This document shows, one piece after another, positions 1 through 64,000 of a stretch of 64,000 nt of DNA. Both the position numbers and the translations under genes were made by a program. The stretch comes from an uncultured Chloroflexia bacterium (GTDB lineage: Bacteria; Chloroflexota; Anaerolineae; JAAYZQ01). Each line of letters starts with the position of its first letter. Within the stretch, counting starts at the first letter, position 1. The notes under the pieces were generated by a model. That model saw only the letters and a list, made by a program, of their open reading frames with translations, was not told where the DNA came from and did not search any database. The stretch spans positions 1,568,001 through 1,632,000 of the forward strand of contig CAVOXA010000010.1 of NCBI GenBank assembly GCA_963700285.1. The letters are read 5' to 3'.

Positions 1-3000
1 ACAAACGACAAGCCATCATTCTTTGACAGACCGTTGGCAGAGGTTCTAAAACCCAACTGGGAAAAGGCCATCTACCTCGTCATCTTTGTCCTGGCTGTGG
101 CCAGCCGCTTCTGGGATCTAGGAGCGCGGGTCATGAGCCACGACGAGAGTCTGCACGCGCTCTATTCCTACTACCTGTACAACGGATCTGGCTACGTCGC
201 ACAACCCCATGATGCACGGCCCCTTTCTCTTTCACGCCAATGCCCTGATTTACTTTCTCTTTGGCGACAACGACTTTCACGGCCCGGATTGTACCCGCCC
301 TCTTTGGCGTGTTCATGGTCATGAGCCCGCTGCTGCTGCGCCGCTGGCTCGGTCGGGTGGGGGCTATCATCACCGCCATCTTGCTGCTGATCTCGCCCTC
401 GTTTCTCTACTACTCGCGCTATATCCGCAACGACATCTATATCGCCGTCTGGACCATCGTGCTCATTGCCGCCCTCTTTCACTTCATGCAGGAGCCGCAA
501 GCCGGGCTGGTTCTATATGGGCGCGGCGGTGCTCATGTTGTCGCTGGCAACCAAGGAGAATGCCTACATCTTTGGCTTCATCGGCCTGCTCTATATCATC
601 GAGGTGTATCCTCTGGGAAAGGGTCAGCCGCCGGAATCAACTCTGGCTCTACATTGGCGGCGCGGCGCTGAGCCTGGTTTTGTTGCTCGCGGCCTATTTC
701 CTGGGACGCTCGCCGGGAGAAGCGGCCGAGGCCGCCGAAGGGGTCGCAGGCGTGCCAGAAGCTAGTACTAAGCGTTGTCACCGTGGTGGGAGGCACTCTG
801 CCAGCGGTCCTGATCAGCGCCAGTCTGATCCGCTCTCGCCATCCCACGGCCCAGCAGCATCGAAGAGGCGCTCCGTTCGCTTTCCTGGCAGGATTGGCTC
901 ATCGCCCTCGTCGTCATGTTTGTCATCTATGCCCTGCTGTTCACCACCTTTTTTACCAACCCGGTAGGACTGGGCACCGGCGTCTTTGGCTCCATCAGCT
1001 ACTGGCTGGCCCAGCAAGAGGTCCAGCGAGGCGGACAGCCCTGGTATTACTATTTCCTTGTACTGACCATGTACGAGCTTTTTGCCATTCCTGTTCAGCT
1101 CAATTGCTACGGTATTCTACCTGGTTCGCAGCCTGCTGCCGCAGCCTGAGGAGGCGGGAGCCCGGCCCCTTCTGATGAAATATTGCCATCCGAGGCACAG
1201 CCCTCCGAAGAGCGACTGCTAGAGGATCCAACCGCAGTTGAGGGCATGCCCGCCGCTCAACCGGAACGCGATGGTTTGCTTTCAAATGCCTCCGACGCCC
1301 GCTTTGTCGCCTTTTTGATCTTTTGGAACATCAGCACACTCTTTATCTATAGCTGGGCCGGGGAAAAGATGCCTTGGCTGGTCCTCCATCCGGTTCTACC
1401 CATGATCGTGCTCACCGGCAAGTTTGCCGGGGACCTGTTCGAAAAAGTGGATTGGCGGGCTGTCTGGCAGCGTGGCGGGGCATTGCTGGCCCTGTTGCTG
1501 CCCATCACGCTCTTTGGCCTGGTTACCTTGGTCAAACTACAGCCCTTCCAGGGCCTTTCGATCTTTAAGCTGCAGGAGACGGGCAACTGGCTCGCCGCGC
1601 TGTTGGTAACGCTGTTGTTGCTGGCCCTTACGGTGGTGGTCATCAGGCGGGTGGGGGCCAGATACTCGCATCCTGGTCACCCTGGGTACCCTGTTGATCT
1701 TTTTAGGGTTCTTTACCGTGCGCTTTGCCTGGATGGCAGCCTATATCAACTATGACTATGCCACAGAACTCCTGGTCTATGCCCACGGCGCCGCCGATGC
1801 CAAACCTACCATGAACGAGATAGCCGACATCTCCCAACGCACAGTAGGCGACAAGATGATCGAAGTAGCCTACGACAGCGACGTGACGTGGCCGCTAGAG
1901 TGGTACATGCGCGAGTATCCCAACCAAAAGTTTTACGGCGAAACACCCACCCGCGAGAACCTGGACGTGCCCGTCGTCCTGGCCGGGGACAAGACCGATT
2001 CCAAGGTCCAGCCCTTCCTGGGCGACCGCTACTATCGTTTCAAGCGGCGGTTGGTATGGTGGCCCAACCAGGAGTATATGGGCCTGACCTGGGAGCGGAT
2101 CGGCGACATCCTGACATCGCCGGAAAAGCGCGAGATCCTGTGGAAGATCCTCTACTTTCGCGAGTACCCGCGCACCCCCGACGATTGGTACCACGTCCAC
2201 AATATGTACCTCTATGTGCGCAAGGACGTTGCCCAGCAGCTCTGGGACTTATGGCGCCGTGCCGCCGGAAGCCATCGAGATGCTGCCTGACCCCATAGGT
2301 CGAGGCCACGCCAGGAGCTGCTCACTGAGCAGGTGTGGGGCACGGTGGGCACCGATGCCGGCCTGTTCAACCACCCCCGGGGCGTGGCCGTTGGGCCAGA
2401 AGGCAACGTGTACGTGGTGGACTCGGACAACCACCGGGTACAGGTTTTTGACGCCAGCGGCACCTTCCTGCGGTAGTGGGGCAGCAACTGCAACCTGGCC
2501 ACCGGCACCGGCTGCGTCGATCCGGATGGCGATGGGCCGTTGGCCATGGGCGATGGCCAGTTCCAGGAACCGTGGGGCATCACCGTCTCCAAGACTGGGC
2601 GCGTCTACGTTACCGATACCTGGAACCATCGCATCCAGGTCTTTGACTCGGAAGGTACCTTCCAGGACAAGTGGGGAACCTATGGCCAGACCGATACCGC
2701 GACGAGCCTGCTGTACGGACCCCGCGACATCGCCATCGACGATTCGGGCCGGATGTTCGTTACCGATACAGGCAACAAGCGTATCATGGTCTTTGCCCAG
2801 AATGGCAGCTACTTGGATCAGTGGGGCGGGGGCGGCATGCTCCGGGCCAGTTTGAGGAACCGGTGGGCATTGACGTAGGCGCGGAAGGCAACATCTATGT
2901 GGCCGATACCTGGAACCAGCGGGTTCAGGTCTTTGACAGCGATCTGGTTCCCCTGCGTGAGTGGCCGGTGGAGGCCTGGTACGGCGAGTCGGTGCTGAAC

Positions 3001-3231
3001 AAGCCCTATCTTGCCGTGGATGACCAAGATCGGGTGTACATCACCGACCCGGAGGGCTACCTGGTCATCGTCTACAGCAACGAAGGGGAGCTGCTGGCGA
3101 CCTTTGGCCAGTTTGGCTACGACGACGCGTCTTTCGCCCTACCCACCGGCATCGATGTGGATGGTGAGGGCTATATCTATGTGACCGACACCGACGGGCA
3201 GCGGGTGATGAAATTCGAGCCGTTGCCCTGA
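1..3231 (+). CDS. Membrane GT-C-type glycosyltransferase (TIGR03663/Agl23-like) fused to C-terminal NHL-repeat beta-propeller; 5'-partial and frameshifted
   Basis: Consecutive fragments RFWDLGARVMSHDESLHA, MMHGP, PSFLYYSRYIRNDIY, YWLAQQEVQRGGQPWYYY, YSWAGEKMPW, TWPLEWYMR, then NHL repeats (FNHPRGVAVGPEGNVYVVDSDNHRVQVFD; FQEPWGITV..VYVTDTWNHRIQVFD). Frame is open from base 1. Several frameshifts and one in-frame TAG at 2474. Confidence 0.75.
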
Positions 3232-3785
3232 GGTACATCGCCGCAGCCTGAGATAGTACAGCCCTCTGATGGAACGGTGCCCGGGTGTTTTCACCCGGGC
3301 GCCGTTCTCGTGTGCAGCCTCCCGATGAGGCGTACACGGGGGGCTTGTACCCACCATTCATCGCACACCCTGGCATAGGCCTGTCCCCCTGCCTGTGCTG
3401 CGTAACTGCCTCGTATGGAACACCCAAGGCCGTCCAGAATTCCGCACGAAACTCTCGCACAAAACTCACACAATTGCTATAGATCCAGATACCGATTCCG
3501 AATATAATAGAGTAGTACGTCCAGATTGTCGAGATCAGGAGGATCCAACAGCAGCAAGAGCTGAACCACGGTGGTGCCAGATATCGATCCGGTCCGAAGG
3601 GTGCTCCCATCGCGTTCTTGCCAGGGTGTGGAGCTCCTATCACCATTCCCTTGCCCTCAACAAGTGGATCGCCGTTCCGGCCCGTACATTGGAGCTATGG
3701 CGCACCTGTACCACAAAACGACATTGGAGCAGTCCGACGACCTGGAAGCGTGGCCGGCGGAGGAGGCCGGAAGAGGGGGTGGTCA

Positions 3786-4094
3786 ATGAAACGCACGACG
3801 ATGGCAGTTGCCCTGATCGGCCTGCTCCTACTGGCTGGGTCGGCACTCGCCCAGACGGGTAGAAGCTTTGACCTGTCGTGGCACACGGTGGACGGAGGTG
3901 GGGCCTTAAACCTGACGGGTCTCTCAGACCCGTCAGGTTTTGGTTTTGCGCTGGGCGGGACGACGGGCCAGCCCGATGCCGGCCTGCTGTCGGGCGGAGG
4001 CATGACCCTCGGTGGTGGATTCTGGGGTGGGGGGGCCGCCGTCCTGCCACCGCCAGGTGGGTACGAGGTCTATCTGCCTGTCGTGCAAAAGTGA
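3786..4094 (+). CDS. Small secreted Gly-rich protein with C-terminal YLP motif (copy 1)
   Basis: ATG 3786 after GGGGGTGG. Signal peptide [22 protein letters not shown], core [27 protein letters not shown], ends YEVYLPVVQK. Confidence 0.85.
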   Translation: MKRTTMAVALIGLLLLAGSALAQTGRSFDLSWHTVDGGGALNLTGLSDPSGFGFALGGTTGQPDAGLLSGGGMTLGGGFWGGGAAVLPPPGGYEVYLPVVQK

Positions 4095-4189
4095 GTGGGC
4101 AGAGATGCAAGGGTTGAGGCTCTGCGTCTCTTGGCAGCCGCGAATCTCGAAATGGTAAAGAGCCCTTGAGCAAGAAAAGGAGGAGAAAG

Positions 4190-6642
4190 ATGGCAGGGAA
4201 ACAGATGATCGGCAGCGTGACGCTGGTGGTGCTGCTACTCAGCTTGGTGGCTGGCGCCACCTTTGCCCAGGACCAGGCGCCTGTGAGGGCGCCCCTGGCC
4301 CCGGCCTTTACCTACCAGGGCCGGCTGGCGGACGGCAGCGGGCCGGTGACGGACACCTGCGATTTTGCCTTCCGCCTCTACGATCAGGCGGGCAGCGGCA
4401 GCCCACCCACAGGGGGCACGCTCCTGGGCACAGAGACGGCCAAGGGGGTGGCCGTGGTCGGCGGCCTGTTCACTGTTTTCCTGGACTTTGGGGCAGGGGC
4501 CTTCCAGGGCCAGGCGCGGTGGCTGGAGGTGGAGGTGGATTGCGGCGATGGCGGAGCGACGCTGAGCCCGCGGCAAGCGCTGACGGCAGCGCCCTATGCG
4601 CTGTGGGCCGTGGGGGCGGGCAGCGCGCCGTGGGGGGGTCTGAGCGGGGTTCCGGCGGGCTTTGCCGACAGCCAGGACAACGATGCGCTGGGCGGGCTGC
4701 GGTGCGGCAGTGGGCAGGTGCCCCAATGGGATGGCAGCGGCTGGGTGTGCGCCGGCGGGGGCACGGCCTACAGCGCCGGGACGGGTCTGCGCCTGGCAGA
4801 GGCCAAGTTCAGCCTGTCGACGAGCTACCGCCTGCCCCAGACCTGTGCCGATGGCGAGATCGCCCAATGGGACAAGGCCAACGAGGTTTGGGTCTGCGGC
4901 ACGGACGACGCGGCAGGCCACACGGCAGGCAACCAGCTCAGGCTGGAAGGCACGGCTTTCCACGTGGTGGAGGGCGCGGGTTCAGGGTTGGATGCGGACC
5001 TGCTGGATGGGCAGGAGGGCGCCGCCTACCAGGCGCGGGTGAGTGGCGCCTGCCCGGCGGGCCAGAGCATCCGCGTCGTCAACGCCGACGGGACGGTGGT
5101 CTGCGAGGCGGACAACGATAGCGGCGGGGACATCACCGCCGTGACTGCCGGGACCGGGCTCAGCGGGGGTGGGGCAAGCGGGGCGGTGACGCTGTCCGCC
5201 GACACAACCTATGTGCAGCGGCGGGTGAGTGGCAGTTGCGCGGCAGGCAGCAGCATCCGCGTGGTACAGGCCGACGGAACGGTGATCTGCGAGACGGACG
5301 ACACAGGGGTGAGCGGCTCGTTCTGGTCGCTGGCGGGCAACGCCAGCACCACGCCAGGTATAGATTTCCTGGGAACGACCGACAACAAGGCCTTGGAGCT
5401 AAAGGTGAATGGCGAGCGTGCGCTGCGCCTGGAACCGGCGGCGGCAAGCCCCAACCTGATCGGGGGCCACAGCTCCAACCTCATCGGCAGCGGGGTAGCT
5501 GGCGCCACCATCGGCGGCGGGGGGAGCGCCGGCGCCACCAACCGCGTGCGCGGCCCCTACAGCACGGTCGGCGGGGGCGAAAACAACGAGGCTGGCGCGT
5601 CCTTCGACGGGGGTGTGAATTCTTTTGCCACGGTTGGTGGAGGCGACACCAACACCGCCAGCGGCGGAGCCGCTACCGTCGGCGGAGGTGAGAGCAACGA
5701 AGCAGCGGGCTCCCACGCCACGGTCGGCGGGGGCCAGGGGAACTCAGCCCTCAACACCCATGCCACAGTCGGCGGCGGTTTTGGAAACACGGCGAGCAAC
5801 TCCTACACCACCGTGGCAGGGGGCGGGGGCAACGACGCCGGGGCTTCAGGTGCTACTGTGGGCGGTGGCACAGAGAACATTGCCAATGGGAGCAGGGCTA
5901 CTGTAGGGGGGGAGAATGGAACCAAGCCCTCTCCAGCCATACCACCGTATGTGGCGGCCGAGAGAACGAGGCCAGCCAGGAAAGTGCCACGGTCGGCGGG
6001 GGCGCGGGCAACACGGCTAGCGGAAAATATGCCACCGTCCCCGGAGGATCTATGAATCTGGCCGCCGGCCAGTATAGCTTTGCCGCCGGTCAGATGGCCC
6101 AGGCCAACAACCAGGGCTGCTTCGTCTGGAGCGACGCCATTACGGGCTATACCACCTGCAGCACCGACAACCAGACTATCTTCGGCTCTACCGGCGGCTT
6201 CTACATCTACACCAGCACCGGTAGTCCACCCTCGGGCCTGTATCTTGCCGCCTCAGGCAGCGCCTGGAATGTGCACAGTGACCGCGAGGCCAAGGAGAAC
6301 TTGGAGGCCGTGGACAATCAGGCCCTCCTGGCCAGACTGGGCCAGATACCTATGACAACTTGGAACTACAGAGCTCAAGACCCATCCATCCGCCACATTG
6401 GGCCGATGGCTCAGGATTTCAATGCGCTGATTGAGGGCCTGGGCGGCGAAGGAGAGGGCTACATCAACAGCCTCGACGCCGACGGCGTGGCGTTGGCTGC
6501 CATCCAGGGCCTGTACATCCAGAATCAGGAACTCTCGGCTGAGAACGCGACACTTTGGCAGCAGATGGATGACCTGGAGGCGAGGCTGGCGGCCCTGGAG
6601 GCGATACTGGCGGCGCAGGCCGCGACAGGGGGCGAACAATGA
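4190..6642 (+). CDS. Secreted tail-fibre-like protein with C-terminal peptidase S74 intramolecular chaperone (fibre 1); one frameshift near 5910
   Basis: RBS AGGAGGAG, signal peptide, N-domain [43 protein letters not shown], Cys-containing repeats (C..G.SIRVV.ADGTV.CE), ATVGGG..N.A repeats, then [27 protein letters not shown] and a coiled coil. Confidence 0.8.
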
Positions 6643-7831
6643 AACGCACAGCGATGGCTGCAGCTTTCATCGCTCTCCTCCTGCTGGCTGGCTCGGCCCT
6701 GGCTCAGACCGGTGGCGACTATGACCTGTCATGGTACACGGTGGACGGCGGCGGCGCGCTGGATCTGGTGGGGCACCCAGAGCCATCGGGCCCTGGGTAC
6801 ACGCTGGGCGGGACGACGGGCCAGCCCGATGCCGGCCTGATGGCGGGCGGAGGCTTGACCCTCGGCGGTGGATTCTGGGGTGGTGGGGCCGCTCCGCCGC
6901 TACCGCCCGGCGGGTACGAGATCTATCTGCCTGTCCTGCTAAAGTAGGTGGGCAGGCAGGCATGCAGGGCGTGAGACTTCAGACCCCGAGAGCCAGCAGT
7001 CGTGAAAAAGGCACAGCACGCTCGAGTGCGAAGAGGAGGAGAAAGATGACGAGAAAACAGATGGTCGGTACTGTGACGCTGGTGGTACTCTTGCTCAGCC
7101 TGGTGGCCGGCGCCGGCTTTGCCCAGGAGGGGGTGACCGTGGGGGCACCTCTGGCCCCGGCCTTTACCTACCAGGGCCGGCTGGCGGACGGCAGCGGGCC
7201 GGTGACCGGCACTTGCGATTTCACCTTCCGTCTGTACGACCAGGCGGGCAGCGGCAGCCCACCCACAGGGGGCACGCTCCTGGGCATGGAGACGGCCAAG
7301 GGGGTGGCGGTGGTCGGCGGGCTGTTCACTGTCTTCCTGGACTTTGGGGCAGGCGCCTTCCAGGGCCAGACGCGGTGGCTGGAGGTGGAGGTGGATTGCG
7401 GCGATGGCGGAGCGACGCTGAGCCCGCGGCAAGCGCTGACGGCAGCGCCCTATGCGCTGTGGGCCGTGGGGGCGGGCGGCGCGCCGTGGGGGGGTCTGAG
7501 CGGGGTTCCGGCGGGCTTTGCCGACAGCCAGGACAACGATGCGCTGGGCGACCTGTCATGCGCCAGCGGTGAGGTGCCCCAATGGGATGGGAAAGGGTGG
7601 GCCTGTGCCGCCGGGGGTGGAGCCTACAGCGCCGGGACGGGACTGCGGCTGACCGAGGGCAAGTTCAGCCTCTCGACGAGCTACCGCCTGCCCCAGACCT
7701 GTGCCGATGGCGAGATCGTCCAATGGGACAAGGCCAACGAGGTTTGGGTCTGCGGCACGGACGACGCGGCAGGCCACACGGCAGGCAACCAGCTCAGGCT
7801 GGACGGCACGGCTTTCCACGTGGTGGAGGGC
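4295..7831 (+). repeat. Direct repeat of ~680 bp (4295-4975 vs 7151-7831) from duplication of the fibre module
   Basis: Near-identical nucleotide sequence at a constant 2856-bp offset, from CTGGCCCCGGCCTTTACCTACCAGGG to CACGTGGTGGAGGGC. Confidence 0.9.
6639..6947 (+). CDS. Small secreted Gly-rich protein with C-terminal YLP motif (copy 2)
   Basis: ATGA overlap with the fibre 1 stop. Paralogue of 3786..4094 ([27 protein letters not shown]), ends [10 protein letters not shown]. Confidence 0.88.
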
Positions 7832-9960
7832 CCAGGCTCCGGCCTGGATGCCGACTATCTCGACGGGCAGGAGGGCGCTGCCTACCAGGCCCGCGTCAGC
7901 GGCACCTGCCCGGTGGGCCAGAGCATCCGCGTCGTCAACGCCGACGGTACTGTCGTCTGCGAGACCGACGACGACACCGCCGACCATGGGGCGCTGGCCG
8001 GTCTGGCCGACGACGACCACCTGCAGTACTTCCACCTGGCGCAGAACGAGACAGTGGCCGGGCGGCCGGCCTTCAACGGAGGGACGTCGGGTTCGACAGC
8101 GCCCTTTAGCGTCGACAGCAACGCGGTGGTGGCGAACCTGAACGCGGACCTGCTGGATGGGCAAGAGGGCGCGGCCTACCAGGCCCGCGTGACTGGCACC
8201 TGCCCGGCAGGCCAGAGCATCCGGGTGGTGAACGCCGACGGGACGGTGGTCTGCGAGGCGGACGACGACAGCGGTGGGGACATCACCGCGGTGACGGCCG
8301 GGACAGGGTTGGGCGGCGGGGGGTCGGCCGGGGCGGTGACCCTATCGGCGGACACGACCTACCTGCAGCGGCGGGTGAGCAGTACCTGCCCGGCAGGCCA
8401 GAGCATCCGGGTGGTGAATGCCGACGGGACGGTGGCCTGCGAGGCGGACACGGATACCACCTACAGCGCCGGGACGGGGCTGGGTCTGACGGGTACGGCC
8501 TTCAGTGTGGCGCAGAGCTACCGGTTGCCACAGGGCTGCACCGGTGGCAAGATTGCAGAGTGGAACGGGAGTGCCTGGGTCTGTGCTGACGACGACAGTG
8601 GCGGGGACATCACAGCGGTGAACGCTGGAACGGGGCTCAGCGGCGGGGGGACCGAAGGATCGGTGACCCTGTCCGCCAACGTGGACTATTTGCAGCGCAG
8701 GGTGAGCGGCACCTGCCCGGCGGGTAGCAGCATCCGCGTGGTGCAGGCCGACGGGACGGTGATCTGCGAGACGGACGACACGGGGGTGAGCGGGTCGTTC
8801 TGGTCGCTGGCAGGAAACGCGGGCACGACGCCGGGCACCCACTTTCTGGGGACGACGGACAACAATGCCCTGGAATTCAAGGTGAACAGCGCGCGGGCGC
8901 TACGGCTGGAGCCTACGGAGTTGACGCCGAACTTGATTGGGGGCTATTTGGGCAATTCGGCGGATGCTGGTACGCAGGGGTGGTCATTGGGGGTGGCGGA
9001 AACCAAGGCGGCATCGTCCGCTGGCCCAGTGTGGGCGGCCCAAATCGAGTCACCGACGGCTACGGTACCATCGGTGGCGGGGTAGGGAACCGGGCGGGTG
9101 ATGCGGCCGGCGAGGCCTGGGACGCCAGCTATGCCACCGTGGGCGGCGGTGGACGGAACGAAGCTGAGGGTGAAGCGTCCACGGTGGGTGGCGGGGCGTG
9201 GAACTGGGCTAGCGGCGCATACTCGACCGTCGGTGGAGGACTGAGCAACAAAGCCACCGCCAATTATGCCACCATCGGTGGCGGTGGCCCCTCTGATGAG
9301 GCGGACGCATCTACGTCCAACCGTGTGACCGACAACTATGGCACAATCGGCGGCGGCGGGAACAACGTGGCGGGCGACGAGGCCGGGACAGATGCGCGCT
9401 ACGCAACAGTGGGTGGCGGTGGCTCGAATCGCGCCAATGCGGCGTACGCGACCGTCCCCGGTGGGCAAGGTGCACAAGCTGACCAGCACGGCCAGATGGC
9501 CTACGCCAGTGGCAGCTTTGCCGAGCCAGGTGATGCCCAGGCCGGGCTTTATGTGCTGCGTGCTGAGACAACCCCGGGTGTCGGACGGACCAGGCTATTC
9601 TTGGACGGCGCCGGTAAGGAGCTGACAATCGCCAGCGGCCGGACGGTGGCGTTCGACATCCTGGTCGTGGCGCGCAGCGAGGACAGCGAGTCCGCAGGCT
9701 ACACCATCCAGGGCGTGGTTGAACACCATGCACCTCCGGGAATTAGGTGGGAGTTTCGCTTCGTTGGTACTCCGAGCGTCACTACCCTCGCAGAGGACGA
9801 TCCGAGCTGGGGATTAGAGATCGAGATCAATTCTCAGGATGGGACATTATCCCTCTGGGCTCTTGGCGAGAGCAGCATCCGCGAGAGCAGCGTCCGCTGG
9901 GTGGCTACGGTGCGCACGTCGGAAGTAGCCCAGGAAGTGCCCCCACCCATCCTCCCGTAG
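7046..9960 (+). CDS. Secreted tail-fibre-like protein (fibre 2) with expanded repeats and a different, non-S74 C-terminal domain; frameshift near 8980
   Basis: RBS GAGGAGGAG, N-terminus nearly identical to fibre 1, four C..G.SIRVV.ADGTV.CE repeats, ATVGGG..N.A repeats, C-terminus [26 protein letters not shown]. Confidence 0.78.
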
Positions 9961-9977
9961 GACGGAGGGGTTAACAG

Positions 9978-10219
9978 TGTTCAATCACCGGCGCGGAGGA
10001 TTCTGGCTGGTCTTGGCGGCTGCCACGGTCACGCTCCTCCTGACAGGAATCGTCCTGGCCCCAAAAAGGAGGGCCCGAATAACCTGTCCTGGCATACGGT
10101 CGACGGCGGCGGGATGATGGATCTGACGGGCCTCTCAGGCCCTACAGGTGTTGGCTATGCGCTGGGCTGGCCAACCGTCCCGCCGTGTGGTCTTCTACCT
10201 GCTCCTGATCCTGCGTTAG
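9978..10219 (+). pseudogene. Degenerate third copy of the small YLP-motif protein
   Basis: GGAGGGG RBS then GTG, hydrophobic signal, LSWHTVDGGGMMDLTGLSGPTGVGYALG, internal deletion/frameshifts, ends FYLLLILR-TAG. Confidence 0.65.
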
Positions 10220-10253
10220 CGGACCGGGAGATCAGCCGAACACGCAGAGTCAC

Positions 10254-10574
10254 AGGGCAATTGCATTTGTCATTGCGAGTTCATCTATGGCGCGGGGTGC
10301 CACTCCATGCGGAAAAACTCGGCCCTCGGGAAGCCGTCATCCTGAGCGTAGCGAAGGATCTCGGTTGGGTGCAAGTGAGAGTCCCTTCGATGCTTCAGGA
10401 CAGGCATTCGCCTCCGCTGCGCTCTGGCTCAGAACATGTCCTGAGGGCAGCCGAAGGATGACGGGAGTCCAGTTTCTTGGTGGCGTCAGCGACGAAGCAA
10501 TCCCCAGAATCAGACATAGATTGCTTCACTTTGTTCGCAATGACAAACATTGGAGCCCCAAATGTAATTGCCCT
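10254..10574. repeat. Nested palindromic (REP/MITE-like) element
   Basis: Outer inverted repeat AGGGCAATTGCATTTG / CAAATGTAATTGCCCT (15/16). Inside: GTCATTGCGA..GAAGCAATC..GATTGCTTC..TCGCAATGAC. Inside that: GTCATCCT..AGGATGAC with a further CCTTCG..TCAGGACA / TGTCCTGA..CGAAGG pair. Confidence 0.75.
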
Positions 10575-10598
10575 ACCCAGAGTGAGTCATGCCGGCCC

Positions 10599-10627
10599 TT
10601 GACAGCCCGCCGGTTCGATGCTATCCT
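10599..10627 (+). promoter_or_regulatory. sigma70-type promoter
   Basis: TTGACA (10599-10604), 17-bp spacer, extended -10 TGcTATCCT (hexamer 10622-10627). Confidence 0.7.
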
Positions 10628-10668
10628 TATGATTGACCTCAGGGCCTTGGGAGGAAAAGGAGCTAACC

Positions 10669-10860
10669 ATGGTGCGTCGCCACCTGAGCAGCACAGGCCA
10701 TAGCTGGTCCCTGTTTTGGGCCAGGTCTGCTGAGTGGGCCTCTCCTCCACCTTGGCGGGCGCTCGCCTTCCCGGGAGAACAGTCTCCAGCCTGTCCTGGG
10801 GATCCAAGCGATGGGTCAGATGGCCTGCGCCACAGATCCAGTTGCATCCAGTCTGAATAG
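10669..10860 (+). CDS. Putative 63-aa leader peptide (uORF)
   Basis: AAGGAG RBS, ATG 10669, MVRRHLSSTGHSWSLFWARSAEWASPPPWRAL... It lies between the promoter and a terminator-like hairpin. No recognisable family. Confidence 0.45.
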   Translation: MVRRHLSSTGHSWSLFWARSAEWASPPPWRALAFPGEQSPACPGDPSDGSDGLRHRSSCIQSE

Positions 10861-10898
10861 CCCGTCCAGGGTCTATTTGCGGCCCGGCGGGCTTTTTT
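10859..10898 (+). terminator. Intrinsic terminator/attenuator upstream of the 1733-aa gene
   Basis: AGCCCGTCCAGGGTC-loop-GGCCCGGCGGGCT followed by a T-run, 43 nt before the ATG at 10942. Confidence 0.65.
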
Positions 10899-10941
10899 CG
10901 TCCGGCAGAGAGACAATTCTTTCGTACTCAAGGAGGCGTAC

Positions 10942-13900
10942 ATGAAGATCGAAGGACTGACCTGGGGAGTTGGGTTGCTCGTTGCCCTGGTACTCTTGTG
11001 CTTGGTCCTGGCCGTGCAGCCAGCGACGGCCTACACGCAGGGGACTGCCCCGGCTGAGGGCCCCGATTGCGACAACCCACCCACGGGCGAGCGGGCGCGG
11101 CTGCTGGGAGACAGCGAGATCGCCATCACCTGGCGGGCCGACAAGTACAAAAACCTCGCCTACGCGAACATTGACGACGTAGGTGGAAACCTGGCCTGGG
11201 GGCATGTCTCGGATGACATGGTCCAGGAGTCCCTCCTCACAGACATCCGCTGGCCGGCGGCTGCTATGGCGGACGTGAACGGCGACGGCAAAGAGCAGAT
11301 GGTGCTCGCCTATCGGGACAAGGAACAGGGTGTGGGCGCGGCGTTGGTGGTCCCGCACACTGGCGGAACTCCTTCGAGCCTGAGTCTCTGGCTTGGTGGT
11401 CTGAGCGATAACCGTCAGGGCAAAAACGTGGCCTGGATCGACGTCGCGGCCGGCAACCTGAATGGGCACACGACCGGGGATAAGGATGACGAGATCGCCC
11501 TCGCCTTTGCCGACGACACCAACGCCCTACAGGTGCTGGTGCTGGGTGAGGAGTGGTTCAAAAACATTGGCCCCGAGCCCATGGCGGTCTACCGCGATCC
11601 CTCCACGCTGGGCCGGGGAAACGTCAAGTACGTAGCCGTGGCCACGGGGGACCTGGACGGCGATGGCTACGACAACGAGATCGTCGCCGCCTTTCAGGAC
11701 GGCAGCAAGCACCTCCAGGCCATCATCTTAAAGATGGAAGGAGGTACAGGCAAAGAGGGCACCCTGAAGCTGCTGTGGTCCAAGTCCTGGCAGGACCACT
11801 ACCGGCAGCCCGACGCGCAGAACGGCAATGCCAAGAACGCCCGGCCCGTCGACGTCACGACGGGCGACATCGACGGCGACTACCGCGACGAGGTCATCAT
11901 TGGCTTCCGGGACGGCGATCTGCACTTTAGCTCATACGGCACCGCCCAGCTTCTGGTCCTGGACCGCCAGCAAAGCGATGGGTCCTACGACGACAGTACT
12001 TTCATCCAGCGCAGCCCTGCCGACCTGTCCTGCTCCTCTCCTTATCCGCCCTCCGTGTCCCTGGCAGCCGGCGACCTGGATGGCGACGGGGCGGACGAGA
12101 TAGCCCTGGCCTACGCCGGGGTCTGCGCCTGCGGCGGGAAAGCGACGGTCCAGCTTGTGACCTACGAGGGGGCGCAGTTCAACCAGTGGGGCTGGCCAGA
12201 ACTGACCCTCACAGCTCGCCCTGGCCACTGGCAAAAGCAGGTCGGGACCTCGGGCAAGTTCACCACCTCCGGGCCGAGTCCCTTTTACTACCTGAGCGTG
12301 GACGCCGACGATCTGGACCGCGATGGAGAGGCCGAGATCGCGCTGGCCTATACCTCCGACGCGGGGGAGATCATCGTGCAGGCCTTTGACGCGGCCAGCG
12401 GCCTAACCCCGGCCGGTTCCATCGCATCCAAGTACAGCGGCGCCGATAAGGTCCAGGAATTTTGGCTGGCCGTGGGGGATATGGACGGGGACAGCCTGTA
12501 CAGCACCTACACGGGCAACTGTTACCAGGGCAAGGACCTGTACCCTTCGGGCCTGGTCCATGCCCCACCGCACTGGTCGGAGGATGAGCACAACAGCTCC
12601 CATGCCGACGCCGAGTTCAAGACGACGCTCAAGACGGAGCAGGGGGAAAAGCATACTAGCGAGACCGGCTATGGCGGCTCGGCGAAACTGGGGCTAGAAT
12701 TTGCCCACATCGGCTACTCTTCGACCTACGAGTTTGAAAAGTCCGTCGCCAATGAGAACGAGGTGTTGACGGCCATCATCGATTCGGTCGGGTCGGCCAC
12801 CTGCTCCCCCTTCTCCTGCGGGGACGACGCCTACTTTGAGGCCGTAGGATACAACATGTGCCCCCGCTGGTGCTTTGAGTACAAGGATGATGAAAAGGGC
12901 ACGCCGATCACGGTCTGTACCCCGCGTCCCGCCGATGAGTGTGAGGCGAACAAGGCCAACATCGATTACTGGTACGGGACCCTGCGGGCCAAGTACCCCG
13001 ATTCCTGGGTGCCGGTGGGCATGAACCTGGCCAGGAGCAAGCCGGCCGAACAATCCAGCACGGCCTACGATGGCGTGGCCTCGCGGGCCGTGGACGGGAA
13101 CACCGATGGCGACTATGCCAACGGCTCGGTCACCTTTGCTCAGGAGGGAACCAACCCCTGGTGGCAGGTGGACCTGGGCACAGCGCCCACCATCCACGCC
13201 GTTCAGCTCTGGAACCGGACCGATGGCGCCCCAGAGGTCCCGGCGCGGCTGTCCGATTTCTACGTCTTTGTGTCCAAGGATCCCTTTACCTCCACGCTCC
13301 CCGACGACACGGTGGCACAGCCGGGAGTGTGGCACTACCACCACCAGGAGGCGTCCGGGCAGCTGACGACCATCACCTTCAACGAACTGTTGGATCCCAG
13401 CGGCAATGCCCCCGAGGGGAGCGAGCAGGTACAGGGCCGCTACGTGCGCGTCCAGTTGGCGGGCGGCTACCGGAACCCCCTCTCCCTGGCCGAGGTCCAG
13501 GTTTGGGGCGCCCTGAGGGACGTGGATCAATGGCCTACCGAAAAGCCGGTGCCGGACCCGGACGGAGAAATCTTCACCATCAAACTGCGCGACGGGAGCC
13601 AGCAGGTGGTCGACGGCCAGCACGTCTATAGCTGGCAGGGCGCCAAGCTGGGCGTCAATCCAGGCGGCGCCGCAACCTGGAGCACGGCCCAGGATCAAAC
13701 CTGGGAACAAGCCACGGAATGGAGCACGGCAGCGACGAGCAAGCTCGGCCTGGAACTCGTCTTCATCGGCGGCGACTATGTCATGACCAGTAAGGAGGTC
13801 AAGTCCCGGATCATGCAATGGTCCAAGGAGACCGAATTCGCAGGTGCAGTGGGGCCGGTCCACGCAGACGAGGATAGCTACAACTATGCCCCGTACGTCT

Positions 13901-16143
13901 GGCTTCAGCAGGCGACTTCCAGTGCGGGGACCGAGCAGGCCTTCCTGGTCGTCGACTACTGGGTGCCCAGCCTGGGGCTGGCTGCACTGGCGGCAGACAC
14001 CACGCAGGCGGGCCCCCTGGTTGGTCTCACCCCCAGGGCTCCCCGTATCGACAGCCCTACCCATCCCGGCCCAAACGACTGGTACGCGGCCAACACGGCA
14101 ACCTTCAACTGGAAGCAACCCAATAGCGACAACGCCAAGGTAGTCGGCTACCGCTGGCACCTGGATGGGCTGTCCGACACCATCCCCGCCCCCTTTAGCC
14201 AGGGCCGGATCAAAACCGAGAGCTACGAGAACCTGGCTGATGGCATCTGGTACCTGCACGTGCGGGCCCTGGGTGACAATGGCCAGTGGAGCGAAACCGC
14301 CCACCATGCCATCCGCGTCGACGTCGAGGCCCCCCAGGTCGAACTATCGCTGGACCCGCCGCTGCCCACGGGCCACGACGACTGGTACAGAACGCCGGTG
14401 ACGGCAACCGTTGCTGCCACGGATGGCTTTGGCTCGGGCGTCACGGCGTTGAAAGTGAGCACCGACGGCGCGGCATGGCAGCCCTACACCGGCCCGTGGC
14501 GCTTTGAGGCCGACACGGCAGGAACCACCGTCTGGGCCCGGGCAACCGATGGCGCAGGCCATACCTCGGAGCCGGTATCGACCACCTTCAAGATCGACCA
14601 GACGCCGCCCACCTCCAAGGTCCCGGCTGGCGGGCCGATGCCCGGCGCCTGGATAGCCGAAGTCATGACCGACACGCTGGGCAACGATCACCTGGTACTG
14701 GCCGGCGTGATCGATGACGCCCACGCGGGCCGGGCAGGGCTGGATCTGCGGGCCAAGGGCCTCGATTGGATGTCGGCCAACAGCACCAGCGCGGGGGATT
14801 TACAGTTCGACGCCCCAGGCGTGGAGGTGCACTGGGTATACACGGCCACCAACGAGTTGGGCCGGGGAAACCACACCTTCTACGGACAGGCTCACGACCG
14901 GGCGGGCAACGTGGAGGACACTTATGAACTGGCCAGGGTTGTCTGGTTCCCCAAGAGCGCGCCCGACCTGGTCGGAAGCGACATGACAGTCTCGCCAGCA
15001 GTCGCCCGGCCGGGCGACGAGGTGGCCTTTGTCATCGCCGCGCGTAACGGCGGTTACCAGGAGGCCTGGGTGCAGGTTAGCGACAAGCTGCCCGCGGGGC
15101 TTTCGCCGGTAATGGATGGCCTGGGCAACGACGTGACCTACGATCCAGTTACCAATACCATTACCTGGCCGTCCCGGTTGCTGTGGCCGGGTGAGTGGGT
15201 CCGGCTGCGCTTCTGGGCGCAGGTGGACGGCGGCGCGGGGGCCGCTACCCTGGAGAACCAGGCCACGGCCCGCGCCTTCTGGCCCAACAGCGGAGATCTG
15301 CCAGAGGCCGAGCGCCAGCGCTTCGCCGATAGGGAGCGGACGGTGAACCTGAGCGCCACGCTGACTGTGGCCCCGGGCCTGGCGGCCGGGACTGACGTCA
15401 CGGCACCCTGGGCCAGTCTGGAGGTGCTCAGTGGGCAGGCCGTGAGCCAACGGGAGGTGCAACTGGCCATCCAGGCCCCCTCCGACGCCAGCCGGATGTA
15501 CCTGCGCGAGTGGACCCTGTCTCCGGATACCGGCGCCTGGGCCGTTGTCCGGAACAGCGGCTGGCTGGCCTACAGCCGGACACACACTTGGACCCTTTCA
15601 CCGGGGAACGGAGTCAAGTACCTGGGCGTCTGGGTGGCCGACGAAGCGGGGAACGTCTCGATCCTGGACGAGCACAGCCTGGCTTTCACCAACCTGGTAG
15701 GTGGCAGCCAGAGCCTGGCGGACGGGCAGCGGGCCCAGTACCGCTTTGAGGTTCGCCAGCACGCGTTTGCCGGCGCCTACGTGGCCGCGCTGGGGGGCGA
15801 TCCGGACCTGTACGTCTGGATGCCTCGCCATGCCTTCCGGCCCTCCCACTTTAGCAATGGCACAGGGACGGTGGATGAGGTTAGTGGCTGGGTACAAGAG
15901 CCGGGCATCTGTCTGCTGGAGGTCGCAGCCGTGGGCGACAGCCGGTATGAGCTGCGCCTGCGCGAGTTCGATGCCCTGGAGGCCGGCGACCAGGCCCAAG
16001 GCACGATGCTTTCGCTCGCCGAAAAGGCACGGCCCATGCACCCCCTGACTGTCTCCGATCCGCTGAGCGCGGGTCCGGTAAAGCCGCCCGCATCCGGGGG
16101 AGGCATCGAGATCTATCTACCGCTGGCCTTCAGGAAGGGATAG
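10942..16143 (+). CDS. Giant secreted multidomain protein: FG-GAP/VCBS repeats, F5/8 type C (fucolectin-like) domain, Ig-like and DUF11-like domains, C-terminal YLP motif
   Basis: AAGGAGG RBS, signal peptide, repeated GD[LI]DGDG.DE motifs, NLARSKPAEQSST..ASRAVDGNTDG..PWWQVDLG..QLWNRTD..GRYVRVQL..LSLAEVQV, ARPGDEVAFVIAARNGG..VSDKLPAGL, ends IYLPLAFRKG. Intact 1733-aa ORF. Confidence 0.85.
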   Translation: MKIEGLTWGVGLLVALVLLCLVLAVQPATAYTQGTAPAEGPDCDNPPTGERARLLGDSEIAITWRADKYKNLAYANIDDVGGNLAWGHVSDDMVQESLLTDIRWPAAAMADVNGDGKEQMVLAYRDKEQGVGAALVVPHTGGTPSSLSLWLGGLSDNRQGKNVAWIDVAAGNLNGHTTGDKDDEIALAFADDTNALQVLVLGEEWFKNIGPEPMAVYRDPSTLGRGNVKYVAVATGDLDGDGYDNEIVAAFQDGSKHLQAIILKMEGGTGKEGTLKLLWSKSWQDHYRQPDAQNGNAKNARPVDVTTGDIDGDYRDEVIIGFRDGDLHFSSYGTAQLLVLDRQQSDGSYDDSTFIQRSPADLSCSSPYPPSVSLAAGDLDGDGADEIALAYAGVCACGGKATVQLVTYEGAQFNQWGWPELTLTARPGHWQKQVGTSGKFTTSGPSPFYYLSVDADDLDRDGEAEIALAYTSDAGEIIVQAFDAASGLTPAGSIASKYSGADKVQEFWLAVGDMDGDSLYSTYTGNCYQGKDLYPSGLVHAPPHWSEDEHNSSHADAEFKTTLKTEQGEKHTSETGYGGSAKLGLEFAHIGYSSTYEFEKSVANENEVLTAIIDSVGSATCSPFSCGDDAYFEAVGYNMCPRWCFEYKDDEKGTPITVCTPRPADECEANKANIDYWYGTLRAKYPDSWVPVGMNLARSKPAEQSSTAYDGVASRAVDGNTDGDYANGSVTFAQEGTNPWWQVDLGTAPTIHAVQLWNRTDGAPEVPARLSDFYVFVSKDPFTSTLPDDTVAQPGVWHYHHQEASGQLTTITFNELLDPSGNAPEGSEQVQGRYVRVQLAGGYRNPLSLAEVQVWGALRDVDQWPTEKPVPDPDGEIFTIKLRDGSQQVVDGQHVYSWQGAKLGVNPGGAATWSTAQDQTWEQATEWSTAATSKLGLELVFIGGDYVMTSKEVKSRIMQWSKETEFAGAVGPVHADEDSYNYAPYVWLQQATSSAGTEQAFLVVDYWVPSLGLAALAADTTQAGPLVGLTPRAPRIDSPTHPGPNDWYAANTATFNWKQPNSDNAKVVGYRWHLDGLSDTIPAPFSQGRIKTESYENLADGIWYLHVRALGDNGQWSETAHHAIRVDVEAPQVELSLDPPLPTGHDDWYRTPVTATVAATDGFGSGVTALKVSTDGAAWQPYTGPWRFEADTAGTTVWARATDGAGHTSEPVSTTFKIDQTPPTSKVPAGGPMPGAWIAEVMTDTLGNDHLVLAGVIDDAHAGRAGLDLRAKGLDWMSANSTSAGDLQFDAPGVEVHWVYTATNELGRGNHTFYGQAHDRAGNVEDTYELARVVWFPKSAPDLVGSDMTVSPAVARPGDEVAFVIAARNGGYQEAWVQVSDKLPAGLSPVMDGLGNDVTYDPVTNTITWPSRLLWPGEWVRLRFWAQVDGGAGAATLENQATARAFWPNSGDLPEAERQRFADRERTVNLSATLTVAPGLAAGTDVTAPWASLEVLSGQAVSQREVQLAIQAPSDASRMYLREWTLSPDTGAWAVVRNSGWLAYSRTHTWTLSPGNGVKYLGVWVADEAGNVSILDEHSLAFTNLVGGSQSLADGQRAQYRFEVRQHAFAGAYVAALGGDPDLYVWMPRHAFRPSHFSNGTGTVDEVSGWVQEPGICLLEVAAVGDSRYELRLREFDALEAGDQAQGTMLSLAEKARPMHPLTVSDPLSAGPVKPPASGGGIEIYLPLAFRKG

Positions 16144-16235
16144 CCTGCTCAGCCTTGGTGGGGAGCCGCCGGACCAGCGGCTCCCCACAGGGCTCGGTGC
16201 CTGCGGGCTCGACAGAACCAGAGAAGGAGGATTGA

Positions 16236-19200
16236 GTGAAGAAAAGTGCGTACTGGTTCCTTAACGTTGTTCTCTTGTTGGCGTTGGTCCTGGGCAGCGC
16301 GATGATGCCTGCCCAGGTCCTGGGGGAAGATCTGAGCAGGACAGTGGCGGCCGGCGCTGCCACCGGGGCCGCGGCGCCGGGCGCATCCTTGGGCGTGCCG
16401 CCGCTGGAACTGACCGTGACGGGAGATGCACCGCTGCAAGTCCCATTCAAGCTAGATCTGGAGATGATGTTGGGGCCCTATTCCAACCAGAACACCTATC
16501 GCCTGGACCAACCTGCTTCCTGGGGGAGCCCCGGATTCGTGGAACAGACGGTCTCTCGCAGCGATGTCGCCGCAGTGCCGGTCGGTGGCGAGCGTTTCCT
16601 GGCGGTCTGGATGGATGACGTCGCTGGGGCCCTGCGTGCTTTTGTCGGGTGGCCCCAGTCCGACTATCCTGGCGTCGCCACCAACCTTGGCTTGAAGGCG
16701 AAGGGCAATTCCGTCCTGGCGCCCCTCACGCCGGATCTGGTTCTCGCCCTGGCCAGAGACACGGGCGATTTCGTCCAGTTCCGGTGGTGGCAAGGGACGG
16801 AAGGTGACCCTTGGGTGGGGGCCTGGCAGCAGGTGCCGGGCAACTACCGGGTGGGATCGGACCTGGCCGCCGTCGCCAAGGACTCGAGCCACGTTGCCCT
16901 CTTTTTTCGCGACAGCGGGAGCGGGACGGTCAAGTTCACCGAGTGGCAGGCCGGCGTCGACTGGCGCTCCGAACCGATCGACCTGGGCAACCCGCCTGGC
17001 ACGCAGATTGTGTCGGAACTGGCTGCCGTGTCGCGCAACGAGCGGCACCTGGCCGTCTTTGGCGTAGGCCAGGACAACGTGCTGTATTGTCGGGAGTGGA
17101 CCAATCTTAACAAATCGGACTGGAGCGATACGGCCTGGACCCAAGTGCTGCCCCACGTCTGGAACAACGGCCGTATCAGCGCCGCCTCTCGGCACAACAA
17201 CCACATGGCCGTCGCCGTGATTCGGACCGATCGTTCGGTTGCCTACCAGGAGTGGCTGGCCGCAAGCGGCTGGAGCAACCCGCAGGCTCTGGGCAACCCC
17301 GGCTTTCCTCCCACCCAGGCGCCCACCATCGCCGTCTCTGCCATCGACACCATGATCTTTCTGGGGGTGGACAGCGGCGGCACGCTAAAGCGGAACGTGT
17401 GCGGTCCCGCTCCGGGCAAATGCTCAGGCTGGACCAATTGGACGGATATGTGGCAGCCCGATCAGCATGTGGCGGCTGCCGTCAGACGGCCGCACGACCT
17501 GATCGTCCTAGGGCGGGCATTGCCCGAGTTTCCCTGGAGCAACCGGGTTTCGTTCGTACAGTACACCCGCGAATTCGTTAACCCCGTACCGCGGGCGGTG
17601 GGTGCTAATCACAACTGGGCCGATATCAACGGACAGGTGATCGCCACGGTGCAGGGCAAGACCATCTGGGTTGACGTTTGCCCAACGTCCACCTACGGGT
17701 GCCAGATGGCTGCGGCCGAGACAAGCAACTGGTCGGTGAGCGGCTGGGCGCAGTTGGACAACGGGCTGTGTGATGGCACAGGGCGGAGTGTCGCCGTGGA
17801 CGCGGGGGACCTGGACGGCGACGGCGACGACGAGGTTGTGGTGGTCACGCCGGTCGGCCAGTCGATCGACACCTCGGTGGTGCAGATCGGCTACCAGGGC
17901 ACGCCGGCCCTGAGGCTCACCCCGAGCAGAAGAAGAGACAGGCGCTGGGGGAGGGCTCTGAACCTCAGCAAGTCGACGTGGCCATTGGCGACCTGGACGG
18001 CGATGGCCGCAAGAACGAGGTCGTCGTGGCCTACAACACCACGCCTGGCCGCGCACGAGCACGGGACGATCGGCGTGTATCTGTACCAGTACCAGGACGA
18101 TCAGGGCCTTCAGCTTCAGGGACAACCGCAATCCTTCTCCCCCTGGACCGAGGGGGACCAGCCCCCGGCTACTGTATGGGATTTTGAGATCGCCGTGGGC
18201 AAGGTCCGCGCCACTGCTGACAATCACGAGCAGTTGGTACTGGCGAGTTGAGGGGCTGTGCCAGGCAAGAAGCAGTGGTACGGTGTTGATTGGGAAGCCT
18301 ACCTCTACGAGTGGGCTGAAGGACCAACGCGGGGACAGGAGACTGGTCGAGATAGAGCAGCAATACGGACTCGGGCCCGGTTGAGCCCAGAGGAGGCGAT
18401 TGGCCATGCGGTCGGACCTATTCCATCGCCCTGGCGACCGGCGATCTGGTACGGCGACGGGTTGGAAGAGGTCGTTTTCTCGCATCCCCTCGGCTCTACA
18501 CCAGTGCCGAGATCTGGCTTCCCGGGAGTATCTCATCAAGAACGGTATGAAGCTGCCGTCCGACTCCTGGCCGTGGGCGACATCGACGGGGACAGCCGGG
18601 CCGAGATCGCTCAGGTTCACCGATCTCTCTGCAGGCACCCTGGAGATCATCGATTGGGCCGATGTCCCGCATGACGTCAGAATATCGGGAGTATTCACCA
18701 ACACCCACCTGTACGTGACCGGCCAACTCGTGGGCTTCAAGGGGGTGCCGCTCCTCGCCGACCTGGATAACGACTCGCTGCAGAGCCGAGCTGAGAGAAT
18801 GCGATGACTACAGCGACGTGAATGTGATCGCGGTGGTCAACGGCGTGCCCCGCTACTACGAGGACGACGAGCCGATGCAGGAGAATGGTGGAGGATATGC
18901 CACAGGCAACACCAACATAGACGGGCCGAGGAGAACGGCACAACGGCATTCTATGGGGGCTCCGTCGCGATGGGCTACAGAAGGAGGTTCAAGGACGGCT
19001 TGTATTCAAGGGCTGAGTGTCAAAGCGGAGGCAGAGTTCCTGGGCAGAACCGGCCAGTCCACCGAGACGGAGACGAGCACCAAGAGGAGAGGGGCGAAGT
19101 TCGAACCAGGAGACCGTGGTATCGTGGTCTATCGGCTCCTCGAGCTACAAGTGCTGCCCTTCGACGCCTACTACCCCTCGGCGCCGGACGACAAGTCCAC

Positions 19201-22154
19201 GATGCTGATCTGCACGCCGGCTACGGTCAAGCCCCAGGACGTCTACGCACCTCGGAGGACTGGCATTCGGAGCGTTCAAGACCGAGGCCGGCCCATCGTG
19301 GGTGGACGTGGGCCGCGCCGCTGCCCCCGAGGTGCACCGCTGGGCGCGAGATCACAACGACGTCTTTACTTACCCCGACAACCTACCGTACCGATCCCTA
19401 CCTGGTCAGTGGCATGACTCCGGGGCAAAGATTCCAGTGCAGTGGAATCCAACCGTCAGTGCGACGGCCCACACACCTGGGGCCTGGAGAAAGTCCCAGG
19501 AAGAGAAGAAGGTCAACAAGGTAGCATTGAGAACCACGATACGGTGAGCGTTGCGCTGGAGGTGGGTCATGTGGAGTTCGAAATCGCCGCCATCGCGGGA
19601 GTGGAGAAAGAATGGAGCCGCAGTGTCGGTTGGGAGGAGACCCTGTCCTTCGAGGGCGAGGTGTATCGACTACCCGAAGCACTGCTCCGACGGACGTCTG
19701 CAAAGGCAGCTATACGGTCCAGCCCTTCCTCTGGCAGGCCACGGCCACGACCCAGGCCGGCGTCACCTACCCCTACCTGGAGCTGGACTACTATGTGCCC
19801 GACCCGCCCGGCACGCTGGCCGCGGCCGCTGAGGCGGAACCGGCTCAGGAGGCGGTCGTCGGGCATCGCGCCCCAGCAGCCGGTGATCACCAGCCCCACC
19901 CATCCCGACCCGGAGGCCTGGTACACCAGCCGGGATGTGACGCTCGAGTGGAGCCAGCCCGCCGGCGACCCGGCGGTGGTGACCGGCTACCGCTGGAACC
20001 TCAACGAGGAGTCCGACTTTGCCCCCACCGCGCTGCACCGGGTCATGACCGATACGATGACCTTTGTGGGCGTCGCAGATGGCCTGCACTACTTCCACCT
20101 CCAGGCCCGGGGCGACGGCGGCGATGACAGCCCCGTGGCCCACCGCGCCGTTCGCGTCGACGCCACCCCGCCGCAGGTCGAGATTTTGCTCGACCCACTG
20201 GCGCCCGATGGCCTCAACGGCTGGTACAGGACGCCGGTGATGGCCACAGTGGCGGTCACCGACGTTGCCAATTCCGGCGATTCGGTTGGCTCCGGCGTCG
20301 CCACCGTGGAGGTCAGCACCGACGGCACGACCTGGCAGCCCTACACGGCGCCCATTGCCTTCAACAATCCCACGGCGGGCACCACCCTCTGGGCGCGGGC
20401 CACCGACCAGGCGGGACACACTTCAGAACCGGTCTCGACCAACCTTCAAGATCGACCTGGTCGCGCCTAGCTCGGTGGACTCGGATGGCGTGGGTCTCAG
20501 CTACCACAACGTCTTCAACCGACGAGCTGGGCAACGCCCAGTTGATGCTGGGCGGCGCGAGTGCCGCGATACCCTGGCCGGACGCTTCTTGGTGGAGGTC
20601 AAGGGTGGCGATACCGGCTCCTGGCAACCCGTCCAGGCCGTGGGCGAGTTCGCCATGCCGTCGGGCAACGATCTCGACTCGACGGTGAAGACGCTGAACT
20701 GGCTCTACACGCCCACCCGCGAGATCCGCGGCATCTATCCCCTCTGGGGTCGCAGCATCGACGCCGCCGGCAACATGGAGGAAGAGTGGGCCTTTGGCAC
20801 CTTCTGGTGGGAGCCCGACGGCGACCCCGACCTGTCGCAGAGCCGGCGCCAGCGTGGCGCCCGCAGCATGCCTTCCCGGGCGACACGGTGCGCTTGACCC
20901 TGGGCATCCGCAACACCGGCGTGCAGGAGGCCCAGGTGGCGGTCACCGACACCCTGCCGGCCGGCCTGACGCCGCTGCTCGACATCGATCGGCGACGGCG
21001 GCCAGTACGATGCCGGCACCGGAGACCATCCGCTGGACCCTCCATGGCCTGTGGCCGGGGAGACCCGTTTCCTCACCTTCGACGCCCAGGTCGATCCTGA
21101 CCTGAACCCAAGCGAGCCATTGGACCTCGAGAACCGCCTCGACCTGCTCGGGCTACTGGCCGTGGGAGCCCCCGCGGGCGGACCGCCAGAGCCGCCGACC
21201 CACCCCTACTCCACGAGCGACCACGCTCACTGTCCTGCCCCAGGCCAGGGCTCAGGAGGCCGCGGCCCAGGCCGCCACCCAACCACCGGCCATCTACACG
21301 GCCAGGGTCCTGGAGGGAGCCATCGTGCAAAAGCCCCTGGCCACCCTCTACCTCCACACCAGCCCTGACGCCGAGTTCCTGTACGTCAAGGAGTGGGCCT
21401 GGGATCACGAGCAGGGGAACTGGGCCCTGGCCAGCAAGAGCGGCTGGCTGCCCTTCACCCAGGGCGACAACCTCGGCGGTGAGCGAGGACAGCACCGGCA
21501 AGTACGGCCAGTTGACCTGGCAGCTCTCCACGGGCGACGGCGTCAAGTTCCTGGGCGTCTGGGCCGCCAACGGCGACAAGCACACCACCAACCTCAACGA
21601 GGGCCTGCTGCTCTTCACCAACTTTGTCAGTCCCTCCGGACAGCACTTGGCGGCCGGCCAGCGCGTCCAGTACCGCCTGCCGATGTCGGCCGGCCACCTG
21701 GCCCTCTTTGCCCTGGCCACCGAGTGCGGCGACGCCGACCTCTACGCCTGGAAGCCGCGCTTCGCCTTCCGGCCCCACCACTTGAGCAACGACACAGGCG
21801 ATGGCCTGCAGGTTGAGGGCCTGGGCTTTGCTGCCGACGGAGTACGGCGTGCACCTGGTCGAGGTCGAGGCCGCGGGCCAGGACAGCTTCTACCGCCTGC
21901 TGGTCGGCGGCGACGTCCCCGGCGCCGCCTCGCCGGCCGAGGTCGGGGCCGCGCTGGGCCTGCCGCCGGAGGAAGGGGGCAGCCGGATGCTGCTCCCGGG
22001 CGTTCAGTTGCCCCTTTCCAAGAAGGAGCGGCCGGCGCATCCCCTGACCCTCAGCACGCCCTACGGCCTGCCGGACGCGGAGGATCTGGACGACGTGCCG
22101 CAGCCAGAGTGGGAATTCAAGGGCTACCTGCCGCTGGCCTTCAAGGAGGGCTAG
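16236..22154 (+). CDS. Giant secreted paralogue with N-terminal lectin-like (PLL/fucose-lectin-type) beta-propeller, FG-GAP repeats, Ig-like/DUF11 domains and C-terminal YLP motif; heavily frameshifted
   Basis: GGAGG RBS then GTG, signal peptide, Trp-rich repeats (LAAVSRNERHLAVFGVGQDNVLYCREW), GDLDGDGDDEV. Fragments APQQPVITSPTHPDPEAWY, RVDATPPQVEILLDP..WYRTPV, DGVKFLGVWAA, DADLYAWKPRFAFRP match 10942..16143. Ends GYLPLAFKEG. Confidence 0.72.
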
Positions 22155-22258
22155 CCGGCGCAACCGGGGAGGGGAGCCTGGCGCTCTCCTCCCCCTGCGA
22201 TGGCAAGCTGGAGCCCTATGCCCGGCTTGAACAACGAGCAAACCCAGGAGGCTGCCCC

Positions 22259-24124
22259 ATGAAGCAAGCGTTGAGCGTAATTCTGATCCTGGCCGCGATC
22301 CTCGCCGCCGCCTGCGGACCCGAACCCGCGCCCTCGGCGGTCCCAACCGGGCCAGCGGCCGGCCTGCCGAACCCGGCATCCAAGTACTGCGCCGACCAGG
22401 GCTACAAGCTCGAGATCCGCGACGAAGCCGGCGGGCAGGTAGGCTACTGCCTCTTCCCCGACGGCTCCGAATGCGAGGAGTGGGCCTTTTTCCGGGGCGA
22501 GTGCGGCCCAACCGGGGGCAAGGAAGGCGCTGGCCTGCCCAACCCGGCATCCAAGTACTGCGCTGACCGAGGCTACAAGCTCGAGATCCGCGACGAATCT
22601 GGCGGGCAGGTAGGCTACTGCCTCTTCCCCGACGGCTCCGAATGCGAGGAGTGGGCTTTCTTCCGGGGCGAGTGCGGCCCAACCGGGGGCAAGGAAGGCG
22701 CTGGCCTGCCCAACCCGGCATCCAAGTACTGCGCTGACCGAGGCTACAAGCTCGAGATTCGCGACGAATCTGGTGGGCAGGTAGGCTACTGCCTCTTCCC
22801 CGACGGGTCCGAGTGCGAGGAGTGGGCTTTCTTCCGGGGCGAGTGCGCGCCAGGCTCTGCGGCGCCGCAGGGCACACCACAACCAGCGCCAACGCAGGAA
22901 GCCCCGGCCCAGCTCCCCAACCCTGCCTCCCAAAACTGCATCGACCAGGGGGGCACGCTGTCGATCGAAACGCGGCCCGATGGCGGGCAGTATGGCGTCT
23001 GTCTCTTTGAGGATAACCGGCAGTGCGAGGAGTGGGCTCTGCTGCGCGGCGAGTGCCCCGTGGGCGGGGTCAAGGTCACCGGCTATGTGACGCCGGCCGC
23101 CCGCTTCTGTGCCATCAGCGGCGGCGTGTACACCATCACCGGCAAAAGCGGCGCCGAGGATGAACAGGGGACTTGCACCCTCCCGGATGGCGGCCAGTGC
23201 GACGTCTGGGCCTATTATAAGGGGGAGTGCAGTTCAGCACCGGCTGAAGCGGAGACCCCTTCCCCGGGGACCAGCCCCTCAGGCGCAGGCCAGATCGTCT
23301 TCAGCTCGGATCGGGGCGGGGACTATAGCGACCTGTATATTCTCAATGTCGATGGTCCGGACGTGGTTCGCCTGACGGAGGGTGATGCCAATCGTTTTGC
23401 CGGACCCTGGTCCCCCGATGGGACCCGGATCGCCTACACCTCCTTCGGCCTGACGGAGAGCGACGTGTCGGTCATCAACGCCGATGGCACCGGCCAAACC
23501 AACCTCACCAACCGGCCCGACGAGTCCGACGCCTTCCCCGCCTGGTCGCCCGATGGCTCCCAGATCGCCTTTACCTCGCGGCGCGACGGAAACAACGAGA
23601 TCTATGTGATGGCCGCCGACGGCTCGGACCCGGTCCGTCTGACGGACGATCCGGCCGACGACTTTGCCCCTGCCTGGTCGCCCGATGGCTCGCGGATCGC
23701 CTTTGTCTCCGACCGGGATCGGGATCCGGGCATCTATGACCTGTACCTGATGAACGCTGACGGCTCCGGGGTGACACGCCTGACCGACGACGAGGCCATC
23801 GACTATGAGCCCGACTGGTCGCCGGATGGCAGCCAGATTGCCTTCCGTTCCCACCACGACGGCCCGGCCGACATCTATGTCATCGGCGTTGACGGCAGCG
23901 GGCTGGCCAACCTGACCCAAGATCCTGCCGGAGAGCCGGCCGACGACTGGGCGCCGGCCTGGTCGCCCGACGGCAGCCAGATCGCCTTCCAGACCAATCG
24001 AGATGGTAATTGGGAGATCTATGTGATGGATGCTGATGGATCCGGCCCAGTCAACCTGACCCGGGACCCTGCCGACGACCAGCTCCCCCATTGGCGACCT
24101 GTTGTTCAAGTGGGAAGCGACTAG
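22259..24124 (+). CDS. Lipoprotein with five DUF333-like Cys repeats and a TolB-like PD40 beta-propeller
   Basis: AGGAGG RBS, lipobox ILAAAC, NPASKYC..GY.LEIR..QVGYCLFPDGSECEEWAFFRGEC repeats, then PAWSPDGSQIAF.S.RDGN.EIYVM repeats. Confidence 0.88.
   Translation: MKQALSVILILAAILAAACGPEPAPSAVPTGPAAGLPNPASKYCADQGYKLEIRDEAGGQVGYCLFPDGSECEEWAFFRGECGPTGGKEGAGLPNPASKYCADRGYKLEIRDESGGQVGYCLFPDGSECEEWAFFRGECGPTGGKEGAGLPNPASKYCADRGYKLEIRDESGGQVGYCLFPDGSECEEWAFFRGECAPGSAAPQGTPQPAPTQEAPAQLPNPASQNCIDQGGTLSIETRPDGGQYGVCLFEDNRQCEEWALLRGECPVGGVKVTGYVTPAARFCAISGGVYTITGKSGAEDEQGTCTLPDGGQCDVWAYYKGECSSAPAEAETPSPGTSPSGAGQIVFSSDRGGDYSDLYILNVDGPDVVRLTEGDANRFAGPWSPDGTRIAYTSFGLTESDVSVINADGTGQTNLTNRPDESDAFPAWSPDGSQIAFTSRRDGNNEIYVMAADGSDPVRLTDDPADDFAPAWSPDGSRIAFVSDRDRDPGIYDLYLMNADGSGVTRLTDDEAIDYEPDWSPDGSQIAFRSHHDGPADIYVIGVDGSGLANLTQDPAGEPADDWAPAWSPDGSQIAFQTNRDGNWEIYVMDADGSGPVNLTRDPADDQLPHWRPVVQVGSD
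22361..22846 (+). repeat. Three tandem coding repeats of 171 bp (57 aa)
   Basis: Units start at 22361, 22532 and 22703 (GGCCTGCC.AACCCGGCATCCAAGTACTGCGC) and are nearly identical. Confidence 0.92.
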
Positions 24125-24185
24125 CCAAGGGTTGGGCAGGCGGCGATGGGCGTGACAGTTGGAACTATATCCAGCTGAGCCTGCC

Positions 24186-24215
24186 TTGTAAGATCTGTTG
24201 CCCATGTGATATAAT
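24186..24215 (+). promoter_or_regulatory. sigma70-type promoter
   Basis: TTGTAA, 18 bp, extended -10 TGaTATAAT, 20 nt upstream of ATG 24236. Confidence 0.55.
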
Positions 24216-24235
24216 CGCCTTCAGAGAGAAAGGCG

Positions 24236-25000
24236 ATGGCAGGAGAAGCAGACACGCTACCACTCATCCGCACCAAGCTCCAGCGGCCCAGGCTGCCCGG
24301 CGACCTGATCCCCCGGCGGCGGCTGCTGGACCGGCTGCGTGCCGGCGCTGATCGCAAGCTGACCCTCGTCTCGGCCATGGCCGGCGCCGGCAAGAGCACC
24401 CTGCTGGCCCAGTGGCTCGACGAATGCCCCCAACCCAGCGCCTGGCTCTCGCTGGACGAGCACGACAACGACCTCCCGCTGGGTACCAGCCCCTTCATCG
24501 CCGCGTTTGCCGCCGGACTGGCGCTTCAGGTTGGCTTTCGGGATGCCGCGGAAGGGGTCGTAGAGTTTAGCGAGAACGAGGGACGTCTGCTGCACATGTT
24601 TGTCTTTTTCCTCTTTGGCACGGTGGCCGGACCGACGCTGGGCGAACTCCACCTAGCGCCGGTGCTCTATGCCGTCCTCAGCCTGACCCTGGTCCGGATG
24701 CTGCCCGTGGCGATCTCGATGATCGGCACGCGCTTGAGTGCGGCAAGCCTGGTATTCATGGGCTGGTTCGGCCCTCGCGGGCTGGCCTCGATTGTCCTGG
24801 GCCTGGTGGTCGCCGGGCAGGGAGTGCAGACGGCCGGGTCGTCGCTGGTGAGAGAGGGCCTGATCGCCACGGTACTGCTGAGCATCTTTGCCCACGGGCT
24901 CAGCGCCTCACCCGGCATCAGGCTCTATGCGCGGCAGATCTCCCGGCTTGGTGCCGATGCCCCAGAATATGAGGCAGTGCCCGGGATGCCAACTACCTGA
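24236..25000 (+). pseudogene. Chimeric ORF: N-terminus of a MalT-like AAA/LuxR regulator fused to the C-terminal half of a cation:proton (NhaP/CPA1) antiporter
   Basis: IRTKLQRPRLP..PRRRLLDRL..LTLVSAMAGAGKSTLLAQW..AWLSLDEHDND, then abruptly SPFIAAFAAGL..SLTLVRMLPV..GWFGPRGLASIV..LSIFAHGLSA. Confidence 0.75.
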
Positions 25001-25309
25001 AAGGGAAACAGAGGGAAGAATGGCTGATCCTGGCCGGGCTCACCAATGCCATCGCACTTTTTTGCAGGGACATCTCATCACTTCTCGGCCGGCGCCGCCG
25101 CCATCGCGCCGGGTGGGAAGGCATCATGGCTGGACAGACTGGACGTTTTGCGCAGCATGAGGTACGATCAATGTGTTGGACAGCAATTGGCTGCATCGTC
25201 CTTTGGCTTCTGATGATTACCATTCTCGATTACCTACCGGTCCATCACCAAGAAGGCAAGGATGGACTGTCTGCAAGTCAGCGATTGATGTCAGGGGAGC
25301 AGAAACCAA

Positions 25310-26088
25310 ATGAGAGTAAAACGATTCTTCAAGCAGTTCAACTGGCGTTTTCTGCTGGTGCGGATCCTGGTGAACGCCATCGCCCTGGCCCTCACCGCCG
25401 CCCTCGTGCCCAAGATCTACTTTGTCGACAAGTCGGTCTGGAACTGGCTGTTCATGGCCATCATGCTGGGCGTCCTCAACGCCCTGCTCAAACCGATCCT
25501 GCAGTTCCTGACGCTGCAGTTCCTCTTTGTCACCTACGGCCTGGTGATCGTGCTGGTCAACACGCTGATTCTGTGGCTGTTGTCGTTCCTCTTCCCAGCG
25601 CGGTTTGCGGTCGACAACCTGTTGTGGGCTCTTGGTCGGTGGCCTGGTGTTGGGGCTGTTCAGTTCCTTCCTCGAGAGCTTGCTGGGCCTGACGATGCCC
25701 ATCGTGCCCGACGAACCGCTCGAACTGCGCCGGCAGCTTGAGGAACAGGCGCACCACGTCGACTGGCTCGCTGCCGCAAGCAGTGAGGCTGCAGTCAGAG
25801 GAGCAGGCGCAGGCCATAGAGCCACTGGACGCGGATGCCAAGGCGGCAGAAGCTGCCGCGGCAGAAGCGCATGCCGCGGCAGGGCCGCCGTGGCAGAACC
25901 TGACGTGGCGGAACCTGTCGCAGTAGAAACAGCCACGACAGGGCCAGATGGAGACCCATCGCCGCCGGTGGAGGTCGAGGCAGAGACAGTTGACTCTGTG
26001 GCCATGCCGTCTGTCGAGGATACAAGCTCAGGGGATCCAGAACCTGCACCCGAGCCGCGGGAAGAACGACAGGAGGACGCGATCATGA
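25310..26088 (+). CDS. YvlD/phage_holin_4-like membrane protein with acidic low-complexity tail; frameshifted, end approximate
   Basis: FLLVRILVNAIALALTAALVP..LGVLNALLKPILQFLTL..TYGL..LVNTLILWL, frameshift near 25630, then an Ala/Glu/Pro-rich tail. Confidence 0.65.
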
Positions 26089-27822
26089 AACGAACCAGGC
26101 TCGATAGCGTCCGGGAGAACCTGCGACTTACAGCAGGTGTACAACGTGTTCCTGCGCTACGGCTGGGACCTGGCCTTCCAGCGTTGGAGGCTGTTGGGGA
26201 GCTTGCGCCACAGCATGCAACGCTGGGTCTGGCAACTACCCGACGACGTGCCCGAACTCACGACGCCGGCCAAAGTGTGCCTCATGCTGGAAGAGCTGGG
26301 GCCGACCTACGTCAAGATGGGCCAGATCGTCTCCAGCCAGGCCTCGGTCATCCCTGCCGAGTGGGAGGTCGAGCTGGAAAAGCTGCAGAGCGATGTGCCC
26401 CCCTTCCCCGCAACCGAGGTGCGCGAGATCCTGGAGGAGGAACTGGGCGCTGCGCCGGAACAGCTCTTTGCCGCGTTTGAGATCGAACCCCTGGCCGCCG
26501 CTTCCACGGCGCAGGTGCACCGGGCCACGCTGTTCAGCGGCGAGCAGGTCGTGGTCAAGGTCCAGAGGCCGGGCATCCAGACCCAGATGAAGGCCGACCT
26601 GGGCATCATGCAGCGGGCCGCGCGCGTGGCCTCCCGTCGCTCCGAAGCGCTGCGGGCCATCGACCTGGAGGGCATGATCGAGCAGTTCTCCGACGAGCGT
26701 CCTGGCCGAGCTGGACCTGTTGGGCGAAGCCTACAATGCCATGCGCCTGACCGAGAACATGGCCGGTCTCGAAGGGGTACACATCCCGCGCATCTACCCC
26801 GAGTTATCGACCTCGCGGGTCCTGACCATGGAGTTCATCAAGGGCGTCAAGATCAGCGACATCGAGGCCATCGAAGCCGCCGGCCTGGAGCGCGAGATCG
26901 TGGCCCGCAATGCCCTGCGCGCCGTCATCAAGCAACTGCTCATCGACGGCTTTTTCCACGCCGATCCGCACCCGGGCAACGTCCTGGTCAACCTGCAAAC
27001 CGGGCAGATCACCTTTCTCGATTGCGGCATGGTGGGCCAACTGGATCTGACCCAGCGGGTGAACCTGATCCAGTTGATCTTTGCCTTGCAGCAGGGGGAC
27101 GTGGCGGGCATGGGCCAGATCCTGCGCAACCTGAGCGTACCCTTCGTGGACAAGGTGGACGAAAAGGCCTACGCAGCGGGACTTTCGAACGGGTGATCAG
27201 CCGCCAAATGTACGTGGGCGGCTCGGCCGGCTTTGGCCAGACCGTCAACCTGGGCCTGGATCTGTTGCGCTCCCACGGCCTGCGCCTGGATCCCAACCTG
27301 ACGATGGCCGTCAAGGCCTTGATGCAGGCCGAGGCTTTTGCCACCTTGCTGTACCCGGAAGGGGGATCGTCGGCGAAGGCGCCGAGATGATCCAGGAGAT
27401 GGCCCTGCAGGCGATCACGGCCGACAAGGTCGTGGAGGTGGTCAAGGACCAGGTGATGATGACGGCCCGCGAGGCGCTCAAGCGCTTGCCCAGCCTGCAA
27501 GAGGCGACCATGAGCTGGCTGGACCAATACCAGAAGGGGCGCTTTGAAGTCTATGTCGACACCAGCGGGCTGGACAAGTCGGTGGACAAGCTGTCCAGCT
27601 TTGGCCGGCAGGTGGTCATTGCCATGATCCTGGTGGGCATGCTCATCGGCTCGGCCATCGCCACGAGCGTCTTGGCCTTCATCGAACCTGAGGGGCAGCT
27701 CTGGCAATTCACGTTCCGCTTGGCCTACCTCGGCTTTGTGGCGGCCATGGTCGTCGCGCATCCTTATCGTCCTTCTCTTGCTGTGGCGCTGGATCAGAGG
27801 CGAGTCTGCGGTAGGGGACTAG
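26085..27822 (+). CDS. ABC1/AarF/UbiB-family atypical protein kinase; frameshifted
   Basis: AGGAGG RBS, LEELGPTYVKMGQ, LEKLQSDVPP, PLAAASTAQVHRA, VVVKVQRP, VLTMEFIKG, DGFFHADPHPGN, FLDCGMVG, two C-terminal TM helices. Confidence 0.85.
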
Positions 27823-28044
27823 GAAGCACTGGGTTCCAGGGTCAGGATCGTGGGGTTTGAGGGTCGCCGCCGGGTCTCGCTGAACAGAACTGCGACCGGG
27901 CCGGGTCTTGAGACTAACAGTCCAGGGTGGGTGAGAGCCCCTTGGACTTCACTCTGTACGACAGGCTCCCGGGATCGGTTGGGTAGTAAGAACCCCATGA
28001 ACCCGGACTACGAGGCTCACAGATTTCCAAGCACGCGCGCTGTC

Positions 28045-28854
28045 TCAGTGCCCAGGCAGGCACTCGCCTGGATCATGGATCAGTTGGACCCAAACGGGAA
28101 AGTGGTCGCTGGCTTTGGCCGCCTCAATCTTGCCGCGCCCCACCCGGCAAAAGCCCCGGGCAAAGATATGGTCGGCAGCCGAAGGCCTGAGCCCCAGCTT
28201 GACTACAGTTGGACCGGCGCCGGCCGACTTGCGCGATAGCCCGATCGCCGCGAACTGGTCGGTCATCCAGTTGATGCCGCGCCTCGTAACCGTATTGAAA
28301 TCCCCGCTGACGATCACGGGGCTGTCCCCAGGCCCGATGTCGTAGATGATGGCCTCGACCTGTGACCGCCGGTGCGCCGCTGACACGGTAAAGACCTCTG
28401 TGTGGACAGAATACACCATCACATCCAGGCCGGCGATCTGGACCGTTGCTCTGGCTGCGATACGCATGACCCCGTTGACCGGGTGCAGTTCGGGCAGGAT
28501 GAGCTTTCGCGCCTCGCTGAGGGGCCAGCGGGCCAGGATTGCATTGCCAAAGTTGCGGCCATGGCGCGCCACGGTTGCCGGATAGTAGACGAAATCGCAC
28601 CCAAGTGCCTTGGCCATTCGCTCGGTCCCAACTTCGTCCATCTCTTGTAGCAGGATGATATCGGCGCCCGGCAGCGGCTCGTACGTCTCAAACGCCTCGA
28701 TGGCCTTTGTGACCTCTTGCCCGTGATCAATGTTGTAGTTTACAACTGTGATAAGGCTGCCAGAAGTAGGAGGATCCCCGGCATACTGTCCCTCCCACCG
28801 TGGGCCTTGGGGGGTGTCGTACACTGTCGTCTGAGCAGGGGACAATTGGGCCAT
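28045..28854 (-). CDS. Endonuclease/exonuclease/phosphatase (EEP) family protein
   Basis: NYNI, DIILLQEMD, GNAILARWP, GDFNT, DHIF and SDHFPV motifs. Confidence 0.88.
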   Translation of the reverse strand: MAQLSPAQTTVYDTPQGPRWEGQYAGDPPTSGSLITVVNYNIDHGQEVTKAIEAFETYEPLPGADIILLQEMDEVGTERMAKALGCDFVYYPATVARHGRNFGNAILARWPLSEARKLILPELHPVNGVMRIAARATVQIAGLDVMVYSVHTEVFTVSAAHRRSQVEAIIYDIGPGDSPVIVSGDFNTVTRRGINWMTDQFAAIGLSRKSAGAGPTVVKLGLRPSAADHIFARGFCRVGRGKIEAAKASDHFPVWVQLIHDPGECLPGH

Positions 28855-28866
28855 AGGACTATCCGC

Positions 28867-29280
28867 TTACCTTTCGCCCAACTGGTCCGGGGTAAACCCT
28901 TCCGGAAGCAGCTCATCAATGGTGAAGGTACGCACATGGTTCTCCAGGTCGGCTACGATCACGCGTAGGTCGCCATCGGGGCCGCCAAACTCACGGAGGA
29001 CCTGCCGGCAAGCGCCACAGGGCATGGCCCCGCTGGCCGTCACCACGGCAATGGCCTCAAAGTCCCGCTCTCCTTCCGAGACAGCCTTGACCACGGCGGT
29101 ACGCTCGGCGCAGATGGTCAGGGGATAGGAGGCGTTCTCCACGTTGCAGCCGGTATACACCCGGCCTGACCGACTCAACAACGCAGCACCAACCGGAAAG
29201 GCAGAATAGGGTACATAGGCCCGCTCACGTGCGTGACGGGCCAGATCAATGAGGGCTTGGTCGGCCGGCTTCTTGCTCAT
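28867..29280 (-). CDS. cdd: Cytidine deaminase
   Basis: AYVPYSAFPVGAAL, GCNVENASY, ICAERTA, PCGACRQVLREF. Confidence 0.95.
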   Translation of the reverse strand: MSKKPADQALIDLARHARERAYVPYSAFPVGAALLSRSGRVYTGCNVENASYPLTICAERTAVVKAVSEGERDFEAIAVVTASGAMPCGACRQVLREFGGPDGDLRVIVADLENHVRTFTIDELLPEGFTPDQLGER

Positions 29281-30650
29281 CTCCACCGCCTCCTGCCGCT
29301 CCCGTTGCCGTTCCCATTGGACCCCGTGCTCTCCTCCTGTTCCTCCTCTTCGACCATGACGGGAAGACGTCGCTGGACGCGAACCTTCTGGATGCGTCGC
29401 CCGGCCACCGACTCTACCGTGAAATCCAAATCCCGATAGGTGACCCGATTGCCCACCGCGGGCACCCGGCCCAGCTCGGCATAGATAAAGCCGCCCAACG
29501 TATCGCTGTCCTCCGTGGGCAGCTCAACATTCATCAAGCGGTTCAGATCGTCAAGGTCCATGCGCGCGTTCAAGATGTACTCGTCTTCGCTGATATACTC
29601 AAAGACCGGCTCCTCAGTATCATATTCATCCTGGATCTCGCCGACGATCTCCTCCAGCAGATCCTCGATGGTTACCAGCCCGGCCATGCCGCCATACTCA
29701 TCCACCACGATGGCCATGTGCACCCGTCGCTGCTGGAGATCGGGCAGCAGGTCGCTTGCCCGTTTACTCTCGGGAATAAAGTAGGCATCTCGCAGTATGC
29801 CGCTGAGTGGCGTGCCGTTTGAACCATCCCGCAGATAGGGCAGCAGATCCTTGGCATAGAGGACGCCCTTGATGTCGTCAATGGTCTCCTTGTAGACCGG
29901 GATACGCGAGTGCCCCGACTCCTTGATGGCATCCAGGGCTTCTACCATCGGCGTGCTGACATCCAGAGCGACCACGTCGATGCGGGGCACCATGACCTCA
30001 CGAACCAGGGTATCTCCCAGTTCAAAGATAGAGTAGATCATCTCCTTCTCTTCCTCCTGGATGACCCCCTCCTCTTCGCCTGCATCCACGAGGGTTTTGA
30101 TCTCCTCCTCGGTGACGAAAGGCATATCGCCCCGCTTTTCCGCCCCGAATAATCGGGAGATGACATTGCTGAGCCAGACCATTAAATGGACAATGGGCAT
30201 GGCCACGTACGAGATGACGGCCAGAGGCCGGGCCAGCGCCAGGGCCAGTTTCTCACTATGCTGCATGGCGATAGTCTCAGGAACCAACTCGCCTAGGATC
30301 AACATGACGATGGCCGCCAGAAATACGACCACGACAAAGGCCACGGCATCACTTGCCCCGCCCAACCAGGGCCGCAGGAAATCTGCCAGGGGTGGAGCTG
30401 AAGCAACAGCCACCACAGCCCCGGCGAAAAAGGAAGTCAGCATCATCCCCAATTGGGTGGTGGCCAGCAAACGGCTGGCATCCTCGGCCAGGCGTTCGGC
30501 AGTACGCGCCGATCCAACTCCTTCATCGATCAGTTGCCGCAGTCGTGCCTTGCGCACGTTGATGAGGGCCGAACGAGCCATGGCCAGAAAAACATTGATG
30601 AGGAGGAGAGCCAAGAGCAAAAGTGCTTCAGGCGCAGTCACGCGATTCAT
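29277..30650 (-). CDS. Hemolysin-family/CNNM (DUF21-CBS-CBS-CorC/HlyC) Mg2+/Co2+ transport-associated protein
   Basis: [77 protein letters not shown]. Confidence 0.93.
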
Positions 30651-31335
30651 CCTCCGTCTCTTCTATGGCCAGGCTGGGCTTGACGCGGGCTGGCACGCCG
30701 TAGGCCACGCGGCCCGGTGGTACGTCCCGGGTCACGACCGAGCCAGCTCCGGTTTTGGCCCCGGCCCCTACCTCTACGGGGGCGACCAGCAGGGAATCAC
30801 TGCCGATAAAAGCCCCTTCGCCAATGGTGGTCCGGTTCTTGTTCTTGCCATCATAATTGCAGGTGATCGTCCCGGCTCCGATGTTGACCTTGGCCCCCAC
30901 GGTTGCATCACCCAGGTAGCTCATGTGCCCCATGGCCACTCCGGGCCCCAAGTAGGAGTTTTTCACCTCACCAAAGTTGCCCATGTGCACGCCCGGACCC
31001 AGGTGCGCACCCTTGCGCAAGTGTCCAAAGGGCCCGATGTCACTGTCTTCTTCCATGATCGCCCCTTCAACCACGGACATCTCTACCTTGCAGCGGTCGC
31101 CGATGCTCGAATCTCGGATCACCGAACCCGGACCGATGGTACACGCCTGGCCGATGCGCGTCCTACCCTGCAAAATGGTATTGGGCCAGACAATCGTATC
31201 GCGGCCGATCTCCACACCTGCCTCGATATAAGTTGCCTCTGGATGCACCAGGGTCACGCCCGCCCGCATGTGTCCTTCGTTGATGCGGCGTCGTTCCTCG
31301 GCCCTGTCTTGGGCCAGCTCAAACTGATCCTCCAC
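30628..31335 (-). CDS. glmU: Stand-alone GlmU C-terminal (glucosamine-1-phosphate N-acetyltransferase, hexapeptide-repeat) domain; lacks the uridyltransferase half
   Basis: RRRINEGHMRAGVTL..P, IGPFGHLRKG, GNFGEVKNS, HMSYLGDA.VG..VNIGAGTITCNYDG..K..T.IG..AFIGSDS.LVAPV. GGAGGTG RBS precedes GTG at 31335. Confidence 0.8.
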   Translation of the reverse strand: MEDQFELAQDRAEERRRINEGHMRAGVTLVHPEATYIEAGVEIGRDTIVWPNTILQGRTRIGQACTIGPGSVIRDSSIGDRCKVEMSVVEGAIMEEDSDIGPFGHLRKGAHLGPGVHMGNFGEVKNSYLGPGVAMGHMSYLGDATVGAKVNIGAGTITCNYDGKNKNRTTIGEGAFIGSDSLLVAPVEVGAGAKTGAGSVVTRDVPPGRVAYGVPARVKPSLAIEETEDESRDCA

Positions 31336-31804
31336 CTCTAACACCTCCAACCGATCGGCACTGGACGATTTAAGCAGGATTCGTCCCTGGGCAACACAAA
31401 GCGACCAAAACAAGCCTCACACCCTCCGGATGCAAAGTTTTGCTTTGGTCGCCTGCAAAGATGTCTATTGTTTTGAGAATGAGGGTCGGGTCCCTCAGAG
31501 GGTTGCTCGTCCATCCATGCCTGGCCCGATTGGGCCTGATTTTCGAAAAGCCAGCTTAACAATTTGTTCCAACATTCGCCATTCTAACACAGGCAATGAA
31601 TTTAGGCAAATGCCCCGCCGCGTGGAAATCTGGATTTTGGGACACTTTGCCAGTGCAGACGTGGTTCAGTTTGGCGCGCAAGGCGAAATCGGCTATAATC
31701 TATTGCGGCCAAGGATCTGGATATCGCATCCACCATCCCGAGCGTAGCGACTGGCCACCATACAGGCTTTCCCATCAGGACCCAAAAGTAGCGAGGTCGC
31801 AGCC

Positions 31805-32641
31805 ATGAAACGGATCGGACTCTTGCACCACCCCAAACTGCCCGCCACCCAGCCACTGGCCGAGACAATGGCCCGCCAGGCGGAGGTCCTCGGCCTGGCG
31901 ACCTGGATCGGCTCTACCTGGGACGTCAGCGCCGTGACCGCGGAAGTAGCCAGCCTGGACCTGCTGGTTACGCTGGGCGGGGACGGCTCTATCCTGCGAG
32001 CAGCGCGCATGGCCTGTGAGGAAGGAATACCGGTCTTGGGCGTGAACATGGGACGCCTGGGCTTCCTCACCGAACTGGAGCCAGATGCGTGGTTCTCGGC
32101 CCTGCCCCGGCTGTTGGACGGCAGCTACTGGCTGGAAGAGCGAATGATGCTGTACGCCAAATACCACCGGGGCGACGAATCCCAGGGTTACGAGGCCCTC
32201 AACGACGTGGTTATCAGCCGTGGAAGCCTGGCCCGCATCGTGCGCCTGGAAACCCACATCGACGGCAGCTCACTGACCACCTATGCCGCCGACGGGCTGA
32301 TTGTGGCCACCCCCACGGGCTCCACAGCCTACGCTTTTGCGGTAGGCGGCCCTGTGCTGCCGCCCCAACTCAAGAATATCCTGTTGATCCCCATCGCCCC
32401 CCACTTGAGCATGGACCGGGCCATCGTCCTCTCCCAGGGAGCCGTGGTCAAGATCCTGGTCCACACCGACCACCAGGCCATTCTGACCGTGGACGGCCAG
32501 TTCGAGTACGAGCTGCAGGATGGCGACCAGGTAACCATCCAGGCCAGCCACCACACCAGCCGGTTCGTGCGCTTGCAGGACGAGACCTACTTTTACCGCA
32601 CGTTCATGGAGCGCCTGCGCTGGCCGCTGCCCGGGCAATAA
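31805..32641 (+). CDS. nadK: NAD(+) kinase
   Basis: LGGDGSIL, GVNMGRLGFL, ALNDVVI, DGLIVATPTGSTAY..AVGGP. Confidence 0.95.
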   Translation: MKRIGLLHHPKLPATQPLAETMARQAEVLGLATWIGSTWDVSAVTAEVASLDLLVTLGGDGSILRAARMACEEGIPVLGVNMGRLGFLTELEPDAWFSALPRLLDGSYWLEERMMLYAKYHRGDESQGYEALNDVVISRGSLARIVRLETHIDGSSLTTYAADGLIVATPTGSTAYAFAVGGPVLPPQLKNILLIPIAPHLSMDRAIVLSQGAVVKILVHTDHQAILTVDGQFEYELQDGDQVTIQASHHTSRFVRLQDETYFYRTFMERLRWPLPGQ

Positions 32642-33985
32642 CTACGGCGTGCGCCCCAGGATATCTAGGACAACCATCGCCAGGAGTTCGACTGCCACGC
32701 TCAGTGCCCTTTCGTCAATGTCAAACTCGGGGGTGTGGGCACCCAGAACGGCTTCCCGGCCCTCCTGCGCCTCATCATTGCTGATCCCGTACAGATCCGC
32801 TCCCAGGCCGATACTGGTTGCCAGGCCGCCCCTTTCCTGCACGCGCTGCATCATGTAGGCCAGATCCTCACTCCCGCCACTCTCAAAGGGTGCCAGAACC
32901 TTGAACCCCCCAATCTCGCCGGCAACTCGCGCCACCCTATCGGCCAGCTCAGCATCGCTTTCGGCGCTGGGCGCGCTGCCCATGGCCCGGATCTCCAGAT
33001 CACAGCCATACATCGCCGCCGCAGCCTCTAGAACGACGACAGCGCGTTCAAACATGTACTGGCTCAAATCGCTGTTCGCCCCTCGGGTCTCAGCCACCAG
33101 GTACGCACTGGGAGCGACCACATTCCGGCTGACCCCCGCCTGCATTTTTCCGACATTCACCCGGGTAGCCCCATCGCCATGTCTGGCGATGGCATACAGG
33201 TTCAACACCGCCGCGGCCGCAGCCAACAATGCGTTTTTCCCATCCTGCGGATTGCCGCCCGCGTGGGCTGGCGCCCCGGTGAACAGGACATCGAACTTTT
33301 CCGTGGCCGCAAACCCGCCCATGCCGGGGTGGATCTCGCCCAACGCCCAACCGGTAAAGACATGAAGCCCCACCAAATAGTCGACGTCGTCCAGGACACC
33401 GGCGCCAACCATACTTTTGGCGCCCCGTACCCCCTCCTCCGCCGGCTGAAAGATCAGCTTCACCCTGCCCCGGATGCCATCCTTCAGCCTCATCAACACC
33501 TGGGCCAGCCCCAGGCCCAGGGAGGTGTGGGCATCGTGGCCGCAGGTATGGGCGGCGTTCTCGTTCACAGAGACAAAACCCTCTTGCACGGGCCGGTGCG
33601 CCTGTGAGCGGCTTTCGGTCATGGCCAAAGAGTCCATGTCACAGCGGATGCCGATGGTTGGCCCATCGCCGTTCTCTAGAATGCCCACGACGCCGGTGAA
33701 CCCACCCCGCACCAGATCCAGGTATTCCCGGTCACCACCCTGTTCTACGGCGCGCTGCCAGCTCGCCTCCAGTGCCTCGGCGGACGGCAAGCCCATGCGG
33801 TCCTCATCCCGTATCACCTGGCGGCCGGCCAGCACCTCGTAGCCCAAGTCGCTCAGCCTCCTGGCCACCAGCGATGCCGTCCTGTACTCCTCCCAGCCCG
33901 CCTCGGCATGGCGGTGGAAATCCCGCCGATCTCTGATCAACTGCGCCTCAATCTCGTCGACGATTGTCTTCACATTCTCTTTCAT
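32642..33985 (-). CDS. M20 amidohydrolase (AbgA/aminobenzoyl-glutamate hydrolase-like)
   Basis: RRDFHRHAE.GWEEYRTAS, RCDMDSL, HTCGHDAH, LIFQPAEEGVRGA, AHAGGNPQDGKNAL, GGSED, HTPEFDIDE. Confidence 0.9.
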   Translation of the reverse strand: MKENVKTIVDEIEAQLIRDRRDFHRHAEAGWEEYRTASLVARRLSDLGYEVLAGRQVIRDEDRMGLPSAEALEASWQRAVEQGGDREYLDLVRGGFTGVVGILENGDGPTIGIRCDMDSLAMTESRSQAHRPVQEGFVSVNENAAHTCGHDAHTSLGLGLAQVLMRLKDGIRGRVKLIFQPAEEGVRGAKSMVGAGVLDDVDYLVGLHVFTGWALGEIHPGMGGFAATEKFDVLFTGAPAHAGGNPQDGKNALLAAAAAVLNLYAIARHGDGATRVNVGKMQAGVSRNVVAPSAYLVAETRGANSDLSQYMFERAVVVLEAAAAMYGCDLEIRAMGSAPSAESDAELADRVARVAGEIGGFKVLAPFESGGSEDLAYMMQRVQERGGLATSIGLGADLYGISNDEAQEGREAVLGAHTPEFDIDERALSVAVELLAMVVLDILGRTP

Positions 33986-34084
33986 GGCCAGCGACTCCGC
34001 GTTTGCTTTGCAGCAAGGATGCCGACACTATAGGCCAGAAGCCGTCGCCGGTCAAATCAATCATGCACGATTGGCATTGGTCAA

Positions 34085-34120
34085 AGAAAGAGCCATGCCT
34101 GGCAACAGGCATGGCTTTCT
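34085..34120. terminator. Intrinsic terminator hairpin
   Basis: AGCCATGCCTG-GCAA-CAGGCATGGCT flanked by A-rich and T-rich runs. Confidence 0.7.
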
Positions 34121-34196
34121 CGTTCGGCGATGGCGTTGCCCGGGGAAGCCGTCTGCCAGAGGCTGGCGCCTCGACGGACAGCGCCTGTAGGCAGCG

Positions 34197-34607
34197 TTAA
34201 GGTCTTGCAGCTCTGAGGGTCAGTGGCAAAAAGATGCGATACCCCTTCCACTCGTAGGCGCCCATATCCGGTTGGCTGTCCCGGGGCGTGCCCTCGATGT
34301 CATCCACTGGCGCGCCGGCTGGCGTGCCCGTGTCAATGCAAGGCGAGCCGGTCCGCACGCGGTAGCTGTCATTGGCCGGGTCTATGAAGCGCGGGTCCGC
34401 GTCAATGTTGCCCTGTCCTGCATCGCACCAAGAACACTCCCCTTCGATGTCGGAATAACTCACCTTGACGCAATCCGTGCAGGGGGGATCAGCCTGGACG
34501 TTCAGGGCATTGTTCCACATGATGCTGTTGGTTACTCCCAGGTCTGTCGACCAGATCAGGATCGCCTGGTGTCCCTGGGGGTTGTTGTCAGCTATTGTGC
34601 TGTTCAT
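34197..34607 (-). pseudogene. C-terminal remnant of a secreted beta-helix (choice-of-anchor Q-like) protein with FLP motif
   Basis: NSTIADN..VTNSIMWNN..VSYSDIEG..GNIDADPRF..GSPCIDTG..DIEGTPR..PDMGAYE..YRIFLPLTLR. No signal peptide or N-terminal domains. Confidence 0.7.
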
Positions 34608-34783
34608 GATCTGGACCTTGCTTCGAAAGGCTCCCAGAACGCTGCCCGGACCATGCTCACGAGCGGCTTCTGATCACTCATTGTCTCTCCTCTGGTTGAA
34701 GTGTCATGGCTGCCCTCGTCCGCAGTCGCATGGGAATCTCTGCCTGCCTATCAAATGGTAGAAAGCGCATGTCACAGAATTCG

Positions 34784-36193
34784 TCACGGCTCCAGGGCCA
34801 GTACCCTATTGGGCTCCAGAAAGAAGGGGGGCACGACAGCCGGGATATTGGACAGCGGCAGCACCTCCTCCGGCAGGTCTATGCCCAGGACGTCTATCAT
34901 GAACTCCCGGCGGCGCTGGCAGCGGGCAAAACATTCCGGGTACTCGGCCTGGAGTCGGGCGCGCAGGCTGCCATCTGCCAGCACCACCCCGTCCTCCATC
35001 CGCGTGGAAAAGTAGACGGCTGAGGAGGGGATGATGTCCACCTGGATGGCCATGCCCGAACGCAGCGGCAGGTCGGACCCCAGGTAGATGGGCGAACTCA
35101 GCCATTCGTCCAGATGGATGAGATGCCCCGCGTTCAGCGTGATTCCAAAGTGGTCAAAGGGTAGGGATTCATCCACCAGGCGGGCCAAAGCATCCCCCGG
35201 CATGCCGAGGCGCAACTGGCTGTACCACTGGCATATGACTTCAAAGTAGGGACCCGCGAAACTTTCGACATAATCTCGCGCTTCCAGCGGCAGGTCGCCA
35301 GCCGACGCGGCCACCCAGCCGGCCCGGCAACTGTTGCTGCCCCAGTAGCTGAGGTTGGTCGCAAAGGGTTCACCCCGCCGGATGGTCGCCCCCCTGGGAC
35401 TCGCCAGGCCCAGATGGTGGGTGTCACCTGTACCCATGGCCAGGTGACATGCCAGCGGCTCCCCGTTGTATTCGACCAGCTTGGCCAGTTCGTGGTCGGC
35501 CATGCCCTCCCGCAGGCCAAAGAGCATGCGCTTCATCCCTTCCGAAGCCAGGATGCTGGTATACTCAAAGTAGGCGATTTCAGCCGGGCTGCAGGTGGTC
35601 CGCAGTCCGTGTCCAGGGTGCATCAGGATGCCGGTGGCATTGACCACGTTCTGCCAACCGGCCAGTTCGCGCAGCGTATCTACCAGGTAGGCGGGTAGTT
35701 CGAGCGCGTGGGCCGCGCCGGGATGCTCAGGCTCGGAGAGGTACTTCCAGCCGGCGCAGCCGACCCGAGAGCCTCCGCCAATGCCTTCACCGGCAAAGAT
35801 CTCCTGGATCAACCGGCTGTCTCCACGCGGCTGGTTCAGCAGTGAGAAGGGCTGGTAGCGCTCGCCGCGCAGCTTGCCCGCGACGTACAGCGGGCTGACT
35901 GCCAGATAGGCCTCACACTCATTGCCCACCACCAGCAGCGGATCGCCGTGGCGAGCCAGGACCAGCAGGGCCTCCTCGAAACGGGGGTCAAAGCCGGTGA
36001 GGTAGGCCAGGTTGGCGAAATGCTCCCGGTCGCCATAGACGACCAGGTGCGTCAAGCCGAGTTCCTCCATCGCCGCCCGGGCAGCATCGATGCGGGCCTC
36101 AAACTCTGTGACCCCAGGACCCGGTGGCCGGTCACACAGACCGAATTCGGGCCACTCGATCTCGATGAGCTTGGCTCCCCTTGAAACTGCCAT
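34784..36193 (-). CDS. Xaa-Pro aminopeptidase/creatinase-like protein
   Basis: LVVYGDREHFANLAYLTGFDPRFEEALLVL, LNAGHLIHLDEW.SSPI, SGMAIQVDIIP, RMEDG. GGAGG RBS. Confidence 0.75.
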   Translation of the reverse strand: MAVSRGAKLIEIEWPEFGLCDRPPGPGVTEFEARIDAARAAMEELGLTHLVVYGDREHFANLAYLTGFDPRFEEALLVLARHGDPLLVVGNECEAYLAVSPLYVAGKLRGERYQPFSLLNQPRGDSRLIQEIFAGEGIGGGSRVGCAGWKYLSEPEHPGAAHALELPAYLVDTLRELAGWQNVVNATGILMHPGHGLRTTCSPAEIAYFEYTSILASEGMKRMLFGLREGMADHELAKLVEYNGEPLACHLAMGTGDTHHLGLASPRGATIRRGEPFATNLSYWGSNSCRAGWVAASAGDLPLEARDYVESFAGPYFEVICQWYSQLRLGMPGDALARLVDESLPFDHFGITLNAGHLIHLDEWLSSPIYLGSDLPLRSGMAIQVDIIPSSAVYFSTRMEDGVVLADGSLRARLQAEYPECFARCQRRREFMIDVLGIDLPEEVLPLSNIPAVVPPFFLEPNRVLALEP

Positions 36194-36280
36194 ATCATTC
36201 CCTCCTGCGTTGCCAGCCCCGTAGGGCATTGCAATCTAGGAAAACTAAATCTCTGCACTTTGGCAGACGCAAACAGCGAC

Positions 36281-37051
36281 TCAGGTAATAAGTGCCTGTG
36301 GCTCAGAGATCTGGGACAGTGCTTCTGCCGCCCCTTGTATGAGGAACAGCATGTCGGTGCCGACCGCGATGAGCGTAAAGCCCTGTTCAATGAAGGGCTG
36401 GACGGCAGCGGCATCCACCCCAAAGACTCCGAGCCTCACTCCCGCGGCCAGGCAGGCGTCTCTGATGTGCGCGATGGCTTCCTGGACCTCTGGATCAGTA
36501 ACCTGGCCCATCTTGCCCAGGCTGGCCGACAGATCGTAGGGTCCGATCAAGACCGCATCGATCCCAGGAACGCTGACGATGGCAGCGACATCCTCCAGGG
36601 CGTCGGCATGTTCGATCTGGATGACAACGGATACCGCCTCGTTGGCGCTGTCGACATACTCTTGAAACTGCAGGCCGTAGCCATGGGCGCGGCCGATGCC
36701 CACCCCCCGGGTTCCCTCGGGTGGGTACTTGCACAGGCGAACAACACGCTCAGCCTGCTCAACCGAGTTGACCTGGGGCACAATGATACCCGCCGCGCCG
36801 ATGTCCAGCGCCTTCTTGATCCACACCTCCTGGCCCGCAGGGACCCGGACCAGGCAGGGGCAGCGGGAACCGGCTGCCTGCAGCAGCGCCTGCGCGCTGT
36901 GGCTACCGAACGATCCATGCTCCGTATCGATAAAAAGCCAATCGAACAGCAGGTCTGCCAGCACCTCGGCGATCTCGGGCGCCGGCAGGGTGGCCAGTGT
37001 TCCCACCAGTAGCTCCCCGTCCCTCAGTTTTTGCCTGAACATGTGAGTCAT
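36281..37051 (-). CDS. HpcH/HpaI (GarL-like) class II aldolase
   Basis: FDWLFIDTEHG, IKKALDIGAAGIIVPQV, YPPEGTRGVG, IQIEH, IGPYDLSASLG. Confidence 0.92.
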   Translation of the reverse strand: MTHMFRQKLRDGELLVGTLATLPAPEIAEVLADLLFDWLFIDTEHGSFGSHSAQALLQAAGSRCPCLVRVPAGQEVWIKKALDIGAAGIIVPQVNSVEQAERVVRLCKYPPEGTRGVGIGRAHGYGLQFQEYVDSANEAVSVVIQIEHADALEDVAAIVSVPGIDAVLIGPYDLSASLGKMGQVTDPEVQEAIAHIRDACLAAGVRLGVFGVDAAAVQPFIEQGFTLIAVGTDMLFLIQGAAEALSQISEPQALIT

Positions 37052-37086
37052 CGATTCTTCTCCTGTATCAGCATCATGACCTCCCC

Positions 37087-37488
37087 TTACTTCCCGACCC
37101 GCTCAGCAGGCCGGAAGCGCAAGGCTGACCATACCTCGTCAACCGATACCTGGGTCACCGGCCTGAGACTTGGACCGGCCGTCGCCAGGTCCCAAAACAC
37201 ATCCCGCGACAGATCGGTCTCAACTTTCGAGCTTTTCTTGGGGTAGGAGATCCAGAATAGGCCGTCATACTCAGCAGATTCCACAGCCGCCGGCAACAGC
37301 TCATCCAGTTGCCTGCTGTCCCGCGCAAAGAGGTGGACAAAGTCGAACTTGCCCTCGACTACCTCCAAGACCACGACGCCCTCCGGCAGCTCGCCCAGGG
37401 ACGCGATGTAGCCTTCAGGCGCGTTCAGTATGAGCACCCGTTGCCCGGGCTGCATCCTGAGCTTTTTGACCAGATTGGAGTCAGTCAT
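37087..37488 (-). CDS. Conserved hypothetical protein (DUF3052-like)
   Basis: LVKKL..VLILNAP..DFVHLF..FWISYPKKSSKV.TDLSRD..QVSVDEVWSALRFRP. Confidence 0.75.
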   Translation of the reverse strand: MTDSNLVKKLRMQPGQRVLILNAPEGYIASLGELPEGVVVLEVVEGKFDFVHLFARDSRQLDELLPAAVESAEYDGLFWISYPKKSSKVETDLSRDVFWDLATAGPSLRPVTQVSVDEVWSALRFRPAERVGK

Positions 37489-37545
37489 TTTCCCTCCGTA
37501 AGAGATACCAAACCTCCAGGAGCGACTGGCTAGCTCGGCCGTACG

Positions 37546-38541
37546 CTACCCACCACCGGCGCCATATACCTCCGGGTTCACACAATTTGGCAGGCGCTCG
37601 CCCCGCAGGCCGGCCAACAGGTTCTCGGCGGCCATGACGGCCATGCGATCGCGCGTGATCACAGTGGCGCTGCCAATGTGGGGCACGACCAGGCAGTTGG
37701 ATAGAGAAAGCAGCTTGTGGTCGCCTGGCAGTGGCTCTGGGTCGGTAACGTCCAGGGCGGCGCCAGCGATCTGCTTCGCGACCAGGGCATCGTACAGCGC
37801 GTCCGTGTCCACCACCGGTCCGCGAGCAGAATTGACCAGAATGGCCGTCGGCTTCATCTGAGCCAGCGCCCTGGCATCGATCAGGTGGCGCGTTTCCTCA
37901 TTCAGAGGTACATGCAGGCTGACAAAATCCGCCTCGGCCAGCAGCTTTTCCAGGCTACAACGCAGCCCAACGCCGGCAAAGGGCGCTTTCTCAGGATCGC
38001 AATAGGGGTCAAAGTACACGACCCGCATGTCAAAGCCGGTCGCTCGGCGCGCGACTGTCTGCCCGATGCGGCCCATACCGATGATGCCCAGCGTCGCACC
38101 GTGCACGTCGTGGCCCAGTGGCATGGCCTTTCTCCACGCGCCCCACTCGCCAGCTTTGACATATTCGGCACCCTCCCCAATGCGCCGCGCCGCAGCCATG
38201 AGCAGGGCAAAAGCCAGGTCGGCTGTGGTATCGGTCAGCACCCCTGGCGTGTTGCCCACCGGGATTCCCCGGGCCGTGACGGCTGCCACGTCGATGTTGT
38301 CATAGCCAACGGCAAAGTTGCTGACGACCTTTAGCCCTGGCCCGGCGGCGTCCATTAGTACCACGTCCACAACATTGGTAAACATACTCAGCAGCCCAGA
38401 CACGCCACGGATCCTCTCCAGTAGCACATCTCGTGGCATGGGCTCTCTTTGGGTCCAGATATCCGCTTCGCAGCCATCCCGTACCAGATCCAACCCAGCC
38501 TTGGGAATGCTCCCGCCAACGAGTACTCTGGGTTTGTCCAT
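37546..38541 (-). CDS. D-glycerate dehydrogenase / glyoxylate-hydroxypyruvate reductase
   Basis: [68 protein letters not shown]. Confidence 0.92.
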
Positions 38542-38588
38542 CGTGCTCCTCCTAGCCCTGGAAAGTGGGTTACTCCAGGGCATGCATG

Positions 38589-38966
38589 TTAGTCTTGTAC
38601 CCTTTCGACCTTGATCTCCGTCCCGCCGGGCACGGCATCAAAGGCCAGGGGATCCCCCTTTAGCCGGCCAAAGACATTCACCGGGCTATAAGCCCGGGGC
38701 TCGTCTCCATGGCTGACTGGCGTCGGCCCCCAAAAGATGCAGAAGGCATGGCCCACCGGCCAGTAGCCCAACTCCCCGGGCTCCACAACCTCGCGGGCAT
38801 CGTCCGCCTGCGCCACATGGACCGGGATCTCAAAATAGATCTCGTCCCCCCAGCGGTTGCCCCGCGCCGTTACAGGCAGGGCTTCCCAAATGGCTTTCCC
38901 AGTAGCATTGTCCCCCAGCGTGGCCGTGGCCGTAACGCCCCCGGCGCTGATCTTGATCTTGCGCAT
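38589..38966 (-). CDS. Cyclophilin-like fold protein (DUF369/TM1367-like)
   Basis: [52 protein letters not shown]. Confidence 0.85.
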
Positions 38967-39296
38967 GGCTATCCTCCCCAGACTATGAGTCTCCTCCACC
39001 AGAGACCCGGATAATGTCTTTCCAGGCAATGGTCGACATAAAAAAACCGTCTCGCAAGTGAAAATGGGTTCCTTCCCGTTTCAGTCGATTTTACCCGCAT
39101 ATGCTTTCTATCTGGCATTCACGATGTATTTTTATGTTTAACGGTAAATTCTGGGTTTCCCTGAGCCAAAACAACTCTCTGTTTTCAGTTTTTCTGGACT
39201 GAAATAAGCTAAAATGAACGGTTTTCTGTTTGGTTCTCTGGCCCTTTTTGTCCCTGGCGCCGCGACTCTCTTGAACACCACTCAACCACACTAGAT

Positions 39297-40649
39297 TTAT
39301 GTCACATAGAGCATCAGCAAGTCGTTGACATTGGTGCCAGTCGGTCCAGTGCAGATCAGGTCGCCTAGAAAATCAAAAAAGACATAAGAATTATTGTGAT
39401 CTAGATAGATCTCGGGCTCAAGGCCCAGAGATCGGGCACGGGCAACAGTCCCCCCGGTGGCCACAGCGCCAGCCGCGTCGGTGGGACCGTCGGTACCGTC
39501 GGTACCCAGGGCTACAAGGACAACACCGGGCAATCCCTCCATGGCCAGCGCCGCCGCCAGAGCCAACTCCTGGTTGCGCCCGCCCTTGCCCTCGCCGCGT
39601 ACCCTGACAATGGTTTCACCACCCCAAACCAGGCAGGCCGGCCGGGGCACGGGCCGATTGTAGCTGTGCAGCTCTTTGGCCAGCGCCGCCGCCACGTGGG
39701 CCACCTCACGGGCCTCTCCTTCGACAAAGGTCGAGAGGAGCAGGGCATTCAGCCCCCGGGCGCGGGCCGCATCAACGGCAGCCTGGGCGGCTTGGCGATT
39801 GCTGCCGACGACCACATTGTACACCTGCTCAAACAGCGGGTCTCCTGGCTTGGGGGTGTCAGCCAGACGGCCATCAAGCCCAGCCTCAAGCCGCGCTCGG
39901 ACCGCCAGAGGCAGGCGCTCCACCAGGTCGTAGCGTTCCACCACAGACCACGCGTCGCCAAAGGTACTGGTATCGGGTGACAGAGGGCCAGAAGCAATCA
40001 CGTCCAGAGGATCGCCAACCACATCCGACAGAACCAGACTGGCCACCGGCGCGGGTGCAGCCAGACGAGCCAGGCCCCCACCCTTGATCGCGGAGAGGTG
40101 CTTGCGCACCATGTTCAACTCGACGATGGTCGCCCCGCAGCGCAGAAGCAGCTCCGTCGTATTCTGGAGGTCGTCCAGAGTAAGACCCTCTGCCGGCAGC
40201 GTCATCAGTGCCGACCCTCCCCCCGAGACCACGGCCAGCACCAGGTCGTGCTCCGCCGTCCCTGCCAGCAGGTCCGCCATGCGGCGGGCGCCATCCACTC
40301 CCGCATCGTCGGGCAGGGGGTGGCCGGCTTCCGCCACTTCCACAGGCCCCGTGGCCAAACTTGGGTCGATGTGGTCATATTTTGTGATTGCCAGGCCGCC
40401 TGTCAGCCGCTCGCCCAGGATACCGTACAGGGCGGCAACCATTGCCGTGGCCGCCTTGCCACCGCCAACAACCCACACCCGCTCGATTGTCGCCAGGTCA
40501 TAGGCACGCCCCGCCACGGTCAGCAGGTTCCCCTGGCGCTGGACGTGGCGGCGTACCGCGGCGCCGGGCTCGACAGCATCCAGAGCTGCCTGCTGCACGG
40601 CCAGGATCGTTTCCCTCAGCGCTGATTCCTGGATCGAACGTGGCTCCAT
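39297..40649 (-). CDS. Glycerate 2-kinase (MOFRL/TtuD family)
   Basis: GGGKAA, EAGHPLPD, SGGGSAL, GATIVELNMVRKHLSAIKGG, SDVVGDPLDVIASGP, GGET, GGRNQEL, GTDGTDGPTDAAGA, TGPTGTNVNDL. Confidence 0.93.
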   Translation of the reverse strand: MEPRSIQESALRETILAVQQAALDAVEPGAAVRRHVQRQGNLLTVAGRAYDLATIERVWVVGGGKAATAMVAALYGILGERLTGGLAITKYDHIDPSLATGPVEVAEAGHPLPDDAGVDGARRMADLLAGTAEHDLVLAVVSGGGSALMTLPAEGLTLDDLQNTTELLLRCGATIVELNMVRKHLSAIKGGGLARLAAPAPVASLVLSDVVGDPLDVIASGPLSPDTSTFGDAWSVVERYDLVERLPLAVRARLEAGLDGRLADTPKPGDPLFEQVYNVVVGSNRQAAQAAVDAARARGLNALLLSTFVEGEAREVAHVAAALAKELHSYNRPVPRPACLVWGGETIVRVRGEGKGGRNQELALAAALAMEGLPGVVLVALGTDGTDGPTDAAGAVATGGTVARARSLGLEPEIYLDHNNSYVFFDFLGDLICTGPTGTNVNDLLMLYVT

Positions 40650-40767
40650 CGATCGCCTCCTCAGAACCTATTGAACGATACCAAAACGCCTCGTTTAGGC
40701 TGTAAACGTTTTCACAAGAGCATCCAGGGTCGGCCGGCTCAATCTCGCACCCGAGACTAGCTCAGTG

Positions 40768-41898
40768 TCACACCGTGGGTACATCGTAGCCCTGGAGCTT
40801 GAGATACGCCTCCACACCGTCGAGAAAGAGTTCGCGGTACTCGGCGGAAGTGGCTTTGCCAATGTGGCCCACCCGGAAAATCTCGCCCTTTAGGCCCTGC
40901 AATCCGCCACCTATCATGATCTGCCACTCCTCGAGAAGGTAGCTTCGAAGGTCTTCGACGTCCATCCCGGGCAGACGGCGCACTGTGGTGATCAACGGTG
41001 AGGCATTGGCCTCAGGCATGAGCATCTCGAAACCCATCCTTTTCAACCCGCCACGGACGAATTGGGCCGCTTCGACGTGCCGGGCATAGTGGGCATCGAG
41101 GCCATGTTCTTCAATCAGCCGTAGGCTGGCCAGTAGGCCCAGAATGTTGTGCGTCGGCAGTGTGGTAGGATAGGGATGCCAGGGACCCCACTGGGTCTTG
41201 TAGTCCTTCCAGGTACGCAGGTTCAGGTACCAGCCGTGGGCCCCCTCGCGCTTGCGCTCCATCTGGTCCCAGGCGCGCTGGCTGACGGACACGGGTACCA
41301 GGCCGATGGGGCCCGCCAGGCACTTGTTGCCAACGGTGACACACACGTCGATGCCCCACTCATCCACCGGCAGCGGCATGCCGCCCAGGGTCGAGACCGC
41401 ATCCAGGATGAGGGGCACCCCAAACTCTCCAGCAACGGACACGATCTCCTCCAGGGGATTCAATACGCCGGTAGAGGTCTCCAGGTGAACGACGGCCACG
41501 GCCTGGATATCGGGTTCGGCAGCCAGTTCCTGCCGTATCGCCTCCGGATCCACCGGTTGCCCCAGCGGCGCCTCAACGGTCCGCACCTCCAGGCCGTGGC
41601 TCCGCCCGATGGTGGCCATCCTCTCGCCAAAAAAGCCGTTGTGGGCGACCAATACCTTGTCGCCCCGCCCGGCCAAGCTGCCGATGGCCGCCTCCAAACC
41701 CACCGTCCCGGGTCCGATGAGCAGGAGCATCTCGTTCTGGGTGCCAAAGACCCGCTGGAGTCGCTCCAGGGTCTCATCATAGATCTCCATCCAGGCCGGG
41801 CCATAGTGGGCGCGCACCGGCTCGGCCATGGCCGCCAGGACCTCATCCTCCACGCCTACTGGCCCGGGGATCATCAGTTTGATGTGCTGTGCTGTCAA
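40768..41898 (-). CDS. Class V PLP aminotransferase (serine-pyruvate / alanine-glyoxylate type)
   Basis: AGGAGG RBS then TTG, LMIPGPV, NGFFGERM, VHLETSTGVLNPL, DAVSTLGG, GNKCLAGP.GL, FRVGHIG. Confidence 0.9.
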   Translation of the reverse strand: MTAQHIKLMIPGPVGVEDEVLAAMAEPVRAHYGPAWMEIYDETLERLQRVFGTQNEMLLLIGPGTVGLEAAIGSLAGRGDKVLVAHNGFFGERMATIGRSHGLEVRTVEAPLGQPVDPEAIRQELAAEPDIQAVAVVHLETSTGVLNPLEEIVSVAGEFGVPLILDAVSTLGGMPLPVDEWGIDVCVTVGNKCLAGPIGLVPVSVSQRAWDQMERKREGAHGWYLNLRTWKDYKTQWGPWHPYPTTLPTHNILGLLASLRLIEEHGLDAHYARHVEAAQFVRGGLKRMGFEMLMPEANASPLITTVRRLPGMDVEDLRSYLLEEWQIMIGGGLQGLKGEIFRVGHIGKATSAEYRELFLDGVEAYLKLQGYDVPTV

Positions 41899-42119
41899 GA
41901 TCAGCCTCCTCGCTACATGCTGCATTCGTAATGGTAAAGGGATCACCCCACAGAGCAAACCCACCGCACAGATTATACCACCCTCCCGCGCCAGAAGCAA
42001 CCCCTCCACGTTGGGGGCATTCGAAGCAGAACAGTGCGGGTCACGAGGCCTGGATATAGTAGTTCCATGCAAGCCATTCACTACATGTAGTAGAGGTTGC
42101 CTTGGGGTTGATACAGACG

Positions 42120-42270
42120 TTCGGATCATCGTGGAGCAGGTCGGGGTCATCGCATGAGAGAAAGCTGTTGTCCAGAGGTCCGAAGGCGATGCCACGCTGC
42201 TGCAACTGCCGCTTGGCATATTCATTACCGTTCAGGCACATCTTGACGCCGTAGGGAGCCATAGGTACAC
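42120..42270 (-). mobile_element. Short remnant of a putative transposase
   Basis: PYGVKMCLNGNEYAKRQLQQRGIAFGPLDNSFLSCDDP resembles a motif I recall from IS-associated proteins (C[LI]NGHE..KRQ...GI.F..LDN.F..C.DP). Isolated fragment, family not certain. Confidence 0.45.
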
Positions 42271-42403
42271 ACTTCAGTGAAAGTGACCAACCCGTGGCCC
42301 TACCGCTCCCGCCACATATTGTCACAGACTTTGGGATTTTCTTGAGCGAAGGCTTCAGCCAATAACTCCCCCGACCAGCGTGCGTAGGCAATGCCCTCTC
42401 CGG

Positions 42404-42695
42404 TTAGCTGGAGTGATCTGCTCTCTCAACCCTATGCGGCCTCGGCGCAGCGCGGGCGATGAGTTTTTCGATCTCCAGCGGTTCGGCTTTGGCCGGATCG
42501 CGCAACAGAGAGATGGCTTCCTGCGAACACTGGGAGACGCATACCCCACAGCCGGCGCACAGGTCCTCATCCACCTGGGCGACATGGCCCGAGGAGGCCA
42601 GCATGGGCGTGCCGTGCTGGTGGGCCTGCATCGCCCCATAGCAACAGGAGCAACAGTTGCAGATGGCATAAAACCGGCCCAGCATGGCATCCTTG
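42404..42695 (-). pseudogene. Displaced 3' fragment 1 of the 4Fe-4S protein gene
   Basis: KDAMLGRFYAICNCCSCCYGAMQAH.HGTPMLASSG.VAQVDEDLCAGCG[deletion]VCVSQCSQEAISLLRDPAKAEPLEIEKL matches the C-terminus of 50801..51743. Confidence 0.9.
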
Positions 42696-42783
42696 TAGTA
42701 GTGGACACAACCGACAAGCGTCGTTTGCTTTGACGACACGGTTGGTGGTACCGCCGCCTACACGGAGACGAGAAAGGTCATAG
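42696..42783. repeat. Conserved att-like arm, copy 1
   Basis: TAGTAGTGGACACAA..TTTGACGACACGGTTGGTG..ACGGAGACGAGAAA, repeated at 44577 and 45697. Confidence 0.85.
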
Positions 42784-42856
42784 CTAACCAGAACTCTGGT
42801 ACTCTTGGTACCACGGTATTCATAGGTCAAGGCAGGGGGGCTAGCCGCGCACGCCC

Positions 42857-43258
42857 CTAACGGGACTTGTACTCCCAGTAGGAGCTGTAGAATTCGTCGT
42901 GAAGCATGGTCTCCTCATCATCGGCCGCCGACGGCTTGTCCGCAAAGCCAACACCTGACCAGAATTCCAAGTCGCCTAGCTCAGGATCGGAAACACCATC
43001 CATCAACGAAAAAAGCCGAAAGAGCGGGGCACTGGCGGTATCTGCGACAACCTTTCTCAAAGCAGAGCGAGCCGCAGGTGACAGTTCCAGGTTCTTGAGA
43101 GCGACTCTCTCTTCTGTAGTGAGAGTTTCGCCTGGAGGATACGTCACGTCAGTGCCGTGTTGCGAAACGCCAAACCAGTTCAATGCTACCGTGGTTGCCT
43201 CAGCGATTTCCTTGTGCATCTCAAAGAACAGCGCTTGTTGTATTTCCTCTCTCGTCAT
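42857..43258 (-). CDS. Hypothetical acidic protein (cargo)
   Basis: 133-aa ORF with plausible composition, lower GC than the core genes, no family recognised. Confidence 0.7.
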   Translation of the reverse strand: MTREEIQQALFFEMHKEIAEATTVALNWFGVSQHGTDVTYPPGETLTTEERVALKNLELSPAARSALRKVVADTASAPLFRLFSLMDGVSDPELGDLEFWSGVGFADKPSAADDEETMLHDEFYSSYWEYKSR

Positions 43259-43492
43259 CTCGCCTGCCTTTCAGGCATCGATTTTCTCACATCGCGGGCT
43301 AGCGGTTGACGCATCAGCCGCCGCTGGGTGACACCACACACCCAACTTGACCCAATGTACTTCCAAAATTCGAACTGGCAGCAACAAGGCTTTCGATCAG
43401 GCGGAAGGAACTTGGCATCACGCCAAGGAAAAGAGCGTCCTGAACGCTACGCACTTTCGCTATTTGTCAAGGCGTGCCCACGTTGACCGTGA

Positions 43493-43879
43493 CTACCACA
43501 TCACCGTAACTGGATACTGCTCGAATAACGGATCGTTGCTGAGCAGGATTGCGTTCTCGGCATTCGCCTGGGCAATCAATAAGCGGTCAAACGGGTCTTT
43601 GTGGGGCGTAGGAAGGGCCTCCAGCGCCAAGACATGCTCCAGGTCAACCGGCAGGACCTCAAGGTCGTTCGTCTTACATTGACTTTCAAACACTTCTCGC
43701 AAAGGCGACTTGAGTTTCAGCTTGCCCAATTGGGATTTGATCTGCATCTCCCAAACGCTCGCCACGCTGAGCAAAAGCGTATTCGACCGATCCTGGCACA
43801 GCGCAAGTGCGTTCGACGACAACTTGCCCGGCTCGCTGTCCCACCAGATGAAGGTGTGCGTATCAAGACGCAGTCTCAT
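43493..43879 (-). CDS. vapC: PIN-domain toxin (VapC family)
   Basis: LDTHTFIWW, LSVASVWEMQIK..LGKL, HKDPFDRLLIAQA..E..ILLSND. Confidence 0.92.
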   Translation of the reverse strand: MRLRLDTHTFIWWDSEPGKLSSNALALCQDRSNTLLLSVASVWEMQIKSQLGKLKLKSPLREVFESQCKTNDLEVLPVDLEHVLALEALPTPHKDPFDRLLIAQANAENAILLSNDPLFEQYPVTVMW

Positions 43880-44111
43880 CCGTCCCCGTCCAGAATTCAT
43901 CCGGCAGCGGCTCGTCGAAATCCTCGCTCGTCCAAATTGCCCCGCTGTGAAGTCCCGCGATGCGTGGCGTCATCGGCGAAGCAATGGGTACCAGGCGCGC
44001 GAGGGGGACATTGTCTTGGGTCAGGATGATCTCTGCCCCCTCGAATGTCTTGGACAACAACTCTTCCAGATTTATCTTTGCCTCTTGCACATCAATTGTC
44101 TTTGCACCCAT
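43863..44111 (-). CDS. Antitoxin (Phd/YefM-type N-terminus, DUF2281-like C-terminus)
   Basis: TIDVQEAKINLEELL..GAEIILT..PLARLVP..RIAGL..SEDFDEPLP. Directly upstream of and overlapping the PIN toxin. Confidence 0.88.
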   Translation of the reverse strand: MGAKTIDVQEAKINLEELLSKTFEGAEIILTQDNVPLARLVPIASPMTPRIAGLHSGAIWTSEDFDEPLPDEFWTGTDETAS

Positions 44112-44387
44112 CTGCGCCTCTCATAATTCGTACCTTCTCCCCAGCTGCTGACAATGGCGATGGTGACATTATGCACCTGAAATCCTTTCCTGTCAAGCGA
44201 TGGCAGTAGCCTCTGGTAGATTGAGTTGATCCCGGGCAAGTCCGGCACACTGTCGATCAAGCAACGTCGAACAATAAGCCACATGACGGTTAGCATAACC
44301 GGCATATATGGTCCTATCTGCGATAAACGACGCCGACTGCGAATGTTCCATGGCGGTGCTTCTTGCGAACGCCATTGGCTCTCAGTT

Positions 44388-44576
44388 CTATCCAGTTACC
44401 GCTGCCTCTGCGATGAGCTTCTGAATCTCCAGCGGCTCGCCCTTGGCCGGATCTCGTAGCAGTGAGATGGCTTCTTGCGGACAGTGCGCAACGCACACCC
44501 CGCAGCCCATGCAGGCAACCGCATCGATGCGGGCGAATCCGTCGTCTACCGAAATCGCCGCAAACTGGCAAATTTG
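44388..44576 (-). pseudogene. Displaced 3' fragment 2 of the 4Fe-4S protein gene (shortened)
   Basis: CQFAAISVDDGFARIDAVACMGCGVCVAHCPQEAISLLRDPAKGEPLEIQKLIAEAA. Confidence 0.9.
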
Positions 44577-44660
44577 TAGTAGGGGGCACAATCAACAAGC
44601 GTCGTTCGTTTTGACGGCACGGTTGGTGGTGCCTGCCGACGGCTGCCAGGAGGCAAGAAA
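44577..44660. repeat. Conserved att-like arm, copy 2
   Basis: TAGTAGGGGGCACAA..ACAAGCGTCGTTCGTTTTGACGGCACGGTTGGTGGT..GGAGGCAAGAAA. Confidence 0.82.
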
Positions 44661-44732
44661 CGCCACCGCTAAATGATTTCCACAACCTGACGGCAGCGGG
44701 CGACCGAGAGATGCTTCATCACCTCGCGCATT

Positions 44733-44763
44733 TTGACAGAACGTGTATATTGTTGTAATATAC
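44733..44763 (+). promoter_or_regulatory. Promoter of the brnT-brnA operon with overlapping palindromic operator
   Basis: TTGACA-17bp-TAATAT. Inverted repeat GTATATT-5bp-AATATAC overlaps the -10 box. ATG follows 9 nt after the -10 box, so the transcript is probably near-leaderless. Confidence 0.7.
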
Positions 44764-44770
44764 GAGTACC

Positions 44771-45094
44771 ATGAAAAGAGCCATCGCCGACTGCAAAGGC
44801 TTCCAATGGGATGAAGGAAACGAGGACAAGAACTGGTACCTTCATCAAGTCACCGATGGTGGATGTGAACAGGTCTTTTTCAATCTGCCCCTCATCGTTG
44901 CTCCAGATACAAGACATTCACAAACAGAACAACGGTACTACGCGCTGGGGCGCACGGATGCAGATCGCTGGCTATTCGTCGCGTTTGTGGTCAGGAATGA
45001 TTTGATACGGGTGATCTCTGCCCGTGATATGAATCAGAGGGAAATGAGAAGATATGCCGACAGAATTCAAAGAGATCCCAGATTTCAAAGATGA
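44771..45094 (+). CDS. brnT: BrnT-family ribonuclease toxin
   Basis: GFQWDEGNEDKNW..HQV..CEQVFFN..HSQTEQRYYALGRT..R.LFVAF..R..LIRVISARDM. Confidence 0.88.
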   Translation: MKRAIADCKGFQWDEGNEDKNWYLHQVTDGGCEQVFFNLPLIVAPDTRHSQTEQRYYALGRTDADRWLFVAFVVRNDLIRVISARDMNQREMRRYADRIQRDPRFQR

Positions 45095-45350
45095 AGAGGA
45101 AGAGCGTGCGTTTTGGGCGACGCACGACTCGTCAGAGTATATTGATTGGGATAGCGCCGAGTCCGCGATCCTGCCACAGTTGAAACCATCAACCAAGACT
45201 ATCTCCCTACGGCTACCCGAGGCAATGCTGGACGAGCTGCGAGTCATCGCCAACAAACGCGATGTGCCATATCAGTCCCTGATCAAGGTCTTTCTAAAGG
45301 AGCGCATTGATCAGGAACTGGAGCAACACGCCGGGGTCAAAGTCAGGTAA
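45054..45350 (+). CDS. BrnA-type (CopG/RHH) antitoxin
   Basis: IPDFKDEEEERAFWATHDSSEYIDW..LKPSTKTISLRLP..IANKRDVPYQSLIKVFL.ERI. Confidence 0.88.
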   Translation: MPTEFKEIPDFKDEEEERAFWATHDSSEYIDWDSAESAILPQLKPSTKTISLRLPEAMLDELRVIANKRDVPYQSLIKVFLKERIDQELEQHAGVKVR

Positions 45351-45696
45351 GCCCCGTCGCCGCTGCCTCGGCGATGAGCTTCTGAATCTCTAGCGGCTCC
45401 CCCTTGGCCGGGTCGCGTAGCAGGGAGATGGCTTCCTGCGGACAGTGGGCGACGCACACGCCACAGCCCATGCAGGCGGTGGCATCAATGTGGGCGAATC
45501 CGTCGTCTACCGAAATCGCCGCAAACTGGCACGAGTCGGCGCAGGTGCCGCAGCGGCGCACAGCTCCTCATCCACCACCGCCACGTACCCCGACGACGCC
45601 AGCATGGGGGTGCCGTTGTTCCAGGCGTTCATCGCTCCGCAGCAGCACGAACAGCAGTTGCAGATGGCATAGAACCGATTGAGCATCGCATCTTTG
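45343..45696 (-). pseudogene. Displaced 3' fragment 3 of the 4Fe-4S protein gene
   Basis: KDAMLNRFYAICNCCSCCCGAMNAWNNGTPMLASSGYVAVVDEELC..CGTCADSCQFAAISVDDG..CMGCGVCVAHCPQEAISLLRDPAKGEPLEIQKL, with one frameshift. Confidence 0.92.
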
Positions 45697-45784
45697 TAGT
45701 AGTGGACACAATGGAACATGTCCGTTCGTTTTGACGGCACGGTTGGTGCTCCCTCCACCTGTACGGAGACGAGAAACATCATAG
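45697..45784. repeat. Conserved att-like arm, copy 3
   Basis: TAGTAGTGGACACAA..GTTCGTTTTGACGGCACGGTTGGTG..ACGGAGACGAGAAA. Confidence 0.85.
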
Positions 45785-46048
45785 TTGGGAGCCCCATCCA
45801 GGATAGACCACACAACGCGTACAGAACCAGTGGTCTGGACGCTTCTGTTTGCTCAGAATTGTCTTGGGTCGATAGGTCACGAACTCGGTATGCCTCGTCA
45901 TGGGCACATGCTACCGGGAGGTAGGAAAACGGTCAAGTATAGTGACGAGTCCCAGCGCGGTGAGCTGTCCCCCAAAGTCCCCACGAATCCCGGCAAATAT
46001 GGCACAGTATACGGGCACAATCGTCAGGGATAGAGGAGGAGAACAAAT

Positions 46049-46252
46049 ATGTACAGAACGGAACTACCTGGCTTGGTGCTCACGCCGGCCTATAGTCCAG
46101 AAGACTCGAGCTTGTCCGCATGGCTAACCGAAGTGCTCCTGGCCTTCCGGGGAGACCTGGCGACGGTGGAACTCTGTCAGACCGAGAAAAGGATCGTGCA
46201 ACACCTGCCCAAGAACCCGCCGCGGTATCTGGAAGCCGTGACAAGGGCTTGA
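46049..46252 (+). CDS. Small hypothetical protein
   Basis: Strong RBS GAGGAGGAG before ATG, 67 aa, no family recognised. Confidence 0.5.
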   Translation: MYRTELPGLVLTPAYSPEDSSLSAWLTEVLLAFRGDLATVELCQTEKRIVQHLPKNPPRYLEAVTRA

Positions 46253-46492
46253 TTTCCGGGCTGCTTGCGGGTATGGTGGTGATATGGACAACGCCCTGTG
46301 ATGATGTGCGCACCATCCAGGGCAACGACCAGACCCACACGGACGGTCCGCTACGTAGTGGGGATTCCAAGTCCATATACTACCAGCAATAATTCCAGGG
46401 CAACTTTGCCGTCCGGGATGGGATGAGACCGGAGATTCAGGCTGCCGTGGGGGTTGAGACCTCACAAGCCAACACCAAGGAGGAATTCAGCC

Positions 46493-47001
46493 GTGAGCAA
46501 AGTCAAAGAGATCTTGCGAACTTAAGGGCCTGAGGTCTGGTCGATGGCACCGGATGCTACGGGGTACGATGCGCTTAAACTGATGGCCGATTGGAATGTA
46601 GGTGCCGTGCTCGTGATGGACGCCAACCACCTGGTGGGCATCCTATCAGAGAGGGACTATGCCAGGAAGGTCATCCTCCACGGCAAGTCGTCCAAGGACA
46701 CATCGGTCTGGGAGATCATGACCCAAAGGGTGGTCTATGTGCGCCCCGAACAGACCGCCGAAGAGTGTATGGCACTGATAACCGACAAGCGGGTTCGGCA
46801 TCTGCCCGTCCTGGAAGACGACCAGGTGATCGGCGTCATTTCGATCGGGGATGTGGCAAGAGCATCATTTCTGAACAGGGGTTCATCATCGAGCAGCTCG
46901 AACGCTATGTCTCGGGGACCGTATATCGGAGACGGCAATCTGGCAGATCAGATGGGAGGCTAGAAGAAGACGCCCTGCGATCTAGCACCATCCACGGGTA
47001 G
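46493..47001 (+). pseudogene. CBS-pair protein, disrupted (TAA at 46523, frameshift near 46858)
   Basis: AAGGAGG RBS then GTG, ALKLMADWNVGAVLV..LVGILSERDYARKV..EIMT..ECMAL.TDKRVRHLPV..GVISIGDV. Confidence 0.8.
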
Positions 47002-47043
47002 ACGGGCGACCAAACCGCTGCGAAGGGGAGAGGAGCCGCCGCA

Positions 47044-47358
47044 ATGACCGAAACCCCCAATGACGACAAGTCTGGCTTCGCAACCGAGAAGCCAGAACAC
47101 TGTCATGCCTGCTCCCAGCTTATTCGTCCTGGCCAGATATACTTTCTGACAATTGGAAACGCCGTGCTCTGCGGGGACTGCATTAAGGCTACTGACGCAA
47201 TCCGCGTGGTCGATGAACTGGTAGTGGTGATTGAGGGTGGCAAGCTGTTGGTTCAGCGCGGGAGCGCTGCGGGCGAGGTTTCGCCAGGTGAGGTGCGGCA
47301 CCTGGTTGATGCACTGGTAGAGGGGACGGAGAAGCTGGTGGGTCGGCAGACACATTAG
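47044..47358 (+). CDS. Hypothetical protein with two CxxC motifs
   Basis: GAGGAG RBS, CHAC and CGDC motifs, 104 aa. Confidence 0.6.
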   Translation: MTETPNDDKSGFATEKPEHCHACSQLIRPGQIYFLTIGNAVLCGDCIKATDAIRVVDELVVVIEGGKLLVQRGSAAGEVSPGEVRHLVDALVEGTEKLVGRQTH

Positions 47359-48088
47359 CCCAAGGAGTGAGTGGGTATGCTCGCCCAAAATGCGCATCCG
47401 TTCGAAAACCCATCGCTCAGGGATGGTAACCTTTTTGGATTGCTCGGGCTGAGCGGCTGTTCCCTCAGCGGATGGCATTTTTCGGCCAGGACACGGCGAG
47501 GCTCCAGGCCACTCGTGGACCGGACGCTGCCGTCTGGACTTTCTAGCCGATCTATAGCTATGGAATCGATGCCTTGTGGAGCGCAACCAGCCCGGCTTCT
47601 CGCTCGCTGAAAAGCATCTTGAGAGTGCCGTACAGTACGTCCGATGGGGGCGCGCCCTGGGGGAAGCGGTTGAGCCTCGTGATCGGCTCTTGATAGCCCG
47701 ATCTGCTTGTGCGGTGTGCCATTTCTGCAATCCCTGGTAGGCGCCCGCCTCGGCGACGACGCTTTATCCGACGCTTTGGCTTCGAGCGCCTGGCGCCGTG
47801 ACGTTTCGAGTGGTGTCTGCCAGCCGGGTGGGCTCCTATCTAGCGGATTTTTTCATCACCTTTGCTGGTAGCCAGAAGTATGGTTCCAACGATTGGGGTC
47901 TCAACCTCCTCGCTTCGGAGTTGGCTCAATAGCGATTGTGGTGTACAATCAGCCTGCACCTGCGGCAAGAAGTTGCAGCGGTCCCCAATTGCCGGTCCAC
48001 GGCCCGGACAGCATCAAGACGGTTTTCCAGGCCGGCGCTTCGTTCCGTTTTGTGTTGGCGACAGGGTTGTCCAAGAAAAGGTGGCGCA

Positions 48089-50518
48089 ATGTCCAAGAGA
48101 GTCGTTTCCCTCGTAACCATCTGGCTGTTGCTGTCGACGCTGGTCCAGGCGACGGGTCGCCCCGCCCTCGAGAGACGGCCCATCCAAGATGCTCCAGCCG
48201 CCGGCAAGCTGAATGTTGAACTGTTGGGCCATTGGTCGGACCACAATGTCCTCGATCTGGAGGTGCGTGGCGATCTAGCCTTTATGTCCTACTATGATGG
48301 CAGTTCGGACGCGTTCGGTCACGTCTGGCTGGTGGACGTCTCCGATCCCACTGATCCGCACCGGCGCGCCGGTCCGGACCTGATCACGGCCGGCTTGTAC
48401 GCGGTATTCAAGGCGGTCAGTGCCGACGACCAGTTTGTCTATGTGGCCGAAGAATCGCTGCAAGGGAGCGGGTCGTCGGTGGAGGCGTATACCGAAAGCA
48501 ACCTGGAGGAGTTCTGCAGCTATTACACGGATTCCTCGATGGTTGAGATGTGGACCGGCGCAACGCCCAGCGGGGAGTATTTGTTTGTGGCCCAACGCAA
48601 TGGCCTCTTGGTTGACGGGTCCGAACAAGGGGAAGGGCTTAACTGCGGCGCGTTGGGCACCTACGAGGCGCCCAGCGAGTTGACCGCCGCCGCCCACACG
48701 GCGGACTTTGCCTACCTGGGCACATCGGACGGCCGCCTACTGGTGGTGGACGTTGCTTTTGCCACCAAGCCCTCAGACCCAAAGGAAAAGAGCCGCAGCG
48801 TGCTGCTGCCCGGCGGCATCGATGCCATGGCCGCCGCACCCGGCGTCGTTTACCTGGCCCAGGGGACGACGATCAAGATTGTGGACGTGTCCAATCCCGC
48901 TTCTCCGGTGGTAGCCAAGACGTTTACCAGTCCTGTGGCAGTGGCCCAACTGGGGGTAGCCAGCGGTTACCTGTACGCCGCCTCGGCGGGAGGGCTCTAT
49001 GTCTTTGACGTGGGGGACAACAACGCGCCCAACCTGGCCGGCTACTACCTCGACCAAACCGACGGCGGCTTTGGCGGGGCGCTCTATTTGGCCAATGGCC
49101 TGGTCTACACGGGCGGTCCGGGAGGGCTGAACATCCTGCGGTTTGCGCCCGGCGACCAGCCAAAGGGAGCCCTTCTGATACAGCCTGGGGAACCAGGCAG
49201 TGTCTCGCTGAATGGAGTGGAACTGTCTTATCCCTGCGAACTCCAGATGCCAGCCCTGGGCGCCAAGGGGCCGGTGGTTGATGCAGCTTGCGCAGAGGGT
49301 AAGCAAGGAGACAAAGTCGAGATATTGAAAAAGAGAACCATGATCTACATGTATGTCGGGTGCATCGTTACGATGTTTGAGCAGTTCAGGAGGGCGCTTG
49401 GGGTCCGCCGTCTGGAGGATGGTGACCGGTGGCTCGTCAGCGTCGCGTTCTTGGGGGCTCATGTGGTATGTTCGGAAAAACTTCCGTCAAGAGCGCAAGA
49501 CACAGCCTCGCCCTACTTGGTGCTCGATCACGAGTCCGGGGCTCTGCAGTACAGCTTTCTGCTGGAGGAACAATCCGTAGAGGTCAGAACCCAGGCTGTC
49601 GCGATACGCTCCGACGGCGCCAACACGGTGAGCGTCGACCACGACCCGCAGGCCAACCGGACGACGGTGAGTTGCTACAGCGGCTCTCTGACTCTCACCC
49701 CTAAGAACAGCTCCCTGCCCCCCTTCACCCTGGGGGCCAGCCAGGAGGTGGAGGTCACGGCGGAAAGCGTCAGCCCCATCGAGCCCATCGACTACCCCTA
49801 CTCCAGCTTCCTGCCGCTGACCGCGAGAGCGTACGCTAGTGCGCCGCCCAGCGGCTGGCGCACCCTGCTGCGGGAGGATTTTGAGGGCGTATTCCCCGGC
49901 GCCTGGTCGGTGGCCGATGGCTCGGCCGGCTCCGGCGAGCATCATTGGGCCAGCCGCACCTGCCGGCCCCAGGCTGGGGGGCGCAGCGGATGGGCGGTGG
50001 GCGGCGGCTTTGGCGGCGCGGCCCTGCCCTGCGGCAGCGACTACCCGCCCGAGGTCGAAGGTTGGATGATGGCCGGCCCCTTTGATCTGTCGGACGCCAC
50101 CGCAGCCGAGGTGACCTTCCAGCGCTGGCTCAATTCCGAATCGGAGGACCGCCTGCTCTGGCTAGCCTCCGCCGACGGCGTGAATTTCCAGGGGTGGCAG
50201 GATTCAGGGGCCGTGGGCGATTGGCAGGAGACGGTGTTTGACCTGACGAATGTGCCAGGCCTGGGCGATCTGACGGGGGATCCGGACGTTTGGATCGCCT
50301 TTGTGTATTCCAGCGATGCAGCAGGCAGCAAGCCCGAGGGCGCCTATGTGGACGATATCCTCATGCGAAAATACCTCCCGGCGACGGGTGGGGCTCAGAG
50401 CGCCCCGCAGCCGGGCGCTCGACAGGCGGCGCCTCAGGAGACGGAAGAGCTGGCGCCAGCATCATGGGTGCTGCCCGCTGCAGGAGTTGAGCGACGAGGC
50501 TCGGCGAGCCCCTACTGA
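48089..50518 (+). CDS. Secreted protein: LVIVD-repeat propeller, FecR-like region, internal FLP motif, C-terminal beta-sandwich (MAM/choice-of-anchor J-like)
   Basis: Signal peptide, LVDVSDPTDP and IVDVSNPASP repeats, YSSFLPLTAR, then EDFEG.FP..W..GPFDLSDAT..WLNSE..SSD..EGAYVDDI. Confidence 0.78.
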   Translation: MSKRVVSLVTIWLLLSTLVQATGRPALERRPIQDAPAAGKLNVELLGHWSDHNVLDLEVRGDLAFMSYYDGSSDAFGHVWLVDVSDPTDPHRRAGPDLITAGLYAVFKAVSADDQFVYVAEESLQGSGSSVEAYTESNLEEFCSYYTDSSMVEMWTGATPSGEYLFVAQRNGLLVDGSEQGEGLNCGALGTYEAPSELTAAAHTADFAYLGTSDGRLLVVDVAFATKPSDPKEKSRSVLLPGGIDAMAAAPGVVYLAQGTTIKIVDVSNPASPVVAKTFTSPVAVAQLGVASGYLYAASAGGLYVFDVGDNNAPNLAGYYLDQTDGGFGGALYLANGLVYTGGPGGLNILRFAPGDQPKGALLIQPGEPGSVSLNGVELSYPCELQMPALGAKGPVVDAACAEGKQGDKVEILKKRTMIYMYVGCIVTMFEQFRRALGVRRLEDGDRWLVSVAFLGAHVVCSEKLPSRAQDTASPYLVLDHESGALQYSFLLEEQSVEVRTQAVAIRSDGANTVSVDHDPQANRTTVSCYSGSLTLTPKNSSLPPFTLGASQEVEVTAESVSPIEPIDYPYSSFLPLTARAYASAPPSGWRTLLREDFEGVFPGAWSVADGSAGSGEHHWASRTCRPQAGGRSGWAVGGGFGGAALPCGSDYPPEVEGWMMAGPFDLSDATAAEVTFQRWLNSESEDRLLWLASADGVNFQGWQDSGAVGDWQETVFDLTNVPGLGDLTGDPDVWIAFVYSSDAAGSKPEGAYVDDILMRKYLPATGGAQSAPQPGARQAAPQETEELAPASWVLPAAGVERRGSASPY

Positions 50519-50800
50519 ACCGTATGGGGTCAGAAAGGGATACCTGGCCCACTGTCGGCAACCAAGCTCTACACCCCACATCAGCCTGGGACTGGTGCCG
50601 ATCTGGTCGCTGCTGCTTTTACCTGTCCTGGCCGAATATTCTCATCCGGCCAGGACAGCCAATGGTCGCGAGGCTTGACTCTTCCGGCTACCAGGCGATT
50701 GATCTGCCGCGCAAACTCGCGCTAGCAGGTGGACTTGGGATCCCGGGTCTTGTAGGCATCGCTGGGCAAAAGAACCGGGCTCACACTGGCCAACTATCTA

Positions 50801-51743
50801 CTATCTTTCTGTGACTTGAGCGGCCTGGGCCATGAGTTTTTGGATCTCCAGCGGTTCGCCCCGAGATGGGTCGCGCACCAAGGTGATACCTTCCTGAGCA
50901 CACTTGGAGACGCACACGCCACAGCCCATACAGGCAGCAGGACTCGATCACTGCAGTTCCATTGTCCACGCTAATCGCTTTGAATTGGCAATAGTCGGCG
51001 CAGATACCGCAGCCTGCGCACAGATCCTCATCCACCTGGGCGACATAGCCCGAGGAGGCCAGCATCGGCGTGCCGTTCCGGTGGGCGTTCATCGCCCCGC
51101 AGCAGCACGAGCAGCAGTTGCAGATGGCGTAGAATCTGCCCAGCATAGCATCTTTGAAAAAGGCGTGGTGCACGTGCCCCCGCTCGTGTTCGGCGCGCAG
51201 GATCTCCACGGCCTCGTCTGGACTGATCCAGCGCGAGCGCTGGGGGTGGTGTTCGCCGACAAAGCTGGCAAAAGGCTCGCCAATGACCATGCACACGTCC
51301 AGCGGCTCGCAATGGTTGGGTCGTACGCTGCGGCAGGGACAGTCCAGGACCACGATGTGGTCCGGATCCTGCAGCACAATGTCGCGGGCCAGGGCGTAGG
51401 GAATGGCCTGCTCCAGGTCGGTCAGGACGACCTCCTCCTCGACCGTAACCAGTTGGGTCGCCGCCTCCAGGGACACCACCTTGCCGTGATAGGTATCGGC
51501 AAAGGTGATGCGATCCGGGTCGTCCTCCGCAGGCGGCGGCAGCAAGCGGCTCACCAGGCGAACCGGCGGCCCAAAGATGCGGGCCAGCGGATGGGTGCCG
51601 GCCCCAATGCCAATATAGAGATAGGTCCAGCGGCCATACACGTAGGCGTGCAGAAAGTTCAGGAGGGAGTAGCCGGGCGTATTGCGGGCTTCTTTGGCAA
51701 AGGCGCGCGTGGCCGGCCGGCCTGATAGGAATTTGGGCTTCAT
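50801..51743 (-). CDS. 4Fe-4S dicluster-domain protein (intact target gene); apparent frameshift near 50945
   Basis: YHGKVV, CPCR..C..C, ICNCCSCCCG, CAGCGICADYC, and after frame correction CMGCGVCVSKCAQEGITLVRDPSRGEPLEIQKL. Confidence 0.88.
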
Positions 51744-51963
51744 TGAATCGTCCTCGCTTTCGTCCATTCCACGCAATTGTAGCACAAAGCCCGGCGCTTG
51801 GCAATGAGGGTTCGCCTTCAACCAACAATGAGCCACCAATAGCTACCGGTCACCGGCCGGCTGACGAGCAGGCAACATTTCGGGTGCCTTCGCCTCGGCC
51901 TGGCAGTTCACAGGCACCCCCTTAAGGTGGCCGAAAAAGTGTCCAAACAAAGGGGTGCACTTC

Positions 51964-52179
51964 TTATTTTTCTCGCAGTTGCTCCAGCACGCTATCAAAC
52001 AGCCGTGCTTCAGCACCATGTTCAATCAACCGGTCAGGGAACTCGCTCAACACACTAAAGTTGAAGCCTTTGTAATTCAACGGCAGATGCAGAGGGTATT
52101 TCCAATCCAGGCGGACACGGGCAGCGTTCGCCGCCGCTCTATCCGACAGTTTCTCGAGGAACTGGAATATCGTCGGAGG
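51964..52179 (-). mobile_element. IS1182-family transposase fragment (DUF772 region)
   Basis: Minus-strand translation FQFLEKLSDRAAANAARVRLDWKYPLHLPLNYKGFNFSVLSEF.DRL..LFDSVL. Confidence 0.75.
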
Positions 52180-52236
52180 GGTATAGTGAATTCGCGGGTT
52201 GGGATTTTTGTCTATGCAGTCCCACGCTCCACTAGG

Positions 52237-53379
52237 TCATGAATAGCGCTGGCCGACAATGCGCAGGGACACTACCCCCATCACAATGCTCAGGGCTACC
52301 AGAGCTGTCACTTGGGGCCACAGCTCCCGCAACCCTGCCCCTTTGAGCATGATGCTGCGGATGATAATCAGGTAGTGTTGGAGAGGCGCGAAGCGAGAGA
52401 TAAACTGTAGAAAGGACGGCATGTTTTTGACCGGTACCATAAAACCGGAGAAAGCAATCTCTATCATGGCCAGAATAAAGACAAAGAGGATCGCCTGTTG
52501 CTGGGTACGGGAGATGGCCGAGATGACCATGCCCCAGCTCACTACTGTCGCGACAAAGAGTAGGGTCAAGGCTGCTAGCAAAAACACGGAACCATTCATC
52601 GGTACTTGAAATACGAGCAAACTGATGGCCCACATGATGGCAAAATTCAGGCTACCAATGGCAAGGGCCGGGATGCCCTTGCCCAAAGCCAGTTCAAGGC
52701 GACGCAATGGTGTCACCATCAACTGCTCCAGTGTGCCGAGTTCACGTTCGCGTGCCAGGCCAAGGGATGCGATTGCCAAGGTGACTTGGTAGGTGATAAA
52801 GCCCAGTTGAGCAGGAATGGAGAAATCACGAAAGTCCATCGAGGGGTTGAAGCGTATGTCGGTTCGGAAATCGATAAACTCGGTGGAAACCAGGCCATAA
52901 TTGGCGGCAAGATCCGCCGTCAGGCGGCCTACCGCGCCTGTAGCAGCGCCGAGGGTTGTAGAGGCGGCTAGCGTATTGGTTGCATCGGCGATGATACCGA
53001 CTTGTATCGGAGCAACGGCTCCCGTCTTCTGTTGTGGTGAACGGGCGTTGGTTAGCTCCTGCGAAAAGCCTGCAGGAATGACTACTGCCAGGTGGATGTC
53101 TCCCCGATCCATCAAGTTGCGTACTTGGTCCATGCTCTGAACATGGTAGACGATGTGTAACTCTTCGGTGTTATCCAGGTTGACCACGAGTTGGCGGCTG
53201 AGGCGGCCGTGATCCTGATCCAGAATTGCCACGGGCTGTTCGGTGATCCCGCGTTCGACATTCTGGGCCATGAGGATCAACTGCAGGGCAGGTGCCAAAA
53301 GGATAAAAACAGACAGCATTTTGTCACGCCTGAACTGGATCAGTTCTTTGATAATCAAGTTGCCTGTACGGATGATCAT
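52237..53379 (-). CDS. ABC-2 type transporter permease (YbhR-like)
   Basis: LIIKELIQFRRD, ARERELGTLEQLMVTPL..ELALGK, FSGFMVPVKNMP, PLQHYL.IIR.IMLKG. Confidence 0.9.
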   Translation of the reverse strand: MIIRTGNLIIKELIQFRRDKMLSVFILLAPALQLILMAQNVERGITEQPVAILDQDHGRLSRQLVVNLDNTEELHIVYHVQSMDQVRNLMDRGDIHLAVVIPAGFSQELTNARSPQQKTGAVAPIQVGIIADATNTLAASTTLGAATGAVGRLTADLAANYGLVSTEFIDFRTDIRFNPSMDFRDFSIPAQLGFITYQVTLAIASLGLARERELGTLEQLMVTPLRRLELALGKGIPALAIGSLNFAIMWAISLLVFQVPMNGSVFLLAALTLLFVATVVSWGMVISAISRTQQQAILFVFILAMIEIAFSGFMVPVKNMPSFLQFISRFAPLQHYLIIIRSIMLKGAGLRELWPQVTALVALSIVMGVVSLRIVGQRYS

Positions 53380-53409
53380 GTCTGAACCTTGCTCGTTTGC
53401 CGCTGGAAC

Positions 53410-54525
53410 CTAGCCTATTTTCTTCTGAAAGAGCGCCAGCCCGATCGCCATGGCGCCTATGCCCATGCCCAGGAGAATGAGGGTTGGCCGCAGTAGGCTT
53501 GCCGCCCCCAACCCTTTCAAAAACACGCCACGTCCGATCTCTACGAAATGGGTGGTAGGTAGGACATATGAGGTGAGAATGGCCTCCAACGACCCGGTAC
53601 CGATGGGTGTGATGAGCCCGGCCAGGAAAAAGCTGGGTACGAGAAAGACGAGCATGACGACGAACATGGCGCTCTGCTGGCTCTTGACAAAGTTGGCAAT
53701 GACGATTGCAGCACCCATGCAGGACATCAAATAAATACCGGCCAGCAGAAGGTAGACCAGCAGGCTGCCCCGGAAGGGCACCCTGAACCAGAGGACAGCC
53801 ACAAGCAGGGCAAGAACAGCGCTCACCAGGCCGGCGGTAATGTAGGCCAGGAGTTTTCCGTTCAAGTATTCCAACCCCGAGACGGGCGTGGCGACCAATC
53901 CTTCCAGCGTACCGGTTTCTTTTTCTCGGGTCAAAGCCAGGGCCAGGGCCATGGTGGGCATAATGAGAACAATCGCCAGCAGACCTGGCACCATGCTAAG
54001 CAACGATTCCAGGCCAGCATTGTACCAAGCCGCAGTACGTATTTCTACCGCTTGTCCCATCTGGGCCGCGGCAGTCATGCTTGCACCGGCCACGAATACT
54101 CTCGACCTGGCTTCCAATGCCATGAGCGCCTGCCTTCCGGCAAAGGGATCTGCACCATCCACAATGGCTTGTACTTGAGTTGGCTTGCTGCCTCGGATCT
54201 TTTCAGAGAAGTCAGGGGGAATGATCAGTACCGCGTCCACATCTCCACGCTTCAAAAGGGGCACGGCCTCTGTGTACCCTCTCAGGTGGTTGACCAACTT
54301 GAGGTCTTGGTCGCTGGTCAGATTGGCCAGATACGCTCGGGAAAGAGCGCTGCGATCAAGGTCCAACACCGCCATACTGAGCTGCCCAACATCGAAGGAA
54401 AAGACATATGAAAGCAGAAAAAGAAGCAAGGCAGGGGAAAACGCGACCAAAAAGAGGTTGCGCGGATCGCGGACAATATGGAGCATCTCTTTGCGTGCGA
54501 TGGCGGCCATGCGGCGAAGCGACAT
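53410..54525 (-). CDS. ABC-2 type transporter permease (YbhS-like)
   Basis: AIARKEMLHIVRDPR, WYNAGLES..MVPGL, TREKETGTLEGL..TPV, PTTHFVEI.RGVFLKG. Confidence 0.9.
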   Translation of the reverse strand: MSLRRMAAIARKEMLHIVRDPRNLFLVAFSPALLLFLLSYVFSFDVGQLSMAVLDLDRSALSRAYLANLTSDQDLKLVNHLRGYTEAVPLLKRGDVDAVLIIPPDFSEKIRGSKPTQVQAIVDGADPFAGRQALMALEARSRVFVAGASMTAAAQMGQAVEIRTAAWYNAGLESLLSMVPGLLAIVLIMPTMALALALTREKETGTLEGLVATPVSGLEYLNGKLLAYITAGLVSAVLALLVAVLWFRVPFRGSLLVYLLLAGIYLMSCMGAAIVIANFVKSQQSAMFVVMLVFLVPSFFLAGLITPIGTGSLEAILTSYVLPTTHFVEIGRGVFLKGLGAASLLRPTLILLGMGIGAMAIGLALFQKKIG

Positions 54526-54624
54526 ATACCGATGAACTCCTCAGCGGAAGAAACTGGTAGCCAGTATACCAACGCTCTCGGCTTCGGTCAAAGCAGATTG
54601 GGAGATGGGTGCCCTCAGATATAG

Positions 54625-54657
54625 AAAAAAGCTCCCACCCGCGCGGGTGGGAGCTTT
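54625..54657 (-). terminator. Intrinsic terminator after tRNA-Asn
   Basis: AAAGCTCCCACCC-GCGC-GGGTGGGAGCTTT with a T-run on the minus strand. Confidence 0.85.
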
Positions 54658-54732
54658 GGCTCCTCGGGTAGGACTTGAACCTACAACCAACCGGTTAACA
54701 GCCGGACGCTCTGCCGATTGAGCTACCGAGGA
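54657..54732 (-). tRNA. tRNA-Asn (GTT)
   Basis: TCCTCGGTAGCTCAATCGGCAGAGCGTCCGGCTGTTAACCGGTTGGTTGTAGGTTCAAGTCCTACCCGAGGAGCCA: 76 nt, cloverleaf, encoded CCA. Confidence 0.97.
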
Positions 54733-54742
54733 ATACGGTGTT

Positions 54743-54771
54743 ATTATACTTGAGCCGGCACGCAGTGTCAA
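54743..54771 (-). promoter_or_regulatory. Consensus sigma70 promoter of tRNA-Asn
   Basis: TTGACA-17bp-TATAAT on the minus strand. Confidence 0.85.
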
Positions 54772-54776
54772 ATAGT

Positions 54777-56123
54777 CTAGCCCAAGTAGTCACGGAGCTT
54801 GCGGCTGCGGAGGGGATGTCTGAGCTTGCGTAGGGCTTTGGCTTCGATCTGGCGGATGCGCTCTCGCGTGACGCCAAAAGCCACGCCTACTTCCTCCAAG
54901 GTATGAACCTGCCCATCCTTCAGCCCGAATCGCATCTCCAGTACCTGGCGTTCTCGGACGTTCAATGAGTTCAGGATGGTGCCCATCTGCTCGCGGAGCA
55001 ATTGCTTTGAGGCAGCGTCATCCGGCTCGGGCATTGTTTCATCCTTGATGAAATCGCCGAGATAACTATCTTCTTCGGAACTGATAGGAGTTTCCAGAGA
55101 CATTGGTTCCTGGGCGACCCGCATGATCTGCTCGACCCGATTGGTTGCCCGGCGCAGCTTCCGTATCATCATGGGATCTAGTCGCTCATCATTAACCTGG
55201 GCCGAAAGAATGGCCTCCCGTTCTCCGTCATCCAAGCCAACAAACCTCTCCATGGCTGGATCCAGAGCGATGTCCTCGGGATTTGGATCGCGACCCAACT
55301 CCTGCTGCAATCGCCGCTGGGTGCGTACGAGATGACTGATGGTTTCCACCATGTGAACCGGGAGCCGGATGGTCCGAGCCTGGTCGGCAATCGCTCGGCT
55401 TATTGCCTGGCGGATCCACCAAGTGGCGTAGGTAGAGAACTTGTAGCCTAGCGTGTGGTCAAACTTTTCTACCGCTCTCAAGAGGCCAATGTTTCCCTCT
55501 TGGATCAGGTCTTGAAAAGACATGGACCGCCCCATGTAGCGTTTGGCCACACTCACAACCAGGCGCAGATTGGCTTCCGCCAAACGCTGGCGAGCCTGTA
55601 TCCCGCGCTCTTGCCGGGCTTTGAGGATTTCCAGTTCGGACGGAGGCAGGGAACCATCATTGGCCAGTTGCTGCTTAGCTTCATTGCCGTCCTGAATCGC
55701 TTGGGCTAGCCTGCCTTCATCCTCTGCGGTGAGCAGGGATACCTGGCCAATCTCCCTCAGGTACATGCGGATTGGATCGCTGCTAACCTCAAAATCACGG
55801 GACAACTCGTCCAAAGGGTTCTCTTCCTCAACTTCCTTCTCAATCTCTTTTTCGAGTGCCCTCAGATCTGTGAGTTGAGGTTCCTCGTCTTCTTCGCCCT
55901 GGCGCATGACCATGTCGAGATCTAGAAAGAAATTGCGCAGACGTTTTCCATCAGCATTGGACTCGGCAGATGGCAACACCTCATCCTCGATACTGCCAGT
56001 ATCGTCGAGGGTCGATTCCGGGATCAATCCCATATCTATGCTCACCTGGCCTGCATCAGGCTGCGGTACAGAGGATTGTGATTGTCGTTCGCGAGTGAAT
56101 TCCTCAGTCATATGTACGACCAA
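54777..56123 (-). CDS. rpoD: Primary RNA polymerase sigma-70 factor (start may be 56111)
   Basis: [102 protein letters not shown]. Confidence 0.95.
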
Positions 56124-56179
56124 TACCCATAGGTCTTATGCGCGTCGGAGCGCGGTGGCGATTCTGCCGCTTCCTGGGT

Positions 56180-58204
56180 TCACTCTTCGCCAAGGGGAAC
56201 CCGGACTGCTGCGTCCTCGCGCTGGCGGCGTCCTGAGATGGACCTGGCGCTCATCGACCTTTCGAGCTGCAAGAAACGCATATTTAACTCAACCGTCAGT
56301 TGGCCATAGCCTCGAGAGGTATCACGATCACCTGACTCCTGTGCGTCTACTTGCAGGAACTGCAGTTCTTCGATCTGGCGCCGCAGATTTCGCAGACGTA
56401 GCTTTGTGATGGCGTCAACAATCTGGTTCTTGACCAGGTCCTCCGGCGCCGGCGGCTGAGTTTCCTGGAACTGGGCCAAAGTATCAATCCGGTTTTGTAG
56501 ATTCTCATCGAGCGTATCGTAAAACTCTCCGCGGACGTCCAGCAGGCCGCTGCCCGTGGGAATGGGTTGTCCGAGCCACCGCCGCCACGCAGCCAGGATG
56601 GCGCGGTCATCCGGCCGGCTCAAGTCCTCAGGCATCAATGCTGCGTCTCCGCTGTCTTGTAGGGCTTTGTCGGTCTGGATCAGCAAATTGGGGTGGGTCA
56701 GAACGGCGGACAGACAGTATTCGTCCTGCCCCATAGGTTTCTTATGCCCACCCTCACCGGGCTGTCGGGACTGGCGTGGGTCGGAGCCCCTTTGCGTATA
56801 GGGGCGTGCTGGTCGATCCGGCAGCTTGCGACCCACTGGCAACTCGTGGACGAGGCGTTGGATCTGCTGCCATAGATCCCGTTCATCTACCTGAATCATG
56901 CGAGCCAATTGTTGGAGGTAATGAGTCCTTTGAACCCGATCGCCCAGTTCGGCAATGAGAGGGCCAAGTCGGCGAGTGGCTTCGGCCTTGCCCTTTGCAG
57001 TAGCCAGATCCAGGTCAGTCGTGAGAGCCTCAAAGTAGTAATCCATAACCGGCTTGGCTCCGGCCACCAGCCGTGCCCAATGGGCTGGGTCTTTGTGGAT
57101 TACTTGGTCGGGGTCCTGATCCGGTGGCAGCGAGATGATCCGGATATCGGCTGCCAGCCGGTCCTCGAAGTGGATCAGGCCCCGGGCCGTGGGCACTGGT
57201 ACAACTTCGCGGTCCATCACTTGACGGGCCACATCCAAACCGCGCAAGGTTGCCTGGTCGCCAGCTGCGTCGGAATCGAGAGCCAAGATAAAACGTTGTG
57301 TATAGCGTTTCAGTCGCTGGAGTTGTGCCTCTGTGAGCGCCGTACCCATCTGGGCAACTAGATTGTTGATGCCGTGTTGATGGGCCATCAATACGTCCAT
57401 GTACCCTTCAACAATGACCGCTTCGCCCGTCGTGCGGATGCCCGCTCTGGCCAGATCCAGCCCAAAGAGTACGCGACTTTTGTCAAACAACGGCGACTGG
57501 GGCGAGTTTAGGTACTTGGGCACGCCGTCGCCCAGAACCCGTCCCCCAAAACCTATGGTTCGACCCTGGTGATCACGGATGGGAAAGACGATCCGACCCC
57601 GGAAACGATCATAGTAGCCTCTGCCAGTGACTTGCTGACCGGCCTTCTCTCGCTCGACAATCAGACCTGCTTCGGCAATATCGGCCGGGGAGTAGCCCTT
57701 GTTGCGCAGATACTCGAACAATGCATCCCAAGAATCAAGGGCATATCCAACCTGGAAGCGTTCGATAGTTTCCCTGTTTAGCCCCCGTTCGTCCAGGTAG
57801 GCCCGCGCTCGAGCTGCCTCATCGCTATCGAGAAGAAGGTAGTGAAAGTAAGCCGCAGCCGTCTGATTAATGTCGCGCAGCAGATCCTGTCGCTGCTCGG
57901 CTGCATCTGCCTGCGGACTGGCAGGCTCCAATTCGACGCCAGTGCGTTGGGCCAGCATCTTTAGCGCCTCGCCAAAGTCGAGGTTCTCCTGCTTCATGAT
58001 AAAGGTGAATACGTCACCCCCCGTGCCACAGGCGCCAAAACAGTGCCACGTGCCTGTATGAGGGAATACAACGAACGAAGGCGTCTTTTCAGCGTGGAAG
58101 GGACAGAGTCCCTTGTAGCTGCGCCCTGCCTTTTTCAAGGGCACGTATGACTGGATCACTTCAACAATGTCCAGACGGTCTTTGACTTGGTCCACAACAC
58201 TCAT
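56180..58204 (-). CDS. dnaG: DNA primase
   Basis: CPFHAEKTPSF..HCFGAC, YYDRFRGRIVFPI, GFGGR, PKYLNSPQ, VEGYMDV, LDSDAAG, DPD. Confidence 0.97.
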   Translation of the reverse strand: MSVVDQVKDRLDIVEVIQSYVPLKKAGRSYKGLCPFHAEKTPSFVVFPHTGTWHCFGACGTGGDVFTFIMKQENLDFGEALKMLAQRTGVELEPASPQADAAEQRQDLLRDINQTAAAYFHYLLLDSDEAARARAYLDERGLNRETIERFQVGYALDSWDALFEYLRNKGYSPADIAEAGLIVEREKAGQQVTGRGYYDRFRGRIVFPIRDHQGRTIGFGGRVLGDGVPKYLNSPQSPLFDKSRVLFGLDLARAGIRTTGEAVIVEGYMDVLMAHQHGINNLVAQMGTALTEAQLQRLKRYTQRFILALDSDAAGDQATLRGLDVARQVMDREVVPVPTARGLIHFEDRLAADIRIISLPPDQDPDQVIHKDPAHWARLVAGAKPVMDYYFEALTTDLDLATAKGKAEATRRLGPLIAELGDRVQRTHYLQQLARMIQVDERDLWQQIQRLVHELPVGRKLPDRPARPYTQRGSDPRQSRQPGEGGHKKPMGQDEYCLSAVLTHPNLLIQTDKALQDSGDAALMPEDLSRPDDRAILAAWRRWLGQPIPTGSGLLDVRGEFYDTLDENLQNRIDTLAQFQETQPPAPEDLVKNQIVDAITKLRLRNLRRQIEELQFLQVDAQESGDRDTSRGYGQLTVELNMRFLQLERSMSARSISGRRQREDAAVRVPLGEE

Positions 58205-58507
58205 CTTGACTTATATTCCAGGACGCTGACAAGGATGGCTGACAAACGGGCCGGTAGACTGGCTTCTTTGACTGATTTAGAAACGATTGCCCAGACACAA
58301 TACGAACCGCGTACCAGGCCAGATACATTCTACCACAGAACGGCGGGGCAGCCAAAGACGAACAGCTTGCCAGGCAATGCCTGGCCTGGCTGCTTTGGGG
58401 GTACTCTGTGTGGTGAGGTCTGAATCGTACTAGCGCTGATCAGCAATCCCACTGCGCTGATCTGTGGAAGTAGACCAACTTTCCACCCCGCTGTCCGACT
58501 CTCGGTC

Positions 58508-58846
58508 TTACTCGTACGACTCGTACACGTAGTCTTGGTCGTCGTAATCTTGGGAGCTAGAGCCTACTCCCATGATCATGAGTACGACGCCCAGGACGAG
58601 GATCATGAGGGCTATCGTCCCAATGCAGCAGATTGGCCCCTCAGCCAAGAACATGTATAGAGGATGGCTTGAGCCCAGCGTCGTGCCAAGCCAATCGCCC
58701 CACAGCCATGTCGAGGCCGCGGATACCTGAAATACTGCGCCAACAATGGAATAGATGCTGCTTATGAGGTAGGGCAGGAGAAGGCAGCCAAGCATCAGTC
58801 CCAATGTAGCGAAAATGCAGCCAACACCACATCCTCGTCGTTCCAT
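58508..58846 (-). CDS. Hypothetical small membrane protein
   Basis: AAGGA RBS, two hydrophobic segments, Cys-Gly N-terminus and acidic tail. Confidence 0.65.
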   Translation of the reverse strand: MERRGCGVGCIFATLGLMLGCLLLPYLISSIYSIVGAVFQVSAASTWLWGDWLGTTLGSSHPLYMFLAEGPICCIGTIALMILVLGVVLMIMGVGSSSQDYDDQDYVYESYE

Positions 58847-58928
58847 GAGATTGTTCCTTCGTTCCTCAGGCAAGGTTTTCGCTCTTTAGGGCCAGTCCTT
58901 GCCCGTGCCTTCTACAGATACCAGGAAG

Positions 58929-58957
58929 AAAACCCCCGACAGGGGTCGGGGGGAAAA
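58929..58957 (-). terminator. Terminator downstream of carD
   Basis: CCCCCGAC-AGGG-GTCGGGGG hairpin followed by TTTTCTT on the minus strand. Confidence 0.6.
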
Positions 58958-59066
58958 GGTACAAGACCACTTGGCGACGAGAACTGGCTCACTATGCCTG
59001 CAAAAGATCTCTGAGCCGCAACTCGTCAGCGAATAGAAAGAATTCTTGCGCGAGAGGATTGCATGC

Positions 59067-59588
59067 TCAGACCTGAAGATCAGCTAATTGGTCGGCCTCC
59101 TCGCGTACCGCCTTTGCCAGGATGGCCTGAATTTGCTCGTGGGCTGCCTTCAAGTCGATTTCCTCGACCAGAGCCACTTCGCCAGCAACCAATTCTTCAG
59201 CACGCTGCATGAGCTGAGTGTCCCGCTTGGTCAAGTTGTGGAGTTGGCCATGCCATGCCAGGTCGCGGAGCGCCTCGGCTGTAGTAAAAACGTCACCGAT
59301 TCTGAGTCGCTCCTCAACCTCGGTTTGGCGCTCCTTGAAATCTTCGGACAATGCCTGGGGCGTTTCTGTTAGGGAACGGAGTAGTTTCTCCAACAATGCG
59401 AGACTGACGGCTGGCCGCAGACCAACATCATCGGCTTTGGCCACGGGGGTCATCAGTGTCCCGCCCCCAGACTGCATGTCGATAACATAGTAGCGTTTGG
59501 CCTCCCCAATTACCTGGCGGCGTTCAACATCCCTGATGATACCAGGTCCATATCCTGGATGAATCACCTTATCTCCGACTGAATACAT
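59067..59588 (-). CDS. carD: CarD-family transcription factor
   Basis: YSVGDKVIHPGYGPGII..YYVI..LMTPV....VGLRP, R....EERLR.GDV..AE.LRDL. Confidence 0.88.
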   Translation of the reverse strand: MYSVGDKVIHPGYGPGIIRDVERRQVIGEAKRYYVIDMQSGGGTLMTPVAKADDVGLRPAVSLALLEKLLRSLTETPQALSEDFKERQTEVEERLRIGDVFTTAEALRDLAWHGQLHNLTKRDTQLMQRAEELVAGEVALVEEIDLKAAHEQIQAILAKAVREEADQLADLQV

Positions 59589-59667
59589 GGCCGCCTCTTT
59601 TCTTCGCTTCGCTCAAGGACAGATGAGCATCTGTCCGCCCATCAAGACCAAGACAAGAGCGTCACAG

Positions 59668-59916
59668 CTATCCGGCCGTTGTGACAGGGCGTTCCTTGTA
59701 GCGGTAGGTGATCCTTCCCCTCGTCAGGTCATAAGGTGAAAGCTCAACCAACACCCGGTCGCCCAACAACACTCGGATATAGTACTTGCGCATCTTGCCC
59801 GCGAGGTAGGCCAGTACTTCATAATCGTTGTCTAACTTGACTTTGAACTGGGTGCCCGGGAGGCAATCTACTACAGTTCCCCTCAATTCGATCTTTTCGT
59901 TGCTTTCTTTGGCCAA
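59668..59916 (-). CDS. infA: Translation initiation factor IF-1
   Basis: AGGAGG RBS then [63 protein letters not shown]. Confidence 0.96.
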
Positions 59917-59950
59917 ACGAACCTCCTGTTTGCTTGATCGCGGTGGGATG

Positions 59951-60163
59951 CTAACGAGAACGCACCCTCGCATCTATCTGTCGCTGTTTGCGCCGCGCCC
60001 GGCGAATGGACCTTTGCTTTTGGATCCGACGCTTTTCGCTGGGAGAGACATACCAACGCTTGCGCCGAACCTCGCTCAGAATCCGATCCTGCATAACCGA
60101 TTTTCTGAAGCGCTTGAGCAGGGCCTCCTGCGACTCACCATCTCTCAGACTCACTGTTGCCAA
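59951..60163 (-). CDS. rpsU: 30S ribosomal protein S21
   Basis: AAGGAGGTG RBS then [22 protein letters not shown]....[19 protein letters not shown]. Confidence 0.93.
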
Positions 60164-60537
60164 TATGTTCACCTCCTTTCCACAATAAATCTCGGTTTAT
60201 CACTCTAGTTTAGTCTGAACTCAGCGTCTACCCACACCAGGCATGGAAAACCCGGTTTGCTCGCCCATAGCACGCTGGGTGGCAACCGGGTCCTCTAAAC
60301 CCGAACCGTTGACCTCAGCGCCGTTGTCCAGTTTGAAAACCTGGGTCCCCGGCGACTGCACCGCAGCACAAAGGACCGTGGTATGGCAACGGCGCTCCGC
60401 AGGCATTGGCTCACTTTACATGGCGTCGTTCTCCTCAGCCTGGATTGCAGAAACTGCCAGGCTGCGTGCCAGTTTTGCGTCCGCAGTCCACCCCAACGCG
60501 GATAGAGCGTGCACCATACGTGCCTGGTACACAACGT

Positions 60538-60566
60538 ATTATAGCAGATTCTTGCCAAAGCGTCAA
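60538..60566 (-). promoter_or_regulatory. sigma70 promoter for rpsU-infA-carD with a ~370-nt leader
   Basis: TTGACG-17bp-TATAAT with extended TG on the minus strand. Confidence 0.75.
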
Positions 60567-60694
60567 AGACAGCATGCCTTCTGGTGCTTATTGCTCACAA
60601 AGGCCATACCATACAATGGCAGACTCGAGCGATTCACGCAAGCCTGACTGACATCACGGCCCTCGATGCCTGGTTCGCGATTCGTTCAAGTATG

Positions 60695-63076
60695 CTAGCT
60701 TTCGGCCAGGTAGACGACAGTGACACCTCCCCCTCCTTCTCCTCGCTCACCCAAGCGGTAGGACCCGACTAGAGGATGATCGTGCAACTGCTGATGCACC
60801 GCCTGCTTGAGGGCACCGGTGCCCTTCCCGTGGATGATGCGGACAAAGGGCAACCCCGCCAGAAAAGCATCGTCCAGGCGCTTGTCTACGCGTGGTAGCA
60901 CCTCGTCCACGCGCTGCCCCCGCAGATCCAGCTCAACTCCCGGCGACGGATGGGAGAACGTGGGGGTCGCAGAAGGTTCCACATGGGTGTCCTTCTGCCG
61001 GGCACGCCGCTCCAGGTCGCTTTGTTGAACCCGGACGCGAAAGCTTCCTACCTGTACTTCAGCGCTGTCTCCATCCAACATGGTGACCTGCCCCGTGGTG
61101 CCCAGCCCAGAAACCAAAACTGAATCACCAACAGAGACCTCCCCAGGCAGCCTTTCTGCCTCGGGAGGAGGTGGGGATACTGGTGGGACAACGTCTTTTT
61201 CCTTCTCATCCAAGCGGGCGCGAGCCTGGGCCAACCATCGTTCACCTAGTTCTGATTGCTGCGTGGCATCTGACATCTCGGCACGCAGCGCCTCAATCTC
61301 GCGGCGAACCTCGGCCAATTCCTGGCGGGCCTCGGCCCGCGTTTCACCCAGGATAGCGGCCCTCTCGGCATCGATGGTCGCCAAGCGAGCTGCCAGCCGG
61401 TGCTCATGTTCGGCTAGCCGGCGCTGGGCCAGCGATGCCTCGTCGCGAGCGACGATGGCTTCCTGGTGGGCTTGCTGGATCTCAGCCAGCAGGGTTTCGG
61501 TCTCTTGTTCCTCCGGTGAGACGAGGGCTCGTGCGGCCTGGACAATGGCCGAGGCCAGGCCCAACCGCTCGGCGATGGCAAAAGCATTGCTGCGACCTGG
61601 GAGGCCAATCTGAAGCTTGTAGGTAGGTGACAGTGTCCTTAGATTGAACTCAACGCTTGCATTCTCTACACCGGGTGTGGTATGAGCAAAAGCTTTCAGC
61701 TCGGAATAGTGCGTAGCTACCAGGGTAGTGATGTGCTGGGCCAACAGGCGGGACAGAATGGCTCGAGCTAGCGCCGAGCCCTCTACCGGATCAGTGCCTG
61801 CGCCTAATTCGTCCAACAAGACCAGGCTGCGCTCATCAGCTTGTTCCAGGATGTCAACGATGTTAATCAAGTGCGAAGAGAACGTGGAGAGAGATTGCTC
61901 AATGGATTGTTCATCTCCAATGTCGGCATATATGCCCTCAAATACTGGCAAGACCGAGCCTTCGGCTACGGGCGGGTGCAGGCCCGCCTGGGTCATGGCA
62001 GCCATCAGTCCCACGGTTTTCAGGGTAACCGTTTTGCCGCCGGTGTTGGGCCCGGTGATGACCAATGAGGTTTTACCATCGCCGAGCCACACATCGATAG
62101 GCACAACCGTCTCCGGATCGAGAAGTGGGTGGCGGGCCTGGCGCAGGTTCAGCATCAAAGTCGGTTGTCCATTCGATCGTGCCCCCTTGAAAGGGAATAG
62201 GCCGGGCTGTGTGGCAAACAGAGCGTTGGCGTAGCGCGCTTTGGCCATGACGAGGTCGAGCTCCGCGAGAGCTTGCACAGTCCAGGCTAGCTCATCAGCC
62301 ATATCAGCGACGAGGACTGAAAGCTCGGCCAGAATATGATCTACCTCTTTGCGCTCTTCGATCTGAAGCTGGCGCCAGGCATTGCCTACATCGACAAGCG
62401 ACAGAGGCTCAATAAAAAGGGTTGCCCCACTGGCTGAGGTATCGTGCACTATGCCAGGGATCCGGCCTCTGAAATCGGTCTTGACAGGGATCACATAGCG
62501 CCCGGCTCTCTGAGTCACCAACGCTTCTTGCAGATAAGGCGCATTGTGGGGGTTGGTAACAATACGGTTCAGTCTCTCCTGGAGACGATCGTGGGCGGCG
62601 CGCAGCTCACGGCGTATTCGGCTCAGCTTGGCGCTGGCGTGATCAACTACTTCGCCTTGCTCGCTGATACAGCGCATAATTTCGGCTGCCAAGCCCTCGC
62701 AAGGTTCGATGCGGGCAGCGATATCAGCCAAAAGGGGGGCCTCACCGTGGAAACGTGCCAATGTGCGGTGCACTCGCTGCCCTACCCGAATCGTATTCTG
62801 GATGTCGAGCAGGTCCGGTGGTTGAAGGATGGCTCCACGTGCAGCGTTGCGGGCCAGAGGCCGGATATCATGTGCCCCACCCAGCGGGATGCCTCCATGG
62901 GCATCAAGTACATGGCGGGCTTCACGGGTCTCCTGCAGTCGGTGTTGTACTTTAGCAAATAGGGGTGATGGCCTTAGGGCCATCGCGAGTTCGCGGCCCG
63001 CAGAAAAGGTGACATGCTGAGCAAGGCGCGATAGTATCTGGGGAAACTCTAGGGTATTGAGGTGTTTCTGTTTCAT
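60695..63076 (-). CDS. mutS2: Endonuclease MutS2
   Basis: GIVHDTSASGATLFIEP, ARHPLL, ITGPNTGGKTVTLKT, ADIGDEQSIEQSLSTFSSH, LDELGAGTDP.EG, C-terminal Smr LDLRG..IIHGKGTGAL..EGGGGVT. Confidence 0.96.
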   Translation of the reverse strand: MKQKHLNTLEFPQILSRLAQHVTFSAGRELAMALRPSPLFAKVQHRLQETREARHVLDAHGGIPLGGAHDIRPLARNAARGAILQPPDLLDIQNTIRVGQRVHRTLARFHGEAPLLADIAARIEPCEGLAAEIMRCISEQGEVVDHASAKLSRIRRELRAAHDRLQERLNRIVTNPHNAPYLQEALVTQRAGRYVIPVKTDFRGRIPGIVHDTSASGATLFIEPLSLVDVGNAWRQLQIEERKEVDHILAELSVLVADMADELAWTVQALAELDLVMAKARYANALFATQPGLFPFKGARSNGQPTLMLNLRQARHPLLDPETVVPIDVWLGDGKTSLVITGPNTGGKTVTLKTVGLMAAMTQAGLHPPVAEGSVLPVFEGIYADIGDEQSIEQSLSTFSSHLINIVDILEQADERSLVLLDELGAGTDPVEGSALARAILSRLLAQHITTLVATHYSELKAFAHTTPGVENASVEFNLRTLSPTYKLQIGLPGRSNAFAIAERLGLASAIVQAARALVSPEEQETETLLAEIQQAHQEAIVARDEASLAQRRLAEHEHRLAARLATIDAERAAILGETRAEARQELAEVRREIEALRAEMSDATQQSELGERWLAQARARLDEKEKDVVPPVSPPPPEAERLPGEVSVGDSVLVSGLGTTGQVTMLDGDSAEVQVGSFRVRVQQSDLERRARQKDTHVEPSATPTFSHPSPGVELDLRGQRVDEVLPRVDKRLDDAFLAGLPFVRIIHGKGTGALKQAVHQQLHDHPLVGSYRLGERGEGGGGVTVVYLAES

Positions 63077-63232
63077 AAGTTGCCACAACAATCTGGAAAT
63101 CTGAATAGTTGTCCTCGATCTACTCGCAGGCGCCCTCTCTCCAACCTGTCACGGAGGAGTTTCGACCACCGTGCAGAAAGCCATTCTAGCAAAACCGACA
63201 ACGAAAGTCAAACATGGATGAGCGTGTCCAAT

Positions 63233-64000
63233 CTAGGCAGGCCAGAGCCACGGCCAGGCACGTGCCCGGCGATCCGCAAGTTCCTGCTGCAGACGATCAA
63301 TTTCTGCACTCCCTGCTCTCCGATGGCCTGCAGCGCGAATGTGGCGCTTTTCGAAGGCTAGCTCTGTTGCGGTCTGGAAATAGCGGCCCACGGCACGAGA
63401 TGCCCGCCGGCCACCCCGCTGGAATGCCCGTGACTGTACCCATAGCCGCTGTCCTGCTGAACGCAGGACGTCGTATTCCTCGACGGTAAGCATCCCTTGG
63501 TTGACCTCTGTGACCAGTCCTTTCTCGATCCAGCGGCATTCCCTGCGCAAAGCCAAGATGGCAACCAGAAGCAATAGCAACAGCCCGCTCCAGTCTACGA
63601 TCAGACTGACCCCGAGCGGGAACCAGATCCCCTGCTGGACCATGGAGGTTCCTATGTTGTGGAGGCTGTGAAATAGAACTGCCAACGCCCAGCCACCCAA
63701 CGGGACCAATAGTTTCCCCCACCAGTTGCGGGCTAGCCGGGCATAGCCCACGGCCGCGCCAGTGATCCCCGTCCAAAAGGCATGATTTGCCCCGAACACA
63801 ACCGTTCTCAAAAGGATGAAGGTGAATGCCGCGCCGGATGTCTCGCCACGCAGGATGGGCAGAAAGTAGCCAAAGATATTTTCCGTCAAGGCGAATCCAA
63901 AGCCGATCATGGCCCCGTAAATGATGCCATCGAGCACACCGTCGAACTCATGATAAAAGACAACTACCAAGCCGATGAGGGCAATGCCCTTCAAGCTTTC
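63233..64000 (-). CDS. PrsW-family intramembrane metalloprotease (5'-partial)
   Basis: ESLKG, DGIIYGAMIGFGFALTEN, HAFWTGITG, AVLFHSLHN. Confidence 0.85.
   Translation of the reverse strand, partial: ESLKGIALIGLVVVFYHEFDGVLDGIIYGAMIGFGFALTENIFGYFLPILRGETSGAAFTFILLRTVVFGANHAFWTGITGAAVGYARLARNWWGKLLVPLGGWALAVLFHSLHNIGTSMVQQGIWFPLGVSLIVDWSGLLLLLLVAILALRRECRWIEKGLVTEVNQGMLTVEEYDVLRSAGQRLWVQSRAFQRGGRRASRAVGRYFQTATELAFEKRHIRAAGHRRAGSAEIDRLQQELADRRARAWPWLWPA

Follow-up and report, generated by a model that had tools for sequence, protein, structure and literature searches.

The window (the whole stretch of 64,000 nucleotides that was analysed) probably encodes three-chain surface fibres together with small adaptor proteins, in which the adaptor clamps the base of one fibre, a YLP tail on the adaptor fastens the pair to the envelope, and the fibre serves as an adhesin (estimated probability, about 0.75). 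Binding of the adaptor to the fibre was predicted by complex modelling; we infer that the YLP tail anchors the pair at the surface and that the fibre is adhesive. The genes and their parts are as follows.

3786..4094, + strand: S1 adaptor, 102 aa, with signal peptide, three-repeat core, and YLP-box tail
4190..6642, + strand: F1, putative trimeric fibre, ~817 aa when read across a frameshift
4295..4639, + strand: F1 base domain ([14 protein letters not shown]); Ig-like beta-sandwich and adaptor docking site, both predicted
4703..5290, + strand: F1 stalk, four Cys-paired repeats
5504..6050, + strand: F1 head, 15-residue ATVGGG..N.A repeats, UspA1-like (3pr7, E 1.6e-13)
6277..6642, + strand: F1 S74 intramolecular chaperone (PF13884), starting from SDREAK and followed by a likely coiled coil
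6639..6947, + strand: S2 adaptor, 102 aa, ATGA-coupled to the F1 stop, with YLP tail
6705-6890, + strand: S2 core; the Leu codons at the centres of its repeats lie at 6726, 6804, and 6861
7046..9960, + strand: F2, fibre paralogue, ~971 aa across a frameshift
7151-7495, + strand: F2 base domain
9978..10185 (about), + strand: S3, adaptor remnant with several frameshifts

The gene order given in the preliminary description (small, fibre, small, fibre, and small remnant) was found again, with starts at 3786, 4190, 6639, 7046, and about 9978, respectively, and the ATGA coupling reported there is an overlap at 6639-6642. S1 and S2 both contain the conserved core (motifs LSW.TVDGGG / GTTGQPDAG / GGFW) and the YLP tail, and the fibres contain the conserved [15 protein letters not shown] domain and Cys-paired stalk repeats, as had been described. 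The head repeats, previously put at ~14 residues, had a measured period of 15 residues. An S74 domain with an SDxxxK site had been ascribed to the fibres in general; it is present in F1 (PF13884, E 8e-11, site at 6277) and absent from F2. The accompanying argument that S74 self-cleavage would remove any C-terminal anchor consequently applies to F1 and not to F2. S1 and S2 share 75% identity, and 835 of the opening 931 nucleotides of F2 match F1. S3 retains its leader plus roughly one and a half repeats and has lost repeat 3 and the YLP tail. The leaders of S1, S2, F1, and F2 were judged by eye to be signal-peptide-like, those of the fibres being hydrophobic with AxA sites.

Each fibre consists of a signal-peptide-like leader, a beta-rich N-domain (~130 aa), a stalk, a head, and a tip. 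The F1 base domain was modelled as a seven-strand sandwich (pLDDT 82). Foldseek gave no match within E 0.001 for this model, fold comparison returned generic Ig-like sandwiches only (best Z 7.4), and a search of the ESM Atlas returned unnamed clusters only. F2 has a longer stalk than F1, with eight Cys pairs, a UspA1-like head (3pr7, E 3.4e-19), and a non-S74 tip of ~150 aa for which no family match was obtained. Weak Pfam matches to NfeD, DUF3797, and EGF_Tenascin in the stalk were set aside as repeat-driven chance matches. The mature fibre lacks a membrane anchor and a sorting tail, and no Pfam or NCBIfam family of C-terminal beta-barrel anchors matched the C-terminal parts, that of F1 being S74 plus coil. 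Solved relatives of the F1 head and S74 parts are trimeric; in this study, the base was the part modelled as three copies.

A YLP-type C-terminus was found in 112 of 120 small proteins and in 0 of 120 fibres; the fibres of the window had been described earlier as lacking a YLP tail. S1 passed the NCBIfam YLP-box model NF053834 with 13.9 bits against a cut-off of 10; S2 carries the motif, yet was unlisted by that scan. This genome has 40 YLP-type tails. NCBIfam labels the YLP-box families (NF053834 and NF050076) as a 'putative sorting motif', and no paper on the YLP-box was found in an open-access search. The tail that follows the core varies by lineage, comprising a YLP-box in the window and, in other phyla, dockerin-like, T9SS-type, and MYXO-CTERM forms or a lipoprotein-like leader, and some cores open long multidomain proteins (1,040 residues beyond the core in L046). 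No fused adaptor-fibre protein was present among 257 stored proteins, a weak negative because the search for longer forms yielded only 17.

The core, 55 residues long, consists of three repeats, each with a Leu residue (Leu8, Leu34, and Leu53) that is 91-94% conserved. Complex modelling covered the S2 and F1 pair at a 3:1 ratio of fibre to adaptor. The S2 core with three F1 N-domains scored 0.87 (0.86, 0.87, and 0.87 in individual runs), whereas the best score among three controls was 0.01; the interaction of the small protein with a fibre N-domain trimer, put forward earlier, was therefore predicted. Of 157 solved pairs, 116 attained the score mark, as did 2 of 215 mismatched ones; these counts serve only as a rough guide for a 3+1 job with our own alignments. 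The three runs shared at least 95% of contacts, with a partner pLDDT of 85-86. In the model, the FTYQGRL strands of the three fibre chains are each contacted by a separate core repeat, fibre Leu11 of the three chains touches adaptor Leu8, Leu34, and Leu53, and the whole core (residues 1-62) lies within an interface of ~300 contacts. Modelled alone with another program, the core reached a pLDDT of 57; the quality of this monomer model was insufficient for a fold search. No similar complex was found in the PDB, either by sequence or by base-domain fold.

The two families tend to occur in the same genomes. The pattern lies well outside chance, with 638 relatives of the small protein and 647 relatives of the fibre N-domain found. 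Among 201 Chloroflexota genomes, the fibre domain occurred in 23 and the core in 21, and all 21 were among the 23, so that the expected co-occurrence beyond this locus was observed. At 78 loci, 69 of 89 cores had a fibre within 5 kb, and 15 of the remaining 20 had less than 3 kb of upstream DNA. The small gene stood directly behind a fibre in 51 of the 89 cases and directly in front of one in 9; the conserved unit is usually a fibre gene followed by a small gene. The pairs in the window are therefore F1-S2 and F2-S3 remnant, with S1 as an extra. S1 has no fibre upstream, and its partner may be F1, F2, or a partnerless fibre on contig C9, the third fibre of the genome, which has no adjoining small gene. 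The link spans four phyla (Chloroflexota, Planctomycetota, Armatimonadota, and Acidobacteriota), among which tails and tips vary, and divergent fibres adjoin divergent three-repeat modules. Pairing is not strict: two genomes hold 18 fibres versus 4 cores and 9 versus 4, and 19 of 68 fibre matches had no core within 4 kb. In 101 Planctomycetota genomes, the fibre domain was found in 20 and the core, with a narrow profile, in 3. With a wider profile, 20 fetched Planctomycetota loci gave a module above background in 9, a weak one in 4, and none in 7; this search missed the hand-picked modules L113 and L114. No module scoring at least 9 bits accompanied three related fibres from Acidobacteriota.

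The modelled contact and the gene linkage could be read in other ways. The genes might merely adjoin because both encode surface proteins and share a promoter, with no contact and with the complex as an artefact, since structure models can place chains side by side and some fibres have no neighbouring core. We consider this very unlikely in view of control scores of 0.01 or less, the threefold repeat in register with the threefold fibre, and a link retained across four phyla while tails and tips change. The small protein might also act only transiently, nucleating the folding of the fibre or escorting its export; it would lend its sorting tag and then be let go, and the fibre would be shed or held by other means. 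This is unlikely but fits several observations: several genomes hold more fibres than cores, and the modelled trimer had a pLDDT of 92 with the partner versus 85 with unrelated partners. T9SS-type tails, moreover, are export signals as well as anchors. On the other side, the inclusion of the entire core in the interface speaks for a durable complex, retention is indicated by the MYXO-CTERM and dockerin-like tails, and cores heading long multidomain proteins, as in L046, are unlike a catalytic chaperone. Stable mounting of the fibre on the adaptor accordingly remains our preferred reading.

The fibres could also belong to a prophage, tailocin, or eCIS, with the small gene as a fibre-assembly factor. 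The S74 part of F1 matched PHROGs tail-fibre families (E 1.6e-6 to 2e-4), and S74 is reported for eCIS fibres too (PMC12923769). This reading is nevertheless largely refuted and has a negligible probability: both the small protein and the fibre have signal-peptide-like leaders, the base domain had no match in 50,697 phage records, a search of this 89% complete genome gave no tail-sheath gene, and phage structural families were matched by 0 of 5 scanned neighbouring proteins. Viral contigs gave no confirmed instance of the small-protein or fibre family, a weak negative obtained with exact short patterns. The eCIS study places ~90% of eCIS fibres behind baseplate genes, and the fibre genes here are not set among baseplate, tube, and sheath genes. 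With no prophage, tailocin, or eCIS sign, the earlier view of a non-phage system was upheld, and the complex model, the co-occurrence, and the missing phage signs together support its proposal that the small protein would hold the fibre by its N-domain.

The state of this copy was also considered. F1 and F2 are each split by a one-base frameshift, in the G-runs 5906-5912 and 8977-8980, respectively. With S3 decayed as well, the system might be real elsewhere and dead here, both fibres being pseudogenes. We regard this as quite improbable: both breaks are one G short within a G-run, nearby genes and the C9 fibre are broken too, a pattern expected of long-read error, and S3 differs from F1 and F2 in having lost whole parts. 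An independent metatranscriptome contig, ~99% identical, has one extra G at the F1 break, but only 15 letters flank it on the left, which makes this support weak. The one-base frameshift is a likely assembly error in F1, with this weak support, and a candidate one in F2. Two RNA-library contigs matched F1 and F2, which does not amount to a demonstration of transcription. Only small shares of the stretch were represented in the sequencing runs.

Several known systems share features with the proposed pair. Moraxella UspA1 (PDB 3pr7, 3ntn) and other trimeric autotransporter adhesins have the 15-residue beta-roll head repeats and the trimeric plan proposed here; unlike UspA1, the window fibres have no detectable C-terminal beta-barrel anchor and show reversed polarity: the base is N-terminal, the head lies nearer the C-terminus, and a second protein bears the putative anchor. 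The use of a separate protein to carry or cap a trimeric fibre, or to provide an envelope anchor, is familiar from gp38 of T-even phages, which sits on the gp37 trimer tip, from Bacillus BxpB, which holds the BclA collagen-like trimer, and from cohesin-dockerin pairs, which anchor scaffoldins. No sequence or fold match to gp38, BxpB, or cohesin-dockerin was obtained from the libraries searched. F1 shares S74 with SDxxxK with phage tailspikes and tail fibres (PF13884), and docking of the trimer on a partner by an N-terminal domain, predicted here, is a feature of phage fibres and of eCIS fibres with eBAP anchors (PMC12923769 for the latter); unlike these, the window fibres appear to be exported, have no particle genes, and carry a base domain absent from the phage collections searched.

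A likeness in overall plan was also seen to the mosaic adhesive trimer (MAT) fibres that Caulton et al. (2024, PMC10769870) described in Bdellovibrio bacteriovorus, in which a signal peptide precedes a conserved beta-rich N-domain and a long stalk, as also found here, and tips are interchangeable, with S74 forms (as in F1) and other independent domains (as in F2). The MAT model NF053851 was matched by the N-domains of 47 of the 76 close members and of 18 of the 19 divergent ones, with a best E of 2.5e-10. However, the window fibres fell below its cut-off of 60 (18 and 17 bits; 23 for the domain alone), the best relative reached 40, and the head is UspA1-like. The MAT capping-loop motif V-G-G/N-x-x-x-P-x-x-x-L had no strict match in F1 or F2 and one loose look-alike near residue 141. 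A scan of this genome and 14 controls with NF053851 gave no match and was uninformative. The fibre base is thus distantly related to the MAT N-domain and falls beyond the curated limits of that family. No partner for the N-domain is named in the MAT paper, which leaves the bound surface element to be identified and states the attachment of anchorless trimeric fibres to the cell as open (PMC10769870); unlike MAT fibres as published, those in the window have a partner gene alongside.

Adaptor N-termini matched positions 7-81 of the PamT profile NF058579 (E 1.8e-7 for L112 and 4e-4 for P0004). The best match had 31 bits, far short of the cut-off of 240, and it takes in part of the signal peptide. 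In the portion of the preprint at hand (Troman et al. 2026, PMC13278184), PamT is the tip pilin of the CPR Pam pilus, a single Ig-like domain with no fibre-binding role given, and a tail fibre-like gene stays near the pam operon in CPR. Neither a pilin nor a chaperone nor a pam operon was seen here. While the fibre half resembles already known fibres, the adaptor and its anchoring route had no match in the libraries and open-access literature searched.

The following sequence of events is proposed. Adaptor and fibre would leave the cell by Sec, as their leaders suggest. The fibre would trimerise, F1 likely by means of an S74 chaperone that then cuts itself off, a mechanism taken from MAT fibres (Caulton 2024, PMC10769870); F2 has a non-S74 tip. 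The adaptor core, predicted to be poorly folded alone, would fold on binding, each repeat lying on the FTYQGRL strand of a different chain in a 1:3 symmetry match; strand pairing is suggested by the contact register. The tail, which is exchanged among lineages, would act as the envelope address, and the variable head and tip may bind a surface ligand, given their likeness to UspA1 and MAT fibres.

More broadly, the three-repeat module could be a universal socket that plugs fibres with this base domain into the sorting system of any lineage (YLP-box, dockerin, T9SS, MYXO-CTERM, or lipid), and it could also be the element by which Bdellovibrio-type MAT fibres are held at the surface, and form the N-terminus of CPR PamT, fixing a trimeric tail-fibre-like adhesin to the tip of the pilus; taken jointly, these three proposals are tentative and on balance doubtful. 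The adaptor-fibre pair itself gives the attachment of anchorless fibres a candidate partner, a model at residue level, and a predicted 3:1 ratio, and would be a route of trimeric-adhesin display distinct from autotransport, chaperone-usher, and sortase pili. Because fibre and anchor would be separate genes joined by a symmetry-matching peptide, tips and anchors could be swapped independently across envelope types. The module also offers a handle on the putative YLP-box signal. A cultured carrier is Herpetosiphon aurantiacus DSM 785, with Haur_5099 and an unannotated adaptor gene.

The window (contig C10, positions 1568001–1632000) comes from a genome of 7.05 Mb that is 89% complete, and both the order of small gene, fibre gene, small gene, fibre gene and degenerate small gene and the ATGA coupling at 6639 were found in the window as the preliminary description had reported.

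Features of the locus (window coordinates)
34–3231: membrane protein gene, split into at least five frames
3786–4094: S1, small adaptor gene
4190–6642: F1, fibre gene
6639–6947: S2, small adaptor gene, ATGA overlap with the end of F1
7046–9960: F2, fibre gene
about 9978–10185: S3, small-gene remnant
10255–10573: 319-base element directly behind S3, with 15-base imperfect terminal inverted repeats
10942–16143: large secreted multidomain protein with a YLP tail at its end
about 16236–24124: large secreted multidomain region, broken into several frames

S1 and S2 shared 75% identity, and 835 of the first 931 bases were common to F1 and F2. Named relatives of both proteins were mostly from Anaerolineae or Chloroflexota, so that the host probably belongs to the same phylum. 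A G-run in each fibre gene was one base short. At the F1 break, a metatranscriptome contig of approximately 99% identity carried one more G, but only 15 letters lay on the left, below the bridging threshold; the F2 break was outside the reach of any near-identical piece. The frameshifts are likely to be assembly errors, because genes around the fibres are likewise broken, and the splitting of the membrane protein gene is a sign of a high assembly indel error rate. The C-terminus of this membrane protein presumably consists of NHL-like repeats. FG-GAP, F5/8 type C, OmpL47-like and DUF11 domains were found in the two large secreted products, and the region has the look of a cluster of surface-protein genes. 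Internal parts of the 319-base element were found at 10 further places in the genome, and these parts had high depth in one sequencing run; the element may be a MITE or REP-like sequence whose insertion truncated S3.

In both fibres, a signal-peptide-like leader is directly followed by a base domain some 110 residues long. Its predicted fold is a seven-strand Ig-like sandwich (pLDDT 82), and no close solved relative was found for it (Foldseek, none at E 0.001; best Z, 7.4; best sequence E, 0.08). Cys-paired stalk repeats follow (four pairs in F1 and eight in F2), and then head repeats, which matched the head region of UspA1, a trimeric autotransporter, with E values of 1.6e-13 and 3.4e-19. The ATVGGG..N.A repeats described earlier were thus recovered, with a period of 15 residues rather than about 14. 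The S74 domain attributed to the fibres held for F1, which ends in this chaperone (SDREAK at 6277), and was not found in F2, which ends in another domain without a family. Both fibres lack a membrane anchor as well as a YLP tail. The earlier claim that YLP tails belong to the small proteins and not to the fibres agreed with the relatives, where such ends occurred in 112 of 120 small proteins and 0 of 120 fibres. Some fibres, among them L109:5878-7950 and the proteins P0143, P0147, P0152, P0177, P0194, P0198 and P0239, have a hydrophobic helix and basic tail after the S74 region; of the 120 fibres, eight were flagged for it, seven of them clear cases, and F1 lacks this feature. Such precursors might be membrane-tethered until self-cleavage and then passed to the adaptor.

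No Pfam family or solved relative was found for the small protein, which has 638 relatives. Its core is built from three GG.Y.L repeats, whose Tyr and Leu are conserved at 80–91% and 91–94%, respectively, depending on the repeat. Modelled alone, the core folded poorly (pLDDT 57). The preliminary description had proposed that the small protein holds the fibre by its N-domain, and a predicted complex of three F1 base domains and one S2 core agreed with this, scoring 0.87 against 0.01 for the best control. In calibration, 116 of 157 solved complexes attained the score mark, as did 2 of 215 mismatched pairs; these figures are only a rough guide for a 3 + 1 prediction with custom alignments. Modelling covered the S2–F1 pair at the 3:1 ratio; at least 95% of contacts agreed between runs, and partner pLDDT was 85–86. 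In the model, Leu11 of the FTYQGRL strand from three separate chains contacts Leu8, Leu34 and Leu53 of the core, which we read as antiparallel strand addition because the adjacent residues are in reverse register. The model supports binding of the S2 core to the F1 base-domain trimer.

We propose that both proteins would be exported by Sec, that the fibre trimer would fold (in F1 with S74 assistance and self-cleavage), that the three-armed core is predicted to capture the trimer base while its tail would attach to the envelope, and that the head and tip may bind a ligand. S74 self-cleavage is reported for Bd3182 in the part of PMC10769870 consulted. We assign this mechanism as a whole a probability of roughly 75%. 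The main rival, in which the small protein would be only a passing escort or chaperone, seems improbable. As for envelope attachment by the core's tail, the ends of the cores differ among phyla. Chloroflexota cores end in the YLP-box, which NCBIfam labels putative and on which, as a protein anchor, no publication was found in the literature searched. In Planctomycetota and Armatimonadota, the cores carry dockerin-like pairs at their ends; NF041540 matched 8 of 12 scanned cores of this kind below its cut-off and the core of locus L120 above it (55 bits). The tails of the L068, P0243 and P0245 cores exceeded the cut-off for a T9SS-type sorting domain, and that of the L110 core exceeded it for MYXO-CTERM. 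The L117 core, by eye, forms the last part of a protein that resembles a lipoprotein. Judged from sequence, a constant binding module with interchangeable envelope tags is how an adaptor should look. The window's own genome has 40 reading frames with a YLP-type motif at the end, and one match resembles a T9SS tail (C1:1720023-1720250).

The two families co-occurred beyond this locus. In an even sample of 201 Chloroflexota genomes, the base domain was present in 23 (13 of 122 genera) and the core in 21 (11 genera), and all 21 were among the 23, counts in which related genomes are not independent. At least 45 of 60 core matches lay within 4 kb of a same-strand fibre match (40 behind and 5 in front), and at least 49 of 68 fibre matches had a core within 4 kb, both counts being lowered by short contigs. 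Among 89 cores in the best 78 GTDB loci, 51 immediately followed a fibre, 9 immediately preceded one and 9 were within 5 kb; for 15 the upstream DNA amounted to less than 3 kb, and 5 had no fibre near. In 81 Acidobacteriota genomes, the fibre was found in 13, the core in 10 and both in 8, and both core-only matches were at contig ends. Of the five fibre-only genomes, two had a divergent module directly upstream, scoring 16 and 12 bits, and none was found in the other three. Where an Acidobacteriota fibre lacked a scored module, a lipoprotein-like gene lies upstream of it (L133:5078-5684, L134:4592-5183 and in L135), and the C-terminal end of this gene's product resembles, by eye only, the C-terminal module of L117.

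In 101 Planctomycetota genomes, the fibre domain, mostly weak, was found in 20 and the core in only 3, which counts against a link between core and fibre. Across 20 loci from 16 genomes, 12 candidate modules were picked by eye. When each was scored by a leave-one-out procedure, 10 of the 12 picks ranked first among the frames of their locus, eight at 12 bits or more, against a background best of 11.1 bits over 103,114 frames of the window's genome. Among the unpicked loci, one reached 27 bits and two reached 8–9 bits; nothing scored in the other five, three of which reach contig ends. Since divergent modules were found in the rescored loci, the shortfall is partly divergence and partly unexplained.

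The system had been described as non-phage, and the fibres are very probably not a phage part. A prophage or tailocin locus was looked for: a search of the 89% complete genome for a sheath gene was negative, none of 50,697 phage records matched the base domain, and viral contigs gave no confirmed member of either family. PHROGs matches were confined to the F1 head and S74 part, one F2 stalk repeat and an esterase-like neighbour.

The fibre belongs to a known kind, differing in form. Its overall plan, the use of tips with or without S74, and a related N-domain are shared with the mosaic adhesive trimer (MAT) fibres of Bdellovibrio, and their profile NF053851 was matched by 47 of 76 and 18 of 19 base-domain members (best E, 2.5e-10). 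However, F1 and F2 fall short of its cut-off and lack the capping-loop motif, and we therefore do not class them as MAT. The MAT paper (PMC10769870) names no partner for this N-domain and states that the surface element to which it binds is still to be identified. The rows of its Table S3 that were consulted list Oligoflexia, FCB-group and OP3 proteins, and no Chloroflexota or Herpetosiphon entries were found in that file. No anchor is named in the consulted part of a 2026 review (PMC13689555). Adaptor N-termini (L110, and L112 with an E of 1.8e-7) were matched by positions 1–80 of NF058579, the profile of CPR PamT, and the consulted part of the Pam preprint (PMC13278184) states that a tail fibre-like gene stays near the operon; the connection is a lead only. 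The three-repeat adaptor and its anchoring route appeared in no library scanned and nowhere in the literature searched.

Two genomes have more fibres than cores (18 against 4, and 9 against 4), and no adaptor gene was found near a third fibre of the window's genome (C9:313580-316028), which has a base domain, S74 and several frameshifts. Adaptors therefore probably act in trans, and the third fibre could use S1 in this way. At L137 (G322:C2:2636000-2652000, another genome), four tandem fibre genes precede just one adaptor, which is extended by 454 residues, so that several fibres may share one type of adaptor. A cultured carrier makes the stated question of fibre anchoring directly testable: on plasmid pHAU01 of Herpetosiphon aurantiacus DSM 785 (CP000876.1), an unannotated 95-residue adaptor gene (L109:7947-8234) overlaps the stop of the fibre gene Haur_5099, and its product ends in a YLP-type tail.

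Follow-up and report, generated by a model that had tools for sequence, protein, structure and literature searches.

The window (64,000 nucleotides of DNA from an uncultured Chloroflexia bacterium) contains an array that we read, with a probability of about 0.55, as a full-length Fe-S gene followed by three likely attR scars of separate invasions, each of which was probably then collapsed by homologous recombination, with loss of the integrase side and restoration of the gene. The array is real, its displaced gene ends are decaying, and its units are remnants, not elements: the window has no attL, and the units are not flanked by attL and attR.

Layout of the array and its support in other assemblies

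The array begins with the full-length head gene, which encodes an uncharacterised Cys-rich 4Fe-4S protein, and continues with three junctions between an arm and a copy of the gene's 3' end (attB and three attR). As originally predicted, the gene and three headless copies of its 3' end lie on the minus strand, and an arm of about 90 bp that is absent from the head gene adjoins each copy. The features are as follows (G100 is the genome of a relative; X1, X2, and X3 are public sequencing runs; LSR, large serine recombinase).

51743->50801, minus strand: head gene, full length (Pfam Fer4)
51154..51155, no strand: predicted attB crossover dinucleotide, AA on the gene strand, at the start of the Lys codon of ..FFKDAM.. 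(codon register as in the attL/attR pair of G100)
50692..50775, minus strand: sbcD remnant (tblastn, 68% over 28 aa, E 6e-6)
47936..50518, plus strand: unit 1 cargo, LVIVD-repeat protein (PF08309)
46544..46963, plus strand: unit 1 cargo, CBS-domain protein (PF00571)
45785..45901, minus strand: 5' stub of a radical SAM gene, about 38 codons, ending just before that gene's att site (BLAST to C1:1126644-1126724, E 9e-10; translation)
45695..45784, plus strand: arm 1, last 29 codons and stop codon of an LSR gene, forming the P half of attR1 (reading frame, match to LSR C-termini)
45343..45695, minus strand: displaced 3' end 1, B' half of attR1, with a -1 frameshift near 45551
44771..45350, plus strand: unit 2 cargo, BrnT toxin and CopG-type antitoxin pair (PF04365, PF12441)
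44575..44676, plus strand: arm 2, LSR tail, attR2, out of frame after codon 20 through a 4-nt insertion
44388..44575, minus strand: displaced 3' end 2, without about 160 nt directly after the junction
43493..44111, minus strand: unit 3 cargo, pair of a Phd/YefM-like antitoxin and a PIN (VapC-type) toxin (PF02604, which scores below its curated cut-off, and PF01850)
42857..43258, minus strand: unit 3 cargo, ORF of 133 aa without a Pfam or NCBIfam match; contigs of runs X1, X2, and X3 cover it
42694..42783, plus strand: arm 3, LSR tail, 29 codons and stop, attR3
42404..42694, minus strand: displaced 3' end 3, shortened by an in-frame deletion between the two ferredoxin motifs

No NCBIfam family matched the head gene above its cut-off. 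The gene had been described as intact; it is full length, but in the assembly it carries an extra base (+1) at about 50938. One relative's contig lacks this base, so the frameshift may be an assembly error. The empty site was found in relatives: G013 has the order Era-FeS-SbcD, in which sbcD is the neighbour of the Fe-S gene, and G001, from the same genus, has a single copy of the gene. The window's arm and head gene agree only from 51156 onward, which fits the short core of large serine recombinases, and loose ends at 51156 carry the arm in four of four sequencing runs. Going by the codon register, the exact crossover dinucleotide is probably at 51154..51155.

Copies 1 and 3 of the 3' end begin at the same base, as predicted, and copy 2 begins there too, minus the next 160 aligned columns. 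The differences among the 3' ends had been called largely synonymous, and the low pN/pS values bear this out (0.15–0.25 for three pairs over the first 48 codons and 0–0.36 for six pairs over the last 34 codons). The copies are not sound ends, though: all three are damaged, by the frameshift in the first, the deletion in the second, and the in-frame deletion together with a Cys->Tyr change in the third. Damage is found in 23 of 38 displaced ends. An age order with the oldest unit at 42.4 kb is expected under all of the models, and a tree of 35 3' ends, in which 2 of 32 inner branches are supported, fails to show it.

Other public runs have contigs over 42629-42868, 42839-44486, and 44577-45417 at about 93–98% identity, so the two distal units are not an assembly chimera; the cargo of unit 2 and both of its flanks are on one contig of run X1. 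Among the listed contigs of other runs, none spans unit 1 or the whole array. The sequencing runs hold at most 0.25 of the words, so none of them represents this strain, and the parts that they leave uncovered are uninformative.

The arm and the split integrase gene of relatives

The arm had been taken as non-coding. Instead, it has an open and constrained frame on the plus strand that matches the C-termini of LSRs, and by this evidence we identify it as the integrase gene's own severed 3' end, which encodes the last 29 residues. BLAST comparisons of arm against arm within the genome gave E-values of 1e-10 to 1e-16, which excludes chance. When a profile of 44 arm peptides was compared to a database of 5.8 billion entries, it matched eight proteins, two of which are full LSRs (P0002, E 1e-6, and P0003, E 3e-6). 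A profile built from only the 28 Fe-S-type arms matches the same LSR tails at 27 bits. Against 1.84 billion representatives, the 28-row profile had five matches and no full LSR; these were three ORFs that read through an arm junction and two short ORFs, with one resembling a C-terminal fragment of an LSR. Outside of the search pattern, the LSR frame of 32 arms has no stops and a pN/pS of 0.51 (0.30 over codons 10-21), as compared to 0.61–2.06 in the other five frames. The 4-nt insertion in arm 2 is absent from contigs of runs X1 and X4.

Other identities for the arm were considered. Coding on the strand of the Fe-S gene was rejected, with stops in 15 of 32 copies. A structured RNA, an attC site, or the end of a group II intron was rejected as well, with no consensus fold across 32 arms (-1.6 kcal/mol). 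No Rfam family was found for the arms, and the sole Rfam match in 41500-52500 is below the gathering score and lies inside the gene. After the LSR match, two further ideas were dropped: that the arm is the end of an IS91- or IS200-like element, and that it is part of the transposase-like remnant at 42041-42391, which has no second copy in the genome.

Relatives of the LSR are present in 57 of 401 genomes of the class, and most of the full-length matches stop at residues 490–531 of 552. In these relatives, the cut in the LSR gene falls at the same codon as in the arms, and at attL its 5' part is joined to that of a split host gene. The matches run into cysteine desulfurase-like, comM, radC, mvaD-like, GHMP kinase-like, glmS-like, and other genes, several of which were named from motifs. 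Given that the arm matches the LSR tail and that the relatives' genes are cut at the same codon, each junction of an arm with a 3' end is likely an attR scar, and attP would lie inside the element's own integrase gene.

Between attL and attR, the elements of relatives have relaxase, coupling, or replication genes. In G100, attL and attR match around a common core of 6 nt, and their element halves contain an inverted repeat; the LSR frame, read across the core by eye, is open through to the tail's stop. In G348 and G268, both ends of the element are on one contig with Replic_Relax relaxase genes inside; the attR junction of G268 was placed from flanking sequence read by eye, and the expected motif was not found there. 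The Resolvase and Recombinase domains (PF00239 and PF07508) are above cut-off in P0002, P0003, and four element LSRs, as is the Zn-ribbon domain PF13408 (except in G348, where it is below cut-off). All of the LSRs' Pfam domains precede the cut, and of the LSR the window has only the tail. AlphaFold models the folded body of P0002 up to residue 530, ahead of the cut at 536/537; the tail is modeled at low confidence (pLDDT < 50; 2 of 33 rows carry the tail), so the model is uninformative on the tail. The best NCBIfam match for P0002 is XisF of the fdxN element, at 98 bits and below the cut-off of 375; the target of XisF is a ferredoxin gene.

In autonomous relatives, attL joins the 5' part of the host gene to the LSR and disrupts the target, and attP has no replacement 3' end. 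The original prediction, in which each element re-supplies a 3' end of about 350 bp at attP, therefore does not fit this LSR family, as seen at other targets (no attL or attP was found for the Fe-S gene). Across the 401 class genomes, no Fe-S gene is cut at the att codon, so there is no attL at this gene; nor was there an attL-type loose end at it among those listed for four sequencing runs. Viral contigs contained no attL, attP, or LSR for the Fe-S gene and no relative of P0003, and a single pattern match, within a phage head gene, was taken as chance. As predicted, no intact recombinase lies within the array, and searches of the genome yielded no intact LSR. Eight PF07508 loci from four array-bearing genomes are distant LSRs without an Fe-S neighbour. 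A tyrosine integrase acting in trans was also set aside: none of the genome's seven PF00589 matches is in or near the array.

The same scars are found at other genes. In this genome, they also lie behind metG, comM, a DinB-like gene, and a radical SAM gene; nine arms score above the reversed-peptide background, and there is one LSR remnant at an attL. The radical SAM gene is itself a target of this LSR family, with a junction between it and an arm in L054, and its stub precedes the arm in L076 and L097 too. Four related Anaerolineae genomes have the same layout with other cargo. Cargo differs between the units and varies among relatives, and integration and transfer genes are absent from the array, as in CIMEs and tandem accretion. 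On the cargo side, the arms fall into 34 flank groups, of which six groups (17 of 45 arms) are common to several assemblies. Overall, repeated site-specific integration at one site inside the Fe-S gene, with displaced 3' ends, is supported.

Origin of the units

We infer that attL was lost and the gene restored by the following route. An invading element would bring a spare full-length copy of the target gene near the integrase tail. If the spare is oriented like the chromosomal gene, a crossover joining their 5' parts would delete the integrase and transfer module and leave the restored gene, the cargo, and the tail joined to the old 3' end. The restored gene would be a fresh attB, so the cycle could repeat and the array would grow from its head. 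Toxin-antitoxin cargo would guard a unit against loss through recombination between the repeated 3' ends.

Several observations fit this collapse. In G100, the desulfurase gene that was split is the native copy in its syntenic place, and the element carries a further, unbroken copy that lies about 70 nt away from the arm. In this genome, 1 nt separates the end of a full DinB-like gene from an arm, and a radical SAM gene lies about 40 nt away from one. The identity of the head gene to that of G001 is 95–96% far upstream, 85–87% from about 200 nt before the att site, and 84/71/78% past it (versus 88/93/90/88/90/87/85% for 20 control pairs), although this break is seen in a single genome pair and ordinary recombination could also produce it. 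We also count in favour the sbcD remnant behind the head gene, the nine arms of this genome against a single LSR remnant, and the damage in 23 of 38 displaced ends. On the other hand, the predicted intermediate (attL, LSR, same-direction spare, and attR) is absent from 13 LSR regions and from the further regions examined. The element-borne copies in G100 and G348 (radC) point the opposite way and so cannot collapse in this manner, and RadC in G348 could be ordinary cargo.

The cargo-side flanks that are common between assemblies count against collapse, as they also fit units that move as ready-made cassettes. An LSR element could excise at a distal attR, carrying the old 3' end, cargo, and tail, enter the attB of a new host, and then excise at the proximal attR, so that the unit stays and the gene is restored exactly at the att site. 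Units would then be true cassettes, and the ordinary reactions of LSRs (attP x attB and attL x attR) would suffice. This would resemble the accretion and cis-mobilisation described in passages of PMC5704250, and it suits both the small toxin-antitoxin modules that make up most of the cargo and the occurrence of units 2 and 3 in other sediments (at ~93–98% identity) where unit 1 is uncovered. We consider it possible but somewhat unlikely: no LSR element with more than one attR behind it was seen among the regions examined, the divergence from G001 starts about 200 nt upstream of the att site (in the one pair), and the origin of the first unit is left unexplained. Cassettes might also move without any new invasion, in a modified form of the original model. 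After one scar, circles of the tail joined to a 3' end and cargo would re-enter, either through homologous recombination that uses the repeated 3' ends or through a non-standard reaction of attR with attB, and the array would grow and shuffle. Repeats of 150–350 bp are long enough for RecA, the flanks are common to several arrays, and this genome has no intact LSR that was found. Yet the arms keep the coding constraint of an active integrase gene, which together with 34 flank groups among 45 arms suggests many independent captures; the copies in the window are only 72–90% alike; and PMC3783163 states that serine integrases will not act on other combinations of att sites. Such circles are improbable.

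Most improbable of all is a chance tandem duplication of the gene's end or a chimera of several strains. The assembly does have indels typical of long reads (such as the head-gene frameshift) and 6.5% contamination, but the same junction base is found in other genomes and in metagenomes, the distal units are bridged in other runs, and the arm matches an LSR tail and recurs in the same layout behind other genes. This explanation is largely refuted.

Comparison with known systems

If invasion followed by collapse is correct, it is a route by which gene-disrupting serine-integrase elements become harmless cargo arrays, even behind an essential gene. Its signature, an integrase tail back-to-back with a duplicated gene end, reveals hotspots without a nearby integrase, and the scars supply the att site and target gene for many LSR variants. 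Chromosome-annotated genes of this LSR clade lack the true C-terminus, which matters when mining for integration tools. Self-splitting integrases also extend beyond the archaeal tyrosine enzymes and the Dehalococcoides case. A broader conjecture, which we think rather unlikely, is that Anaerolineae have integron-like gene storage without an integron: a clade of self-cutting serine integrases would invade a dozen or more conserved protein-coding genes, including the essential metG, and each time the gene would be made whole again, with a small cassette of toxin-antitoxin or defence genes remaining that has C-terminal codons of the integrase as its border. Visitors would move the cassettes again, and the swapped 29-residue tail would be a switch between integration and excision.

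Unlike an integron cassette array, the array has no attC hairpins and no neighbouring tyrosine integrase. Gene-targeting LSRs, with a hotspot at comM/Mg-chelatase, are described by Durrant et al. (PMC10083194); site-specific disruption of protein-coding genes and comM as a common target are shared, and the relevant passages of that paper do not describe an attP inside the LSR gene, arrays with attR only, or the Fe-S target. At icd and tRNA genes, the attP of a tyrosine integrase carries replacement sequence (in the section of PMC10111431 on these targets). The end product is alike, a working gene and a displaced 3' fragment, but in the autonomous relatives at other targets the LSR gene supplies the other half of attP. 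CIMEs and tandem accretion of ICEs and IMEs, including serine-integrase IMEs that disrupt dispensable genes, are treated in portions of PMC5704250. CIMEs are likewise decayed, integrase-less units stacked at one target site, but they keep attL and attR, whereas each unit here has attB or attR at one end and attR at the other, and such units are also found behind metG.

The closest parallel comes from the ssrA islands of Dehalococcoides, in the same phylum, with the serine integrase DsiB of ~540 residues (McMurdie et al. 2011, PMC3146451). Passages of that paper report that the dsiB gene always overlaps attL at its 3' end and is possibly complete only on the circle, that islands lie in tandem behind one host gene (15 without an integration module and 16 with the module at attL), and that the cut in the tmRNA falls about 20 bp short of its end, the 3' end being present as a 20-bp direct repeat. 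The overlap of the integrase gene's 3' end with attL and the tandem units behind one gene recur here. Unlike ssrA islands, these elements cut protein-coding targets 100–270 codons from the end, and autonomous elements disrupt them; the arrays keep attR scars only, with long displaced ends (190–350 bp here) and a full-length gene ahead; and the LSR elements that we annotated have genes other than the six-gene DsiB module (dsiA, parB, mom, and others). Finally, the suicidal integrases of archaea (SSV1/pTN3/pT26-2), called exclusively archaeal in the pertinent text of PMC8371274, have the recombination site inside the integrase gene, which is split upon integration. The att site is inside the integrase gene here as well, but those are tyrosine enzymes that are split into large halves, whereas this serine recombinase loses only its last 29 residues.

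The array and its relatives

The array begins at a full-length 4Fe-4S (Fe-S) protein gene and continues through three units, each made of cargo, an arm of ~90 bp and a displaced 3' end of that gene.

51743 to 50801, minus strand: head gene; its 3' end recurs three times without the head, each time against the common arm
Unit 1 cargo: LVIVD-repeat protein and CBS protein
Unit 2 cargo: BrnT/CopG
Unit 3 cargo: Phd/PIN and an orphan ORF

In the window alignment, the arm and the head gene part at 51156/51157. Around 50938 the head gene has one extra base, and lesions are present in each of the three copies. Contigs from other public runs, at ~93-98% identity, cover copy 3 with arm 3, run from copy 2 through unit 3, and run from arm 2 via BrnT into copy 1; among the pieces listed from these runs, no single contig bridges unit 1 or the whole array. 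In four of four runs, contigs switch from gene to arm at 51156 (10, 9, 7, and 15 contigs). The array is genuine.

Four of the family's 22 other genomes (G005, G012, G017, and G018) also contain arm and 3'-end units. Such units were likewise found in another GTDB genome and in metagenomes, where 33 stretches on 30 loci have them. Among named records, the junction is present in Anaerolineaceae MAGs and in one record labelled Thermodesulfobacteriota. These results bear out the original prediction of an integration hotspot, and three of its other expectations held when they were checked: the 3' ends differ mainly at silent sites (pN/pS of 0-0.36 in nine pairwise comparisons of surviving codons), the cargo varies among relatives (toxin-antitoxin pairs predominate), and relatives have an empty site. 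The Fe-S gene is single-copy in most of them, including G001 (same genus) and G013 (in the order Era-FeS-SbcD).

We gathered 47 distinct arms from 40 sources. Directly after 37 of them come the junction codons of the Fe-S gene, a share that is biased because both collection scans selected for these codons. Five of the 47 have an indel. Among 38 scorable displaced ends (seven were too short to score), 11 were intact by a strict test, a further 4 proved open throughout when inspected, and damage was seen in 23. At five loci (L049, L082, L096, L098, and L106), displaced 3' ends are broken at one common Cys-rich stretch by a short insert, which is probably a small repeat element.

Several other features lie in or near the array. 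A 5' stub of a radical SAM gene (45785-45936, minus strand), with a promoter-like site, adjoins the arm in three assemblies (the window, L076, and L097), which suggests nested insertion by two members of one integrase family (described below) and then a deletion. The segment 42041-42391 (minus strand), also seen at locus L070, is a fragment of a protein family with a 391-aa relative in G001; this family is presumably transposase-like, and it has no match in Pfam or NCBIfam. Upstream of the head gene, 51955-52239 is a decayed mobile-element fragment, presumably IS1182-like, without a family match; contigs of 1.8-2.7 kb from three runs match 51969-52174 at ~89%. A class V aminotransferase gene (40768-41915) follows the array in the window; its counterpart in G017 (L052, 71% DNA identity) lies immediately upstream of the Fe-S gene, in reversed order. 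By eye, short stretches next to the orphan ORF of unit 3 (43290-43335, minus strand) and next to the arm on contig C1 of the window's own genome, G000 (1125290-1125405), are candidate integron attC ends.

The arm as the tail of a serine integrase

The arm had been described as non-coding, and this part of the original prediction has to be given up. On the plus strand it reads C-S-S/R-G-H-N-x-x-x-P-F-A-L-T-A-R-L-V-I-P, and the stop codon that follows is the arm's far edge. In the 32 arms analyzed, all full-length and high-scoring (15 of 47 were left out for indels, truncation, a weak score, or another target), codons 7-25, which lie outside the search pattern, have no stops, and their pN/pS of 0.51 is the lowest of the six frames; the next-lowest frame has 0.61 and 15 stops. 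No consensus RNA structure was found for the arms. With a 44-row arm profile, we identified 8 proteins among 7998 scored, and two of these (P0002 and P0003) are full large serine recombinases (LSRs) whose last 29 residues are the arm peptide. A 28-row profile of Fe-S-type arms alone gives 27 bits on these two tails. P0002 and P0003 are family members rather than enzymes shown to act on the Fe-S gene. Overall, we put the probability that the junctions of arm and 3' end are integrase scars at about 93%.

How such an integrase splits its own gene can be seen in other genomes. Relatives of P0003 are present in 57 of 401 genomes of the class (a count that includes one unpublished genome, G357, on which no other result rests), and relatives of P0002 in 9 of 251 genomes of the phylum, at a stricter cut-off. 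Full-length LSR matches mostly end before the tail and continue into a host gene. At a cysteine desulfurase-like gene in G100, attL (host 5' part joined to the LSR; contig 6) and attR (LSR tail joined to the displaced 3' end; contig 1) have a 6-nt core in common, and an inverted repeat made up of the element halves surrounds AA; joined across the core by eye, the LSR frame terminates in the tail. The codon register of G100 would place the crossovers in the window at 51154-51155, 45694-45695, 44574-44575, and 42693-42694. In G348 (radC, 31 kb) and G268 (43 kb), both element ends are on one contig, each with Replic_Relax relaxases, and the G348 element further carries a coupling-protein domain, PIN pairs, and McrBC. 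The parent elements are therefore ICE/IME-like, and they disrupt the genes that they enter. The AlphaFold model of P0002 (mean pLDDT 82) has a tail of low confidence and a folded body that stops at residue 530, ahead of the cut at 536/537; on this model, the integrated LSR would likely keep all its domains.

In other families, a near-consensus sigma-70 promoter is visible by eye inside the LSR tail (L119, L123, L138, L141, L152, L156, and L157); this predicted promoter points back over the att site and could drive whatever lies past attR. Many tails (P0002, P0003, L138, and L140) end in basic residues and then two small residues, which resemble C-terminal degradation tags. In G275 (contig C126) and G391 (contig C129), LSR-family genes form tandem pairs in which the first gene meets or overlaps the start of the next.

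Other scars in the genome and class

The arm profile found nine sites in G000 above background (reversed peptides, top score 14.4 bits): three in the window, one each at a radical SAM gene (C1) and metG, two at comM, and two others at C5:113499 and C6:16872. A tenth, at 13.5 bits, is counted solely for the DinB-like 3' duplicate after it.

Scars of tail and 3' end behind metG, comM (several), a DinB-like gene, and the radical SAM gene: C10:642181, 643012-643131, 650684-651439; C10:1852149-1861152; C10:1702180; C10:1957500-1958259; C1:1125478

A full-length copy lies upstream of the scars at metG, comM, and the DinB-like gene. We found no PF07508 gene in G000 (89% complete). The sole LSR remnant found there (residues 417-524, C10:596238) is joined to a DinB-like 5' piece; this fusion (C10:596104-596555) is an attL relic and lies 1.36 Mb away from the DinB-like gene and its attR. 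Of 50 chosen genomes, 34 contain matches to the arm (as many as 16 in one genome, with weak matches counted), and the targets seen include metG, comM, and a cysteine desulfurase-like gene (four 3' copies on one contig).

From integration to array, and known systems

Recombination of attP with attB would produce the junction of tail and 3' end, but attL and a broken gene would remain. In the arrays, the head gene is full-length and attL is absent, and the Fe-S gene is cut at the att codon in none of the 401 class genomes. We prefer a route in which the element would bring a spare copy of the gene and homologous collapse would follow, and we rate this model as a whole slightly above even odds. 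In its favor, the gene that was split in G100 is native, and the element there holds an intact copy next to the arm; arms in G000 lie directly beside full DinB-like and radical SAM genes; the head gene diverges from its same-genus orthologue from ~200 nt before the att site (one pair); and the head gene is followed by a remnant of sbcD. Against it, both element-borne copies that we found are inverted, and no same-direction intermediate with a spare copy was found in the LSR regions examined.

Pick-up and drop-off by the LSR would leave the same end product as collapse, as would later shuffling between repeats. Units may also be reused: flanks common to 17 of 45 arms favor some reuse, although some of the assemblies involved may be one strain. 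The toxin-antitoxin cargo may stabilize the units.

Our literature searches returned no account of the Fe-S gene as a target or of arrays with attR alone that follow protein-coding genes (an earlier description is possible), and nothing on Anaerolineae together with serine recombinases; the available portions of PMC12884075 and PMC13626063 hold nothing specific to the array. Related systems are described, in the portions available, for gene-targeting LSRs with a Mg-chelatase hotspot (PMC10083194), for replacement-type attP (PMC10111431), and for self-disrupting tyrosine integrases, which are presented as exclusively archaeal (PMC8371274). CIMEs and accretion are covered in PMC5704250. Closest are the tandem integrase-less islands at ssrA in Chloroflexota, where the serine integrase gene dsiB overlaps attL (PMC3146451). 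The array works in the same way as these islands and CIME accretion, yet it departs from what defines them in its target and in its att content.
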